Shown: positions 1 through 39,071 of the stretch, one piece after another
Numbering within the stretch: the stretch's first letter is position 1
How the letters are laid out: every line of letters begins with the position of its first letter
Assembly: GCA_900128565.1 (NCBI GenBank)
Contig: LT635938.1
Span: forward strand, 1 to 39,071
Direction of reading: 5' to 3'
DNA: 39,071 nt
Source of the DNA: Stramenopiles sp. TOSAG23-6
Taxonomy: Eukaryota
Translations under genes and position numbers: made by a program
The notes under the pieces: model-generated
The model's input: only the letters and a program-made list of their open reading frames with translations
What the model was told of the DNA's origin: nothing
Database searches by the model: none

Positions 1-52
1 TTCGTACGAAAAATAAATTCGATTTTTTTGTAAAAAAAAAAATAAAACATAC

Positions 53-1550
53 ATGATATTTTCTGATGAATTTTCTACTACATTATCTACTATTTTTTTT
101 GAATTTTGAATTTGAGATCCTATAGAAATATTTTCTATTCTAATTCTTGTCAAATAACCATGTATTTTGGAAAAATATTTCAAAATTTTTTTACCAAAAA
201 AAAAAAAAATTTGTTAGGTACAAAATTTTTTTACCAAAAAAAAAAAAAATTCGACTTTTTTGTAAAAAAAAAATAATAAAACATACATGTCGACCAAATG
301 GAAGCTCAACTCCTTGAGGTATTTTAGGAATTTTAGGAGGTATTTCAGGAGAAGTAGTGCATTCATTGTAACATGTATCTAAAACTTTTGTCTCTGTAAT
401 AGAATCTAAAGATTTATTCTTTAGGCTTGACAATAATTCCGAATCATTACAATTTTCATCATTTACTACAGTTGTATTAAACACTTGTACTGGTATGTAC
501 ATTCTAGATGTTAGTGAATACACACCAAATACAGGAGCATGATCACTTATATCACAACCTTGAACTTTATGCACTGCTTCATATACATATTTCATATTTG
601 TCTTGTCATTGGCTACTACTGACACTAATCCTACTTGTTTATCATGTTGTTGTTGTTGTTGTTTATCATGTTGTTTATCATGTTGTTGTTTATCATGTTG
701 TTGTTGTTGTTGTGGCATTGGACAAAGGATACCTGGATCATACATATCCTTTTTTGCATCTGAAAAAGAAAGTTGAGAGTAAATAATTCGATCACACCAG
801 CCAGGACAACGTTCTTTGACACTTCTACCTTTATATATGGGTTCTTTATACAACGTACGATAGACTTTTCGTGGCCAATCTACTCGAATCATTTCGATTT
901 CATCATCTTTTTCAAGTTTAATTGGAGATAACGGAACATCATAAATTTCATCATTTTTTACATTTATATGCGCACTCTTTCGTACAGACTGTCTTGGTGT
1001 ATTGCACCAATTGGAGAGATTCTCATTTCTACCTTCATATAGCTTATGTATTGTGAATTTTTTTTTTTTCTGATTTTTTTTTGTTAGGTACAAAATTTCA
1101 TACGAAAAAAAAAAACATTGGAAATGAATTATAAAAACGTACATATGTAGGAAAGAAGTTATCTGCTTTTTTAGGTTCTTTAAACCCAACCCATGCATTA
1201 CCCATTTTCTGATCTAATCGAAAAGTGTCATAATCATCATGTAAATGACGTAATTTTGTCTCACCACCACCGATACAATTTAAAACATTTTCAGTAGTTA
1301 CATGTATTTTGAAAAAATATTATTTTTTTTTTTTTGGAAAAAAAGTTCGTTAGGTACAAAATTTGCTATGAAAAAAAACAATGAAGAAAAAAATCATGAT
1401 GTAAGACATACACTTTCCAATCTGTAATTTAAATCACCCATCCAAACTAAGTTATGAAATTGTTGATTCAAATCAAAATGTTTATCACCAAGTCGATTTC
1501 CAAGTCTATTCATAATATCCGCTATTTGAATAATTCTTGCTGCAGGGTTC
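53..1550 (-). CDS. Inositol polyphosphate 5-phosphatase family protein, partial (exons 1550-1412, 1301-1143, 1045-287, 159-53)
   Basis: Spliced translation contains VWMGDLNYR, GFKE...FFPTYK, PGWCDRIIY and SDHAPV, the conserved 5-phosphatase motifs. N- and C-termini are absent. Confidence 0.85.
635..712 (-). repeat. CAA/CATGATAAA microsatellite encoding Q-rich QQQHDK repeats (mirror about 38360-38437)
   Basis: Tandem tgttgttgt/ttatcatg units; protein reads PQQQQQHDKQQHDKQHDKQQQQQHDKQ. Confidence 0.85.
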
Positions 1551-1614
1551 ATGGATTATGAAAAAATATTTCAATAAAAAATTCGTTAGGTACAAAATTT
1601 CGTATAAAAAATAC

Positions 1615-3513
1615 ATAGACATAAAGCAATGATTGATACTGTCGTTGACTTGATACAACTAATTACGTTTACGACAATATTAAAACATATTTGTCTTCTT
1701 TTACCCTTTTTTTCTGTGATGCATGTATTGGTGAAAAATATTTTTTTTTTGATAAAAAATCATTAGGTACAAAATTTCGTATGAAAAAAAACGTTTTGAA
1801 ATGAATGATGAAAACGTACATATTTTTCGAAAATTTAATAAAAAGGTATATATCATTTGTAGTGAAATTCCTATACAAAATGTACCTAATATATATGGGA
1901 GTATTTGACTACATATTGCATTTAATGTTTTTAATGGAAGCGACCACGACATGCTCATTTATTTTGGTAAAATATTTCAAAAAAAATCTAAAAAATTTTG
2001 TTAGGTACAAAATTTCCTATAAAATTCGAAATTGAAAAAAATAAAACATACATTTTACCCAATGAAGGATCATTTAGAAACAAATGTACTAAAAACTTCA
2101 CAAAAGAAAGACTAAAATTTTCAGATAAAGTTATAATTTTTGGATCATTTTTTGTATCATTTTCGTTCCAAATCTTCAATTCAAATACATGTATTTTGGA
2201 AAAATATTTCCAAAAAAAATCGTTAGGTACAAAATTTCGTACGAAAAAAAATTCAAATTTGAAAAAAAATAAAACGTACATACGCAGAAATTCCAATACA
2301 AAATGAAATAAACGCTACAAAAAATGCACTGCTCATAGTTCGAGAATTATATTTGCTATCCACTCCAGAAGAATGTTTGTATGCTCTATTTTGTTTTTTT
2401 CGTAGGAAACAAGTACAAATACATGAAAACAGCCATGTTGGTGAAAAAATATGTCACACAAAAAAAATCGTTAGGTACGGAATTTTCTATAAAAAAAAAA
2501 ACATTGATATTCATCATAAAAACATATAGGATAGACAAAAATCGTCGACCAATGGAATACATAAGCAAATCGTTAGAAGATTAAAAAATGTATAATTCCC
2601 AGTCATAATTATGAGTACCTGCAAGGCTGATTGTGTAACTGCAGCTGTAAGTCTTAAGAAACGAATAAGTATTGTGAAAAAATATTTCAAAAACAAATCG
2701 TTAGGTACAAAATTTCGTATGAAAAAATTAAATTTAAATCTGAAATTCGTGATGAAAATGTACAGGACAAATAATTAATATAGACAGTGGAATTTCTATA
2801 AGTAGGCAAATTCCAACAGAAAGTTGCTGATAAAACGGAGGCAATTGGTGAGCAAACCATGCAAAAGGTGTTGGTATACACTGTGTGGCATAATGATAAT
2901 CAAGAGCAGTCAAGGATTTCCATGTTTTACACCTTGACTGGAGTTTTACTACTCCCGAGAGAAGCATTAACTTAAAAAAAATTAGGCGAAGCAACCAACG
3001 AACTACATGTGAAGGACTTTTACCATTGTAAATTTTTATCCATGGTGCCCATAGAATTGATGCGGCGCCGACCTCTAAAAGTAAAATATCCCACTGAAAA
3101 CTCATGAACGTCCTACCCGTTGAATAAAGTGAGAAATAGGTGATCCACTGAATATACAAAAATACAGCTGGATAGGTTCCTAATAACACAAAAAAGGAAA
3201 CAAGTACACCAAGAAGAGACAATAGCTCATGAAATGTATCAATATCGAAAGCCAAATGATTGTGAAAGATTGCAAGTGTGGTGGGCTGAAAATTTAACGT
3301 ATTCTCAACAAAGAAGGTGATAGGATCTGAAGTCACTGGTATATTTTGTATAGGAATTAAACCATTTTGTTGAGAGTACAGCCCCGGGTACTGCCAAAAA
3401 TATGAAGAAAATGCAATCAAATATACAAAACCAATTGCTCGAAGAAATATCTTTCTTGACAGTACATACGTACTCTTCTTGTGTTCATTGTCATGCTTGT
3501 GCATGGTTACCAT
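1615..3513 (-). CDS. Lipase maturation factor (LMF2-like), 3'-truncated (exons 3513-2764, 2666-2528, 2434-2280, 2188-2052, 1956-1820, 1722-1615)
   Basis: Motifs [49 protein letters not shown] and [18 protein letters not shown]. The C-terminal LMF domain is not present. Confidence 0.88.
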
Positions 3514-3729
3514 TTAATTTTAATCTACTACTAAGTCTTGATAAAATTTTTGTAGCATTCTGAATATTTTTTGATAATTAAATCATTTGAAAATCACGAA
3601 TTCTGGAACAGAATGACCGTTTCACTTCTTCGAAAAATGAAGTCTAAAATACAGTATCTATCTTGATTTTTGTTGCCTGTGGCTTGTTTTCCATTGCATA
3701 TCGAAATTGAATAAACATCGTAGGTTACA

Positions 3730-6700
3730 ATGGTGGTACCACCAATATTAGTAGACGATATCATTCCCCATCAGTTATTGCCAGAATGGGACGTCTCAAA
3801 GATACCCAACGAAGAAGCAAACGAAGAAGCTTCTCCTTTTGAAGATCCCCAGGGTTTGCCTGAGCTTCCAGCGAATCTTGAGTGTCAAATTTCAGAGTGG
3901 GTTAGACCGAAGGAATTGGCTGCACTAAAGCGCAGTAAGGAAGAATCTAATTCAGCAGGCGATGCAAACACATCCGAGGCAGTGGATGGAAGTCAAAATG
4001 CCGATACATCTGATAATACTACAGAAACTGTAGGAAAAGATAATGAAACTTTGGAGGAAAAAAAGGATGAAACAAAAGATACAGAAGATGAAGATGTAGT
4101 AGCACCAATTGAAGACAAAATTACTTACGCTGTTGCTAAACCAATATATGTTGCAAATACGATAGTAAAAATGTTACCGCGTAAGTTAGTGGCAGCAAGC
4201 AGTGACGCTGCAAAACTTTTAGCTTCACAATTGGAGTTAGTAGGTAATCATTCAAAACTTGTCAAAAACGGGTCTTTTTTATGGGAATTAATTCATCCTC
4301 AATTAGACGAAAACGCCTTGCCAAAACTAAGTAACACTGGAAGATACTTTGTGCGTTTGTTTGTAAGTGGTGCGTGGCGATGTGTCGAAATTGACGATCG
4401 CGTTCCTGTAGACGCCTTGGGGAACTGCCTATTCCCAGTATCAATGGATGCTGGTGAGATTTGGCCACTTATTCTTGCTAAAGCTCTCTATAAAGTGGCA
4501 GCTTCACAACGTGCTACTACTATTGTGAATGATGCTACAAGTCCAACTGTGTTGCGAAGACTCACTGGATGGGTATTCGAGCCATATACGTTAGGTCCTT
4601 TACAAGCATCAATCCCGGTGCAACTGAAAGCGACAGGATATCCTGATATTGACAAAATTGATTCGGATGCGTCTGAAAGTACCGGGCAGAACGACAATGA
4701 AGACTCTACGAATGAAAATAAAACTAGAGTTCCAAGATTACTCTGCCTACTATGTACTGATAGCACCAATGTCAATGGTGTAGAAGTTGGTTGCATTTAT
4801 GGCGTGTCAATGGTAAAACCAAAATCAATAAAGATACAAGGAAGTATTAACTATGCGATGTGGAGACACGAAATTCGCCGAGCTTTTGATACTCTGTCTC
4901 CAGTTGATGGAAAGAAGGAGTCTGTACTTCAAACAGAGCTTGTTGACATGTTGCATGAAGATGATATGCAGCTTGCATTAAAAGCTGCGTGTCTTGCGAA
5001 ACCTGGGGCTTTGAATAATCTTGATATTAGCGCGCAATCAGAGGAAAACAATCAGGCATCGATATCATGGGATGAATTTATTCGCATGTTTGATAATCTT
5101 ATACTAATTGAAGAGTCTGATATTGACGTACCATTCGGTGATATTTTACAAGCTTTTTCACCTGTAACAAATCTTGTATTCTGTCACAATGCACCCAATA
5201 TTAATGTTTCTGAGAAAAAGGCGGAAGATGATGATACTACGGAAACAGAAATTGATACAAATACTAAAACTACAAATATTGTATCAACAAGTTTTCATTG
5301 GAATTGGAAAAGTCCCACAACTGATACTGTTTCTGCAGAAGGTGATGACAACCAAAGTACAATTATAGTAAAGTCAGGAGGTAAAAATAATGCACGTTTG
5401 GAAGATGGATATATACGTCAAGGTGATGGTGATGCGTCCATTGAAGCGGAAAGTTGCATCGAGGAAATGTACTCGCCTATGCTTTGGGTTGATGGAGGTA
5501 TCACAGGAAGTCGTGTGGTTATAAACTTTGAAACAGATGCAACTTTGAAATCGAACACAGATGACGAAAAACACACGGGGTACATTTTGCTTATGGAGGA
5601 AATAAAAGGAAGTCCTTGGAGGGAACAGACCAAAGAGCAAGATGGAATATTTGGGTCACAGAGGCCGTGCGTGCCTCCAAAGACTTACCAAGTGATGTGT
5701 ACACGTGGTGACATTGCTGCTATGTCTTTCAATGTGTCTCCTGGCGAACATTTTTATCGTATGTCTGTTGACTGCTCTTGGGGTTGGAATGTGACATATT
5801 TTTCAGATGCCCCTATTTTATTAGGTCCGGTGACAAAAGTATTAAAAGATGTATCAGGAATGAACGGGACACAATTTAAAAGTCAATATTCACTAGTAGA
5901 AAATGAGGATTTTGTCGAAGAAAGTATTGTTGATGGTTCTAATAATAGTTGGCGCATTCTTGGAGCCCAAGTATTTCGTGTTCCAGAGCAAAGTGGTACT
6001 TCTGTCGGTGCTACATTGCATATGTCGGATCATATATGGCAACAATACGTGCGATTATCAATCATTGATAGAGATACTGGTACAAAGACATCCATGGGAT
6101 CTTTGGAGATGTCTATTCGAAATCTCCCTGCAAATTCGGAAGGGTATTGCCTTGTAGCAACGTATGAAAACTCTGTGAAAGATTTGCCTGGGAGTAAATG
6201 GAGAATGAGTATATTAAGTAGCGACCCATTATTGGATTGTGTCCCAGTTAATTTTGATAAACTGAAGACTGTTCTTGGAGTATACCAACCAAATAAGTAC
6301 AAGCGATTCTTTCGATTACGAATAACATCGCCAACTGGTGATGATGAAGAAGAAACATCTTTCAATCAGCACCTTGCACTGCGACTTTCGGTATCTGACC
6401 CATCAATTTATGTTCAATTGAATGTTCTTATGGTACTGGAAGAAAACCAAAGTGACCAAGATGATATTTTACCCGAACATCCAGTATGTAAATATGTTCG
6501 TAGTGATGGTGGTGTATCTGACGATTTCGTTGTTGTATCTAAACGTGGCAAGGGTTCAGCAGAATTACTGTATGTACCTGGTTTTGGTCCGAAAGGTAAA
6601 GAAGTTTTAATACAAGCTAGTTTCGATGCAGAAAGGTTTTTAGTTCCATCGAAGTGGAGTTCAGAATCTCCCTATTGGGAAAAAGGTGGACAAGATGTCG

Positions 6701-7338
6701 ATGGTGGTGGTGAAGACTCAGAATCAAGTCCTATTTCGAGCATTGATGAGCTCAGTTGGAAACTTACTATGAATAGTAAGATTGCAGTTACCGCTACACC
6801 ATGTAGGAAGCGTGAAGATTTATTCAATAATATTCGTGATCTCTGGGAGAAAAATTCTCCAGGTCGCGCAGAGAATGCAAAGAAATATTTTGATGAAAGA
6901 AATTCAAATAGCAATACTGAAACAAATACCGAAATAAATACTGAAGGAAGTACTGAAGGAAATGAAGATGCTTCTCCAAGTTCAAACATGCGACCAAATA
7001 TTGAACTGAAATATATTGCATCAAATTCTGCCCCTGATGAAGTTTCCGTCATCACCGTAGGCGAATGGAATGACGTAAAAGCATCAAGAAAAAAGCAACT
7101 TGAAGGGATGAAAGAGTTTTGGACGCAATGGGATGAACAAAGAGTCACAAACAAGCAAGAGCGTTTTAGAATACTTCAAAGTATTATTGGTGGAACAGAT
7201 GAGGATGAGACTGCAAGTGGCATATTAGGCGACATGAATAGATCTCAAAAGTCATACAATGCGTTTTTGTTAGATAGATTCAATACAATCACTAAATTAT
7301 CAGAATCGCCAGAAATAGTTCCTACAGAATCTTCATAA
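3730..7338 (+). CDS. Androglobin-like / calpain-like domain protein, 1202 aa, intronless
   Basis: Calpain-type segment GRYFVRLFVSGAWRCVEIDDRVP...EIWPLILAKALYK with no obvious catalytic Cys motif. YQPNKYKRFFR and WEKNSPGRA resemble the androglobin C-terminal region (recalled similarity). Confidence 0.7.
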   Translation: MVVPPILVDDIIPHQLLPEWDVSKIPNEEANEEASPFEDPQGLPELPANLECQISEWVRPKELAALKRSKEESNSAGDANTSEAVDGSQNADTSDNTTETVGKDNETLEEKKDETKDTEDEDVVAPIEDKITYAVAKPIYVANTIVKMLPRKLVAASSDAAKLLASQLELVGNHSKLVKNGSFLWELIHPQLDENALPKLSNTGRYFVRLFVSGAWRCVEIDDRVPVDALGNCLFPVSMDAGEIWPLILAKALYKVAASQRATTIVNDATSPTVLRRLTGWVFEPYTLGPLQASIPVQLKATGYPDIDKIDSDASESTGQNDNEDSTNENKTRVPRLLCLLCTDSTNVNGVEVGCIYGVSMVKPKSIKIQGSINYAMWRHEIRRAFDTLSPVDGKKESVLQTELVDMLHEDDMQLALKAACLAKPGALNNLDISAQSEENNQASISWDEFIRMFDNLILIEESDIDVPFGDILQAFSPVTNLVFCHNAPNINVSEKKAEDDDTTETEIDTNTKTTNIVSTSFHWNWKSPTTDTVSAEGDDNQSTIIVKSGGKNNARLEDGYIRQGDGDASIEAESCIEEMYSPMLWVDGGITGSRVVINFETDATLKSNTDDEKHTGYILLMEEIKGSPWREQTKEQDGIFGSQRPCVPPKTYQVMCTRGDIAAMSFNVSPGEHFYRMSVDCSWGWNVTYFSDAPILLGPVTKVLKDVSGMNGTQFKSQYSLVENEDFVEESIVDGSNNSWRILGAQVFRVPEQSGTSVGATLHMSDHIWQQYVRLSIIDRDTGTKTSMGSLEMSIRNLPANSEGYCLVATYENSVKDLPGSKWRMSILSSDPLLDCVPVNFDKLKTVLGVYQPNKYKRFFRLRITSPTGDDEEETSFNQHLALRLSVSDPSIYVQLNVLMVLEENQSDQDDILPEHPVCKYVRSDGGVSDDFVVVSKRGKGSAELLYVPGFGPKGKEVLIQASFDAERFLVPSKWSSESPYWEKGGQDVDGGGEDSESSPISSIDELSWKLTMNSKIAVTATPCRKREDLFNNIRDLWEKNSPGRAENAKKYFDERNSNSNTETNTEINTEGSTEGNEDASPSSNMRPNIELKYIASNSAPDEVSVITVGEWNDVKASRKKQLEGMKEFWTQWDEQRVTNKQERFRILQSIIGGTDEDETASGILGDMNRSQKSYNAFLLDRFNTITKLSESPEIVPTESS

Positions 7339-7430
7339 TATAATCTATCAATAAAAAGAATAATCCAAAAAATCAAAATATATGTTTTGTTTTATATTTA
7401 TTACAGTAGCAATACTATATAATCATTCTA

Positions 7431-8951
7431 TTAAGCCTGGGTGTAGTGCTGAAGTCTGTACAATAAAACCTTGCCTTTGTCATTTCCTATAGAAAGAAAG
7501 CCACTATGTGGGCTAAATGAAGTAGAACTAACGTACCCTAAAGGTGTGTTTGAAGTAGGCCAATTTTGGTAAGTTGTGAAACTTGGACAATGAACAATTT
7601 TAAATTGATCTTTAATTCGTTGAGACCGAATTGAAAGCAACTGTGAATCATGGTTAAACGTTAAACCATCAATGGCTGTGGTTAAATTCATAATAGCTTT
7701 GGTTGGTACAGGTGTAGCTTCTTTAGATGCCTTTTCTGCATCATATATGTTAACTACACCTGCTTCTGATCCAATTGCGTAATATTTACCATTTGGAGAA
7801 ACTGCAATTGCACTGCCTGTCATTCCACCTTCATCAGCGTGCCTGTGAATACATCTTCTGTCATTCAGACTCCATCTGTACACATCTCCATCAGTACCAA
7901 CAGTGAGTAACTCAGAACAATCAGGCGTAAAAGCAACAGCACGAACAGCCCCGTTCATTTTGAGGTTGGCAATCCATTGTTTTGTTTTTCCTGAAACTAG
8001 TATCACATATCCGTCATTACCCAAAAAAGCAATCCAACGACCATCTGACGAAGCCACAACCTTTTCAAGAGATTTCTCTTTACGACCAGCAATACGCGGA
8101 ATTTTAAGAACAGAACCTGATGCTATATCAACTGTGTAAAAGAATGGTCGACGGCCAGTTGCAATTATTTGTTCTGATCCCACTGCTGAAGAACCACAAC
8201 CTGAAAATGTTGCAGTCCTGATGGGCATGTCTGGAAATACAACACCTTGAATTTTTCTATTAAACTTTCCATCTATATCAAATAGTCTCAATTTTTTATC
8301 CAATCCAGCAGTAAGCATCAACGAGCGTCTCGTGTGAAATTCTACAGATTGCACAACAGCATCAGAAATTTCTTCAGCATTTGCGTCTTTTACTCGCAAT
8401 ACCGAGAGTTGTTCCTTTCTAATTGCAGCAGTTGAAGACCTCAGCATTGAGGCAGATGTTTTAAACAAATCTACAGCCAGACCATTCGTCATGTCATCAG
8501 CAATGGCAGAAGCAAACTTGAGACTTGGGGGCACTTCAGGTATGGCGGCCCACGACGTCGCAGGGTTCATTTTACAAAATTGCGAACGAAGACGACGCGC
8601 GTATTCAGCACCTGATACAACTGTTTCTTCTTCTGTCTTTCGAAGTTTCCGAAGCCGGTTTGTTGCACTAATATCAAAACTCTCTCTATCATCATCTGAA
8701 TCATTCCATGCAGGTTTTAAACACAGCTTTCTCTTACCGCCTGATTTTGATGAATTTCGAAAGTCGTTGTTTATTGTTTCTGAAGTACCACCTGTAAAAA
8801 TTGCATCACCTTCATTTCCAGACTCAGAGTCAGACATACTGTCACTCTCCTCCCCAAATTTCAATGCTGGACCACCAAATAGACTAGATGCAAGCTCTTT
8901 TTCTGAATCATCTGCATGCATTATCGCTGGAGTTGGTTTAGATTCTCCCAT
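7431..8951 (-). CDS. UTP18: U3 snoRNA-associated protein 18 (WD40)
   Basis: N-terminal KPAWNDSDD and RLRKLRK motifs, WD40 repeats, and C-terminal YQNWPT..TPLG..FSPHSGFLSIGNDKGKVLLYRLQHY. Confidence 0.92.
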   Translation of the reverse strand: MGESKPTPAIMHADDSEKELASSLFGGPALKFGEESDSMSDSESGNEGDAIFTGGTSETINNDFRNSSKSGGKRKLCLKPAWNDSDDDRESFDISATNRLRKLRKTEEETVVSGAEYARRLRSQFCKMNPATSWAAIPEVPPSLKFASAIADDMTNGLAVDLFKTSASMLRSSTAAIRKEQLSVLRVKDANAEEISDAVVQSVEFHTRRSLMLTAGLDKKLRLFDIDGKFNRKIQGVVFPDMPIRTATFSGCGSSAVGSEQIIATGRRPFFYTVDIASGSVLKIPRIAGRKEKSLEKVVASSDGRWIAFLGNDGYVILVSGKTKQWIANLKMNGAVRAVAFTPDCSELLTVGTDGDVYRWSLNDRRCIHRHADEGGMTGSAIAVSPNGKYYAIGSEAGVVNIYDAEKASKEATPVPTKAIMNLTTAIDGLTFNHDSQLLSIRSQRIKDQFKIVHCPSFTTYQNWPTSNTPLGYVSSTSFSPHSGFLSIGNDKGKVLLYRLQHYTQA

Positions 8952-9170
8952 TCTGTGTTTATAGGTCAGAGAAACTTGTACTTACACTAATCCTAGTTTT
9001 TCACTCGCTGACTATTTATTTCCGATTAATTGCACGAACCTGCTTTTCGACCAGAAATGTAACTGTTGTGTCGGTTGAAAGTAATTTGAGTTCATTTATA
9101 TGCATCATGCAAAACCCAAAAGGTAATACAAACAAATCATTTGGTTCATTTTTTATTTCAAAATGAGAAA

Positions 9171-9893
9171 ATGAATAGCCTTATCAAACATAAACTGCAC
9201 AAAAATATGCAACAAATAGATGAGAGTTCAAATTTTGTTATGGAGGGGTTGAGTGAACTTCGTTTTCTCAAAGGAAAACTTCCAGTTCCAAGTCCATCAG
9301 AAAAACTTCCAAAAACAAAATTTCCAGTAAAACAGAATATGGATATTTCGTACCCAGACTTATGCCCTGATATAGCTTACCAAAATGCTTCCACGGATCG
9401 TTTCTTAGAACTTCCAAAGCCACGTACGCAAGTAATAAAACCATTCAGAAGTCAAGTTTATCTCACGAAGGAGGAGAAAATTTTAATAGTGCAACAAAGA
9501 GCTGGAAAAATCAAGAAAGACACGAAACTCATGGAAGATATACCATCACGACACATACAAAGAAATGTTAAGTTTGGTTCTACTCAAACTAATCAATACT
9601 TTCGCAATTCTCGTGATGTTACTTATCAAGTGGATGATTTTGATCTACATGATTCTAAATTTCATAGAACCATCGATGAGGGTATTACAAATGTCGTTAA
9701 TTCAAAAGTCGCTAGTTGGCGAGCGGCACAATACTCAGCTCTAGCAGCGTTGCATGCAGAGGTAGTTACAGGGAAAATGTTACTACGTTTAAATGGAATG
9801 AAAAGTCAGAATTTTATACGGCAAGTTACTAAAATGCGATTAGATAGAAACAAATGTCAGTTTTTGTGGAATAATTTGATAAATCATAAATGA
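9171..9893 (+). CDS. Hypothetical protein (about 240 aa from the first ATG)
   Basis: Long ORF filling the gap between UTP18 and the 7TM gene; no recognised motif. Confidence 0.55.
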   Translation: MNSLIKHKLHKNMQQIDESSNFVMEGLSELRFLKGKLPVPSPSEKLPKTKFPVKQNMDISYPDLCPDIAYQNASTDRFLELPKPRTQVIKPFRSQVYLTKEEKILIVQQRAGKIKKDTKLMEDIPSRHIQRNVKFGSTQTNQYFRNSRDVTYQVDDFDLHDSKFHRTIDEGITNVVNSKVASWRAAQYSALAALHAEVVTGKMLLRLNGMKSQNFIRQVTKMRLDRNKCQFLWNNLINHK

Positions 9894-9972
9894 AAAACTA
9901 TAGTTATTTTTATTACATTATACCAAATTGGTACAAAAGCAAAATTAAATTGCATTACATTGTTTGCAATAG

Positions 9973-11256
9973 TTAAGACCTTGTGTTTTTAATAGGAAGC
10001 TTGCTTAAATTTATGCTCCTACAAACTTCCGCATTTAAATTTGAGTTGCAGTTTGTCGATGATATTTTCTGTTGCGTGGGTTGCATACTACGCCAGCATG
10101 AAAATAGTACATCATTTTTATACCCGTACATATATAACATAAGAAATCCTTGAAGGAAGAATATAAAATTATACGCAAGTGACAAAGCTGGAAAACTATT
10201 AATTATCAAGCCACAGCCACTGCTAGAGAGACTATCTACATTTCCGTCTATTAATCCAGACATTTTAGAACAACTTTTCAAAGATGCATTTAGATCATTT
10301 ATATTCGAATGGTCTCTAAAACTTTGAATGATACAATCTTGCCACAAACTCGATTTATTAACAAGGCCCAATGCAGGTTTCATATTTCCATTGAGGTAAT
10401 TAGCCAAGAGGCAAGATCGCCAAGAGACACTCGCTTTCCTTTTGACATGAAAGACCTTTAAAAGATTTAGGAGCATTATTGGGACTACCATCGAAGAGAA
10501 ACTAAGCATAAATGTCAAAAATCCTGTCAGCCCCAAGCAACATGTTTTCACACCTCTAAGTTTTTGTATTTTTCTTAATTCTATAAAACAAATACAGAGC
10601 AAAACGTTGCCAACAAACCAAATGAATGTAATAGGTCCGAAAAATAACACCCATCTCACAGGCCCAGTACCCCTAAAAAATAAACAGAAACTATTTGGTT
10701 CAGTGTGCCCAAATGCTTTATAAGTAAGAAGGATAGATACTATTATCAGAGGGAAAAGAAAACAAAAAACTAACGAACGAAAGGGGTCTAACCTTACTTC
10801 ACTTTTTAGCTTTACGAAAAATTGTAACACGGTTCGAAACCATAAACAGCACATGACTAGAGTGAAAAAAGCTATAGATGTTGCCTGTATAATACAAGGT
10901 GCAGTTTTGGAGTTAAAGCCGTGCCTTTTCATTTGAACGTGTGATACGTTGTCAAAACAAAATGATCCATGCTCCCCTCCAGTAATGTCACGAAGAGTTA
11001 TAGAAAAAACCAGAAAGAAGCTTACAATCAAAGTCACAATCGGTGACCTCAATTTCCTCAATTTGGGATCGATTAAGTATGCTAATATATGTAATCCTAG
11101 AAGAAGGCAAATGATAGTCCCAACGGTTGTTTCTAGAACGAGCATCCTATTGGAATCTCTCTTGGAAATAAACGGAGCTTCGCAAGGAATTTCACAGTCT
11201 CCAAGTGGGCTACGTTCTAGTGGTACAGGACATGATTTTAAAGAATCAAAATACAT
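9973..11256 (-). CDS. Frizzled/Smoothened-like seven-transmembrane receptor (5' end uncertain)
   Basis: CPVPL...CEIPCEAPF linker followed by about 7 hydrophobic segments and Cys-containing loops, the pattern of class F-like GPCRs. Confidence 0.6.
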   Translation of the reverse strand: MYFDSLKSCPVPLERSPLGDCEIPCEAPFISKRDSNRMLVLETTVGTIICLLLGLHILAYLIDPKLRKLRSPIVTLIVSFFLVFSITLRDITGGEHGSFCFDNVSHVQMKRHGFNSKTAPCIIQATSIAFFTLVMCCLWFRTVLQFFVKLKSEVRLDPFRSLVFCFLFPLIIVSILLTYKAFGHTEPNSFCLFFRGTGPVRWVLFFGPITFIWFVGNVLLCICFIELRKIQKLRGVKTCCLGLTGFLTFMLSFSSMVVPIMLLNLLKVFHVKRKASVSWRSCLLANYLNGNMKPALGLVNKSSLWQDCIIQSFRDHSNINDLNASLKSCSKMSGLIDGNVDSLSSSGCGLIINSFPALSLAYNFIFFLQGFLMLYMYGYKNDVLFSCWRSMQPTQQKISSTNCNSNLNAEVCRSINLSKLPIKNTRS

Positions 11257-11654
11257 TTCACGTAATATATGACCAAGGAATTAATATATGGTATGCCTAA
11301 TGGAATGTACACAGAAACGTATGGCGTAACCTTCCCTTTTGCTTCTATGTTACTGTGTAATTGAATTCGTGGTGGTGGGTAGCAAAGCGGTAGCAAAAGT
11401 TGATGGATGACCGTTCTTTAAAACTTTCCCTAAAACTTTCTTCGTGTTGTGTTACTTGAAAGTTTGAAACCTAAAAATAAATTTGAAATTGAGCTTTCGA
11501 GTCAATATTATTAGTCAAACGGTCAAAAAATCCAGGACATAGAGAGATAAGAAGACTCTCAAGAAGAAAAAATGAACTAAGTCTTGGACATTACACATTT
11601 TGAGTTCATCACGAAAAGTCTTGTTAGTGTTGTTACTTGGCTAATTTGAAGCTT

Positions 11655-14522
11655 ATGTGGTATCTAGAGAGCACTGCGAATGCTACGACTGTGTCACAAT
11701 TTTGGTTGGTAGCAGGTAGGCACACGGTGGGCCGAAAGGGAGCAATTGCGTTGGTTAACGACAAGTCTGTTAGTCGTCATCACGCGACGGTTATAGTAGC
11801 TGTTTCATTTGACTGTAAAGACGAACAATCAATTCCAAGTATTCAAATAGAAGATAAATCCAAATTTGGTACAAGTGTAAATGGAGAACGTCTCCAAAAA
11901 GGAGAAACTTACAATCTTTGTGACGGAAGCCTCATCGAGTTTGGCGTTTCGAAGTCTGTGTTTGTATTACGTTGGAAGCCGCTTTTATTATGTGTTTCTC
12001 GTGCAGACAAAGCATCTAAAAAGAGAGTTAAAGTTTTAGCAATGAAAATCGGTGCTCATATCACAAGCGTTTGGTGCAGTCGTTGTACTCATCTGGTTCT
12101 CTGTGGTACATTTGCGATAACGTTCAAAGTAATTTGGGCTCTTCTTCAAAGCAAACCGATTATTACACCTAGATGGCTCAGCGATGTCGCGGGAGGTCAA
12201 CCTACATCGATGAGTAATGGCACAGTACATAAATTACGCACGACTTTACCTCAAATACAATCTTATCTTCCTGAAGGTCAGGAGTCGTATACTTGTCAAC
12301 TATTACCAAATTCTCAGAGAAATCAAATGTTTCAAGGTTTTACTTTTATTTTCACTCATCCTTCAGACTATTCAGATATTGTCGAAGCTGGTCAGGCGCA
12401 AACTATTCGGTTGTTTTTATCTACTGTTGAATGCACAGATGATGATTTTCAAAAGTGGTCTAAAAATGATACATGCTTTGTGTACATTTAAAAAATTGAA
12501 TGTTTTACATAAATTATTTTTCGTACGAAAATTTGTGCCTAACAAAAACAATTAAATTAAAATATTTTTTTCACAATACATGGTTGAACCTATCCAAGGT
12601 CTAGTTCATAGATCCTCACAAATTTCATCCATAACACAGGCTAGTCAAGTATTTGGTGTATCTCATTCTAAAGGGCATTTAAATACATTTTGTTCAGATT
12701 TTATTCAGACTGAGAATTTTAATAGAGCTTCAGAAGCAGGAATTGGTGTATTTTCAGAAGGCGATTTCCCAAAGTGTATACTACAAATGATTACCCCAAT
12801 TAAAAAAAACGTAGAAAAAACTGTACACCAAGAGATTATATATGAAAATCCTGTAGGAAAAATGAATAATGAAAAATCCAAAAATGTATCTGTCATGAAT
12901 GCTTGTCGTGTAAATGTAGATAATAAAATAATTCAACAAGTAGAAGATAAAATAATTCAACAAGTAGATAATAAAATAATTCAACAAGTAGAAGAAATCA
13001 ATAATTGCGAAGCGAGTACATCCGTAGACAAACCTAACACACATAATACTACAGTGAAAACTTCATCGAAGAAAGATATTTTGTCGTCTTCGACAAAACA
13101 AATAACAAGAAGTGCAAGGAAGAAACGATGTGGGAGGAATGGACGCCGAGTCGGTCATATTGGTAAGAGAAAACCTATTGAAGTATTTACAAATGATAAT
13201 AAAAGCGATGTAAACGATGTGCAAAATAGTGCAGAGGACAAAGAGAGTGATAAAATTGTGAAGGAGTGTGTTGAAAGTACCAAAGTTGATTGTGGCAATG
13301 ATGAAGTTGTACCATCACTAGTACAAGATAATGAAGTTATACCATCACTAGTACAAAATAATGAAGTTATACCATCACTAGTTCAAGATAATGAAGTTAT
13401 ACCACCACTAGTTCAAGATAATGTAGTTATACCACCACTAGTTCAAGATAATGAAGTTGTACCATCACTAATACAAGATAATGAAGTTATACCACAACTA
13501 GTAATTGATAGCAATAAAAATAAATCTGCATGTCGTTGGCAAACAAAAAAGCGTCATCGAAATGAAATAGGAAATAAAAGTGAAAATTCTTCAAATGAAA
13601 ATGATTCTGATAATGACGGTTTCATTTCAAAAAAGAGGAAAACTCAATCATCATCATCACAAAAAAAAGGAGGCGACATTCTTGTCGGCGACTTGGAAGA
13701 AATAGATACTCTAAACCCGAGTAATGTTGATAATAGTAGTAATGCGTTTATACCTCCAAATGAGCGAAGACATGTATGTTTTATTTTTTTTTCAATTTCG
13801 AATTTTTTTTCATACGAAATTTTGTACCTAACGATTTGTTTTTGAAATATTTTTCCAAAATACATTTGAACGAAAATGGTCCATGTTGGATCTCGGCAAT
13901 ACACAAAGAAAATACATCGAATAGTTTGAACAGTTTTGATGATGAAAAGAATGTAAAATATGCAAAAGTAATTCCACGACAAATTCATACAAATAATCAA
14001 ATACAATCTAATGATGAAAATGAGGGAAGTGCGATTAAATTTTCTCAGGATCATCGGAAAAATAGTGAGGACTCTGGTACTAATTTTAAAAAATTTCGGA
14101 AAAATTTTTACACAGTTTCTAAACAACATCACAGAGTTGCATTTTGTAGTCCAAGAGAATATGTTATACCTGGAAATGGTTCGGAAGCGTTGCAACGTCG
14201 TCGCAACCAATATGCACACGAGGAGATGCTTGAGCGTGAAGCTGAGGAGCTTTGGGTTTTTGATCAGAGGCAAGTGAAGAAAGCTCCATTATCAAAAGCA
14301 CAACAAGAAAAAGCAGAAAATGCAAAGTCTAAAGCAAAATCTAAAGCAAACGAAGCGAAACAAAACGCAAATGCAATTGATTGGCAACAATTGCGCCGTG
14401 ATGGTTTAGTTCAAAAACAAAAAGTTTCTGTTCTAAAAGCCTTCTTACGCAGCAGAAAGTTAAAAGTTGGAGGTCGGAAGGGTGAATTAGTCGAGAGAGT
14501 TTTAATTGAACTTGGGGGATAA
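11655..14522 (+). CDS. NBS1: Nibrin/NBS1 (FHA-BRCT, Mre11-binding motif) with C-terminal SAP-like domain; exons 11655-12481, 12582-13773, 13866-14522
   Basis: MWYL start, FHA (VGRK...DKSVSRHHA...DKSKFGTSVNG), BRCT (CTHLV...TFKVIWALL...PIITPRWL) and NFKKFRK. The three ORF pieces join in frame on removing two repeat inserts. Confidence 0.88.
12482..12581 (+). mobile_element. Introner-like intron, GT...AT, 100 nt (mirror 26456-26555)
   Basis: tgt|GTACAT...CGTACGAAAATTTGTGCCTAAC...AATATTTTTTTCACAATACAT|g; removal gives F-V-V-E in frame. Confidence 0.75.
12916..12996 (+). repeat. 24-bp coding tandem repeat, about 3 copies (VDNKIIQQ)
   Basis: gtagataataaaataattcaacaa units. Confidence 0.9.
13301..13503 (+). 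repeat. 30-bp coding minisatellite, about 7 copies (DNEVIPSLVQ)
   Basis: atgaagttataccatcactagtacaagata units with point variants. Confidence 0.93.
13774..13865 (+). mobile_element. Introner-like intron, GT...AT, 92 nt (mirror 25172-25263)
   Basis: acat|GTATGT...CATACGAAATTTTGTACCTAAC...AATATTTTTCCAAAATACAT|ttg; removal gives R-R-H-L-N-E. ACAT is duplicated at the borders. Confidence 0.82.
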
Positions 14523-14600
14523 GCTATTTCAAAATTTTCGCACATTTTTTTTTGTTTAGTTTATTTAGTTGCTACTATAAACTTTAATTTGACTAAGTCT

Positions 14601-16688
14601 TCATTGTTGAACTGCTTTAATATACACATCAGAGCACATCTCATTAGTAAAGGAAATCACTTTAAATGCTGGTTGAACTTCTGCTATCTTTAATAACCAT
14701 TCTTTACAAGCCCCACATGGATTTAAAGGGTTTGATGCAACTCTAATCGGATAGCCGTTATCTGCTATAGTGTCAGGAGCTTCTATTCCTTGTTCAAATA
14801 AAAATTTATTATAAGAATCACCACGTCGCCTAGATCTTCTACTCGTGGAAGAAGCATCATTTAAACAAGAATTGTGGTTACTATTTACTCCTATTTTTTT
14901 TTGGTGTATACAAGGGCTTTGACTACGACATGTAAAATTTAATGTTCTTTCGATTTTATTATCATCCTCATTTATTGCGTTTTTCCTTGAACTTGATATA
15001 TGATTTTGAGGTTTTGCCCTGTTTCGCTTCTTCTTGATTGGACTAGAAACTACAGGAATTTTTGGTAGTGATAACACTGCTATCATTTTTAAGTCTCTAC
15101 GCCTAAGGGTTAAATCAGAAGCAAGAGCAGTACCTATACAATTTCGTTCAGCACATAAACTACCAGTAGGCATTGATACCTCTAAATTAATTCCACAGTG
15201 AAATATTGGCTCTTTTTGGTTTTCTTTTTTTATCATCAAAACAGCTAACACGGGACTTCTCGTTTTTCGTAACCAGAAAGAAGATAACTCTGTTTCATAT
15301 TTTGTGTCTTTTGTATTTATTTTATTGACTTCTGATTTTGAAATATTTGATTCATTATCATTTGCCGAATTGTCATCATATACACGAGCACACATCATCT
15401 CTGGACCAAATTCAGTATCTGTAAAATTAGATTCCTCAACTTTTTCTTTTTTATTGTCTTTACCTTGGTGATCAAAACTTTTAAGAAATGACCTTTTGAA
15501 CTTTATGACTTCTTTTACAAGTCTTTGTACATCTCTTGATGTGTCACAGACACGTTGTGCAGGCTGCATTTCTAATTGCTCAAATGTCTCCCAACACAAC
15601 AAAGAGGGGCGTAGACGTTGAGACTGCCAGAAGGATTTTGGTTGCCAAAAATGAATATAATCTGGGCGAAAACGTCGTAAACCGGCAATGAGTGCGGAAG
15701 TGCGAGCAGGAGTTCCGTCAGTGACAGTAAGACAAAGATTAAAAAAATCTTTCCAGTCATCTAGAATTTCTGATGCGAGATACTCGCAATGTGCTTCAAT
15801 GTGTGGCTTCAAAACTGTACTAATAAATGCGCTATTTTGTCTGTATCTGAAGACTCCAGAACCACTGTTTAATGTAAATACTTCAATTTCAGGAAAAAAT
15901 GTCTGTACAAATACTTGTAGAATCATGGCAGAGCCTTCCGTTGAGTTTCCTTTTTCTTGATGATCAGGATTCCGTGGAGCACCAGATCCAGAAATTAAGT
16001 ACAGAATTTGTTTACTATTTGTAGGGTGAGCCATGGCTTTTCTCCACTTCGGAATAACCAGAGCAAGGAGTGGGAAAAATATATATATAAAATTAGGTGG
16101 AACATTTGCATCTATCAAACGCCCATCATTACGTACATGAAATTCGGACCAACCACCCAACTGTAAAGGTTTTTGTCCAAGTTTTGATCGAGACTCTTGC
16201 AAATTAAACCCAGCGATGACTCGTTGAGGTATTTCATTTTTGCTATTTAAACTATCTTCTGTGTTGTGCCAACCTTTTGTTTCTATTTCTCCAGGTTGTT
16301 TTTGTAATTGTGTGCGGGAGTTAGTGTCAGCTCCAAATGATAATGGGAATAATACTGGTTCCAAGCATCCTGCTACTTCTGCTTCTTTTGTAAAATAAAG
16401 TAGAGCTTCCATATGAGACATGAGACAGCTGAACTTTGATTTCATAAATATTTGCTGAGCAAAATCTGGATTTGTCTTACCGTCACCACGCTGTTCAATA
16501 TGGCGAGCATATTGAAAATTCTGACTCTTTGGACGAAAAGTATTCTGATGGGCACATAGTACAACATCACTATGAGATACATTATGAACTAAAATCTCTA
16601 AAGGTTTTGGACACGTCGAACTTGAGTTACTTTGTATATTTTTATTGTTCAATTCGTAGGCCTCGTCATTTCTCAACGAAATATCCAT
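14601..16688 (-). CDS. Cytidine-deaminase-domain protein with a large uncharacterised N-terminal region
   Basis: Zn-binding motifs GINLE...LCAERNCIG and NPCGACKEWL, separated by a low-complexity insert. First ATG at 16688. Confidence 0.8.
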   Translation of the reverse strand: MDISLRNDEAYELNNKNIQSNSSSTCPKPLEILVHNVSHSDVVLCAHQNTFRPKSQNFQYARHIEQRGDGKTNPDFAQQIFMKSKFSCLMSHMEALLYFTKEAEVAGCLEPVLFPLSFGADTNSRTQLQKQPGEIETKGWHNTEDSLNSKNEIPQRVIAGFNLQESRSKLGQKPLQLGGWSEFHVRNDGRLIDANVPPNFIYIFFPLLALVIPKWRKAMAHPTNSKQILYLISGSGAPRNPDHQEKGNSTEGSAMILQVFVQTFFPEIEVFTLNSGSGVFRYRQNSAFISTVLKPHIEAHCEYLASEILDDWKDFFNLCLTVTDGTPARTSALIAGLRRFRPDYIHFWQPKSFWQSQRLRPSLLCWETFEQLEMQPAQRVCDTSRDVQRLVKEVIKFKRSFLKSFDHQGKDNKKEKVEESNFTDTEFGPEMMCARVYDDNSANDNESNISKSEVNKINTKDTKYETELSSFWLRKTRSPVLAVLMIKKENQKEPIFHCGINLEVSMPTGSLCAERNCIGTALASDLTLRRRDLKMIAVLSLPKIPVVSSPIKKKRNRAKPQNHISSSRKNAINEDDNKIERTLNFTCRSQSPCIHQKKIGVNSNHNSCLNDASSTSRRSRRRGDSYNKFLFEQGIEAPDTIADNGYPIRVASNPLNPCGACKEWLLKIAEVQPAFKVISFTNEMCSDVYIKAVQQ

Positions 16689-16991
16689 GAGTGAATACAA
16701 AATGCACTAGTATGTGTTTGGAAAAAAATTGAGGCTTGAATAAATACAACCCTACGTAAATTCACAAGTTGATGCAACACAAACGCAAAACTAGAACAAA
16801 TAAACAGAAGGTTTTTCAGATCTGATATCTTTACTAGATCGATCTCGATCTTGTCTTTGGTGATATCTTGTGGAGAGAGACTTTGTTTGAAATTTAAATT
16901 GAAAACGAACGAACGTCAACCGCTTCGTTCGCCGATAATTTCAAATGATTCGCGTTGGATATTATCAGATATCAGGAGATTTCGTGTTTTA

Positions 16992-18076
16992 TCACAATTT
17001 TATTTTTTCATGAATTTTATAAATATTCTTCTCTATTTTGTTCATAGCTATTTCTGTAGCATTATACACTTCTTCTTGACTAAGCGATGCATCAATAGGA
17101 TACACTTTAGAATCGTCAATTTCTCTGAAAAGTTCGACTATTGGAAAAGTTTCTTTATAAAATGTGTTGAACCCTATGAAGTGAAAAAATATTTCAAACA
17201 TTTGAAATTCGTTAGGTACGAAATTTTGTATGAAAAAAAAAAAATGAAGTGGATAAACATACTTTTTCTAATTGATAAAATATTATCATCTTCTCTACCA
17301 CTGACTTTCCCTCTTTCTAATAGTCGCCTCTCTAATATCTTTTGATCGCATGTATAGTACAACATACCACTATATTTGATTGTAGGGTTAGGTGCAGTTT
17401 TTCCGACAGAATTTATAAAATTTTCATTTCTCAAAAGCTTCAGTTGATCAATCCAACCAACGAAATTATCCAAATTTCTTGGGAATCCATCCACCAGAAA
17501 GTTTTGTTTATCACTTTGTGCAATTTTTCGTTGAATCAATCGAACAGTCAATTCTGCAGGAACAATTGAGCCATCTTTAATACACTTGGAAATTAAAATG
17601 CCGTCTTGACTCTTGGGATTACATTGTTCTTCTCGTAAACAATCTCCGGCTGAAATGTGAGTAAACTTGGAATATTTTTTTTCTATCAATTTCGATTGAG
17701 TACCTTTTCCAGAACCAGGACCACCAAGTATGAAGACTACCGACTTAATGGGGTGTAAAGACTCTGTTTTAGTTAAGCTCTCCACATCAAAAAACCCTGA
17801 CATACTCAAGTTTTCTTTCATATGAGGTGAAAGCCAGGTAGTAAATTTTTGTGTTGAGCACTCTACATCAAAGAAACCTGACATACTCAAAGTTTCTTGA
17901 ATATGTGGTGAAAGCCAGGTAGTAAAACTTCGTACTTTAGCTGGATCGACATGAGCTTGGAATCTACAGAAACTTCCCGATAAAGATAAAACAGAAGAAC
18001 GTTGTGCGAGATAACTCGAATGAGGTTTCGGCCAGCGACTTAAGAAACGATTGAAGAAACGATTAAACGGCTGCAT
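16992..18076 (-). CDS. UMP-CMP kinase (adenylate kinase family) with N-terminal extension; exons 18076-17263, 17173-16992
   Basis: VFILGGPGSGKGTQS, HISAGDCLR, FLVDGFPRN and, after splicing, GREDDNILSIRK-RFNTF. Confidence 0.9.
17174..17262 (-). mobile_element. Introner-family intron with canonical GT-AG ends, 89 nt
   Basis: aaa|GTATGT...CATACAAAATTTCGTACCTAAC...AATATTTTTTCACTTCATAG|gg; restores the conserved K-R-F-N-T-F. Confidence 0.88.
17781..17926 (-). repeat. 81-bp-period coding duplication (FTTWLSPHxxExLSMSGFFDVE twice)
   Basis: Copies at 17781-17845 and 17862-17926. Confidence 0.9.
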
Positions 18077-18444
18077 AACAAAAGCTATAAATATTGATGC
18101 TGATATTCTACCTTTGTAAAGTTATGTGGAAGGTATTACGAAGCGTTCAAAAAAGTACAGTTTATGCAATATTCATGTAAAGTCGCACTTTTACAGTCAA
18201 AAGTCTCCAGAAAGTTCAAAAAGTAGTCAATTCAATTGACGACATCTGGATTTTGGACTGACTTGTACAACACGAATTCTGAGTTCCTACGAAAAATTTG
18301 CTACCCTTTAAGTAGGAAATTTTGTACCAAATACCATGGCCATCGAAAACCAGTAATATAAGTGGTTCCTGTGCAACCGGATAATACGTAGGTAATTTTG
18401 ACAGAACGACGACTTCACTTGTAAATTTCCGAATTTCGTCTTAA

Positions 18445-19678
18445 ATGGTACTTCATCCTGAATGCGATGACTATAATGATGACATAGAAGCAAGTAGAGT
18501 ACAAATATGTGACATTAAAGTTGAAAGCGGTACTGTACCACCAAATATACTAACCAAAGTAAGCAAAGAGCCATCATCGTGGCAAAAACAAAAAACAGGA
18601 TTATTACTTGGCACTATTGCAGTTCTATTGTTTTCTCCAGATGCTGTTGTTGTAAAGATAGGTTTAGAACACAATATTACTCCCTTCCAAGTAGCATATC
18701 TAAAATACTTTCCTTGTGTACTTGTCCTAGCGCTGGTGTCCTTGGGTTCTTTCATTTTAACCAAAGTCAAGTCAGCTGATAGTACTATAAACCCAATATC
18801 GAAGGAAACTAGTATTGATGTCAGCGTGAGACTAAAATACATTTTAATTGGTTCTTTGGCATGTTGCCTTACAAACATTTGTTTTACTCTGGCATTTTCA
18901 TATGCAACAGCAGCCGCTGTGCTATCAGTAAGTGCTCTTTCGCCTGTTTGGGCGTCACTTGGGGCGAAATATATTTTGGGTGAGAAGCTAGCAAAAATTA
19001 CCACGTTTGCATGCGTGGCTGTAGTATTAGGTATCATCGTGTCATCTAGCGGGTATTTTCTATTTGATGAAAAAGATGAAAATGAAAGTTTATACACTAT
19101 TTTGTTGGGAATAGGTCTAGGACTAGGAGCCGGCATTTCTGTAGCTGCATAGTATTTAAAATTTACTACAAGACAAATTCATAATAATTTAATCCTTTGA
19201 TAATCTCATGATTTACTCATTTATATTATACTTGACATATTACATGAACTACAGCGCTCTAATTTTACGATATGCGTACACACGATATCCAGGAATCAAT
19301 ATGACGAGTACACCTATTATTGGGTTAGGCTTCTCAGGAATTTTAGCTTTCATCGTTTCGTACTTCATCCAACGACCTGGACTTAACTTTGAGGGCGACT
19401 TATTCGGCACTTTAGTGGTTGGTATTGATGGACTCTTGCTTTTGCCACCAGCATTTCTTTGTTATACATCAGCTCCGAAATTCATTGATCCTGCCGTGGT
19501 AGGTGTTTTAATGCAACTCGAAGCAGTCTTTGGACCTTTACTTGCCTTTTTCATTATTAATGAAAAAGCCAAAATTACGACGATTGTTGGAGGTTCAATT
19601 ATCATATTAACGGTAATAGCACACGAAATTGCAAGAATGCCATCAATGAAAAGAACTTGGATCGGTCAATTCGGATAA
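18445..19678 (+). CDS. EamA/DMT-family transporter; exons 18445-19151, 19255-19678
   Basis: About 10 hydrophobic segments with the paired motifs LSPVWASLGAKYILGEK and LEAVFGPLLAFFIINEK. Confidence 0.85.
19152..19254 (+). other. Conventional GT-AG spliceosomal intron, 103 nt, unrelated to the repeat family
   Basis: ta|GTATTT...CTTGAC...CTACAG|c joins V-A-A-Y-A-L-I-L in frame; lacks the family motif. Confidence 0.82.
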
Positions 19679-19963
19679 TAATGTAATCCAACATTTTATG
19701 TATAATGAGCAAGATAATAAAAAACAAACATGTAGTATGATTTTTTTTTTTTTATTTCGTGTTTTATACAGTTTCAAAAAGTAACGATTTTTATTTGTTA
19801 TTTTGCTATATTTCTCAAAATAATATACCGAGTGTTTGACAAAAAACAGTGTGAGTGATGAGTATTCTTTTGGATTATCATTAAAATGTTGTTGTGAAGT
19901 TAGGTAAATATTAGGACACATTTACTAACTTAGGATTTTCTTCAGTCCCAATTAGTTGGGAAA

Positions 19964-22930
19964 ATGCTAGTTTTCGGAGGTAAAACCTCAACGAATGAAA
20001 ATGCAAAGGCTATATTGGAAGAGGCAAAAGAAGAAAGTAAACGACTTGAACAAATAGAACGTTTGGAGAGAAAAGAAGCTGATCTATTAGCTGAATTAGC
20101 CGCAACACGAACAGAAATAGAAAAATCGTCACCTCGGCATCGACATCAGAAAAGTGGGCGCTCTTCAATGTTTCGTTCAACTAAACTTAAACGGAGCCCA
20201 AGACATCTACATAGTGCTACCTCTATGACCTCTTCCTTCAGGTCTTTAAAACCGCCGCCCATAGATAGGGAAGGTAATCAAAACATGGTTAATAGTAGTG
20301 CTGGGAGGATGCTGTCCCCGAGCAATAGCAATATCGGTGGAACCAATTTGAATAACATTCAGTTTCCTGCAAGCGGACATTACGATTTACTTCCTGTACT
20401 AACAACAAAAGGAGTTGAGGCATTTGAAGTAGGTTTAAACCAAAGTCAAACACCTCATATGCTACCCGTATTTCATCTACCAAGTGTATCCTTTGATGCC
20501 GAAGATAGAATCCAGAATAGACTGCCGACATCGTATAATGTTCGAAATGCCCAAGCAAGTCAGTTGCTACGGCAACAACAATCAAAAGATATACAAAATG
20601 CCTTAGGTATTGCCTCTTCTGAAATGGAGAAACTTGAGACAGACCTTTTTTCACCTCAAGTATCAAAATATTCACTTGCATCTGGTAAAGACGCACTAAA
20701 TATTGGACATGCGGGAAATAGTACATATAGTGCGACGTCTACAAGATCAAATATTGAAACGAACATTTTTTTAGATCAGATCCCTCTTGGGGTTCGAGGT
20801 ACTTTTTCAGAAACTAAACATAATCGGAGTAAAAAGCAGTATCAAAATTTGTATCAACAAGAACACAAAATGATTCATGAAAGCAGAAGAAACACTCAAA
20901 AACAATCAAAACAAGTAGGACATTCTAATCTCAATATAAAAAAAATTAGTAAGAGGAGTAGACAAAAAAGCAGTGGTGGGCGAAATAGTAAAAGATATAA
21001 AAATAACGATTTAGTTAAAGGTGGAAACGACAGATCTATACAAGATGTTGGTAAACTTCGGTCTGATTTATTGAAAAGTCTTCAAGCTATACAAGATAAT
21101 ACTTCTGCAGTGGAAGAAGGGATCATGTGGGTCCGGCAAAAATGCCCAGTAACGTCAATCAGAGCTCAAATGTATATGAAAAGATGGGGCCTTGAAAAAG
21201 TGAAGCGAGTAATGATGGCAATGCTAAGTCGTGAAGTCCGGTTATCTTTTCTCTGTTGGCGCGATGCAGCTTATGAAGCTGTTGAAAAGGAAAAACATGA
21301 AGAATTTTCTAGGCTATCAGGAGCTTCGAGAACATTCCAAACTTTTATGGAGTTGTATTACAAGACTTTGAGAAAAGGTTTCAGTAAATGGAAAGAAGAT
21401 GTGCAAGCCGAAATACTTCGTGAAGACATCGCTATGAAAGTAGAATACGCCTGTGTTTTACAGCGATGGGTCCGAAATGCACAAGCTCGTAAGTTTTTGA
21501 GAATAATTAGAGAAGCACGTATACGAAAAGAGCAAGACATAGCTGCTGCTGATATACAACGACATGTTCGTGGTAAAATATCACGTAAGCAAACGGATCA
21601 TTTAATGATGATATACTATCGTAAACGTGCTGCTTGTCGTCTTCAGCTGATGTATAGAAAATGGGCTGGTCGGAAAATGTTACGCATTATATTTGAGACA
21701 CAAAGGCGTAACCGTGCTTCAGTACACATTCAAAGAGTTGCGCGTGGGGCTGCTGGTCGTCGTCGAAGAGATTATATGCTTGCAAATAAATATAAGGAAG
21801 CCTCAACAATGCTTGTACAAAGAGTATATCGAGGTCACCTTGGAAGAAATCGTGTTGCTCGCATTCTCCGGGATAAACAGCGGGTTATTGCGACTACTAT
21901 CATGCAGCGTCGAATTCGTGGAATGCAAGGTCGAAAGAAAATGGCTCAGCGACGAGCTGAACATGCAATTTATTTGCGCAAACTAGAGCAATGTGCAATT
22001 CGTGTTCAGTCGGTATATCGTGGTCATCGTGGCAAACTCTCGTACCACCTCAAAAAATCTGCAATGCGGAAACGCAGGGAAAAAATGAAGACAAGCGCAT
22101 CTGTTATACAACGATGTTATCGTGCATACAAAAGTCGTGGTATCCTCGGCATGGCAAAGGATGCAAATTTTTTTAAGATGGTTGTGGATGCCCGTGCATG
22201 GGTGGAGTATTATGATGACCAAGCAAGTAAACTTTTTTACTTCAATGCAATGACAGAGGAAGCTTTATGGGAGCCACCCTCTACAGGTTACACTCGATCT
22301 GATGGTAAACTTATTCTATATAATGGAAATGAAATTGATAATCCAAAGGAGGATGAAACAAGAGAACATGTGGAAGCAAAACTCAAGGCAGAGAAGCAGG
22401 CTGCAGAAGGCGGAGAAGCTGGAGTTGTAGAACAAAAAACGTGTATCGAATGTGAAGAAATTGCAGCTGACGGTATTTGTGTCGAATGTGACGATATATA
22501 CTGTGAAAATTGTTACTACAGTCTTCACTCAAAAGGAAACCGAGCAAAACATACCTGGCAACCCTTCAAACAAAATGATGGTGGAAACTCCACAGATGGG
22601 AGTGTTGCCGCAGCAGTCGAGGATGGCTATGAGACAGGGTACGAGACTGCAGATGGATATGAGACTGGTTATGAAGAAACAGGATGGGAAGAAAATTCAG
22701 GCTATGAAGGCCAAGATACTACTGAAGGGCAAGTTGCAGCAATTCCTGCTGAAGGAACCGATGACCCTTGGCAAGAAGTAAACGACGAAGAAGGCAATAC
22801 TTACTTCTGGAACAGTGAAACAGGAGAATCTGCATGGGAGCGTCCAGTATTTAAAAAGCTCAAAACCATGATGAAATTAGGTTTATTTAATGCTGCTTCT
22901 GTAGAAAATAGTGCATTTGGAATAGATGCT
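19964..22930 (+). CDS. IQ-motif/WW/B-box protein, 3'-truncated at the inverted-repeat junction (ORF continues as a chimera to 24436)
   Basis: Many IQ motifs (IQRHVRG, IQRVARG, VQRVYRGHLGR), WW domains (WVEYYD...FYFN...WEPP; WQEVND...YFWN...WERP) and a B-box (CIECEE...CVECDDIYCENC...H...H). Confidence 0.85.
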
Positions 22931-24436
22931 AATGTTCCACCTAATTTTATATATATATTTTTCCCACTCCTTGCTCTGGTTATTCCGAAGTGGAGAAAAG
23001 CCATGGCTCACCCTACAAATAGTAAACAAATTCTGTACTTAATTTCTGGATCTGGTGCTCCACGGAATCCTGATCATCAAGAAAAAGGAAACTCAACGGA
23101 AGGCTCTGCCATGATTCTACAAGTATTTGTACAGACATTTTTTCCTGAAATTGAAGTATTTACATTAAACAGTGGTTCTGGAGTCTTCAGATACAGACAA
23201 AATAGCGCATTTATTAGTACAGTTTTGAAGCCACACATTGAAGCACATTGCGAGTATCTCGCATCAGAAATTCTAGATGACTGGAAAGATTTTTTTAATC
23301 TTTGTCTTACTGTCACTGACGGAACTCCTGCTCGCACTTCCGCACTCATTGCCGGTTTACGACGTTTTCGCCCAGATTATATTCATTTTTGGCAACCAAA
23401 ATCCTTCTGGCAGTCTCAACGTCTACGCCCCTCTTTGTTGTGTTGGGAGACATTTGAGCAATTAGAAATGCAGCCTGCACAACGTGTCTGTGACACATCA
23501 AGAGATGTACAAAGACTTGTAAAAGAAGTCATAAAGTTCAAAAGGTCATTTCTTAAAAGTTTTGATCACCAAGGTAAAGACAATAAAAAAGAAAAAGTTG
23601 AGGAATCTAATTTTACAGATACTGAATTTGGTCCAGAGATGATGTGTGCTCGTGTATATGATGACAATTCGGCAAATGATAATGAATCAAATATTTCAAA
23701 ATCAGAAGTCAATAAAATAAATACAAAAGACACAAAATATGAAACAGAGTTATCTTCTTTCTGGTTACGAAAAACGAGAAGTCCCGTGTTAGCTGTTTTG
23801 ATGATAAAAAAAGAAAACCAAAAAGAGCCAATATTTCACTGTGGAATTAATTTAGAGGTATCAATGCCTACTGGTAGTTTATGTGCTGAACGAAATTGTA
23901 TAGGTACTGCTCTTGCTTCTGATTTAACCCTTAGGCGTAGAGACTTAAAAATGATAGCAGTGTTATCACTACCAAAAATTCCTGTAGTTTCTAGTCCAAT
24001 CAAGAAGAAGCGAAACAGGGCAAAACCTCAAAATCATATATCAAGTTCAAGGAAAAACGCAATAAATGAGGATGATAATAAAATCGAAAGAACATTAAAT
24101 TTTACATGTCGTAGTCAAAGCCCTTGTATACACCAAAAAAAAATAGGAGTAAATAGTAACCACAATTCTTGTTTAAATGATGCTTCTTCCACGAGTAGAA
24201 GATCTAGGCGACGTGGTGATTCTTATAATAAATTTTTATTTGAACAAGGAATAGAAGCTCCTGACACTATAGCAGATAACGGCTATCCGATTAGAGTTGC
24301 ATCAAACCCTTTAAATCCATGTGGGGCTTGTAAAGAATGGTTATTAAAGATAGCAGAAGTTCAACCAGCATTTAAAGTGATTTCCTTTACTAATGAGATG
24401 TGCTCTGATGTGTATATTAAAGCAGTTCAACAATGA
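22922..24436 (+). CDS. 5'-truncated duplicate of the cytidine-deaminase-domain gene, in frame with the IQ/WW/B-box ORF
   Basis: Protein from IDANVPPNF to the end is identical to that of 14601..16115(-). Confidence 0.85.
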   Translation: MDANVPPNFIYIFFPLLALVIPKWRKAMAHPTNSKQILYLISGSGAPRNPDHQEKGNSTEGSAMILQVFVQTFFPEIEVFTLNSGSGVFRYRQNSAFISTVLKPHIEAHCEYLASEILDDWKDFFNLCLTVTDGTPARTSALIAGLRRFRPDYIHFWQPKSFWQSQRLRPSLLCWETFEQLEMQPAQRVCDTSRDVQRLVKEVIKFKRSFLKSFDHQGKDNKKEKVEESNFTDTEFGPEMMCARVYDDNSANDNESNISKSEVNKINTKDTKYETELSSFWLRKTRSPVLAVLMIKKENQKEPIFHCGINLEVSMPTGSLCAERNCIGTALASDLTLRRRDLKMIAVLSLPKIPVVSSPIKKKRNRAKPQNHISSSRKNAINEDDNKIERTLNFTCRSQSPCIHQKKIGVNSNHNSCLNDASSTSRRSRRRGDSYNKFLFEQGIEAPDTIADNGYPIRVASNPLNPCGACKEWLLKIAEVQPAFKVISFTNEMCSDVYIKAVQQ

Positions 24437-24514
24437 AGACTTAGTCAAATTAAAGTTTATAGTAGCAACTAAATAAACTAAACAAAAAAAAATGTGCGAA
24501 AATTTTGAAATAGC

Positions 24515-27382
24515 TTATCCCCCAAGTTCAATTAAAACTCTCTCGACTAATTCACCCTTCCGACCTCCAACTTTTAACTTTCTGCTGCGTAAGAAGGCTT
24601 TTAGAACAGAAACTTTTTGTTTTTGAACTAAACCATCACGGCGCAATTGTTGCCAATCAATTGCATTTGCGTTTTGTTTCGCTTCGTTTGCTTTAGATTT
24701 TGCTTTAGACTTTGCATTTTCTGCTTTTTCTTGTTGTGCTTTTGATAATGGAGCTTTCTTCACTTGCCTCTGATCAAAAACCCAAAGCTCCTCAGCTTCA
24801 CGCTCAAGCATCTCCTCGTGTGCATATTGGTTGCGACGACGTTGCAACGCTTCCGAACCATTTCCAGGTATAACATATTCTCTTGGACTACAAAATGCAA
24901 CTCTGTGATGTTGTTTAGAAACTGTGTAAAAATTTTTCCGAAATTTTTTAAAATTAGTACCAGAGTCCTCACTATTTTTCCGATGATCCTGAGAAAATTT
25001 AATCGCACTTCCCTCATTTTCATCATTAGATTGTATTTGATTATTTGTATGAATTTGTCGTGGAATTACTTTTGCATATTTTACATTCTTTTCATCATCA
25101 AAACTGTTCAAACTATTCGATGTATTTTCTTTGTGTATTGCCGAGATCCAACATGGACCATTTTCGTTCAAATGTATTTTGGAAAAATATTTCAAAAACA
25201 AATCGTTAGGTACAAAATTTCGTATGAAAAAAAATTCGAAATTGAAAAAAAAATAAAACATACATGTCTTCGCTCATTTGGAGGTATAAACGCATTACTA
25301 CTATTATCAACATTACTCGGGTTTAGAGTATCTATTTCTTCCAAGTCGCCGACAAGAATGTCGCCTCCTTTTTTTTGTGATGATGATGATTGAGTTTTCC
25401 TCTTTTTTGAAATGAAACCGTCATTATCAGAATCATTTTCATTTGAAGAATTTTCACTTTTATTTCCTATTTCATTTCGATGACGCTTTTTTGTTTGCCA
25501 ACGACATGCAGATTTATTTTTATTGCTATCAATTACTAGTTGTGGTATAACTTCATTATCTTGTATTAGTGATGGTACAACTTCATTATCTTGAACTAGT
25601 GGTGGTATAACTACATTATCTTGAACTAGTGGTGGTATAACTTCATTATCTTGAACTAGTGATGGTATAACTTCATTATTTTGTACTAGTGATGGTATAA
25701 CTTCATTATCTTGTACTAGTGATGGTACAACTTCATCATTGCCACAATCAACTTTGGTACTTTCAACACACTCCTTCACAATTTTATCACTCTCTTTGTC
25801 CTCTGCACTATTTTGCACATCGTTTACATCGCTTTTATTATCATTTGTAAATACTTCAATAGGTTTTCTCTTACCAATATGACCGACTCGGCGTCCATTC
25901 CTCCCACATCGTTTCTTCCTTGCACTTCTTGTTATTTGTTTTGTCGAAGACGACAAAATATCTTTCTTCGATGAAGTTTTCACTGTAGTATTATGTGTGT
26001 TAGGTTTGTCTACGGATGTACTCGCTTCGCAATTATTGATTTCTTCTACTTGTTGAATTATTTTATTATCTACTTGTTGAATTATTTTATCTTCTACTTG
26101 TTGAATTATTTTATTATCTACATTTACACGACAAGCATTCATGACAGATACATTTTTGGATTTTTCATTATTCATTTTTCCTACAGGATTTTCATATATA
26201 ATCTCTTGGTGTACAGTTTTTTCTACGTTTTTTTTAATTGGGGTAATCATTTGTAGTATACACTTTGGGAAATCGCCTTCTGAAAATACACCAATTCCTG
26301 CTTCTGAAGCTCTATTAAAATTCTCAGTCTGAATAAAATCTGAACAAAATGTATTTAAATGCCCTTTAGAATGAGATACACCAAATACTTGACTAGCCTG
26401 TGTTATGGATGAAATTTGTGAGGATCTATGAACTAGACCTTGGATAGGTTCAACCATGTATTGTGAAAAAAATATTTTAATTTAATTGTTTTTGTTAGGC
26501 ACAAATTTTCGTACGAAAAATAATTTATGTAAAACATTCAATTTTTTAAATGTACACAAAGCATGTATCATTTTTAGACCACTTTTGAAAATCATCATCT
26601 GTGCATTCAACAGTAGATAAAAACAACCGAATAGTTTGCGCCTGACCAGCTTCGACAATATCTGAATAGTCTGAAGGATGAGTGAAAATAAAAGTAAAAC
26701 CTTGAAACATTTGATTTCTCTGAGAATTTGGTAATAGTTGACAAGTATACGACTCCTGACCTTCAGGAAGATAAGATTGTATTTGAGGTAAAGTCGTGCG
26801 TAATTTATGTACTGTGCCATTACTCATCGATGTAGGTTGACCTCCCGCGACATCGCTGAGCCATCTAGGTGTAATAATCGGTTTGCTTTGAAGAAGAGCC
26901 CAAATTACTTTGAACGTTATCGCAAATGTACCACAGAGAACCAGATGAGTACAACGACTGCACCAAACGCTTGTGATATGAGCACCGATTTTCATTGCTA
27001 AAACTTTAACTCTCTTTTTAGATGCTTTGTCTGCACGAGAAACACATAATAAAAGCGGCTTCCAACGTAATACAAACACAGACTTCGAAACGCCAAACTC
27101 GATGAGGCTTCCGTCACAAAGATTGTAAGTTTCTCCTTTTTGGAGACGTTCTCCATTTACACTTGTACCAAATTTGGATTTATCTTCTATTTGAATACTT
27201 GGAATTGATTGTTCGTCTTTACAGTCAAATGAAACAGCTACTATAACCGTCGCGTGATGACGACTAACAGACTTGTCGTTAACCAACGCAATTGCTCCCT
27301 TTCGGCCCACCGTGTGCCTACCTGCTACCAACCAAAATTGTGACACAGTCGTAGCATTCGCAGTGCTCTCTAGATACCACAT
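24515..27382 (-). CDS. NBS1: NBS1, mirror copy (exons 27382-26556, 26455-25264, 25171-24515)
   Basis: Identical translations to 11655..14522. Confidence 0.86.
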
Positions 27383-27780
27383 AAGCTTCAAATTAGCCAA
27401 GTAACAACACTAACAAGACTTTTCGTGATGAACTCAAAATGTGTAATGTCCAAGACTTAGTTCATTTTTTCTTCTTGAGAGTCTTCTTATCTCTCTATGT
27501 CCTGGATTTTTTGACCGTTTGACTAATAATATTGACTCGAAAGCTCAATTTCAAATTTATTTTTAGGTTTCAAACTTTCAAGTAACACAACACGAAGAAA
27601 GTTTTAGGGAAAGTTTTAAAGAACGGTCATCCATCAACTTTTGCTACCGCTTTGCTACCCACCACCACGAATTCAATTACACAGTAACATAGAAGCAAAA
27701 GGGAAGGTTACGCCATACGTTTCTGTGTACATTCCATTAGGCATACCATATATTAATTCCTTGGTCATATATTACGTGAA

Positions 27781-29064
27781 ATGTATTTTGATTCTTTAAA
27801 ATCATGTCCTGTACCACTAGAACGTAGCCCACTTGGAGACTGTGAAATTCCTTGCGAAGCTCCGTTTATTTCCAAGAGAGATTCCAATAGGATGCTCGTT
27901 CTAGAAACAACCGTTGGGACTATCATTTGCCTTCTTCTAGGATTACATATATTAGCATACTTAATCGATCCCAAATTGAGGAAATTGAGGTCACCGATTG
28001 TGACTTTGATTGTAAGCTTCTTTCTGGTTTTTTCTATAACTCTTCGTGACATTACTGGAGGGGAGCATGGATCATTTTGTTTTGACAACGTATCACACGT
28101 TCAAATGAAAAGGCACGGCTTTAACTCCAAAACTGCACCTTGTATTATACAGGCAACATCTATAGCTTTTTTCACTCTAGTCATGTGCTGTTTATGGTTT
28201 CGAACCGTGTTACAATTTTTCGTAAAGCTAAAAAGTGAAGTAAGGTTAGACCCCTTTCGTTCGTTAGTTTTTTGTTTTCTTTTCCCTCTGATAATAGTAT
28301 CTATCCTTCTTACTTATAAAGCATTTGGGCACACTGAACCAAATAGTTTCTGTTTATTTTTTAGGGGTACTGGGCCTGTGAGATGGGTGTTATTTTTCGG
28401 ACCTATTACATTCATTTGGTTTGTTGGCAACGTTTTGCTCTGTATTTGTTTTATAGAATTAAGAAAAATACAAAAACTTAGAGGTGTGAAAACATGTTGC
28501 TTGGGGCTGACAGGATTTTTGACATTTATGCTTAGTTTCTCTTCGATGGTAGTCCCAATAATGCTCCTAAATCTTTTAAAGGTCTTTCATGTCAAAAGGA
28601 AAGCGAGTGTCTCTTGGCGATCTTGCCTCTTGGCTAATTACCTCAATGGAAATATGAAACCTGCATTGGGCCTTGTTAATAAATCGAGTTTGTGGCAAGA
28701 TTGTATCATTCAAAGTTTTAGAGACCATTCGAATATAAATGATCTAAATGCATCTTTGAAAAGTTGTTCTAAAATGTCTGGATTAATAGACGGAAATGTA
28801 GATAGTCTCTCTAGCAGTGGCTGTGGCTTGATAATTAATAGTTTTCCAGCTTTGTCACTTGCGTATAATTTTATATTCTTCCTTCAAGGATTTCTTATGT
28901 TATATATGTACGGGTATAAAAATGATGTACTATTTTCATGCTGGCGTAGTATGCAACCCACGCAACAGAAAATATCATCGACAAACTGCAACTCAAATTT
29001 AAATGCGGAAGTTTGTAGGAGCATAAATTTAAGCAAGCTTCCTATTAAAAACACAAGGTCTTAA
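27781..29064 (+). CDS. Frizzled/Smoothened-like 7TM receptor, mirror copy
   Basis: Identical translation to 9973..11256. Confidence 0.6.
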   Translation: MYFDSLKSCPVPLERSPLGDCEIPCEAPFISKRDSNRMLVLETTVGTIICLLLGLHILAYLIDPKLRKLRSPIVTLIVSFFLVFSITLRDITGGEHGSFCFDNVSHVQMKRHGFNSKTAPCIIQATSIAFFTLVMCCLWFRTVLQFFVKLKSEVRLDPFRSLVFCFLFPLIIVSILLTYKAFGHTEPNSFCLFFRGTGPVRWVLFFGPITFIWFVGNVLLCICFIELRKIQKLRGVKTCCLGLTGFLTFMLSFSSMVVPIMLLNLLKVFHVKRKASVSWRSCLLANYLNGNMKPALGLVNKSSLWQDCIIQSFRDHSNINDLNASLKSCSKMSGLIDGNVDSLSSSGCGLIINSFPALSLAYNFIFFLQGFLMLYMYGYKNDVLFSCWRSMQPTQQKISSTNCNSNLNAEVCRSINLSKLPIKNTRS

Positions 29065-29143
29065 CTATTGCAAACAATGTAATGCAATTTAATTTTGCTT
29101 TTGTACCAATTTGGTATAATGTAATAAAAATAACTATAGTTTT

Positions 29144-29866
29144 TCATTTATGATTTATCAAATTATTCCACAAAAACTGACATTTGTTTCTATCTAATCG
29201 CATTTTAGTAACTTGCCGTATAAAATTCTGACTTTTCATTCCATTTAAACGTAGTAACATTTTCCCTGTAACTACCTCTGCATGCAACGCTGCTAGAGCT
29301 GAGTATTGTGCCGCTCGCCAACTAGCGACTTTTGAATTAACGACATTTGTAATACCCTCATCGATGGTTCTATGAAATTTAGAATCATGTAGATCAAAAT
29401 CATCCACTTGATAAGTAACATCACGAGAATTGCGAAAGTATTGATTAGTTTGAGTAGAACCAAACTTAACATTTCTTTGTATGTGTCGTGATGGTATATC
29501 TTCCATGAGTTTCGTGTCTTTCTTGATTTTTCCAGCTCTTTGTTGCACTATTAAAATTTTCTCCTCCTTCGTGAGATAAACTTGACTTCTGAATGGTTTT
29601 ATTACTTGCGTACGTGGCTTTGGAAGTTCTAAGAAACGATCCGTGGAAGCATTTTGGTAAGCTATATCAGGGCATAAGTCTGGGTACGAAATATCCATAT
29701 TCTGTTTTACTGGAAATTTTGTTTTTGGAAGTTTTTCTGATGGACTTGGAACTGGAAGTTTTCCTTTGAGAAAACGAAGTTCACTCAACCCCTCCATAAC
29801 AAAATTTGAACTCTCATCTATTTGTTGCATATTTTTGTGCAGTTTATGTTTGATAAGGCTATTCAT
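29144..29866 (-). CDS. Hypothetical protein, mirror copy
   Basis: Identical translation to 9171..9893. Confidence 0.55.
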   Translation of the reverse strand: MNSLIKHKLHKNMQQIDESSNFVMEGLSELRFLKGKLPVPSPSEKLPKTKFPVKQNMDISYPDLCPDIAYQNASTDRFLELPKPRTQVIKPFRSQVYLTKEEKILIVQQRAGKIKKDTKLMEDIPSRHIQRNVKFGSTQTNQYFRNSRDVTYQVDDFDLHDSKFHRTIDEGITNVVNSKVASWRAAQYSALAALHAEVVTGKMLLRLNGMKSQNFIRQVTKMRLDRNKCQFLWNNLINHK

Positions 29867-30085
29867 TTTCTCATTTTGAAATAAAAAATGAACCAAATGA
29901 TTTGTTTGTATTACCTTTTGGGTTTTGCATGATGCATATAAATGAACTCAAATTACTTTCAACCGACACAACAGTTACATTTCTGGTCGAAAAGCAGGTT
30001 CGTGCAATTAATCGGAAATAAATAGTCAGCGAGTGAAAAACTAGGATTAGTGTAAGTACAAGTTTCTCTGACCTATAAACACAGA

Positions 30086-31606
30086 ATGGGAGAATCTAAA
30101 CCAACTCCAGCGATAATGCATGCAGATGATTCAGAAAAAGAGCTTGCATCTAGTCTATTTGGTGGTCCAGCATTGAAATTTGGGGAGGAGAGTGACAGTA
30201 TGTCTGACTCTGAGTCTGGAAATGAAGGTGATGCAATTTTTACAGGTGGTACTTCAGAAACAATAAACAACGACTTTCGAAATTCATCAAAATCAGGCGG
30301 TAAGAGAAAGCTGTGTTTAAAACCTGCATGGAATGATTCAGATGATGATAGAGAGAGTTTTGATATTAGTGCAACAAACCGGCTTCGGAAACTTCGAAAG
30401 ACAGAAGAAGAAACAGTTGTATCAGGTGCTGAATACGCGCGTCGTCTTCGTTCGCAATTTTGTAAAATGAACCCTGCGACGTCGTGGGCCGCCATACCTG
30501 AAGTGCCCCCAAGTCTCAAGTTTGCTTCTGCCATTGCTGATGACATGACGAATGGTCTGGCTGTAGATTTGTTTAAAACATCTGCCTCAATGCTGAGGTC
30601 TTCAACTGCTGCAATTAGAAAGGAACAACTCTCGGTATTGCGAGTAAAAGACGCAAATGCTGAAGAAATTTCTGATGCTGTTGTGCAATCTGTAGAATTT
30701 CACACGAGACGCTCGTTGATGCTTACTGCTGGATTGGATAAAAAATTGAGACTATTTGATATAGATGGAAAGTTTAATAGAAAAATTCAAGGTGTTGTAT
30801 TTCCAGACATGCCCATCAGGACTGCAACATTTTCAGGTTGTGGTTCTTCAGCAGTGGGATCAGAACAAATAATTGCAACTGGCCGTCGACCATTCTTTTA
30901 CACAGTTGATATAGCATCAGGTTCTGTTCTTAAAATTCCGCGTATTGCTGGTCGTAAAGAGAAATCTCTTGAAAAGGTTGTGGCTTCGTCAGATGGTCGT
31001 TGGATTGCTTTTTTGGGTAATGACGGATATGTGATACTAGTTTCAGGAAAAACAAAACAATGGATTGCCAACCTCAAAATGAACGGGGCTGTTCGTGCTG
31101 TTGCTTTTACGCCTGATTGTTCTGAGTTACTCACTGTTGGTACTGATGGAGATGTGTACAGATGGAGTCTGAATGACAGAAGATGTATTCACAGGCACGC
31201 TGATGAAGGTGGAATGACAGGCAGTGCAATTGCAGTTTCTCCAAATGGTAAATATTACGCAATTGGATCAGAAGCAGGTGTAGTTAACATATATGATGCA
31301 GAAAAGGCATCTAAAGAAGCTACACCTGTACCAACCAAAGCTATTATGAATTTAACCACAGCCATTGATGGTTTAACGTTTAACCATGATTCACAGTTGC
31401 TTTCAATTCGGTCTCAACGAATTAAAGATCAATTTAAAATTGTTCATTGTCCAAGTTTCACAACTTACCAAAATTGGCCTACTTCAAACACACCTTTAGG
31501 GTACGTTAGTTCTACTTCATTTAGCCCACATAGTGGCTTTCTTTCTATAGGAAATGACAAAGGCAAGGTTTTATTGTACAGACTTCAGCACTACACCCAG
31601 GCTTAA
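30086..31606 (+). CDS. UTP18: UTP18, mirror copy
   Basis: Identical translation to 7431..8951. Confidence 0.92.
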   Translation: MGESKPTPAIMHADDSEKELASSLFGGPALKFGEESDSMSDSESGNEGDAIFTGGTSETINNDFRNSSKSGGKRKLCLKPAWNDSDDDRESFDISATNRLRKLRKTEEETVVSGAEYARRLRSQFCKMNPATSWAAIPEVPPSLKFASAIADDMTNGLAVDLFKTSASMLRSSTAAIRKEQLSVLRVKDANAEEISDAVVQSVEFHTRRSLMLTAGLDKKLRLFDIDGKFNRKIQGVVFPDMPIRTATFSGCGSSAVGSEQIIATGRRPFFYTVDIASGSVLKIPRIAGRKEKSLEKVVASSDGRWIAFLGNDGYVILVSGKTKQWIANLKMNGAVRAVAFTPDCSELLTVGTDGDVYRWSLNDRRCIHRHADEGGMTGSAIAVSPNGKYYAIGSEAGVVNIYDAEKASKEATPVPTKAIMNLTTAIDGLTFNHDSQLLSIRSQRIKDQFKIVHCPSFTTYQNWPTSNTPLGYVSSTSFSPHSGFLSIGNDKGKVLLYRLQHYTQA

Positions 31607-31698
31607 TAGAATGATTATATAGTATTGCTACTGTAATAAATATAAAACAAAACATATATTTTGATTTTTTGGATTATTCTTTTTATTGATAGATTATA

Positions 31699-34600
31699 TT
31701 ATGAAGATTCTGTAGGAACTATTTCTGGCGATTCTGATAATTTAGTGATTGTATTGAATCTATCTAACAAAAACGCATTGTATGACTTTTGAGATCTATT
31801 CATGTCGCCTAATATGCCACTTGCAGTCTCATCCTCATCTGTTCCACCAATAATACTTTGAAGTATTCTAAAACGCTCTTGCTTGTTTGTGACTCTTTGT
31901 TCATCCCATTGCGTCCAAAACTCTTTCATCCCTTCAAGTTGCTTTTTTCTTGATGCTTTTACGTCATTCCATTCGCCTACGGTGATGACGGAAACTTCAT
32001 CAGGGGCAGAATTTGATGCAATATATTTCAGTTCAATATTTGGTCGCATGTTTGAACTTGGAGAAGCATCTTCATTTCCTTCAGTACTTCCTTCAGTATT
32101 TATTTCGGTATTTGTTTCAGTATTGCTATTTGAATTTCTTTCATCAAAATATTTCTTTGCATTCTCTGCGCGACCTGGAGAATTTTTCTCCCAGAGATCA
32201 CGAATATTATTGAATAAATCTTCACGCTTCCTACATGGTGTAGCGGTAACTGCAATCTTACTATTCATAGTAAGTTTCCAACTGAGCTCATCAATGCTCG
32301 AAATAGGACTTGATTCTGAGTCTTCACCACCACCATCGACATCTTGTCCACCTTTTTCCCAATAGGGAGATTCTGAACTCCACTTCGATGGAACTAAAAA
32401 CCTTTCTGCATCGAAACTAGCTTGTATTAAAACTTCTTTACCTTTCGGACCAAAACCAGGTACATACAGTAATTCTGCTGAACCCTTGCCACGTTTAGAT
32501 ACAACAACGAAATCGTCAGATACACCACCATCACTACGAACATATTTACATACTGGATGTTCGGGTAAAATATCATCTTGGTCACTTTGGTTTTCTTCCA
32601 GTACCATAAGAACATTCAATTGAACATAAATTGATGGGTCAGATACCGAAAGTCGCAGTGCAAGGTGCTGATTGAAAGATGTTTCTTCTTCATCATCACC
32701 AGTTGGCGATGTTATTCGTAATCGAAAGAATCGCTTGTACTTATTTGGTTGGTATACTCCAAGAACAGTCTTCAGTTTATCAAAATTAACTGGGACACAA
32801 TCCAATAATGGGTCGCTACTTAATATACTCATTCTCCATTTACTCCCAGGCAAATCTTTCACAGAGTTTTCATACGTTGCTACAAGGCAATACCCTTCCG
32901 AATTTGCAGGGAGATTTCGAATAGACATCTCCAAAGATCCCATGGATGTCTTTGTACCAGTATCTCTATCAATGATTGATAATCGCACGTATTGTTGCCA
33001 TATATGATCCGACATATGCAATGTAGCACCGACAGAAGTACCACTTTGCTCTGGAACACGAAATACTTGGGCTCCAAGAATGCGCCAACTATTATTAGAA
33101 CCATCAACAATACTTTCTTCGACAAAATCCTCATTTTCTACTAGTGAATATTGACTTTTAAATTGTGTCCCGTTCATTCCTGATACATCTTTTAATACTT
33201 TTGTCACCGGACCTAATAAAATAGGGGCATCTGAAAAATATGTCACATTCCAACCCCAAGAGCAGTCAACAGACATACGATAAAAATGTTCGCCAGGAGA
33301 CACATTGAAAGACATAGCAGCAATGTCACCACGTGTACACATCACTTGGTAAGTCTTTGGAGGCACGCACGGCCTCTGTGACCCAAATATTCCATCTTGC
33401 TCTTTGGTCTGTTCCCTCCAAGGACTTCCTTTTATTTCCTCCATAAGCAAAATGTACCCCGTGTGTTTTTCGTCATCTGTGTTCGATTTCAAAGTTGCAT
33501 CTGTTTCAAAGTTTATAACCACACGACTTCCTGTGATACCTCCATCAACCCAAAGCATAGGCGAGTACATTTCCTCGATGCAACTTTCCGCTTCAATGGA
33601 CGCATCACCATCACCTTGACGTATATATCCATCTTCCAAACGTGCATTATTTTTACCTCCTGACTTTACTATAATTGTACTTTGGTTGTCATCACCTTCT
33701 GCAGAAACAGTATCAGTTGTGGGACTTTTCCAATTCCAATGAAAACTTGTTGATACAATATTTGTAGTTTTAGTATTTGTATCAATTTCTGTTTCCGTAG
33801 TATCATCATCTTCCGCCTTTTTCTCAGAAACATTAATATTGGGTGCATTGTGACAGAATACAAGATTTGTTACAGGTGAAAAAGCTTGTAAAATATCACC
33901 GAATGGTACGTCAATATCAGACTCTTCAATTAGTATAAGATTATCAAACATGCGAATAAATTCATCCCATGATATCGATGCCTGATTGTTTTCCTCTGAT
34001 TGCGCGCTAATATCAAGATTATTCAAAGCCCCAGGTTTCGCAAGACACGCAGCTTTTAATGCAAGCTGCATATCATCTTCATGCAACATGTCAACAAGCT
34101 CTGTTTGAAGTACAGACTCCTTCTTTCCATCAACTGGAGACAGAGTATCAAAAGCTCGGCGAATTTCGTGTCTCCACATCGCATAGTTAATACTTCCTTG
34201 TATCTTTATTGATTTTGGTTTTACCATTGACACGCCATAAATGCAACCAACTTCTACACCATTGACATTGGTGCTATCAGTACATAGTAGGCAGAGTAAT
34301 CTTGGAACTCTAGTTTTATTTTCATTCGTAGAGTCTTCATTGTCGTTCTGCCCGGTACTTTCAGACGCATCCGAATCAATTTTGTCAATATCAGGATATC
34401 CTGTCGCTTTCAGTTGCACCGGGATTGATGCTTGTAAAGGACCTAACGTATATGGCTCGAATACCCATCCAGTGAGTCTTCGCAACACAGTTGGACTTGT
34501 AGCATCATTCACAATAGTAGTAGCACGTTGTGAAGCTGCCACTTTATAGAGAGCTTTAGCAAGAATAAGTGGCCAAATCTCACCAGCATCCATTGATACT

Positions 34601-35307
34601 GGGAATAGGCAGTTCCCCAAGGCGTCTACAGGAACGCGATCGTCAATTTCGACACATCGCCACGCACCACTTACAAACAAACGCACAAAGTATCTTCCAG
34701 TGTTACTTAGTTTTGGCAAGGCGTTTTCGTCTAATTGAGGATGAATTAATTCCCATAAAAAAGACCCGTTTTTGACAAGTTTTGAATGATTACCTACTAA
34801 CTCCAATTGTGAAGCTAAAAGTTTTGCAGCGTCACTGCTTGCTGCCACTAACTTACGCGGTAACATTTTTACTATCGTATTTGCAACATATATTGGTTTA
34901 GCAACAGCGTAAGTAATTTTGTCTTCAATTGGTGCTACTACATCTTCATCTTCTGTATCTTTTGTTTCATCCTTTTTTTCCTCCAAAGTTTCATTATCTT
35001 TTCCTACAGTTTCTGTAGTATTATCAGATGTATCGGCATTTTGACTTCCATCCACTGCCTCGGATGTGTTTGCATCGCCTGCTGAATTAGATTCTTCCTT
35101 ACTGCGCTTTAGTGCAGCCAATTCCTTCGGTCTAACCCACTCTGAAATTTGACACTCAAGATTCGCTGGAAGCTCAGGCAAACCCTGGGGATCTTCAAAA
35201 GGAGAAGCTTCTTCGTTTGCTTCTTCGTTGGGTATCTTTGAGACGTCCCATTCTGGCAATAACTGATGGGGAATGATATCGTCTACTAATATTGGTGGTA
35301 CCACCAT
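31699..35307 (-). CDS. Androglobin-like / calpain-like protein, mirror copy
   Basis: Identical translation to 3730..7338. Confidence 0.7.
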   Translation of the reverse strand: MVVPPILVDDIIPHQLLPEWDVSKIPNEEANEEASPFEDPQGLPELPANLECQISEWVRPKELAALKRSKEESNSAGDANTSEAVDGSQNADTSDNTTETVGKDNETLEEKKDETKDTEDEDVVAPIEDKITYAVAKPIYVANTIVKMLPRKLVAASSDAAKLLASQLELVGNHSKLVKNGSFLWELIHPQLDENALPKLSNTGRYFVRLFVSGAWRCVEIDDRVPVDALGNCLFPVSMDAGEIWPLILAKALYKVAASQRATTIVNDATSPTVLRRLTGWVFEPYTLGPLQASIPVQLKATGYPDIDKIDSDASESTGQNDNEDSTNENKTRVPRLLCLLCTDSTNVNGVEVGCIYGVSMVKPKSIKIQGSINYAMWRHEIRRAFDTLSPVDGKKESVLQTELVDMLHEDDMQLALKAACLAKPGALNNLDISAQSEENNQASISWDEFIRMFDNLILIEESDIDVPFGDILQAFSPVTNLVFCHNAPNINVSEKKAEDDDTTETEIDTNTKTTNIVSTSFHWNWKSPTTDTVSAEGDDNQSTIIVKSGGKNNARLEDGYIRQGDGDASIEAESCIEEMYSPMLWVDGGITGSRVVINFETDATLKSNTDDEKHTGYILLMEEIKGSPWREQTKEQDGIFGSQRPCVPPKTYQVMCTRGDIAAMSFNVSPGEHFYRMSVDCSWGWNVTYFSDAPILLGPVTKVLKDVSGMNGTQFKSQYSLVENEDFVEESIVDGSNNSWRILGAQVFRVPEQSGTSVGATLHMSDHIWQQYVRLSIIDRDTGTKTSMGSLEMSIRNLPANSEGYCLVATYENSVKDLPGSKWRMSILSSDPLLDCVPVNFDKLKTVLGVYQPNKYKRFFRLRITSPTGDDEEETSFNQHLALRLSVSDPSIYVQLNVLMVLEENQSDQDDILPEHPVCKYVRSDGGVSDDFVVVSKRGKGSAELLYVPGFGPKGKEVLIQASFDAERFLVPSKWSSESPYWEKGGQDVDGGGEDSESSPISSIDELSWKLTMNSKIAVTATPCRKREDLFNNIRDLWEKNSPGRAENAKKYFDERNSNSNTETNTEINTEGSTEGNEDASPSSNMRPNIELKYIASNSAPDEVSVITVGEWNDVKASRKKQLEGMKEFWTQWDEQRVTNKQERFRILQSIIGGTDEDETASGILGDMNRSQKSYNAFLLDRFNTITKLSESPEIVPTESS

Positions 35308-35523
35308 TGTAACCTACGATGTTTATTCAATTTCGATATGCAATGGAAAACAAGCCACAGGCAACAAAAATCAAGATAGATACTGTATTTTAGACTTCAT
35401 TTTTCGAAGAAGTGAAACGGTCATTCTGTTCCAGAATTCGTGATTTTCAAATGATTTAATTATCAAAAAATATTCAGAATGCTACAAAAATTTTATCAAG
35501 ACTTAGTAGTAGATTAAAATTAA

Positions 35524-37422
35524 ATGGTAACCATGCACAAGCATGACAATGAACACAAGAAGAGTACGTATGTACTGTCAAGAAAGATATTTCTTCGAGC
35601 AATTGGTTTTGTATATTTGATTGCATTTTCTTCATATTTTTGGCAGTACCCGGGGCTGTACTCTCAACAAAATGGTTTAATTCCTATACAAAATATACCA
35701 GTGACTTCAGATCCTATCACCTTCTTTGTTGAGAATACGTTAAATTTTCAGCCCACCACACTTGCAATCTTTCACAATCATTTGGCTTTCGATATTGATA
35801 CATTTCATGAGCTATTGTCTCTTCTTGGTGTACTTGTTTCCTTTTTTGTGTTATTAGGAACCTATCCAGCTGTATTTTTGTATATTCAGTGGATCACCTA
35901 TTTCTCACTTTATTCAACGGGTAGGACGTTCATGAGTTTTCAGTGGGATATTTTACTTTTAGAGGTCGGCGCCGCATCAATTCTATGGGCACCATGGATA
36001 AAAATTTACAATGGTAAAAGTCCTTCACATGTAGTTCGTTGGTTGCTTCGCCTAATTTTTTTTAAGTTAATGCTTCTCTCGGGAGTAGTAAAACTCCAGT
36101 CAAGGTGTAAAACATGGAAATCCTTGACTGCTCTTGATTATCATTATGCCACACAGTGTATACCAACACCTTTTGCATGGTTTGCTCACCAATTGCCTCC
36201 GTTTTATCAGCAACTTTCTGTTGGAATTTGCCTACTTATAGAAATTCCACTGTCTATATTAATTATTTGTCCTGTACATTTTCATCACGAATTTCAGATT
36301 TAAATTTAATTTTTTCATACGAAATTTTGTACCTAACGATTTGTTTTTGAAATATTTTTTCACAATACTTATTCGTTTCTTAAGACTTACAGCTGCAGTT
36401 ACACAATCAGCCTTGCAGGTACTCATAATTATGACTGGGAATTATACATTTTTTAATCTTCTAACGATTTGCTTATGTATTCCATTGGTCGACGATTTTT
36501 GTCTATCCTATATGTTTTTATGATGAATATCAATGTTTTTTTTTTTATAGAAAATTCCGTACCTAACGATTTTTTTTGTGTGACATATTTTTTCACCAAC
36601 ATGGCTGTTTTCATGTATTTGTACTTGTTTCCTACGAAAAAAACAAAATAGAGCATACAAACATTCTTCTGGAGTGGATAGCAAATATAATTCTCGAACT
36701 ATGAGCAGTGCATTTTTTGTAGCGTTTATTTCATTTTGTATTGGAATTTCTGCGTATGTACGTTTTATTTTTTTTCAAATTTGAATTTTTTTTCGTACGA
36801 AATTTTGTACCTAACGATTTTTTTTGGAAATATTTTTCCAAAATACATGTATTTGAATTGAAGATTTGGAACGAAAATGATACAAAAAATGATCCAAAAA
36901 TTATAACTTTATCTGAAAATTTTAGTCTTTCTTTTGTGAAGTTTTTAGTACATTTGTTTCTAAATGATCCTTCATTGGGTAAAATGTATGTTTTATTTTT
37001 TTCAATTTCGAATTTTATAGGAAATTTTGTACCTAACAAAATTTTTTAGATTTTTTTTGAAATATTTTACCAAAATAAATGAGCATGTCGTGGTCGCTTC
37101 CATTAAAAACATTAAATGCAATATGTAGTCAAATACTCCCATATATATTAGGTACATTTTGTATAGGAATTTCACTACAAATGATATATACCTTTTTATT
37201 AAATTTTCGAAAAATATGTACGTTTTCATCATTCATTTCAAAACGTTTTTTTTCATACGAAATTTTGTACCTAATGATTTTTTATCAAAAAAAAAATATT
37301 TTTCACCAATACATGCATCACAGAAAAAAAGGGTAAAAGAAGACAAATATGTTTTAATATTGTCGTAAACGTAATTAGTTGTATCAAGTCAACGACAGTA
37401 TCAATCATTGCTTTATGTCTAT
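35524..37422 (+). CDS. Lipase maturation factor, 3'-truncated (exons 35524-36273, 36371-36509, 36603-36757, 36849-36985, 37081-37217, 37315-37422)
   Basis: Six exons join into one stop-free frame when five repeat inserts are removed. Confidence 0.88.
36274..36370 (+). mobile_element. Introner-like intron, GT...TT, 97 nt
   Basis: cct|GTACAT...GTACCTAAC...CACAATACTT|att; gives IICP-IRFLRL, colinear with LMF2-type FFAPIRRLRL as recalled. Confidence 0.8.
36510..36602 (+). mobile_element. Introner-like intron, AT...AT, 93 nt
   Basis: cct|ATATGT...GTACCTAAC...CACCAACAT|gg; gives DDFCLS-W-LFS and removes an in-frame TGA. Confidence 0.72.
36758..36848 (+). mobile_element. Introner-like intron, GT...AT, 91 nt
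   Basis: tat|GTACGT...CCAAAATACAT|gta; gives SAY-VFELK. Confidence 0.8.
36986..37080 (+). mobile_element. Introner-like intron, GT...AT, 95 nt
   Basis: aaat|GTATGT...CCAAAATAAAT|g; gives GK-M-SMSW. AAAT is duplicated at the borders. Confidence 0.78.
37218..37314 (+). mobile_element. Introner-like intron, GT...AT, 97 nt
   Basis: tat|GTACGT...GTACCTAAT...CACCAATACAT|gc; gives RKI-C-ITEK. Using the first downstream AG would create TAA. Confidence 0.8.
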
Positions 37423-37521
37423 GTATTTTTTATTTTTTTTTTACAAAAAAATCGAATTTTTTTTTCGTACGAAATTTTGTACCTAACGAATTTTTTATTG
37501 AAATATTTTTTCATAATCCAT
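37423..37521 (+). mobile_element. Introner-like element forming the LMF / 5-phosphatase chimeric junction (99 nt here, 64 nt in the mirror at 1551-1614)
   Basis: tat|GTATTT...GTACCTAAC...CATAATCCAT|ga; flanking exons belong to different protein families and are out of phase. Confidence 0.75.
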
Positions 37522-39019
37522 GAACCCTGCAGCAAGAATTATTCAAATAGCGGATATTATGAATAGACTTGGAAATCGACTTGGTGATAAACATTTTGAT
37601 TTGAATCAACAATTTCATAACTTAGTTTGGATGGGTGATTTAAATTACAGATTGGAAAGTGTATGTCTTACATCATGATTTTTTTCTTCATTGTTTTTTT
37701 TCATAGCAAATTTTGTACCTAACGAACTTTTTTTCCAAAAAAAAAAAAATAATATTTTTTCAAAATACATGTAACTACTGAAAATGTTTTAAATTGTATC
37801 GGTGGTGGTGAGACAAAATTACGTCATTTACATGATGATTATGACACTTTTCGATTAGATCAGAAAATGGGTAATGCATGGGTTGGGTTTAAAGAACCTA
37901 AAAAAGCAGATAACTTCTTTCCTACATATGTACGTTTTTATAATTCATTTCCAATGTTTTTTTTTTTCGTATGAAATTTTGTACCTAACAAAAAAAAATC
38001 AGAAAAAAAAAAAATTCACAATACATAAGCTATATGAAGGTAGAAATGAGAATCTCTCCAATTGGTGCAATACACCAAGACAGTCTGTACGAAAGAGTGC
38101 GCATATAAATGTAAAAAATGATGAAATTTATGATGTTCCGTTATCTCCAATTAAACTTGAAAAAGATGATGAAATCGAAATGATTCGAGTAGATTGGCCA
38201 CGAAAAGTCTATCGTACGTTGTATAAAGAACCCATATATAAAGGTAGAAGTGTCAAAGAACGTTGTCCTGGCTGGTGTGATCGAATTATTTACTCTCAAC
38301 TTTCTTTTTCAGATGCAAAAAAGGATATGTATGATCCAGGTATCCTTTGTCCAATGCCACAACAACAACAACAACATGATAAACAACAACATGATAAACA
38401 ACATGATAAACAACAACAACAACAACATGATAAACAAGTAGGATTAGTGTCAGTAGTAGCCAATGACAAGACAAATATGAAATATGTATATGAAGCAGTG
38501 CATAAAGTTCAAGGTTGTGATATAAGTGATCATGCTCCTGTATTTGGTGTGTATTCACTAACATCTAGAATGTACATACCAGTACAAGTGTTTAATACAA
38601 CTGTAGTAAATGATGAAAATTGTAATGATTCGGAATTATTGTCAAGCCTAAAGAATAAATCTTTAGATTCTATTACAGAGACAAAAGTTTTAGATACATG
38701 TTACAATGAATGCACTACTTCTCCTGAAATACCTCCTAAAATTCCTAAAATACCTCAAGGAGTTGAGCTTCCATTTGGTCGACATGTATGTTTTATTATT
38801 TTTTTTTTACAAAAAAGTCGAATTTTTTTTTTTTTTGGTAAAAAAATTTTGTACCTAACAAATTTTTTTTTTTTTTGGTAAAAAAATTTTGAAATATTTT
38901 TCCAAAATACATGGTTATTTGACAAGAATTAGAATAGAAAATATTTCTATAGGATCTCAAATTCAAAATTCAAAAAAAATAGTAGATAATGTAGTAGAAA
39001 ATTCATCAGAAAATATCAT
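37522..39019 (+). CDS. Inositol polyphosphate 5-phosphatase, partial (exons 37522-37660, 37771-37929, 38027-38785, 38913-39019)
   Basis: WMGDLNYR, PTYK, PGWCDRI and SDHAPV fall in one frame after insert removal. Confidence 0.85.
37661..37770 (+). mobile_element. Introner-like intron, GT...AT, 110 nt
   Basis: agt|GTATGT...GTACCTAAC...CAAAATACAT|gta; gives NYRLES-VTTE. Confidence 0.8.
37930..38026 (+). mobile_element. Introner-like intron, GT...AT, 97 nt
   Basis: tat|GTACGT...CACAATACAT|aag; restores the conserved PTY-K motif. Confidence 0.82.
38786..38912 (+). mobile_element. Introner-like intron, GT...AT, 127 nt, with internal 31-nt direct duplication
   Basis: acat|GTATGT...CCAAAATACAT|ggt; gives FGRH-GYLTR. 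The next several AGs are out of phase. Confidence 0.8.
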
Positions 39020-39071
39020 GTATGTTTTATTTTTTTTTTTACAAAAAAATCGAATTTATTTTTCGTACGAA
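39020..39071 (+). mobile_element. Introner-like element truncated by the window end
   Basis: cat|GTATGTTTTATTTT...TCGAATTT...TTCGTACGAA. Confidence 0.78.

What the first reader, a model, noticed from the sequence alone, without database searches (positions are those of the whole stretch)
13770..13865. Transposon-like ends: AT|GTAT...ATAC|AT and an invariant upstream T
Seen: the consensus ends are inverted repeats (ATGTAT...ATACAT). All 11 complete non-AG copies follow an exonic T and end in T; 7 duplicate at least AT, and 3 duplicate 4 nt (ACAT, AAAT, ACAT). Boundaries can therefore slide to TG...CA, and often to AT...AC. Known: introners in Micromonas and Aureococcus are non-autonomous DNA transposons whose target-site duplication supplies a splice site. 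Inference: a MITE-like element with short TIRs and an AT target duplication that provides the 3' dinucleotide. No transposase is present in the window.
Basis: partly seen in the sequence, partly recalled or inferred. Interest (0 to 1): 0.75.

Follow-up and report, generated by a model that had tools for sequence, protein, structure and literature searches.

The report
Repeated introns ending in AT
Genes of an uncultured marine protist carry many near-identical 90-130-base introns that begin like normal introns but end in ...CAT instead of AG; they look like copies of a spreading "introner", but the proposed transposon footprints are not proven.

Summary
The focal element (13774-13865, 92 nt) is one of 11 complete non-AG copies, plus one AG-ending copy and one cut copy, of one intron family. 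All 11 follow an exonic T and end in T, 7 repeat AT and 3 repeat 4 nt. The window is a 39-kb palindrome, so each arm copy appears twice.

Taking out GT...AT joins the open frames in 10 of 11 copies. One junction is residue-exact against LMF1 homologues. The first AG after the branch fails in 5 of 11.

The family looks mobile. Copies in unrelated genes are up to 92% identical over their whole length. In marine metagenomes, summed contig depth over the copies is 100-2000 times that of flanking DNA. 35 further database proteins carry the translated core, 28 of them annotated CDS of a MAST-3-labelled set. Exons between clustered copies are nucleosome-sized.

The transposon footprints are weak. The inverted ends are 5-7 nt. 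The T and AT repeats are shared by all copies, so they cannot show a duplication. The locus-specific signal drops to p = 0.077 once a probably chimeric copy (C6) is removed. No transposase was found, and no spliced read was seen.

Verdict: an introner-like family with a non-AG 3' end, a new variant of a known kind.

The parts
13774..13865 (+). Focal intron B, 92 nt: GTATGT...TTTGTACCTAAC...AATACAT. It lies in an FHA-BRCT...SAP gene. ACAT is repeated at both junctions, so the register is ambiguous by 4 nt. Its mirror copy is 25172-25263 (-).
   Evidence: frame 1 to 0, 92 mod 3 = 2; SAP domain in the downstream exon; mirror identical.
12482..12581 (+). Intron A, 100 nt: GTACAT...GTGCCTAAC...CACAATACAT, in the same gene as B. 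Only T is repeated. Mirror 26456-26555 (-).
   Evidence: A DNA contig of run X3 spans it (record 3).
36274..36370 (+). Intron C1, 97 nt, ends ..ATACTT, so the terminal dinucleotide is TT (or CT if slid by 1). First intron of the LMF1-like gene. Mirror 2667-2763 (-).
   Evidence: tblastn and an HMM of 79 LMF homologues place the junction at ..LIICP|IRFLRL with no gap. The first four AGs after the branch are out of frame.
36510..36602 (+). Intron C2, 93 nt, starts ATATGT and ends ..CAACAT. Mirror 2435-2527 (-).
36758..36848 (+). Intron C3, 91 nt, 92% identical to the focal copy B. ATGTA is repeated across the junctions. Mirror 2189-2279 (-).
   Evidence: (family D5).
36986..37080 (+). Intron C4, 95 nt, ends AAAT after an exonic AAAT. 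This is the only clean locus-specific flank match in the window. Mirror 1957-2051 (-).
37218..37314 (+). Intron C5, 97 nt: GTACGT...CCTAAT...CCAATACAT. Mirror 1723-1819 (-).
37423..37521 (+). Copy C6, 99 nt (64 nt in the left arm, 1551-1614). It is probably a chimera of two family copies that joins the N-terminal half of LMF1 to the C-terminal half of a 5-phosphatase gene. It is the only copy whose removal does not join the frames.
   Evidence: frame off by 1; downstream exon starts at profile position 145 of 288; 35-nt indel between the arms; P0241 holds LMF HMM positions 419-600.
37661..37770 (+). Intron C7, 110 nt, in the 5-phosphatase-like gene. Mirror 1302-1411 (-).
   Evidence: (only the predicted downstream frame is open).
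37930..38026 (+). Intron C8, 97 nt. The junction reads ..FFPTY|KLYEG. Mirror 1046-1142 (-).
   Evidence: profile positions 145-182, then a 53-aa exon, then 234-286.
38786..38912 (+). Intron C9, 127 nt, with an internal duplication. ACATG is repeated across the junctions. Mirror 160-286 (-).
   Evidence: only the predicted downstream frame is open; none of the six AGs listed downstream, to +73, is in an open frame.
39020..39071 (+). The 5' part of a further copy, cut by the end of the window. It follows ..TCAT. Mirror 1-52 (-).
17174..17262 (-). AG-ending family member, 89 nt: GTATGT...GTACCTAAC...TTCACTTCATAG, in an adenylate-kinase-like gene. It is preceded by A, not T.
   Evidence: Its removal gives one open frame reading ..NILSIRKRFNTFYKETFP...

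Best explanation
The focal 92 bases are one copy of a high-copy, non-autonomous, introner-like intron family in a MAST-3-type marine stramenopile.

Each copy carries its own signals:
- a 5' splice signal, GTA(T/C)GT;
- a long branch region, TTTCGTACGAAATTTTGTACCTAAC;
- a conserved 3' block of about 22 nt, GAAATATTTTTYCAMAATACAT.

Each copy lies after an exonic T, mostly (C)AT, and usually before G.

Shown: the repeat family, its borders by reading frame and by homology, and its abundance.

Inferred:
1. The copies are removed from pre-mRNA by the major (U2-type) spliceosome at GT...AT borders. The borders TG...CA give the same mRNA and cannot be told apart. The 3' cut would be set by the conserved 3' block and not by an AG.
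2. The family spread by insertion at the DNA level into linker DNA between nucleosomes. This would leave exons of about 140 nt.
3. The terminal ACAT belongs to the element itself. The exonic (C)AT is a target or splice preference. Any target duplication is at most 1-2 nt.
For: Family and abundance:
- The core 16-mer gives 24 matches against 0.12 expected.
- Pairwise identity reaches 92% (B-C3), 85% (B-C4) and 84% (B-C6) over the whole length. Shuffled pairs average 61.5%, with a maximum of 69%.
- Summed contig depth in DNA run X3 is 6586 in the bin with intron B and 16726 in bin 2002-2668, against 8-10 in single-copy bins. 8485 contigs of X3 were laid.
- Of 36 database proteins at E <= 10, 35 carry the core peptide. 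28 of the 36 are annotated CDS of one EukProt set, with unrelated Pfam domains such as kinase, HSP70, MFS and TPR.

Borders:
- Removal in the GT...AT register joins the open frames in 10 of 11 copies.
- The C1 junction is residue-exact against the LMF1 homologues.
- The exons around C7 and C8 cover consecutive parts of Pfam profile PF22669.
- No AG lies between branch and end in 9 of 11 copies.
- The first AG downstream of the branch gives a stop or the wrong frame in A, B, C1, C2 and C9.

Exonic T before the intron:
- 12 of 12 copies in the window.
- 20 of 20 informative peptide junctions, in my reading.

The element owns its ACAT end: of 12 copies whose upstream trinucleotide is not CAT, 9 still end in CAT.

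Insertion at the DNA level: seven consecutive exons measure 139, 155, 137, 137, 108, 139 and 159 nt. Their CV is 0.11, with P = 2e-5 under uniform placement. Introners are reported to favour nucleosome linkers (Gozashti 2022, passages; Huff 2016, recalled).
Against: - No spliced RNA was seen. The one read-laying run listed no joint across any of these introns among its 15 printed rows, and 371 rows were not printed. RNA-library contigs also contain the intron sequence at high summed depth.
- C6 does not join its frames.
- In 6 of 11 copies the first AG downstream of the branch is in frame. For those copies alone, a GT-AG reading that drops 1-14 codons is not excluded by frame.
- Every detectable intron in the window belongs to the family. 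There is thus no ordinary intron of this organism to compare with.
- All 13 copies are genic and in sense orientation. This also fits spread through RNA.
- Two rare end variants match their own exon: C4 (AAAT) and the second intron of P0244 (CGT). That is more than I would expect if there were no duplication at all.
- No empty site and no autonomous element could be looked for, because no genome is held.
Confidence: 0.7

Rival explanations
1. The element is a MITE, GTAT...ATAC, with a 4-nt inverted terminal repeat. It duplicates an AT target, so that the intron is the element plus the 3' copy of AT. That copy supplies the last two intron bases.
For: - The consensus ends are ATGTAT and ATACAT.
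- AT precedes 7 of 11 window copies.
- A stands at -2 in 16 of 19 informative peptide junctions.
- P0244's second intron appears to have CGT on both sides.
- Exon spacing suggests insertion at the DNA level.
Against: - AT is the same in all copies, so it is uninformative by the published criterion.
- Of 6 copies with G or C at exon position -2, only 1 has the same base at intron position -2. In C1 the pair is CT against TT.
- The inverted repeat is 4-7 nt, overlaps the 5' splice signal, and does not co-vary with the GTAC variants.
- There is no copy in intergenic DNA or in antisense orientation, and no transposase in the window.
Confidence: 0.2
2. The family spreads through RNA. Excised introns are reverse-spliced into other transcripts at (C)AU|G sites, then copied into DNA and recombined into the gene. 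There are no terminal repeats and no duplication.
For: - All 13 copies are genic and in sense orientation.
- The borders coincide exactly with the splice borders.
- Both junctions share the same consensus, ACAT|G, as expected if one machinery reads both.
- Fungal introner-like elements have been read this way (Gozashti 2022).
Against: - Regular exons of about 140 nt are not predicted by reverse splicing.
- There is no stable RNA fold. Z-scores run from +0.1 to -2.3 in the 6 copies folded of 11.
- The window is almost wholly coding and antisense insertions would be lethal, so the orientation bias says little.
Confidence: 0.12
3. These are old, ordinary introns of an intron-poor genome. Their splice signals happen to be unusually long and strict, and they are not copies of one another.
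For: - The genome is compact with long intronless ORFs.
- The 5' splice and branch signals are yeast-like.
- The 3' block is conserved.
- Earlier follow-ups in this scan reached this verdict for look-alike Ostreococcus introns.
Against: - Identity of 81-92% runs through the spacer parts as well.
- There are discrete subfamilies. One has the ..ACAAAAAAATCGAA.. insert and another ..CAATTTCGAA... A and C1 share both GTACAT and CACAATAC.
- Eight copies sit within 1.75 kb, while neighbouring ORFs of 1202, 699, 506 and 427 aa have none.
Confidence: 0.06
4. These are normal GT-AG introns that use an AG a little downstream, or the interrupted genes are decaying or misassembled and nothing is removed.
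For: - In 6 of 11 copies the first AG after the branch is in frame. In C4 and C8 it lies only 3 nt beyond the proposed end.
- The contig is a palindrome with at least one chimeric joint.
Against: - In A, B, C1, C2 and C9 the first AG gives the wrong frame or a stop.
- For C1 the first in-frame AG would delete 16 residues that align to the LMF profile.
- Exons are open and conserved on both sides in 10 of 11 copies.
- The same introns sit in a diverged strain's contig (P0242).
Confidence: 0.03

Closest known systems
Introner elements of Micromonas pusilla and Aureococcus anophagefferens (Huff, Zilberman and Roy 2016, recalled, paper not held; summarised in Gozashti et al. 2022, PMC9860276, passages read)
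   Same: - Short, non-autonomous, near-identical introns in many unrelated genes of a marine picoeukaryote.
- Sense-oriented.
- Spacing that leaves nucleosome-sized exons.
- No transposase inside.
   Different: Those families have clear terminal inverted repeats and 3-9-bp duplications, and they splice at canonical GY-AG borders. Here the inverted ends are 5-7 nt, no duplication can be shown, and the 3' end is ..CAT.
Introner families that carry one splice site and take the other from the duplication, for example Chrysochromulina sp. with a 4-bp duplication, no inverted repeat and its own 5' site (Gozashti et al. 2022, legend of Fig. 2)
   Different: In that family the duplicated bases vary from site to site. 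Here the intron end stays ACAT when the exon differs (9 of 12 cases).
Non-canonical introner elements of Amoebophrya (Farhat et al. 2021, PMC7789003, passages read)
   Same: Repeated introns of a marine protist with non-GT-AG borders, direct repeats of 3-5 nt overlapping the exon/intron borders, and inverted repeats at the ends.
   Different: Amoebophrya elements have 8-20-nt inverted repeats that form hairpins, with highly variable end dinucleotides and no family-specific motif. Here there is one uniform GT...AT type, no significant fold and strong branch and 5' signals.
Non-canonical introns of the tunicate Fritillaria borealis, with its divergent U2AF paralogues (NAR 2026, PMC13326754, abstract and passages read)
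   Same: U2-type splicing of introns whose 3' end is not AG. An AU 3' end was used as a binding probe there. The authors link the state to introner transposons with weak splice sites.
   Different: That case is an animal with very diverse borders at both ends. Here the 5' end stays canonical and only the 3' end departs, uniformly. I could not look at U2AF or the snRNAs of this organism.
U12-type AT-AC introns
   Same: If slid by 2 nt, 7 of 11 copies read AT...AC. The branch region is long and conserved.
   Different: The 5' signal is GTATGT, not the U12 type. The branch lies 34-54 nt from the end, whereas I recall 10-20 nt for U12 introns. 4 of 11 copies cannot take the AT...AC register.

Membership tests
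Introner elements (introner-like families, in the sense of Gozashti 2022) | Many introns in unrelated genes share sequence over their whole length. | tested here: met
   Identity is up to 92% against 61.5% for shuffled pairs. 35 further proteins carry the core peptide. Summed depth in metagenomes is 100-2000 times that of flanking DNA.
Introner elements (introner-like families, in the sense of Gozashti 2022) | The copies are removed as spliceosomal introns. | tested here: inconclusive
   Frames join in 10 of 11 copies. The C1 junction is exact by homology. GTATGT and CCTAAC signals are present. However, no spliced read or contig was seen.
Introner elements (introner-like families, in the sense of Gozashti 2022) | Recent gain: presence/absence between strains or close relatives. 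| not testable with these tools
   No genome is held. The metagenome scan returned only chance hits. The one diverged strain contig (P0242) has both C3 and C4.
MITE-type introners (Micromonas/Aureococcus type) | A target-site duplication with a locus-specific match. | tested here: inconclusive
   T (11 of 11) and AT (7 of 11) are shared by all copies. The permutation test gives p = 0.007 with C6 and p = 0.077 without it. Intron position -2 follows the exon in 1 of 6 deviant cases. The trinucleotide follows the exon in 2 of 12 cases.
MITE-type introners (Micromonas/Aureococcus type) | Terminal inverted repeats of 6 nt or more. | tested here: inconclusive
   ATGTAT and ATACAT (6 nt) count only if 2 exonic bases are included. 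Within the intron the repeat is 4-5 nt. It overlaps the 5' splice signal and has no extension.
MITE-type introners (Micromonas/Aureococcus type) | Insertion into nucleosome linkers, giving nucleosome-sized exons. | tested here: met
   Exons measure 139, 155, 137, 137, 108, 139 and 159 nt, with CV 0.11 and P = 2e-5. This is spacing only; there are no nucleosome data.
MITE-type introners (Micromonas/Aureococcus type) | Canonical GY-AG borders. | tested here: not met
   10 of 11 copies end in AT and 1 in TT. Only 1 of the 12 complete window copies ends in AG. 2-3 of 29 peptide-inferred ends are compatible with AG.
MITE (non-autonomous DNA transposon) | An autonomous partner with a transposase and the same ends, and copies in both orientations and outside genes. 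| tested here: not met
   None of the 25 ORFs has a transposase domain. 13 of 13 copies are genic and in sense orientation. The rest of the genome could not be searched.
U12-type AT-AC introns | A U12-type 5' signal, and a branch site close to the 3' end. | tested here: not met
   The 5' end is GTA(T/C)GT. The branch lies 34-54 nt from the end. The U12 consensus itself is recalled.
Non-conventional introns (euglenids, diplonemids, Amoebophrya elements) | Extended pairing of the two intron ends, and variable borders without a 5' GT signal. | tested here: not met
   Fold z-scores run from +0.1 to -2.3 with no shared structure (6 copies folded of 11). The borders are uniform.
Ordinary ancient introns with strict signals | Similarity limited to the splice signals, and positions shared with other taxa. 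| tested here: not met
   Similarity runs through the spacers, and subfamilies exist. Conservation of position could not be tested.

The most novel reading that the evidence does not exclude
A whole protist lineage (MAST-3 type) splices thousands of introner-derived introns at a fixed non-AG 3' site, ..ACAU|. The site would be chosen by a conserved 3' block of about 22 nt rather than by AG. After the tunicate Fritillaria, this would be a second, independent, genome-wide departure of the major spliceosome from the AG rule. It has so far escaped notice because gene models translate straight through these introns.
Probability: 0.5. Interest if true: 0.85.

Novelty: new variant of a known kind. 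Interest (0 to 1): 0.62.

Why it matters
If these introns are really cut at ..CAT, three things follow.

1. An introner burst can install a non-AG 3' splice site across a genome. How the second step of splicing, and U2AF-type recognition, cope without AG then becomes testable in a free-living protist.

2. Surveys of introners that start from annotated introns, and that drop families with unfamiliar splice sites lacking RNA support (PMC12130899, passage), would miss such families. The known range of introners would then be biased.

3. There is a practical side. 28 annotated CDS of the nearest public protein set translate the intron. Gene counts, protein sequences and calls of gene decay for this lineage may therefore be distorted.

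The narrower question of this finding is whether the ends are transposon footprints. That decides whether the 3' site came from the target or was brought in by the element.

Tried and rejected
- **Metagenome scan.** The extension test (blastn of three window introns against all 118) found no match longer than 22 nt. No locus had a GTA[TC]GT within 60 nt upstream. Eight were read by eye.
- **Other collections.** A 21-nt core gave 0 hits in viral contigs and 0 in genome contigs.
- **Read laying.** Read laying on 1-20000 with two RNA and two DNA metagenome runs gave depth and strain variants, but none of the 15 printed joints crosses an intron. I draw no conclusion from that on whether splicing occurs.
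- **Rfam.** At gathering thresholds there was no hit in the window.
- **RNA folding.** The 6 copies folded showed no shared or significant structure. I therefore dropped the idea that pairing of the ends defines the borders.
- **Profile search.** A 30-position profile against 1.84 billion representatives gave only 8 hits at E <= 0.001, one of them unrelated. Such a short profile has little power.
- **Solved structures.** I tried to get residue-exact junctions in other genes from PDB alignments. P0274, P0263 and P0268 align only outside the intron borders, or their gene models are garbled there. Two of the three 5-phosphatase exons have no PDB match.
- **AT...AC register.** Rejected as general, because 4 of 11 copies lack an upstream AT.
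- **IES-like DNA excision.** Rejected: intron A lies in a metagenome DNA contig (record 3), family sequence is abundant in the DNA runs, and the copies carry splice signals.
- **Hit at 18317.** The 2-mismatch core hit in intergenic DNA is not a copy.
- **EamA ORFs.** I looked for an intron between the two EamA ORFs (19152-19208) and found no border that joins them.
- **Earlier findings.** Look-ups by place and by sequence returned nothing for this genome.
- **Papers not held.** Huff et al. 2016 is not held, so what I say of it is recalled or taken from Gozashti 2022.
- **Literature searches.** Searches for a description of such introns in MAST lineages found none. The main text of PMC5778133 has only two mentions of 'intron', both in its methods. 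I did not read its supplements.
Full report
**What is at the coordinates.**
The stretch 13770-13865 reads ..agACAT|GTATGTTTTATTTTTTTTTCAATTTCGAATTTTTTTTCATACGAAATTTTGTACCTAACGATTTGTTTTTGAAATATTTTTCCAAAATACAT|ttgaac. It separates two open frames of one gene. ORF 12580..13845 is in frame 1 and ORF 13776..14522 is in frame 0. Taking out 13774-13865 (92 nt, 92 mod 3 = 2) joins them. ACAT stands on both sides, so the cut can slide by up to 4 nt without changing the product.

**The window and its organism.**
- The window is AT-rich (27-40% GC), compact and eukaryotic. It encodes an androglobin/calpain-like protein, a UTP18-like WD40 protein, LMF1, an adenylate kinase, an EamA transporter and two LmjF365940-type deaminases.
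- No genome is held for it.
- The UTP18-like ORF is 98% identical to a CDS of a EukProt set whose label points to MAST-3. The second-best named LMF1 hit carries a EukProt label beginning INCI, which I take to be a cultured MAST-3 member. I therefore take the source to be a MAST-3-type marine stramenopile.
- The stretch is held by seawater metagenomes.
- The window is a palindrome. Arms 1-1616 / 37456-39071 and 1604-16115 / 22922-37433 are 100% complementary around a unique centre, 16116-22921. Every copy in an arm is therefore seen twice (mirrors checked).

**The family.**
- The 16-nt core occurs 24 times with up to 2 mismatches, against 0.12 expected.
- The independent copies are:
  - A (12482-12581) and B, the focal one, in the FHA-BRCT...SAP gene;
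  - C1-C9 between 36274 and 38912;
  - a copy cut by the window's end (39020-39071);
  - an AG-ending copy on the minus strand (17174-17262) in the adenylate kinase gene.
- The alignment shows three conserved blocks. The first is (A)T|GTA(T/C)GTTTTA. The second is TTTTTTTTC(A/G)TACGAAATTTTGTACCTAACGA. The third is GAAATATTTTT(T/C)CA(C/A)AATACAT|G.
- Global pairwise identity is 59-92% (B-C3 92, B-C4 85, B-C6 84, B-C1 82). Shuffled pairs average 61.5% with a maximum of 69%. In that call my coordinates for the AG copy were 9 nt off, so its row is approximate.
- Subfamilies are visible. A and C1 share both GTACAT and CACAATAC. One group has ..ACAAAAAAATCGAA.. where another has ..CAATTTCGAA...

**Check of the observation.**
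T stands before the intron and as its last base in 11 of 11 copies. AT is repeated in 7 of 11. Four bases are repeated in 3 of 11 (ACAT, AAAT, ACAT). The consensus ends ATGTAT and ATACAT are inverted repeats.

**Are these introns, and where are the borders?**
- In the GT...AT register, removal joins the open upstream and downstream frames in 10 of 11 copies. For B, C3, C7 and C9 only the predicted downstream frame is open.
- For C1, tblastn with LMF1 homologues and an HMM built from 79 of them (P0121-P0199) put the junction at ..LIICP|IRFLRL, with consecutive profile positions and no gap. That intron ends ..ATACTT.
- The exons around C7 and C8 match Pfam PF22669 at profile positions 145-182 and 234-286. 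The 53-aa exon between them fills the 51 missing positions.
- The AG copy joins ..SIRK to RFNTFYKE.. in one open frame.
- No AG lies between branch and end in 9 of 11 copies.
- The first AG downstream of the branch gives the wrong frame or a stop in A, B, C1, C2 and C9. It is in frame in the other six, lying 3 nt beyond the end in C4 and C8.
- So at least five copies, one of them confirmed by homology, cannot be GT-AG introns.
- Only the registers GT...AT and TG...CA fit all 11. The register AT...AC fits 7. In the first register the ends are the most uniform: GT in 10 of 11 and AT in 10 of 11.
- I saw no spliced read. The single read-laying run printed 15 of 386 joints and none crosses an intron. 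Removal at the RNA level is therefore inferred.

**Abundance.**
- In DNA run X3 the summed contig depth is 6586 in the bin holding B and 16726 in bin 2002-2668, against 8-10 in single-copy bins. 8485 contigs of that run were laid.
- B fills 92 of its bin's 667 bases. The depth therefore suggests copy numbers of the order of thousands per genome equivalent. This is a rough figure, since depths are summed over contigs and strains.
- A profile of the intron read in its open frame found 36 proteins at E <= 10. 28 are annotated CDS of the same EukProt set, 4 come from ENA, 3 from Logan and 1 from another source.
- 35 of the 36 carry the ..NFVPN.. core, inside proteins with unrelated Pfam domains.
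- These gene models translate the intron, so the public annotation did not recognise it.

**The flanks on a larger sample.**
I read the peptides back into codons. This is my own reading and it assumes GTATGT- or GTACGT-type starts.
- Exon position -1:
  - The residue before (M/T)FYFF is Cys in 10 of 10 cases, which makes exon -1 a T.
  - The residue before YV(L/F)FF is Met in 9 cases and Ile in 1, which makes exon -2 and -1 AT.
  - So T at -1 holds in 20 of 20 informative junctions. Nine junctions of the third frame are uninformative for -1.
- Exon position -2 is A in 16 of 19 and G in 3.
- Of 29 readable 3' ends, 2 (or 3) are compatible with AG: Gln as the last codon in P0266 and P0274, and perhaps Arg in P0243. 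The others are of CAT type or variants of it.

**Is there a target duplication?**
- T and AT are the same in all copies. By the published criterion such matches cannot separate a duplication from a site preference (PMC9860276, methods passage).
- For locus-specific matches I compared the upstream trinucleotide with the last three intron bases. The set was the 10 window copies without C6 plus 8 peptide-inferred copies.
  - 8 are identical. 6 of these are the consensus CAT/CAT.
  - The other 2 are non-consensus: C4 with AAT and P0244's second intron with CGT.
  - 10 differ.
- Among the 12 whose exon is not CAT, the intron still ends CAT in 9, CTT in 1, and follows the exon in 2.
- At -2, the intron follows a deviant exon in 1 of 6 cases.
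- The window's permutation test gives p = 0.007 with C6 and p = 0.077 without it.
- I conclude the following:
  - A duplication of 3-4 nt is rejected as a general feature.
  - A 1-2-nt duplication cannot be told from a preference.
  - ACAT is best read as the element's own end.
- The two non-consensus matches remain unexplained.
- Both junctions share the consensus ACAT|G. This mirrors the AG|G symmetry of ordinary introns and could equally come from the splicing machinery.

**The inverted ends.**
ATGTAT and ATACAT make 6 nt only if two exonic bases are counted. Inside the intron the repeat is GTAT/ATAC or TGTAT/ATACA. The 5' half is the splice signal. Copies that start GTACGT show no matching change at the 3' end. 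Folding gives no shared structure (6 copies folded). This is weak evidence for a TIR.

**Copy C6.**
- It is the only copy that fails the frame test.
- Upstream of it lie LMF1 exons, matching HMM positions up to about 409. Downstream, the first exon starts in the middle of a 5-phosphatase domain, at profile position 145 of 288 and at SHIP2 residues 169-197.
- The two palindrome arms differ by a 35-nt indel inside C6.
- The missing LMF1 C-terminal half (HMM 419-600) sits in another CDS, P0241. That CDS begins inside a family intron of the same subfamily and has the same phase.
- C6 is therefore most simply a joint between two loci made through the repeat, by amplification or by assembly. Its flank pair should not be counted.

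**How it most likely spread.**
- Seven consecutive exons between C1 and C8 measure 139, 155, 137, 137, 108, 139 and 159 nt. Their CV is 0.11, with P = 2e-5 under uniform placement.
- Neighbouring ORFs of 427 to 1202 aa have no intron.
- Introners are reported to sit in nucleosome linkers (PMC9860276; Huff 2016, recalled). I read the spacing as a sign of insertion at the DNA level.
- All 13 copies are genic and in sense orientation. This would also fit reverse splicing, but in a nearly all-coding window it says little.
- None of the 25 ORFs scanned has a transposase domain.

**Comparison with what is known.**
- The closest systems are the algal introners. These have clear TIRs and duplications and canonical borders.
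- Also close are families that take their 3' site from a duplication.
- The non-canonical elements of Amoebophrya have long inverted repeats and variable borders.
- The non-canonical introns of Fritillaria are processed with divergent U2AF.
- The present family shares the introner behaviour. It differs in having a uniform non-AG 3' end together with a canonical 5' end and branch.
- My searches found no description of it. A large survey states that families with unfamiliar splice sites and no RNA support were discarded.

**Verdict.**
This is an introner-like family, a new variant of a known kind. Its mobility mechanism and its exact splice register remain open.

Noticed in passing
window 1-16115 and 22922-39071: The whole window is an inverted duplication. 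The two arms of about 16.1 kb are 100% complementary around a 6.8-kb unique centre, apart from one 35-nt indel. This looks like an amplification or assembly artefact, or else a very recent palindrome. It doubles every count made on the raw window.
   Followed up: partly
window 37423-37521 (and 1551-1614): Copy C6 seems to join two different genes, the N-terminal half of LMF1 and the C-terminal half of a 5-phosphatase, through the repeated intron. The missing LMF1 half is in another CDS (P0241, HMM 419-600). The repeated introns probably break or mis-join assemblies of this genome.
   Followed up: yes
proteins P0241-P0278: 28 annotated CDS of the nearest public protein set translate the intron as protein, giving peptides such as ..[21 protein letters not shown]... 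Gene models of this lineage are therefore partly wrong. Published low gene counts, or calls of pseudogenes in MAST-3 assemblies, might in part come from this. I did not test that.
   Followed up: partly
window 36371-37929: The exons between the clustered introns measure 139, 155, 137, 137, 108, 139 and 159 nt, which is about nucleosome size. Neighbouring genes of 1.3-3.6 kb have no intron at all.
   Followed up: yes
window 13268-13537 and 12916-12992: The host gene of the focal intron contains seven or more tandem 30-nt (10-aa) repeats and a second 24-nt repeat. Run X3 also shows a 9-nt ATC insertion variant at 13646.
   Followed up: no
window 14601-16700 (-) and 19964-24436 (+): Two ORFs with different N-terminal parts end in the same LmjF365940-type deaminase domain, because the palindrome boundary lies inside them. 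Either there are two paralogues with identical 3' halves, or one of the joints is artificial.
   Followed up: no
protein P0263: Against a solved Kae1/OSGEP-type structure, this CDS of the same lineage shows further short in-frame insertions of 14, 3 and 5 aa that do not belong to the family. They may be other, very short retained introns.
   Followed up: no
window 18445-19678: Two adjacent ORFs each hold one EamA domain and are separated by a stop and 55 nt. I found no intron border that joins them. This could be two genes, a frameshift or an unrecognised intron.
   Followed up: partly
window 17174-17262 (-): The one AG-ending family member follows an exonic A instead of T. Its 3' end reads ..TTCAT+AG. 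This looks like the usual ..CAT end with AG added.
   Followed up: partly

Follow-up and report, generated by a model that had tools for sequence, protein, structure and literature searches.

A UMP-CMP kinase intron ending in AG and its AT-ending relatives: a probable introner-like family in a stramenopile contig

During the second catalytic step of splicing, the final G of an intron makes contact with the intron's first base, and this G is among the most conserved features of the process. A stramenopile contig analysed here over its 39,071 nucleotides (the window: the whole stretch of DNA under study) raises the question of what marks the 3' cut where that G is missing, as it carries a repeated family of candidate introns of which a single complete copy, in a UMP-CMP kinase gene, ends in AG. 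If such elements combine an AT end with a canonical 5' site and branch box, they would offer a natural experiment on 3' splice site choice. The first-pass annotation had offered an answer, namely that a ruler measured from an AATAT motif and its pyrimidine tract sets the 3' site, so that AG, AT and TT are interchangeable; we examined this proposal together with the identity of the kinase intron, the reality of the non-AG borders and the class of intron to which the family may belong.

At 25-42% GC the window is rich in AT, and coding sequence fills it densely: its long open reading frames, under standard stops, encode calpain/FAP42-like, WD40, FHA-BRCT, deaminase, EamA transporter and adenylate-kinase-family proteins; Rfam and tRNA scans of the window found nothing. 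This single-cell assembly is a palindrome and probably a chimera: positions 1604-16115 match 37433-22922 at 99.993% and positions 1-1611 match 39071-37460 at 99.876%, which leaves 16116-22921 as the sole unique part; the inner palindrome boundary cuts the deaminase gene. One member of the intron family, I8 (37423..37521, + strand; GTATTT..CCAT), is probably a join of two different introns; the two palindrome arms differ by a 35-bp indel inside it, the flanking frame is not joined across it (stop at offset 0), upstream, an open lipase-maturation-factor chain extends over only profile positions 3-282 of 684, and downstream lies the second half of a 5-phosphatase that lacks its PH domain and first catalytic half. 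Together with the palindrome, this break at I8 points to chimeric amplification or to a mis-join mediated by repeats. The kinase intron sits in the unique centre of the window, and the palindrome and the mis-join at I8 are without effect on it. Sequence of the window is also present in seawater metagenomes. A public gene model (P0121, whose EukProt name has the prefix GSMAST32) is encoded by this locus, and among the closest lipase-maturation-factor homologues is an entry whose EukProt prefix, INCI, we take to denote Incisomonas, a MAST-3 relative; the name of the model and this homologue point to a MAST-3-type stramenopile as the most likely host.

The AG-ending copy, named I2, is an 89-nt phase-1 GT..AG intron at positions 17174-17262 (- strand) of the kinase gene; its first base is 17262, the G of GTATGTTTATCC, and its last is 17174, the G of CACTTCATAG. 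Exon 1 (17263..18076, - strand, with a start codon at 18076 predicted from the list of open reading frames) matches the Pfam ADK family (9.8e-26) and aligns with residues 5-149 of human UMP-CMP kinase (1tev_A, E 8.6e-36), and exon 2 (16992..17173, - strand, including the stop codon), delimited by the 1tev_A alignment and by reading of the sequence, aligns collinearly with residues 153-187. The encoded protein belongs to the adenylate-kinase fold family, with UMP-CMP kinases as its best matches (1tev_A at 8.6e-36 and 1qf9_A at 6.1e-33). Because the gap of three residues between the two exon alignments on 1tev_A is filled exactly by K, by an R whose AGG codon is split at the exon join, and by F, the intron and its GT..AG borders are confirmed; the only slide that gives an identical mRNA is +1 (TA..GG). 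The 5' splice site of I2, GTATGT (17257..17262, - strand), falls in the aligned column that holds GT in 10 other copies; a putative branch site, the box TACCTAAC (17211..17218, - strand), lies 37 nt upstream of the 3' end of the intron; an AATAT motif (17189..17193, - strand) has its first base at 17193, 20 nt from the last intron base; and the terminal AG (17174..17175, - strand) stands in the context CACTTCATAG. The family profile matches positions 17268-17169 (nhmmer, E 4e-16), and BLAST finds 84-86% identity to two other copies across ~60 nt; judged by its sequence, I2 is a diverged but true member of the repeated intron family. Its description in the first-pass annotation as a member with the same 5' end and motifs and with an AG end is reproduced here in position, length and junction.

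Searched with a profile of 11 copies (nhmmer), the non-redundant part of the window yields 13 copies, I0 to I12, of which 12 are complete; the window holds no other match with E <0.001. Every copy except I2 has a mirror image in the other palindrome arm; because the palindrome doubles all but I2, the independent copies number only 13, and a reading of the family as a whole would extend from these 13 copies in one window. I0 (12482..12581, + strand; GTACAT..ACAT, box TGCCTAAC, 21 nt from AATAT to the end; nhmmer match 12514-12587, E 5.9e-9; mirror at ~26456-26555, - strand) and I1 (13774..13865, + strand; GT..AT, 92 nt, phase 0; mirror at 25172-25263, - strand) can be removed to leave a single open frame of 897 codons. 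I3 (36274..36370, + strand; GTACAT..ACTT; mirror at 2667-2763, - strand) lies in the lipase-maturation-factor gene. Four further copies are placed on the basis of frame only: I4 (36510..36602, + strand; ATATGT..AACAT, 19 nt from CATAT to the end), I5 (36758..36848, + strand; GTACGT..ACAT), I6 (36986..37080, + strand; GT..AAAT, with an internal TTTTAG 31 nt upstream of its end) and I7 (37218..37314, + strand; GTACGT..ACAT, box TACCTAAT). Downstream of I8, the inositol 5-phosphatase gene contains I9 (37661..37770, + strand; GT..AT, 110 nt); the remaining copies are I10 (37930..38026, + strand; GTACGT..ACAT, with an internal CAG and without the AATAT motif), I11 (38786..38912, + strand; GT..AT, 127 nt) and I12 (39020..39071, + strand), which is incomplete and runs into the window end.

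All 13 copies lie within coding sequence and in the sense orientation of the host gene, and the hosts are unrelated: kinase, FHA-BRCT-SAP, lipase-maturation-factor and 5-phosphatase genes, at least four in number. Ten copies are clustered in 2.8 kb, with exons of 108-159 nt between neighbours and intron starts 205-269 nt apart. Along BLAST-aligned stretches the copies are 83-97% identical; the consensus intron ends are complementary and could be terminal inverted repeats (TIR-like), though they show no covariation, and short direct repeats, a possible target-site duplication, stand at the borders. Summed over contigs, depth in the element-bearing bins climbs to 600-4300 in three of the four seawater RNA contig sets examined, while exons stay at 0-5, and to only ~5-22 in the fourth (X10); the high values imply hundreds of element-bearing contigs from other loci. 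Searches for more copies yielded at least 118 single chance matches in metagenome DNA, none of them family-like among the matches listed, 31 matches in prokaryote genomes, all due to chance, and 0 matches in a viral collection. The family is probably introner-like and transposon-derived.

Much of each copy resembles a U2-type intron. Copies start with GTATGT, GTACGT, GTATTT or GTACAT (ATATGT in I4), and GT occupies the homologous column in 11 of the 12 complete copies, I4 having AT. The putative branch-site box upstream of the 3' end, recognised on sequence alone, reads TACCTAAT in I7, TGCCTAAC in I0 and TACCTAAC in the other 10 complete copies; its core TACCTAA is unvaried in all 11 aligned copies, its eighth base is C in 10 of these and T in I7, and its distance from the intron end ranges from 33 to 53 nt. 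The copies also carry a T-rich spacer and the common stretch ..GAAATTTTGTACCTAACGA... The YAG expected at the 3' end of a U2-type intron is present, as TAG, in the kinase copy only: ten complete copies end in AT, one in TT (I3) and one in AG (I2), with C at position -3 in 10 of 12, A at -2 in 11 of 12, and T at -1 in 11 of 12 (G in the other). The terminal consensus, ..T-run-C-A-(A/C)-A-A-T-A-C-A-T|, is thus the canonical Y-A-G| with the final G replaced by T, and alignment with MAFFT opens no gap in the terminal block GAAATATTTTT(T)CA.AATACAT, from GAAATAT to the 3' end, in 10 of 11 copies.

Reading frame and protein homology support the non-AG borders at these positions. With the 5' cut fixed at the homologous G, the 3' cut shifted from -3 to +3, and 40 codons required to be open on each side, only offset 0 (and +/-3) stays open in 10 of 12 copies; I8 fails, and at offset 0 the true long open reading frame of I0 is uninterrupted, which brings the copies with restored frame to 11 of 12. 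Gap-free protein collinearity is found at five junctions, those of I2 (AG) and of the non-AG copies I3, I9, I10 and I11: I3 joins ..IICP|IRFLRL.., collinear with lipase-maturation-factor homologues and with a 60-sequence profile; and against P0122, a 5-phosphatase of 1050 residues with 52% identity along the matched part, I9 joins RLES|VTTENVLNCIGGGE, I10 joins FFPTY|KLYEGR and I11 joins FGRH|GYLTRI (P0122 residues 760-766), each without a gap. The downstream (3') side of I8 is likewise collinear with P0122. Removal of the copies therefore restores frame and collinearity, as it would for U2-type introns.

The junctions do not track the nearest AG, in agreement with what the first-pass annotation had implied. 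An internal AG between box and end is skipped in I6 and I10, and the next downstream AG is out of frame for I1, I3, I4, I8 and I11; past I9 the next AG lies 42 nt on, and its use would cost 14 residues that align with P0122, and past I10 an AAG follows after 3 nt, where cutting would lose the K of FFPTY|K. In-frame AGs 15, 3 and 9 nt downstream of I5, I6 and I7, respectively, are a possible canonical site for these three copies. In the family as sampled here, AG is apparently not the determinant of the 3' cut. The public gene model P0121 uses the AG 42 nt past I9, with loss of the 14 conserved residues, and also reads through an intron; it forces GT-AG and is wrong here. GT-AG-based annotation fails at this locus, and because of this failure it may be necessary to look again at gene numbers and at the pseudogenisation reported for single-cell genomes of this kind. 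The accessible text of the MAST single-cell genome paper reports few predicted genes and pseudogenised dynein genes for MAST-3 (PMC5778133) and does not mention non-canonical introns or splice sites; neither this family nor non-AG introns in MAST-3 were found described in the literature searched.

The reading that we favour, with somewhat more belief than doubt, is that the kinase gene contains a real intron from a sense-oriented, introner-like family of ~90-130-nt elements whose 3' cut follows a conserved terminal C-A-T. Each copy would bring its own 5' site (GTATGT, GTACGT or GTATTT) and its own TACCTAAC branch box, which may be strong signals of the kind read by U1/U6 and U2 in intron-poor eukaryotes; the 3' cut would fall where the conserved terminal block of the family stops, and a major-type spliceosome would accept U at the last position when it is shown in that block. 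The sequence itself shows that the copies are homologous, how they are oriented, that frame is restored, and that proteins run collinear at five junctions and on the 3' side of I8; from this we infer spliceosomal removal, a tolerated U at -1, and a reader of the terminal block. Because bare CAT and TAT triplets are skipped (TAT inside AATAT, CAT in the GACATAT of I4, and CAT two nt upstream of the kinase AG), more of the terminal block than its last three bases must be read. The kinase copy either converted to AG or retained it, since T-A-G occupies the homologous three positions: its end may have mutated to the canonical form, or the canonical form may have been kept. Conversion, which the first-pass annotation had named as its alternative, fits the data equally well; 13 copies give no polarity. 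The 20-nt spacing from AATAT is inherited as part of the block and held constant by the coding frame.

A wider claim can be made only tentatively, and we doubt it somewhat more than we believe it: that this free-living marine stramenopile has a major-type spliceosome for which the terminal G is dispensable, with at least hundreds of mobile introns that carry ordinary GTATGT and branch signals but are cut at C-A-U| and the site read from an element-borne module of ~12-22 nt. If true, this would be a departure from the GT-AG rule at the 3' end only, spread by transposons; published gene catalogues for the lineage would be systematically broken; and the introner concept would widen to elements that supply no canonical acceptor.

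Frame restoration and collinearity would be expected equally from recent insertion with a 1-2-bp target duplication, whether the element is spliced or unspliced, and the evidence has to be weighed with this in mind. That the copies are unspliced miniature transposon insertions that owe their frame to such an event, in host genes that are dead or artefacts of the contig, is quite unlikely. In 11 of 12 copies exon and intron end in the same base, and in 8 of 12 in the same two bases, which would suit it, as would the abundance of element-bearing contigs in RNA-derived contig sets, the truncation of the lipase-maturation-factor and phosphatase genes in the window, and the palindromic assembly; but sense orientation and coding-only placement are strict (13 of 13), the host exons are without stop or frameshift despite copies that have diverged to 83-93% identity, and splice-type signals stand at the expected places, and from these features we infer that the copies are spliced. 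The presence of one copy in a single-copy-type housekeeping kinase also speaks against dead hosts. Four metatranscriptome contig sets searched with positions 1-20000 gave, among the joints listed, none at family introns; the listed joints are cross-copy matches between different family members, exon depth is 0-5, and many of the RNA contigs carry the element unspliced. No spliced protein fragments were found among the 30-138-residue proteins of a collection of 5.8 billion proteins, and a phmmer search of the short exons against solved structures gave no matches. The only near-length match in the protein collection is the public gene model. Excision at the DNA level, as in ciliates, was considered and dropped, the signals being splice-like; stramenopiles are not known for it.

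It is also unlikely that the cuts are set by pairing of the intron ends, as in euglenids or Amoebophrya, or that most copies are AT..AC introns with each of the two cuts lying 2 nt further upstream. The exon AT plus GTAT(G)TTT is complementary to AAA-ATACAT in the consensus, and 75.5% of cells are paired in the given register as against 20-59% when the ends are slid, yet a compensatory change is found in 0 of 9 tested pairs, shuffles do equally well, and the kinase copy pairs in a different register; moreover, introns of the end-pairing class have helix-set cuts and no conserved 5' site or box, whereas this family conserves both signals as ordinary spliceosomal introns do. The AT..AC variant draws on 8 of 12 copies in which one AT stands before the GT and another closes the intron. 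Because of the preceding AT, seven copies have an AT-start register with the same mRNA: AT..AC for I1, I5, I7, I10 and I11, AT..AA for I6 and AT..CC for I8. This register is impossible, however, for I0, I2, I3, I4 and I9, and the GT-start register, to which the first-pass annotation had also been led, is the only one common to all copies. A hairpin from the box to the 3' end with AATAT in its loop was tried and rejected, as RNAalifold gives no pairs and a 5-bp stem is paired in 58% of cells, not above the level of shuffles or slides.

The ruler itself, by which the AATAT/pyrimidine tract would put the 3' cut ~20 nt further downstream regardless of the last two bases, is improbable. The counts behind it are exact: the distance is 20 nt in 9 of the 12 complete copies, namely the kinase copy and eight non-AG copies (I1, I3, I5, I6, I7, I8, I9 and I11), 21 nt in I0 and 19 nt (from CATAT) in I4, and the copy described as degenerate is I10, in which AATAT is absent and an A-run stands in its place. 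The unused CAT two nt upstream of the kinase AG and the clear dispensability of AG in the family would also suit a ruler. But the last ~22 nt align as a homologous block without gaps, so that the equal spacing is inherited and no more than homology predicts, and a copy with a changed last base keeps its distance because the coding frame forbids a shift of the junction; accuracy of +/-1 nt would cause frameshift. The offsets of I0 and I4 are the only ones in frame for these two copies, as a cut at 20 nt gives a stop in I4 and, on reading the sequence, GT+TGG TTG A.., i.e. TGA, in I0; both copies have, by frame only, indels between AATAT and the end with the junction staying at the terminal CAT. 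In I10, A-runs replace AATAT and most of the T-tract, and the homology-checked cut is nevertheless at the homologous ..TTCACAATACAT|. The distance from box to end varies (33-53 nt), and that from the end of the T-run to the intron end is 9-12 nt across copies. The AATAT distance thus seems to be a mark of shared ancestry, with no measuring mechanism. Of the proposed interchangeability of AG, AT and TT, the occurrence of all three dinucleotides at the homologous last two positions stands, and the ruler is without support. The first-pass annotation made a correct observation and drew an over-reaching inference from it; the ruler adds little, and the main use of the AG copy is that it fixes the register of the family.

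A flexible, distance-set 3' end is known from U12-type introns, removed by the minor spliceosome, which tolerate AT, AA and other 3' ends and in which the site is chosen by distance from the branch. The family shares with them rigidly conserved 5' and branch motifs and a tolerant 3' dinucleotide, but it is very improbable that it belongs to this class. The U12-type signals are an RTATCCTT 5' site and an TCCTTAAC box 10-20 nt from the 3' end, whereas the 5' site of the family is GTATGTTTT, its box differs, and its branch-to-end distance of 33-53 nt is far longer.

The favoured reading, that of introner-like introns cut after a conserved terminal C-A-T, has a close counterpart in sequence signals in the yeast-type introns of intron-poor eukaryotes, which follow the pattern GTATGT ... 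TACTAAC ... YAG. The family has the same GTATGT, a TACTAAC-like box and a gap of 33-53 nt to the 3' end. It departs from the pattern in a C added to the box (TACCTAAC), in passing over the first YAG downstream of the box in I6 and I10, and in its terminal T. In mode of spread, the family resembles the introners of Micromonas, Aureococcus and many marine protists, which are likewise short, near-identical sense copies that lie clustered in unrelated genes, and bring their own splice signals; TIR-like ends with short direct repeats may be a further common trait. Huff et al. reportedly described in 2016 that one splice site derives from the target duplication and that exons are nucleosome-sized; the clustering seen here would also fit transposon-generated introns.

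The accessible part of a 2025 survey of introners lists AG and AC as 3' sites and states that families with mainly non-canonical sites were checked by hand against transcript or RNA-seq alignments, with failures discarded (PMC12130899). As far as that part goes, described introners use canonical sites, whereas 11 of 12 complete copies here end in AT or TT. Non-AG ends are found in an animal, Fritillaria borealis, in which, according to the accessible text, 95% of introns escape GT/AG at both ends and the non-canonical introns occur with divergent U2AF paralogues and an otherwise conserved spliceosome (PMC13326754). This case indicates that 3'-end recognition can be retuned; it differs in that its accessible text describes no repeated family with a canonical 5' site. 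The dinoflagellate Amoebophrya is a marine protist that likewise has repeated non-GT-AG introns with inverted repeats between their ends, and because direct repeats of 3-5 nt lie over the exon/intron borders, those borders are ambiguous (PMC7789003). The accessible part of that report finds neither a pattern of terminal dinucleotides nor conservation of a 5' site or branch box, and its authors propose a non-standard mechanism (PMC7789003). The stramenopile family appears to share with these introns the end inverted repeats and the border direct repeats, but, measured against that part of the report, it differs from them in a strongly conserved 5' site and box and in a departure from the GT-AG rule at the last base alone.

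The public gene model P0121, encoded at 37520-38878, imposes GT-AG boundaries on its introns: 14 residues (VTTENVLNCIGGGE) and the segment KLYEGR, each with an aligned counterpart in homologues, are missing from the model, while the family intron I11 (38786-38912, + strand) is translated as protein. The annotation of this genome has probably missed the entire family of repeated, sense-oriented, introner-like introns.

When the family copies I0 (12482-12581) and I1 (13774-13865) are taken out of the stretch 11637-14525, a single open frame of 897 codons results, uniting three listed ORFs: the FHA-BRCT ORF, a 421-aa ORF and the SAP-domain ORF. Tandem coding repeats occupy 13297-13503 of the 421-aa ORF (mirror 25534-25740), with a period of 30 or 60 nt and 88-93% identity. 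The UMP-CMP kinase ORF, whose family intron (17174-17262, - strand) ends in AG, contains an 81-nt tandem duplication (17772-17926; 86% identical over 74 nt) in its N-terminal extension, upstream of the P-loop. Two EamA ORFs can be linked in frame by a candidate non-family intron of 103 nt (19152-19254; 5' end GTATTT, 3' end CTACAG), and this in-frame join suggests that ordinary AG-ending introns may also be present in the organism.

The arms 1-16115 and 22922-39071 form a near-perfect palindrome (99.99% identical) around a unique 6.8-kb centre; single-cell amplification or assembly has probably produced an inverted chimera here. A deaminase gene is interrupted where the arm meets the centre, at 16115/16116, so that one of its copies has a different N-terminal part. 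The arms are distinguished by a 35-bp indel inside the family intron I8 (37423-37521). At 37315-37530 (mirror about 1540-1720), the open frames upstream and downstream of this intron do not join across it: the 5' frame is the lipase-maturation-factor chain, and the 3' frame is a 5-phosphatase that, in comparison with the 1050-residue homologue P0122, is without the PH domain and the first catalytic half. This region looks like a mis-join or a recombination between two repeat copies.

The family element has a very high copy number in the sea and occurs in RNA-derived contigs. Of four RNA contig sets from seawater, three, each with more than 1200 contigs placed per run, gave summed depths of 600-4300 in the bins with family copies (1-2800, 13341-14007 and 16676-17342), compared with 0-5 in neighbouring exons; in the remaining set, X10, the family-copy bins reached only about 5-22.

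Within 36274-38026, family introns start 205-269 nt apart and are separated by exons of 108-159 nt, four of which measure 137-139 nt; this regular spacing resembles nucleosome-spaced transposon insertion.

Follow-up and report, generated by a model that had tools for sequence, protein, structure and literature searches.

A family of intron-like repeats ending mostly in AT in genes of an uncultured marine stramenopile: a candidate case of splicing without a 3' AG

Results

Genes and structure of the window

The window analyzed here, the whole DNA stretch of 39,071 nt, is a 16-kb inverted duplication whose arms (1-16115 and 22922-39071) are 100% complementary except for a 35-nt indel in the repeat copy at 37423, the left-arm mirror being shorter by 35 nt. 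Owing to this duplication, most of the copies described below occur twice: those of the 36-39 kb interval are mirrored on the minus strand at 1-2800, and those of an Nbs1-like gene at about 25200 and 26500. The source of the window looks like a single-cell amplified assembly.

The interval carries a gene of the lipase maturation factor (LMF) family, whose first exon has 3631 homologues at E ≤ 0.001, and a 5-phosphatase gene (Table 1). The LMF gene lacks the C-terminal half of its family, and the 5-phosphatase starts at about position 145 of the 288 positions of its Pfam profile; both may be undergoing decay, or a repeat copy may be the site of a misjoin in the contig. The gene described earlier as the core repair gene NBS1 codes for an Nbs1-like protein with FHA and BRCT domains and a C-terminal SAP domain, but its identity as NBS1 is unproven, the NIBRIN_BRCT_II match being weak (15.4 bits against a cut-off of 27.2).

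Table 1. Positions of the LMF exon, the element copies and the mirrored arm in the window.
Feature	Position	Strand	Ends	Length (nt)	Phase	Evidence or remark
LMF exon 1 (LMF family, N-terminal domain)	35524..36273	+				Pfam PF06762, E 1.9e-37
LMF copy	36274..36370	+	GT..TT	97	0	best-validated non-AG junction
LMF copy, aberrant 5' end	36510..36602	+	ATATGT..CAT	93	1	nhmmer E 1.6e-12
LMF copy	36758..36848	+	GT..AT	91	0	nhmmer E 2.6e-16
LMF copy	36986..37080	+	GT..AAAT	95	2	profile match
LMF copy near C-terminus, ambiguous 3' boundary	37218..37314	+	GT..AT	97		profile match
Copy between or overlapping LMF end and 5-phosphatase start	37423..37521	+	GTATTT..CCAT	99		profile match
5-phosphatase copy	37661..37770	+	GT..AT	110	0	profile match, frame
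5-phosphatase copy	37930..38026	+	GT..AT	97	0	profile match, frame
5-phosphatase copy	38786..38912	+	GT..AT	127	0	profile match, frame
Tenth interval copy, 5' half only	39020..39071	+				sequence
Nbs1-like copy, divergent	12482..12581	+	GT..AT	100	2	profile match, frame
Nbs1-like copy, direct repeat ACAT	13774..13865	+	GT..AT	92	0	profile match, frame
UMP-CMP kinase copy, canonical family member	17174..17262	-	GT..AG	89	1	family alignment
Mirror copy of 22922-39071	1..16115	-				same element copies on other strand

A family of repeated inserts

The unique part of the window contains 12 complete copies of one element, 89-127 nt long, and a further copy (39020) whose nhmmer match is weak because it is cut by the window end. 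Eleven complete inserts, nine in the interval and two in the Nbs1-like gene, had been reported in the original prediction, and both their coordinates and the profile matches agree with it; a profile built from these 11 copies re-found each of them with nhmmer at E values of 1e-10 to 4e-17. The twelfth, the AG-ended copy at 17262-17174 on the minus strand, had been overlooked. The elements share a GTAYGT start, a T-tract, a TTTTGTACCTAAC core and a AATATTTTTYCAMAATACAT end. Allowing up to two mismatches, the 13-mer core occurred 24 times against 1.9 expected, and the maximum in 100 shuffles was 7. Overall similarity between copies was 56-92% (median 67%); the invariant columns were the GTA start and the TTTTGTACCTAAC block, and the copy alignment was best conserved at the 5' GTAYGT and in the branch-like CCTAA core. 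That the splice-signal columns are invariant while the copies have diverged agrees with old copies whose splice signals are constrained.

All 13 distinct copies in the window lie in coding sequence in the sense direction, and a 14th, in the gene model P0153 from the same named assembly, likewise has the sense direction. The host genes code for the LMF, 5-phosphatase, Nbs1-like and UMP-CMP kinase proteins, P0153 (a PP-loop/DUF924 gene model) being the fifth. Start-to-start spacing was regular, 237 ± 18 nt with exons of 137-159 nt, which is nucleosome-scale, and nucleosome linkers are reported as insertion sites of introners in the available part of one source (PMC9860276). The earlier proposal of an introner-like family is thus well supported by occurrence in no fewer than four unrelated window genes, uniform sense orientation, conserved 5' and branch blocks, nucleosome-scale spacing and high depth in an independent seawater DNA run (X3), and the elements are very probably an introner family.

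Termini of the elements

The 5' end is GT in 11 of the 12 complete copies, and GTAYRT fits 10 of them; of the 11 for which a GTAYRT-like start had been claimed, nine have it, the exceptions being 36510 (ATATGT) and 37423 (GTATTT). U2-type introns carry a CTRAY branch motif roughly 18-40 nt ahead of the 3' end, with a pyrimidine tract after it. CCTAA is invariant (12/12); its branch A precedes the 3' end by 34-54 nt, and a T-rich tract comes next. The U2-type 5' GT consensus, branch motif and pyrimidine tract are therefore all present, whereas the 3' AG is lacking: the complete copies end in AT (10/12), TT (1/12) or AG (1/12). In the 11 copies found earlier the last three letters are CAT (nine), AAT (one) or CTT (one), as had been stated, and AG in none. 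A conserved AATATTTTTYCAMAATAC motif near the 3' end is followed by two letters, mostly AT. In only two of the 11 non-AG copies does an AG lie past the branch motif but ahead of the 3' end, and the first AG past the branch motif is in frame in four of the 11, which is the chance level.

The upstream exon's end and the insert's 3' end share a direct repeat of 0-4 nt (mean 2.0), more than in permuted pairs (P = 0.002); it is AAAT at 36986 and ACAT at 38786. The termini ATGTAY and ATACAT are complementary in 79% of cells, over 6 nt only and with no covariation. A nonconventional intron of the euglenid type with structure-guided excision was rejected, since the consensus fold has -0.69 kcal/mol and four pairs, none linking the ends, and this 6-nt end pairing was not predicted and showed no compensatory change. 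An Rfam scan of the window found no snRNA or other Rfam family. U12-type introns have the 5' consensus RTATCCTT and, about 10-26 nt ahead of the 3' end, a branch site TCCTTAAC; they lack a pyrimidine tract. A U12-type intron was also rejected: CC at +5/+6 occurs in 0 of 12 copies, the core TACCTAAC resembles that branch site in part only, the distance to the 3' end amounts to 34-54 nt, and the T-tract is present.

Reading frames and downstream AGs

The LMF, 5-phosphatase and Nbs1-like frames are continuous once the inserts are removed, as had been predicted. Another way to process the same elements would be conventional splicing, from the 5' GT to the first suitable AG in the exon (or with another GT-AG pair), giving proteins with small deletions relative to the pre-insertion sequence. 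The downstream AGs lie where they had been described. At 36274 and 38786 the nearest is at +14 and out of phase, and the four AGs that follow the 38786 copy are all out of phase; the first three are out of phase at 13774 (nearest +43) and the first two at 12482. Conventional splicing is favored by in-phase AGs, compatible with the homology evidence, 3-42 nt downstream of five copies, namely 36758 (+15), 36986 (+3), 37218 (+9), 37661 (+42) and 37930 (+3), the first, second and last of which had already been given as a caveat. At 37218 the +9 AG creates a TAA and yields a natural-looking protein end (..NFRKI*), whereas with the AT end the frame continues for 41 codons; since this stop simply terminates the LMF protein, the case is no argument against AG use. 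The public models P0001 and P0002 are constructed with such AGs, and one family member, the kinase copy, does use an AG.

Removal of the 36510 copy leaves an open frame, and the homologue HMM does not separate the alternatives; for 36758 the originally proposed model gains 5 bits over the first-AG alternative (36758-36863). The frame at 37423 is little informative because the 5-phosphatase model has its start codon at or after this copy, P0001 beginning at an ATG that straddles the 3' end of the copy. Excision of 37930 joins ..FFPTY to KLYEG.., restoring PTYK, which we take to be a conserved 5-phosphatase motif. On the other side, in 7 of the 11 copies, among them 38786 and both Nbs1-like copies, the first AG would not keep the frame, and the public GT-AG models translate pieces of the element and lose conserved residues; P0001, by adopting the +42 AG at 37661, drops 14 residues.

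The first LMF insert, too, speaks against conventional splicing. Residues 137-250 of exon 1 match positions 1-116 of the LMF1 Pfam profile and residues 2-43 of exon 2 match positions 118-159, so that the join 36273|36371 restores a gap-free profile (116|117-118), and a tblastn alignment of the homologue P0007 runs unbroken over the junction (230|231|232). With an HMM of 40 homologues the excision model at 36274 reached 404.9 bits, and none of the eight GT/GC-AG alternatives exceeded 376.9; these lose at least 28 bits and break the LMF1 profile. The proposed alignment with orthologues hence favored the non-AG boundary at 36274 but did not separate the models for LMF introns 2-4, a point that conventional splicing can claim. 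We consider conventional splicing unlikely.

The AG-ended kinase copy and the register of the ends

The AG of the UMP-CMP kinase copy occupies the same alignment columns as the AT of the other copies. Its junction is gap-free and continuous with human UMP-CMP kinase (1TEV): residues 158-159 of exon 1 correspond to 149-150 of 1TEV, the split codon to 151, and residue 2 of exon 2 to 153. Judged from this comparison, the AG-ended copy truly has its 3' end at the homologous column. The predicted AG-independent 3' site thus gains from the kinase column, from the 36274 boundary fixed by the LMF1 profile and from the chance-level AGs, but this support is indirect.

The true ends might also lie two letters leftward, as in AT-AC introns, with the same mRNA in most copies. 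AT precedes GT in 7 of the 12 copies, for which AT..AC (or ..AA, ..CC) and GT..AT products are identical; the shifted and unshifted mRNAs differ for 36274, 37661 and 12482. The GTAYGT start matches the U1/U6 consensus in the unshifted register only. The unshifted junction at 36274 retains a proline common to 22 of 23 homologues among the matches listed, the unshifted kinase junction reads K-R-F, continuous with 1TEV, and a U12-type 5' motif is missing from all 12 copies. A first A with a last C is a known workable pair, and U2-dependent AT-AC introns exist according to the accessible part of one report (PMC1557818); even so, we hold the leftward ends to be very improbable.

DNA and RNA reads

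X3 and three RNA runs were compared. In X3, element bins reached roughly 100-2000 times single-copy depth, values that are not quantitative. The X3 DNA retains the 12482 copy whole (contig record 3, 10379-12944) as well as the 36274 copy's 5' junction, record 1 extending 64 nt into the latter copy. These contigs speak against removal of the inserts at the DNA level (programmed elimination) or their origin as artefacts of single-cell amplification or assembly. No DNA joint over an insert was found among the joints listed, and elimination from DNA would need neither RNA splice-like signals nor a strand bias. The inverted duplication, which is like that of amplification chimeras, the copy that differs by 35 nt between the arms and the breaks of independent assemblies at copies agree with DNA elimination or an artefact, which we nevertheless regard as the least probable of the alternatives.

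Element-bearing contigs were plentiful in the three RNA runs, with a depth relative to exons about as in DNA (again not quantitative), which is the pattern expected of unspliced inserts. Among the joints listed there was no exon-exon joint, all being repeat cross-matches in a read mapping swamped by the repeat, and none of the RNA contigs listed bridged an insert; protein-database searches found no transcript-derived protein fragments. The abundance of element sequence in RNA suits a further alternative, that the elements are ordinary miniature transposons kept in the RNA of broken genes (pseudogenes or recent deleterious insertions), the open frames reflecting recency. Frame and motifs return automatically when anything inserted into an intact frame is taken out, so that their restoration is by itself no proof of splicing, and the LMF and 5-phosphatase genes appear truncated. 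In addition, "advanced pseudogenization" of dynein genes and low MAST-3 gene counts are reported for marine stramenopile single-cell genomes in the part of the study available (PMC5778133).

Unremoved transposons, however, would not be expected to lie in the sense direction in 13 of 13 cases (about 1 in 8000 by chance), nor to keep splice-like motifs at a similarity between copies of only about 67%. Every exon lying between copies is still open, and all three differences between the window and X3 in the LMF gene are synonymous (3/3), including one that falls in a small exon flanked by copies. Removal of the copy in the housekeeping UMP-CMP kinase gene gives the gap-free match to 1TEV, and the genome, in which intergenic spacers measure roughly 80 nt, holds on the order of a thousand copies. 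Retained transposons in broken genes are thus, to our judgment, an improbable explanation.

Discussion

Our results point to splicing of these elements at homologous ends that are not AG, a candidate reading of the sequence to which we give a probability of about 65%. The exact ends were established in two copies, one with TT (36274) and one with AG (the kinase copy), and 36274 is the only non-AG junction in a region conserved enough to fix them; for the AT-ended copies we infer splicing at the homologous point by the spliceosome. The elements would be transposon-derived introns (introners) of one family in a compact, AT-rich marine protist genome; the label GSMAST32 given to protein models of this locus in one database suggests a MAST-3-type stramenopile. 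Every copy would come with GTAYGT as a strong U2-type 5' splice site of its own, with CCTAAC resembling a branch site and with a T-rich tract. Their last 2-4 letters tend to repeat the upstream exon end and in this resemble a target-site duplication. The spliceosome would cut at the GT and right behind the duplicated stretch, which would remove the element with one copy of the duplication and bring back the pre-insertion frame, so that the 3' site need not be AG. In its widest form, nearly all introns of this uncultured marine stramenopile might belong to one mobile family with a 3' site that is not AG, cut after the target-site duplication (mostly ..AT) and guided by the element's 5' site, branch site and 3' motif, a proposal on which we would lay even odds. 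If true, this would give Fritillaria a protist parallel, though one whose 5' end is canonical, and the low gene counts and "pseudogenes" of such genomes would partly be annotation artefacts of unrecognized introns.

The 3' AG is among the most fixed signals in eukaryotic gene expression. To our knowledge, genome-wide departures from it are few, namely those in Fritillaria, Amoebophrya and euglenids. An AT-ended mobile family with textbook 5' and branch sites would isolate the question of the 3' site cleanly. It would permit asking how the second catalytic step and U2AF-type recognition manage without AG, and whether transposon target duplications dictate splice-site identity.

Introner elements of marine algae and other eukaryotes are reportedly treated by Huff et al. 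2016. Introners occur in Micromonas, Aureococcus, Symbiodinium, Chrysochromulina and others, and, as far as the available text of one source goes (PMC9860276), the present elements are like them in many respects: a short non-autonomous repeat present in the manner of introns in many unrelated genes, with a strong gene and sense-strand bias; at least one splice site carried by the element; ends with what may be a short inverted similarity, and a possible short direct repeat where the element inserted; restoration of mRNA length by the presumed removal; a spacing that fits insertion between nucleosomes; and an aquatic host. Unlike them, 11 of the 12 complete copies here have no AG, whereas the families described in the accessible accounts end in AG (rarely AC). 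A 2025 survey, according to the portion available, dropped families with mainly unfamiliar splice sites unless they were RNA-supported (PMC12130899).

Similarly, repeated introns with non-canonical ends are described from another marine protist, Amoebophrya, where an inverted repeat joins the ends and a 3-5 nt direct repeat over the exon/intron borders lets these borders slide (PMC7789003, in the sections available). The Amoebophrya introners differ in having no preferred terminal dinucleotides and inverted repeats of 8-20 nt, and their authors suspect a mechanism distinct from ordinary splicing. In our family the 5' GT, branch motif and T-tract are canonical, only the 3' dinucleotide deviates, and the end complementarity covers 6 nt only, with no predicted stable fold. 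In the tunicate Fritillaria borealis the major spliceosome handles 3' AU or AC ends of introns thought to be transposon-born, showing that AG-independent use of 3' sites can become the rule of a genome (PMC13326754, from the part accessible). The 5' end there is also non-canonical, alongside duplicated and diverged U2AF subunits, whereas it is canonical here. Rare animal GT-AT introns, both U2-type (DGCR2) and U12-type, have the same pair of dinucleotides, with splicing shown or inferred, but are single conserved oddities among hundreds of thousands in the available part of that report (PMC1557818); here GT-AT introns would form the dominant class and be mobile as a family.

The public gene models P0001, P0002 and P0153 read into inserts, and standard GT-AG gene finders would mis-model such loci, so that gene catalogues and functional inferences for an abundant group of ocean protists may be systematically damaged. 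In the 5-phosphatase gene, for example, the translation of P0001 runs directly into the copy at 38786.

The repeat family and its host genes

The interval 36274-39071 holds nine whole inserts and half of one more. In the family alignment the copies have in common a GTAYGT-like start, a T-run, the core TTTTGTACCTAAC and the 3' block AATATTTTTYCAMAATACAT. The original prediction named 11 complete copies, which are 91-127 nt long; all 11 were recovered, and a 12th distinct copy, in a UMP-CMP kinase gene and ending in AG, had been missed. That these inserts are repeated was borne out, as the 13-letter core occurs 24 times in the window with up to 2 mismatches against 1.9 expected, and a profile built from the copies recovers every one (E 1e-10 to 4e-17). 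The repeat is real, and chance is far exceeded. Identity between copies is 56-92% (median 67%), yet there is little or no variation in the GTA start and in the AAATTTTGTACCTAAC block. Upstream of the kinase gene, a fragment with weak resemblance to the core gives matches on both strands (E 0.012 and 0.29); it could be a remnant or have arisen by chance.

Coordinates of the repeat copies and other features in the window
Feature	Position	Strand	Ends or remark
Copy 1 in interval	36274-36370		as predicted
Copy 2 in interval	36510-36602		as predicted
Copy 3 in interval	36758-36848		as predicted
Copy 4 in interval	36986-37080		as predicted
Copy 5 in interval	37218-37314		as predicted
Copy 6 in interval	37423-37521		as predicted
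Copy 7 in interval	37661-37770		as predicted
Copy 8 in interval	37930-38026		as predicted
Copy 9 in interval	38786-38912		as predicted
Copy 10 in interval	39020 to window end		5' half only
Nbs1-like gene, first copy	12482-12581
Nbs1-like gene, second copy	13774-13865
UMP-CMP kinase gene copy	17262-17174	minus	AG
Core-like fragment	18307-18349	both
Nbs1-like gene, segment with SAP domain	13866-14519	plus	SAP E 7e-8
LMF and 5-phosphatase genes	35524-39071		both shortened; LMF has the N-terminal LMF1 domain only
Low-complexity run	38350-38440	plus	glutamine/histidine-rich
Public protein model P0002 (LMF)	35533-36523		match to window
Public protein model P0001 (5-phosphatase)	37519-38881		match to window
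Left arm of inverted duplication	1-16115
Right arm of inverted duplication	22922-39071

Five copies interrupt a lipase-maturation-factor (LMF) gene (Pfam LMF1, E 1.9e-37), four or five an inositol-polyphosphate-5-phosphatase-like gene (Exo_endo_phos2), two a gene for an Nbs1-like FHA and BRCT protein, and one the kinase gene. All 13 window copies lie in coding sequence in the sense orientation of the host gene, for which the chance is about 1 in 8000. With this orientation, and with splice-like blocks conserved in copies that differ much elsewhere, the proposal of an introner-like family is strongly supported. In addition, the public model P0153, for another gene (PP-loop plus DUF924), ends within a further copy, whose end is translated as ..KYFSKIH, i.e., ..CAT.

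The NBS1 assignment made earlier was upheld in part: the FHA and BRCT domains are present, the NIBRIN_BRCT_II match is weak, and the protein ends in a C-terminal SAP domain. This SAP end and the repeated ..VIPSLVQDNE.. units of the middle exon are unusual for Nbs1. The conserved C-terminal half of the LMF family was not found anywhere in the window, and the 5-phosphatase begins at about position 145 of 288 in the Pfam profile, its N-terminal catalytic half missing. The two shortened genes may be genuine short forms, or may reflect decay or an error of assembly, the contig being misjoined at one of the repeat copies. The low-complexity run (QQQQQHDKQQHDK...) within the 5-phosphatase domain is cut out as an intron in the public model.

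The 3' splice site

Excision at the homologous ends (the same alignment columns in each copy) gives continuous LMF, 5-phosphatase and 900-codon Nbs1-like frames, as had been claimed. Cutting an insertion out of an intact frame always restores that frame, spliced or not, so this continuity weighs less as proof of splicing, being automatic for any insertion.

The junction 36273|36371 falls within the conserved LMF1 domain. Exon 1 stops at LMF1 profile position 116 and the second residue of exon 2 is at 118, which places the first residue at 117, free of gaps. Continuity over this junction was likewise obtained by tblastn with homologues. An HMM built from 40 homologues gave the predicted model 404.9 bits, against 350-377 bits for the eight GT/GC-AG models possible for this insert. 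The copy has TT at its end; sliding by one letter gives TG..CT, also not AG, and a register two letters to the left loses a proline common to 22 of the 23 homologue rows listed for that column. The claim that excision restores the LMF motif holds for the 36274 copy.

The copy in the kinase gene was checked against human UMP-CMP kinase (1TEV), whose residues 149-150 align with exon 1 residues 158-159, residue 151 with the codon split by the insert and residue 153 with the second residue of exon 2, so the GT..AG ends of this copy are exact. In the family alignment its AG fills the two columns where the other copies have AT; for one member at least, the homologous column is thus the true 3' splice point.

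Of the 11 non-AG copies, 4 have their first AG past the branch-like motif in frame, the chance level; those at 36274, 36510, 36986, 37423, 38786, 12482 and 13774 have it out of frame. Just 2 of the 11 carry an AG anywhere from the branch motif to the 3' end, a count that does not represent independent events since the copies share one consensus. The nearest downstream AG had been described as out of phase or stop-creating for the copies at 36274, 37218, 38786 and 13774. This is correct: at three of them it is out of frame, and at 37218 the AG at +9 creates a stop. That stop gives a plausible protein end; with the AT end the frame continues for 41 codons to the next copy.

As for the other junctions, a search of the PDB with 5-phosphatase exon 3 alone gave no match at E<=10; in the Pfam profile, exon 2 covers positions 145-182 and exon 4 covers 234-286, leaving room for exon 3 without fixing its ends. 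The PTY|K join of 5-phosphatase exons forms a motif that we take to be conserved. The Nbs1-like junctions fall in unconserved sequence, and exon 2 of this gene has no match in Pfam.

A 3' splice site other than AG is the likeliest explanation, at a probability of about two-thirds. Its support consists of one residue-exact non-AG junction, the homology of the family to a copy whose AG junction is verified, and statistics, rather than RNA. The AG-independent 3' site proposed before is favored at 36274 and weakened by five copies with an in-frame AG 3-42 nt downstream, the use of which is compatible with the homology.

Spliceosomal class and known systems

The family has all the features of U2-type introns save the AG. 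A U12-type assignment was rejected: TATCC occurs in no copy at the 5' end, the distance from branch to 3' end is 34-54 nt and a T-tract is present. The family behaves like the introners of marine algae, except that the algal ones end in AG. The nearest non-canonical cases are Amoebophrya introners, Fritillaria introns and single GT-AT introns of animals. The introner elements of Amoebophrya are described as lacking preferred ends and as having an inverted repeat along with a direct repeat of 3-5 nt (PMC7789003); in Fritillaria, diverged U2AF paralogues are reported to assist in processing 3' AU or AC ends (PMC13326754); and the animal introns described include both U2- and U12-type (PMC1557818). 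According to its text, the latest introner survey excluded families with unfamiliar ends that lacked RNA support (PMC12130899). The literature on introners or non-canonical introns in MAST or stramenopiles, and on GT-AT repeated introns, yielded no description of this family; intron statistics for the stramenopile single-cell genomes may exist in supplements.

Public models force GT-AG introns on these genes, translating pieces of the element (e.g., ..VCFIIFFLQKSRIFFFFGKKILYLT..) and skipping conserved parts of exons. MAST-3 single-cell genomes are reported to be low in gene number and to contain 'pseudogenized' dynein genes (PMC5778133), and both might partly reflect such inserts gone unrecognised.

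Natural populations and RNA

Besides the conserved blocks, several observations point to functional introns and not to debris. Every exon between copies is open. Compared with an independent 2024 metagenome, the window has three differences in the LMF gene, all synonymous and one of them in a small exon between two copies. DNA contigs of this metagenome contain the entire 12482 copy and extend 64 nt into the 36274 copy, so that wild populations separated by nine years carry the insertions. Near-whole coverage of the window was found in two small 2015 DNA runs of a single organism, 50-72% in three 2024 seawater metagenomes, and small shares in five seawater metatranscriptomes. In the DNA run of the independent metagenome above (X3), element bins have about 100-2000 times the single-copy depth, with depths summed over all contigs, which suggests on the order of a thousand copies. 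A 16-mer scan of public metagenome contigs gave at least 118 loci, which were discarded as chance matches; a profile search there found no real copy, only two weak partial matches (18-21 bits). A 19-mer scan of viral contigs for the element gave no match.

Reads from three metatranscriptome runs and one DNA run were compared with window positions 1-20000, which cover the mirror of the interval. The repeat drew thousands of contigs, and the joints listed were cross-matches between element copies; among them, no RNA contig or exon-exon joint from the three RNA runs bridged any insert. Element-bearing contigs were over-represented in RNA about as in DNA. This depth would fit retention of the inserts and, equally well, a small unspliced fraction (a few per cent) added up across many genes with high expression. 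Among transcript-derived protein fragments, no shorter relatives of P0001 were found. Database searches returned only P0001, the public model of the same locus, for the largest 5-phosphatase exon, and only P0153, under the same assembly label, for the translated element.

Marks of insertion

The copy ends are weakly inverted, ATGTAY pairing with ATACAT in 79% of cells without compensatory change. No stable consensus RNA fold of the copies and no Rfam family in the window were found. The end of the upstream exon matches the end of its own insert better than under permutation (mean 2.0 nt, P=0.002); the longest direct repeats, AAAT in one pair and ACAT in two, reach 4 nt. The pattern resembles a short duplication of the target site, with the second duplicate forming the 3' end of the intron; introner surveys describe families that bring only their 5' site, the 3' site being supplied by the duplication (PMC9860276).

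From the 36274 to the 37930 copy, starts are 237 +/- 18 nt apart and exons are 137-159 nt long. This regular spacing suggests nucleosome-phased insertion, and introners are reported to insert between nucleosomes (PMC9860276). The larger exons, of 759 and 1192 nt, are near multiples of about 150 nt.

Origin and architecture of the window

Translations of the locus, or of another copy-bearing gene, agree fully over long stretches with three database proteins, which carry the label 'GSMAST32 ... assembled CDS' from one source. The host is thus a marine protist and, going by that label, a MAST-3-type stramenopile. The genome is compact, and most window genes are single long frames free of inserts (e.g., 1204, 1500, 516 and 435 codons).

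The account given earlier had overlooked that the window is an inverted duplication. The left arm is the reverse complement of the right at 100% identity, save for a 35-nt indel within the 37423 copy, and the two 16-kb arms enclose a unique centre of 6.8 kb; most copies are therefore present twice. The arrangement could be an amplification chimera or a real palindrome. Reading frames run through both inner junctions (197 codons left, 995 right), with different upstream parts that continue into an identical ..IDANVPPNFIY... An independent DNA contig (X3 record 5) extends 30 nt over the left inner junction.

Follow-up and report, generated by a model that had tools for sequence, protein, structure and literature searches.

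The window, that is, the whole 39,071-nt stretch of DNA analysed here, is a 16-kb near-perfect inverted duplication (arms 1-16115 and 22922-39071), and at least four of its genes (LMF1-like, phosphatase-like, FHA/BRCT and adenylate kinase) host copies of a short, repeated, intron-like element (Table 1). The elements are about 90-127 nt long, with the 5' end GTAYGT, a core TTTCGTACGAAATTTTG-TACCTAAC and a 3' end GAAATATTTTT..AATACAT that lacks AG in 11 of 12 copies. Two subfamilies are unlike in their 5' interior and have the core and the 3' block in common. The element ends form a short inverted ATGTAT...ATACAT; these inverted ends span about 4-9 nt and the direct repeats at the borders 2-5 nt, both too short to be decisive. 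The donor is preceded by AT in six of the 12 copies (seven if the ambiguous copy 37480 begins at GT 37423). The distance from the branch motif to the 3' end ranges from 34 to 54 nt across copies, with T-rich tracts in between. A fold-back element was considered and dropped, since both arms contain T-runs and are therefore unable to pair.

Table 1. Element copies and parts of the element in the window
Feature	Position	Strand	Remarks
Element copy in LMF1-like gene (copy 36808)	36754..36848	+	starts GTATGTACGT
Frame-preserving intron of copy 36808	36758-36848	+	GTACGT...ACAT, 91 nt
Perfect 12-nt palindrome TTTCGTACGAAA, left half of core	36791..36802	+	two CpGs
TTTTG linker, palindrome to branch motif	36803..36807	+	4 changes in 60 cells
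TACCTAAC, predicted branch site	36808..36815	+	putative branch A 36814; 34 nt from 3' end here
3' block GAAATATTTTTCCAAAATACAT	36826..36848	+	ends AT, no AG
Copy in LMF1	36274..36370	+	GTACAT...ACTT (GT..TT), 97 nt; frame and profile continuity
Degenerate copy (36560)	36510..36602	+	ATATGT...ACAT (AT..AT), 93 nt; core TATAGAAAATTCCGTACCTAAC
Copy	36986..37080	+	GTATGT...AAAT, 95 nt; passes over internal AG 13 nt after putative branch A
Copy 37268, starts ATATGTACGT	37214..37314	+	boundary ambiguous: GTACGT 37218 or ATATGT 37214, by downstream frame
Copy 37480, weakened donor GTATTT	37419..37521	+	boundaries ambiguous: AT 37421..AT 37521 or GT 37423..CA/GA
Copy in phosphatase-like part	37661..37770	+	GTATGT...ACAT, 110 nt
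Copy 37982, starts ATATGTACGT	37926..38026	+	frame needs GTACGT 37930..ACAT 38026, 97 nt
Copy with internal duplication	38786..38912	+	GTATGT...ACAT, 127 nt
Divergent copy in FHA/BRCT gene (copy 12536)	12482..12581	+	GTACAT...ACAT, 100 nt; core CGTACGAAAATTTGTGCCTAAC; mirror 26456-26555(-)
Second copy in FHA/BRCT gene	13774..13865	+	GTATGT...ACAT, 92 nt; mirror 25172-25263(-)
Copy in adenylate kinase gene	17174..17262	-	GTATGT...CATAG, 89 nt; sole copy with usable AG
Mirror duplicates of nine copies at 36274-38912	160..2763	-	not independent

The motif lies in twelve independent, sense-oriented copies

An earlier note on this DNA had pointed to a conserved stretch of about 20 nt inside these elements. 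Its location was confirmed: CGTACGAAATTTTGTACCTAAC lies at 36794-36815, with GTACGAAATTTTGTAC at 36795-36810, TTTCGTACGAAA at 36791-36802 and TACCTAAC at 36808-36815, and the copy that starts ATATGT lies at 36510. Allowing up to three mismatches, the motif matches 22 times against 0.02 expected, and none of 100 shuffles got to 22. Twenty of these matches are 10 mirror pairs of the inverted duplication, and the match at 18313 is a core-like fragment that lies between genes and lacks the element ends; a core-like pair of half sites spans 18285-18335 there. The duplication thus leaves only 12 independent copies, counting the degenerate copy at 36560 and leaving out the fragment at 18313. The mirror of copy 37480 has 35 nt missing. 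The motif is therefore real and was rightly placed; corrections concern the number of independent copies, the degree of its conservation and the upkeep of its palindrome.

All copies lie inside ORFs, and all 12 are sense to the host ORF (binomial p=0.0005). The 12 copies are near-identical introns at unrelated sites in different genes, as is characteristic of introners.

The sense orientation bears on whether the elements are removed from DNA, by programmed elimination or precise transposon excision, with the motif as part of the signal. The short inverted ends would suit such removal, as would the AT found on both sides of the copies in which it precedes the donor, because loss of the element together with one AT would leave the sequence that the GT..AT register leaves. 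Excision would not need an orientation bias, however, and the 5' end of the element looks like a donor, with a branch motif further inside. Insertion independent of orientation, as in elements of the ciliate kind, was not found in the 12 copies; TA..TA excision of that kind, keeping one TA, would leave copy 36808 out of frame (hand arithmetic). We regard removal from DNA as highly improbable. The earlier note had ranked it below removal at the RNA level because all copies are sense, and the 12 independent copies uphold that ranking.

Element boundaries preserve the reading frame without an AG

In the aligned register, nine of the 10 testable copies are in frame, seven as GT..AT, one as GT..TT and one as AT..AT, against a chance of (1/3)^9; the tenth is in frame via an AG 2 nt downstream of the aligned end. 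Within copy 36808, GT(36758)..AT(36848) is in frame and GT(36754)..AT(36848) is out of frame. Across the GT..TT intron at 36274-36370, the Pfam LMF1 profile is continuous at positions 116|117-118: profile 1-116 closes exon 1, and position 118 is residue 2 of exon 2. Rather than YAG, 11 of the 12 copies have AT or TT at the aligned 3' position (AT in 10), and six copies have no in-frame AG within 40 nt downstream. The relaxed termini proposed earlier are borne out by these boundaries. An A at position +1 holds for the copy at 36510, which starts ATATGT and is in frame as AT..AT, but two of the three copies starting ATATGT need not use it: copy 37982 is in frame only from its internal GTACGT, and copy 37268 is ambiguous. 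The ambiguity of copies 37268 and 37480 weighs against the reading that we favor below.

Two rules for choosing the 3' end were dropped. A fixed branch-to-end distance does not agree with the observed range, and the first AT or CAT after the branch cannot be the acceptor, as earlier ATs are present and one copy has no CAT.

The donor and the putative branch motif resemble major-type signals

Among the 12 copies, the 5' ends read GTA[TC][GA]TTTT (GTAYGTTTT) or ATATGT and not the minor-type RTATCCTT. In place of TCCTTRAY near the 3' end, the branch motif reads TACCTAAC and lies 34-54 nt away from that end. Major-type signals were found instead: the GTRNGT-like donors GTATGT, GTACGT and GTACAT are usable and in frame in nine of the 10 testable copies, with one copy starting ATATGT, and a CTRAY motif lies upstream of the 3' end in all copies (CTAAC in 11, CTAAT in one; CTAAY in 12 of 12). 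Rfam gave no match to the window at gathering score, and none at E<=1 to its part 16000-39071, which holds all the unique sequence. The minor-type features to which the earlier note pointed are thus not borne out by the 5' end or by the branch motif, and nothing yet calls for a special spliceosome.

Introns of the minor (U12) type are alike in having a strongly conserved branch motif ending ..TAAC and in tolerating A or G at +1 and non-AG 3' ends; they differ from the present elements, which have no RTATCCTT and a different branch motif separated from the 3' end by T-rich tracts. Intron-poor yeasts have a GTATGT donor and strict TACTAAC branch sites. The present elements resemble theirs in combining a GTATGT donor with a near-invariant ..CTAAC in an intron-poor, compact genome, and differ in one extra C (TACCTAAC), in having no AG acceptor and in carrying the motif inside a repeated mobile element. 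The extra base relative to yeast-type TACTAAC counts against our preferred reading. An extended pairing of U2 with the bases upstream of CTAAC was considered and dropped.

The idea behind the earlier note is that a lineage-specific reader of the whole core of about 21 nt (a variant U2, a minor-type snRNA or a protein of the SF1/U2AF kind) licenses AG-less introns. It accords with the AT 3' ends of 10 of the 12 copies and with the A at +1 in at least one copy; in the accessible part of a survey of animal minor-type introns (bioRxiv 10.1101/2022.09.24.509304), GT-AT and AT-AT are listed as rare subtypes. However, the copies lack both the 5' motif of the minor type and its short distance from branch to 3' end, and we consider such a reader unlikely.

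The core combines a near-invariant branch motif with a palindrome that changes only at CpG

Conservation was measured as differences from the consensus, counted in cells (positions x 12 copies). TACCTAAC has two changes in 96 cells and is exact in 10 of 12 copies. In the 12-nt palindrome TTTCGTACGAAA, all 19 changes fall on its four CpG positions (19/48) and none on the others (0/96). The non-CpG positions of the core differ in 6 of 252 cells (2.4%) against 26 of 348 (7.5%) in the other alignable blocks pooled (Fisher p=0.006), namely the non-CpG 5' end (4/84), the GAAATATTTTT block (11/132) and the 3' end (11/132). In contrast, no alignable positions of the element vary more than the CpG positions of the core (40%). 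The window itself is mildly CpG-depleted (CpG o/e 0.86; TG and CA 1.17-1.18).

The motif had been described as far better conserved than the rest of each copy; this holds for the non-CpG core and fails at its four CpG positions. Similarly, the palindrome is present at 36791-36802 and is not maintained, being perfect in three copies and lost in nine. The left half of the core therefore looks like inherited element sequence that decays only at CpG steps, which hints at CpG methylation or another CpG-specific mutation process in this lineage.

These counts cut both ways. A lineage-specific reader gains from the low rate of change in the non-CpG core. On the other side, the core CpG positions vary while the host frame stays intact, so a factor reading all 20 nt would have to tolerate this variation. 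Our preferred reading has a difficulty of its own: the left half, too, is highly conserved at its non-CpG positions (4/156 vs 26/348), and constraint beyond the 8-nt branch motif may therefore exist. The youth of the copies, or constraint on master copies, could account for this, as judged from 12 copies only.

The core is not maintained as an RNA hairpin

Another possibility is that the core forms a hairpin in the RNA, which would expose the branch site or link it to the 5' splice site. In the consensus copy, GUACG at the 5' end is pairable with CGUAC in the core, and this copy folds better than its shuffles (z=-2.49); in addition, 43 of 44 cells allow pairing in a small UUGU/ACGA stem that encloses ACCUA. 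However, a covariation check on three candidate stems in the 12 copies found that pairs are not kept by compensatory change and that pairing is not above that of shuffles. For the GTAC..GTAC hairpin, 75.8% of cells can pair, compared with 78.0% in shuffles, and 500 of 500 shuffles reach the observed value; compensatory pairs are absent from it, and seven of 11 distinct rows break its outer pair. The observed pairing is matched by 114/500 shuffles for the palindrome stem and by 192/500 for the UUGU/ACGA stem. Both sides are changed in 0, 1 and 0 cells of the GTAC..GTAC hairpin, the palindrome stem and the UUGU/ACGA stem, respectively. Folds of whole introns have z-scores from -2.5 to +1.0 and are unremarkable in nine of 12 copies; in only three of 12 do three or fewer of 200 shuffles fold better. 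Pairing between the donor Y(+4) and the core is Watson-Crick in eight of 12 copies, wobble in two and mismatched in two (hand tally; Fisher p=0.56). An RNA hairpin is thus very unlikely. The earlier view that the length of the conserved stretch needs a special partner also loses ground, as the CpGs of the left half vary, the palindrome is lost in nine of 12 copies and no compensatory change is seen.

Matches in RNA, DNA and protein collections

Three RNA runs and one DNA run, the latter a seawater metagenome, were mapped to window positions 1-20000. In the DNA metagenome, for which 8,485 contigs were placed, element-bearing bins have a summed contig depth of 825-16,726. Of the 23 other bins, 22 have a depth of about 1-15; these depths sum all organisms in the sample. 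The remaining bin, 12007-12673, has a depth of 82 and holds most of the divergent copy 12536. At the copy at 13774..13865, likeness to contigs of other copies ends at 13772/13773 and 13866. The joints listed are cross-matches between copies, and among the contigs listed, none from RNA extends to an intron border and none from DNA spans an emptied site. Relative to exons, the element is about as abundant in the RNA libraries as in DNA, which speaks against our preferred reading; this parity fits unspliced RNA or DNA carry-over and gives no sign of efficient removal.

A 16-mer scan of the metagenome contigs gave at least 118 loci, and none of the 118 scored for element features was the element, the pattern being too short for this collection; a 20-mer gave no loci in viral contigs and one chance match in a bacterial MAG. 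LMF1 exon 2 as query retrieved P0001, a public CDS model that is 97% identical; because it continues through the intron (..FSYEILYLT..), it does not attest a mature mRNA. At least this one public gene model of the organism translates through the core, so protein sets of the lineage contain intron-derived peptides. With a read-through ORF as query, the sole match was an identical 97-aa ORF; a phmmer search of 1.84 billion representatives returned no hits, and the exon end adjoining 13774 had no match among shorter proteins. A literature search of main article text found no description of this intron family; among the matches listed for the motif string there were only primers and unrelated sequences.

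Discussion

Our preferred reading, with a probability of about 0.55, is that the conserved block forms the interior core of introner-type introns, a family that would be young, present in many copies and transposon-like, and that the block is not the target of an unusual snRNA. Within young, inherited element sequence, it would hold a strict U2-type CTAAC branch site. The element would be spliced at the RNA level, with A36814 as the probable branch point and TACCTAAC presumably read by U2. [quoted passage not shown] The palindrome TTTCGTACGAAA would be inherited element sequence that may matter for the spread of the element as DNA; after insertion it would be held neither as a palindrome nor as a hairpin, with CpG steps changing often and nothing else changing. 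The earlier interpretation thus stands in part, for removal at the RNA level and for relaxed termini, and not for minor-type features or a special partner.

The palindromic left half might be a DNA-level site of the mobile element, for binding of a mover protein or as a copying structure. Master copies would conserve the palindrome, which is why every young copy would have it, and decay would be free after insertion; the right half could still be the branch site of our preferred reading. The core and the 3' block shared by both subfamilies, next to a differing 5' interior, agree with this, as do the dyad symmetry of the palindrome, which resembles sites of dimeric DNA binders, its decay at CpGs after insertion without compensation, and the intergenic pair of core-like half sites at 18285-18335. 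On the other hand, the usual protein sites of cut-and-paste elements are their ends and not the middle, the 14 largest ORFs of the window include no autonomous partner or transposase, and the sample is 12 copies only. We consider a DNA-level site unlikely.

Introns that derive from transposons, have non-canonical ends and carry direct and inverted repeats at the borders are described in the accessible text on Amoebophrya (PMC7789003) and in that of an introner survey (PMC9860276). With the introners of Micromonas, Aureococcus, Symbiodinium, Chrysochromulina and others in that survey, the present family shares short, near-identical introns that sit at unrelated sites of different genes, a marine protist host, short inverted ends with a short direct repeat at the border, and a frame that would be restored by removal of the element and one repeat copy. 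In contrast to the GY..AG introners that the same text reports, some with GC or GA donors, 11 of 12 copies here have no 3' AG, and the best-kept part is an internal block of about 21 nt with the branch motif, not the termini. The Amoebophrya elements (PMC7789003) are alike in being repeated introns with non-canonical ends and direct repeats of a few nucleotides overlapping the exon/intron borders, in having inverted repeats that join both intron ends, and in having misled public gene models, as here with P0001. They differ in their varied end motifs and inverted repeats of 8-20 nt, against near-uniform GT..AT and about 4-9 nt here, and the accessible text reports no family-wide internal motif comparable to the strict internal TACCTAAC.

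Adaptation of a reader to odd intron ends has been reported in Fritillaria: its divergent U2AF paralogues show stronger binding to a 3' AU that follows purine-rich sequence than to canonical probes (bioRxiv 10.1101/2025.08.15.670264). According to the accessible part of that report, Fritillaria likewise has many non-GT-AG introns, which it processes without the minor spliceosome, and some of their 3' ends are AU after a purine-rich stretch, comparable to ..CCAAAAUACAU here. The binding by U2AF is a precedent for a protein adapted to odd intron ends and so favors a lineage-specific reader, the adapted reader there being a protein and not an snRNA. In contrast to the present family, the host is an animal, the ends are diverse rather than those of one repeated family, and no extended conserved branch block appears in the accessible part. 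If the snRNA form of the idea were true, a variant U2 or U12 would pair with GTACCTAAC and bases upstream.

A more specific proposal is a private splicing code. A lineage-specific factor, whether an altered reader of branch sites or a protein linked to the element, would recognize the nearly invariant core, which spans about 21 nt (..TA..AAATTTTGTACCTAAC), and this factor and the element's 3' end would jointly enable the spliceosome to cut introns that lack AG. We think it rather improbable; if true, it would mean a transposon that spreads with its own branch-site signal and a host adapted to the element. Old copies would separate the possibilities: if AAATTTTG and the TA/AAA of the palindrome are fixed in them, an extended reader would be likely, and if these decay like the ends, only the branch site would be constrained.

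Taken together, the finding splits what had appeared as one 20-nt motif into a constrained putative branch site and an inherited palindrome that decays only at CpG. If removal as GT..AT is true, the family would be a natural series of AG-less introns sharing only the donor, a strict branch motif and the element's own end. One could then test how the site of the 3' cut is set when AG is lacking and how a mobile intron avoids harming its host.

Element copies and conservation of the core

We propose, at a probability of roughly 0.55, that the conserved block of about 20 nt belongs to an introner-type element, in which the strict (TTTTG)TACCTAAC acts as a branch site of the ordinary CTAAC type and the palindromic left half came with the element and erodes at its CpGs. 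The motif CGTACGAAATTTTGTACCTAAC lies where the earlier note had read it, within 36783-36848 in copy 36808 (copies are named by a position inside them), as do the perfect palindrome TTTCGTACGAAA, GTACGAAATTTTGTAC and TACCTAAC. With ≤3 mismatches allowed, the window has 22 matches to the 20-mer, where 100 shuffles predict 0.02. Ten were left out as mirror images of an inverted duplication, and another, at 18313, was left out as lying between two divergent genes without element ends; adding the degenerate copy 36560 gives 12 independent copies. All 12 form one family, 89-127 nt long. Copy 38852 has a T-run and GGTAAAAAAATTTTG on both sides of the branch motif, an internal duplication that accounts for its branch-to-end distance of 54 nt.

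Parts of the element from 5' to 3', with changes against the family consensus (cells are positions x 12 copies)
Part	Sequence	Changes	Remark
1, 5' end	GTA[TC][GA]TTTT	4/84	CpG-type positions 4-5 masked
2, 5' interior	T-rich		differs by subfamily
3	T-run
4, core	TTTCGTACGAAATTTTG-TACCTAAC
Core: palindrome, all positions		18/144	edit distance
Core: palindrome, four CpG positions		19/48	position by position
Core: palindrome, other eight positions		0/96
Core: linker	TTTTG	4/60
Core: branch motif	TACCTAAC	2/96
5	CG or CA, then T/A-run		run of variable length
6	GAAATATTTTT	11/132	5 from one copy without the block
7, 3' end	[CT]CA[AC]AATACAT	11/132	two subfamily consensuses allowed

The core had been described as far better conserved than the rest of each copy. 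This stands for its non-CpG positions, which differ in 6/252 cells compared with 26/348 in the other alignable blocks (about threefold, Fisher p=0.006), but not for the core as a whole: the 5' end comes close to it, and no alignable site varies more than the core's own CpGs (19/48 vs 6/252, p=2e-12). The perfect palindrome is intact in only 3 of the 12 copies. The same CG-to-TG/CA pattern is found at the donor (GTACGT, GTATGT, GTACAT) and right after the branch motif (AACGA, AACAA, AATGA); over 16116-39071 in the window, CpG observed/expected is 0.86, and TG and CA stand at 1.17-1.18. Such a concentration of substitutions could reflect methylation of CpGs or some other mutation process specific to them. 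From the block-by-block counts, the CpG variability and the scarcity of intact palindromes, the "20 conserved bases" are therefore a branch motif under evident constraint plus flanks that are either hypermutable (CpG) or unchanged so far. The left half may serve the element at the DNA level, a rather unlikely possibility that is compatible with the branch-site reading.

A hairpin role of the core in RNA is very unlikely. Three candidate stems were scored on a gap-free alignment of the 12 cores and compared with shuffles. The GTAC..GTAC hairpin paired in 75.8% of cells (shuffled mean 78.0%); it showed no compensatory change, and in 7 of the 11 distinct rows its outer pair is disrupted. The TTTC/GAAA stem reached 90.9%, with a compensatory change in one cell, and 114/500 shuffles were as high; the 4-bp UUGU/ACGA stem around ACCUA reached 97.7%, as did 192/500 shuffles, with no compensatory change. 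Whole-intron folds of the 12 copies gave z-scores from -2.49 to +1.00; three were matched by ≤3/200 shuffles, and these three share no common fold. Donor and core variants paired Watson-Crick in 8/12 copies, which is not significant (p=0.56).

Intron boundaries and spliceosome type

The frame test covered the 10 copies whose reading frame is clear in both flanks; in each, the stretch that begins with the G of GTAYRT and ends with the last ..AT was removed. The frame was kept in nine, with GT..AT ends in seven (12536, 13825, 36808, 37030, 37716, 37982, 38852), GT..TT in 36330 and AT..AT in 36560; in the adenylate kinase copy, an AG 2 nt further on gives the frame. Copies 36808 and 37982 begin with two overlapping donors (RTATGTACGT) and are in frame from the inner GTACGT only, and 37268 and 37480 each allow more than one choice of boundaries. 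Before the GT..TT intron, exon 1 matches positions 1-116 of the Pfam LMF1 profile, and the match restarts at 118 on residue 2 of exon 2, with no residue gained or lost; no AG lies near the 3' end of this intron. Six copies (13825, 38852, 36330, 12536, 36560, 37716) have no in-frame AG within 40 nt downstream, the next two AGs are both frame-shifting in the first four of these, and in one copy an internal AG is passed over. In copies whose flank repeats the element end (AT, ACAT, AAAT), the register can be moved by 1-4 bases; the GT..AT register gives the most uniform ends. Excision of the elements from DNA is barely credible: all 12 copies are sense to the interrupted ORF (p=0.0005), as the earlier note had observed in disfavouring it.

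The comparison with the minor spliceosome does not extend to its defining features, since the elements do not begin with RTATCCTT and, unlike minor-type spacing, 34-54 nt that include T-runs separate their branch motif from the 3' end. GT-AT and AT-AT are rare minor-type subtypes in animals, according to the cited part of bioRxiv 10.1101/2022.09.24.509304; the relaxed termini are a resemblance to such introns, not membership. Judged from sequence, the donor and CTAAC core are of the major type, and the missing AG is not. The invariant branch-binding hexamer of U2 pairs with CUAAC and would not pair further upstream. The snRNA search gave no Rfam match in the window, and a specialised snRNA partner, as had been proposed, is not needed by the data. 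That the whole core has its own dedicated reader, or that an snRNA has changed, is rather unlikely; a precedent for a protein reader of odd 3' ends comes from Fritillaria, whose divergent U2AF paralogues, in the portion of the study cited, prefer a probe with 3' AU after purine-rich sequence (bioRxiv 10.1101/2025.08.15.670264).

A public CDS model, P0001 (source name of MAST kind), has 97% identity to LMF1 exon 2; it translates through an intron core and drops real exon pieces, evidently because canonical splice sites were forced. With GTACGT as the donor of copy 37268, the LMF1-like frame would run on into an incomplete inositol-polyphosphate-phosphatase-like part, which covers only 145-182 and 234-286 of the Exo_endo_phos2 profile and would represent either a gene fusion or a second gene that is truncated; with the alternative boundary, LMF1 stops near 37368.

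Genomic context and copy number

The DNA is eukaryotic (27-40% G+C, long ORFs); it is best matched by two 2015 runs of a single organism, both very small, and by seawater metagenomes. Pfam domains in the window are calpain/FAP42, WD40, FHA+BRCT, SAP, adenylate kinase, EamA, LMF1, an LmjF365940-type deaminase with WW/IQ/B-box and a partial inositol-phosphatase-like domain. The arms of the near-perfect inverted duplication, which doubles each arm feature, are 100% complementary apart from 35 nt within one element; the duplication is probably a chimera, from amplification or assembly, of a single-cell genome.

Coordinates of features in the window
Feature	Position	Remark
Arms of inverted duplication	1-16115; 22922-39071
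Unique centre	16116-22921
35-nt arm difference	1604-1616 vs 37433-37456	absent from left-arm copy, taking away T-run and first palindrome bases
Truncated deaminase gene copy	14601-16700	truncated by the duplication
Tandem core-like half sites	18285-18335	CTACGAAAAATTTGCTACC and TAGGAAATTTTGTACCAAAT; intergenic, between divergent adenylate kinase and EamA genes; no element ends
GT..AG intron candidate	19152-19254	103 nt
Deaminase protein	19964-24436	1,490 aa; IQ, B-box, WW, C-terminal LmjF365940-type CDD/CDA-like domain
P0001 comparison	35524-36520
LMF1-like joined frame	35524-39071	if 37268 spliced from GTACGT
TTTCGTACGAAA	36791-36802	perfect palindrome
CGTACGAAATTTTGTACCTAAC	36794-36815
GTACGAAATTTTGTAC	36795-36810
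TACCTAAC	36808-36815
Copy 38852	38786-38912

On 1-20000 (mirror arm plus centre), 8,485 contigs of a seawater DNA metagenome were mapped. Element-holding bins had a summed contig depth of 825-16,726; among the 23 other bins, 22 had about 1-15, and the remaining one (12007-12673, depth 82) contains most of the divergent 12536 copy. This suggests copies on the order of a thousand, with the reservation that the depth pools every organism sampled. Long unique contigs stop at elements. Similarity to contigs of other copies breaks off at 13772/13773 and 13866, and again at the T-runs flanking the core (2212 and 2251, corresponding to 36825 and 36786 of the other arm); the repeated unit thus takes in the flanking AT, with the core as an island between T-runs that vary in length. 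Three RNA libraries showed the same excess over exons as DNA and therefore say nothing on splicing.

Relation to known introns

As far as the cited parts of these accounts go, the family behaves like introners known from Micromonas, Aureococcus and other organisms (PMC9860276) and like the repeated non-canonical introns, bordered by direct and inverted repeats, of Amoebophrya (PMC7789003), and differs from both in its near-uniform GT..AT ends, very short inverted ends and strict internal branch block. We found no published description of the family in the literature, supplements aside. Under the branch-site reading, the branch motif would be kept because little else defines AG-less introns, and the palindromic left half would be an inheritance from the element, decaying at CpG. 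The GT..AG intron candidate, which could join two EamA ORFs in frame, has neither the family core nor CTAAC; if it is real, the organism has ordinary AG-ended introns too.
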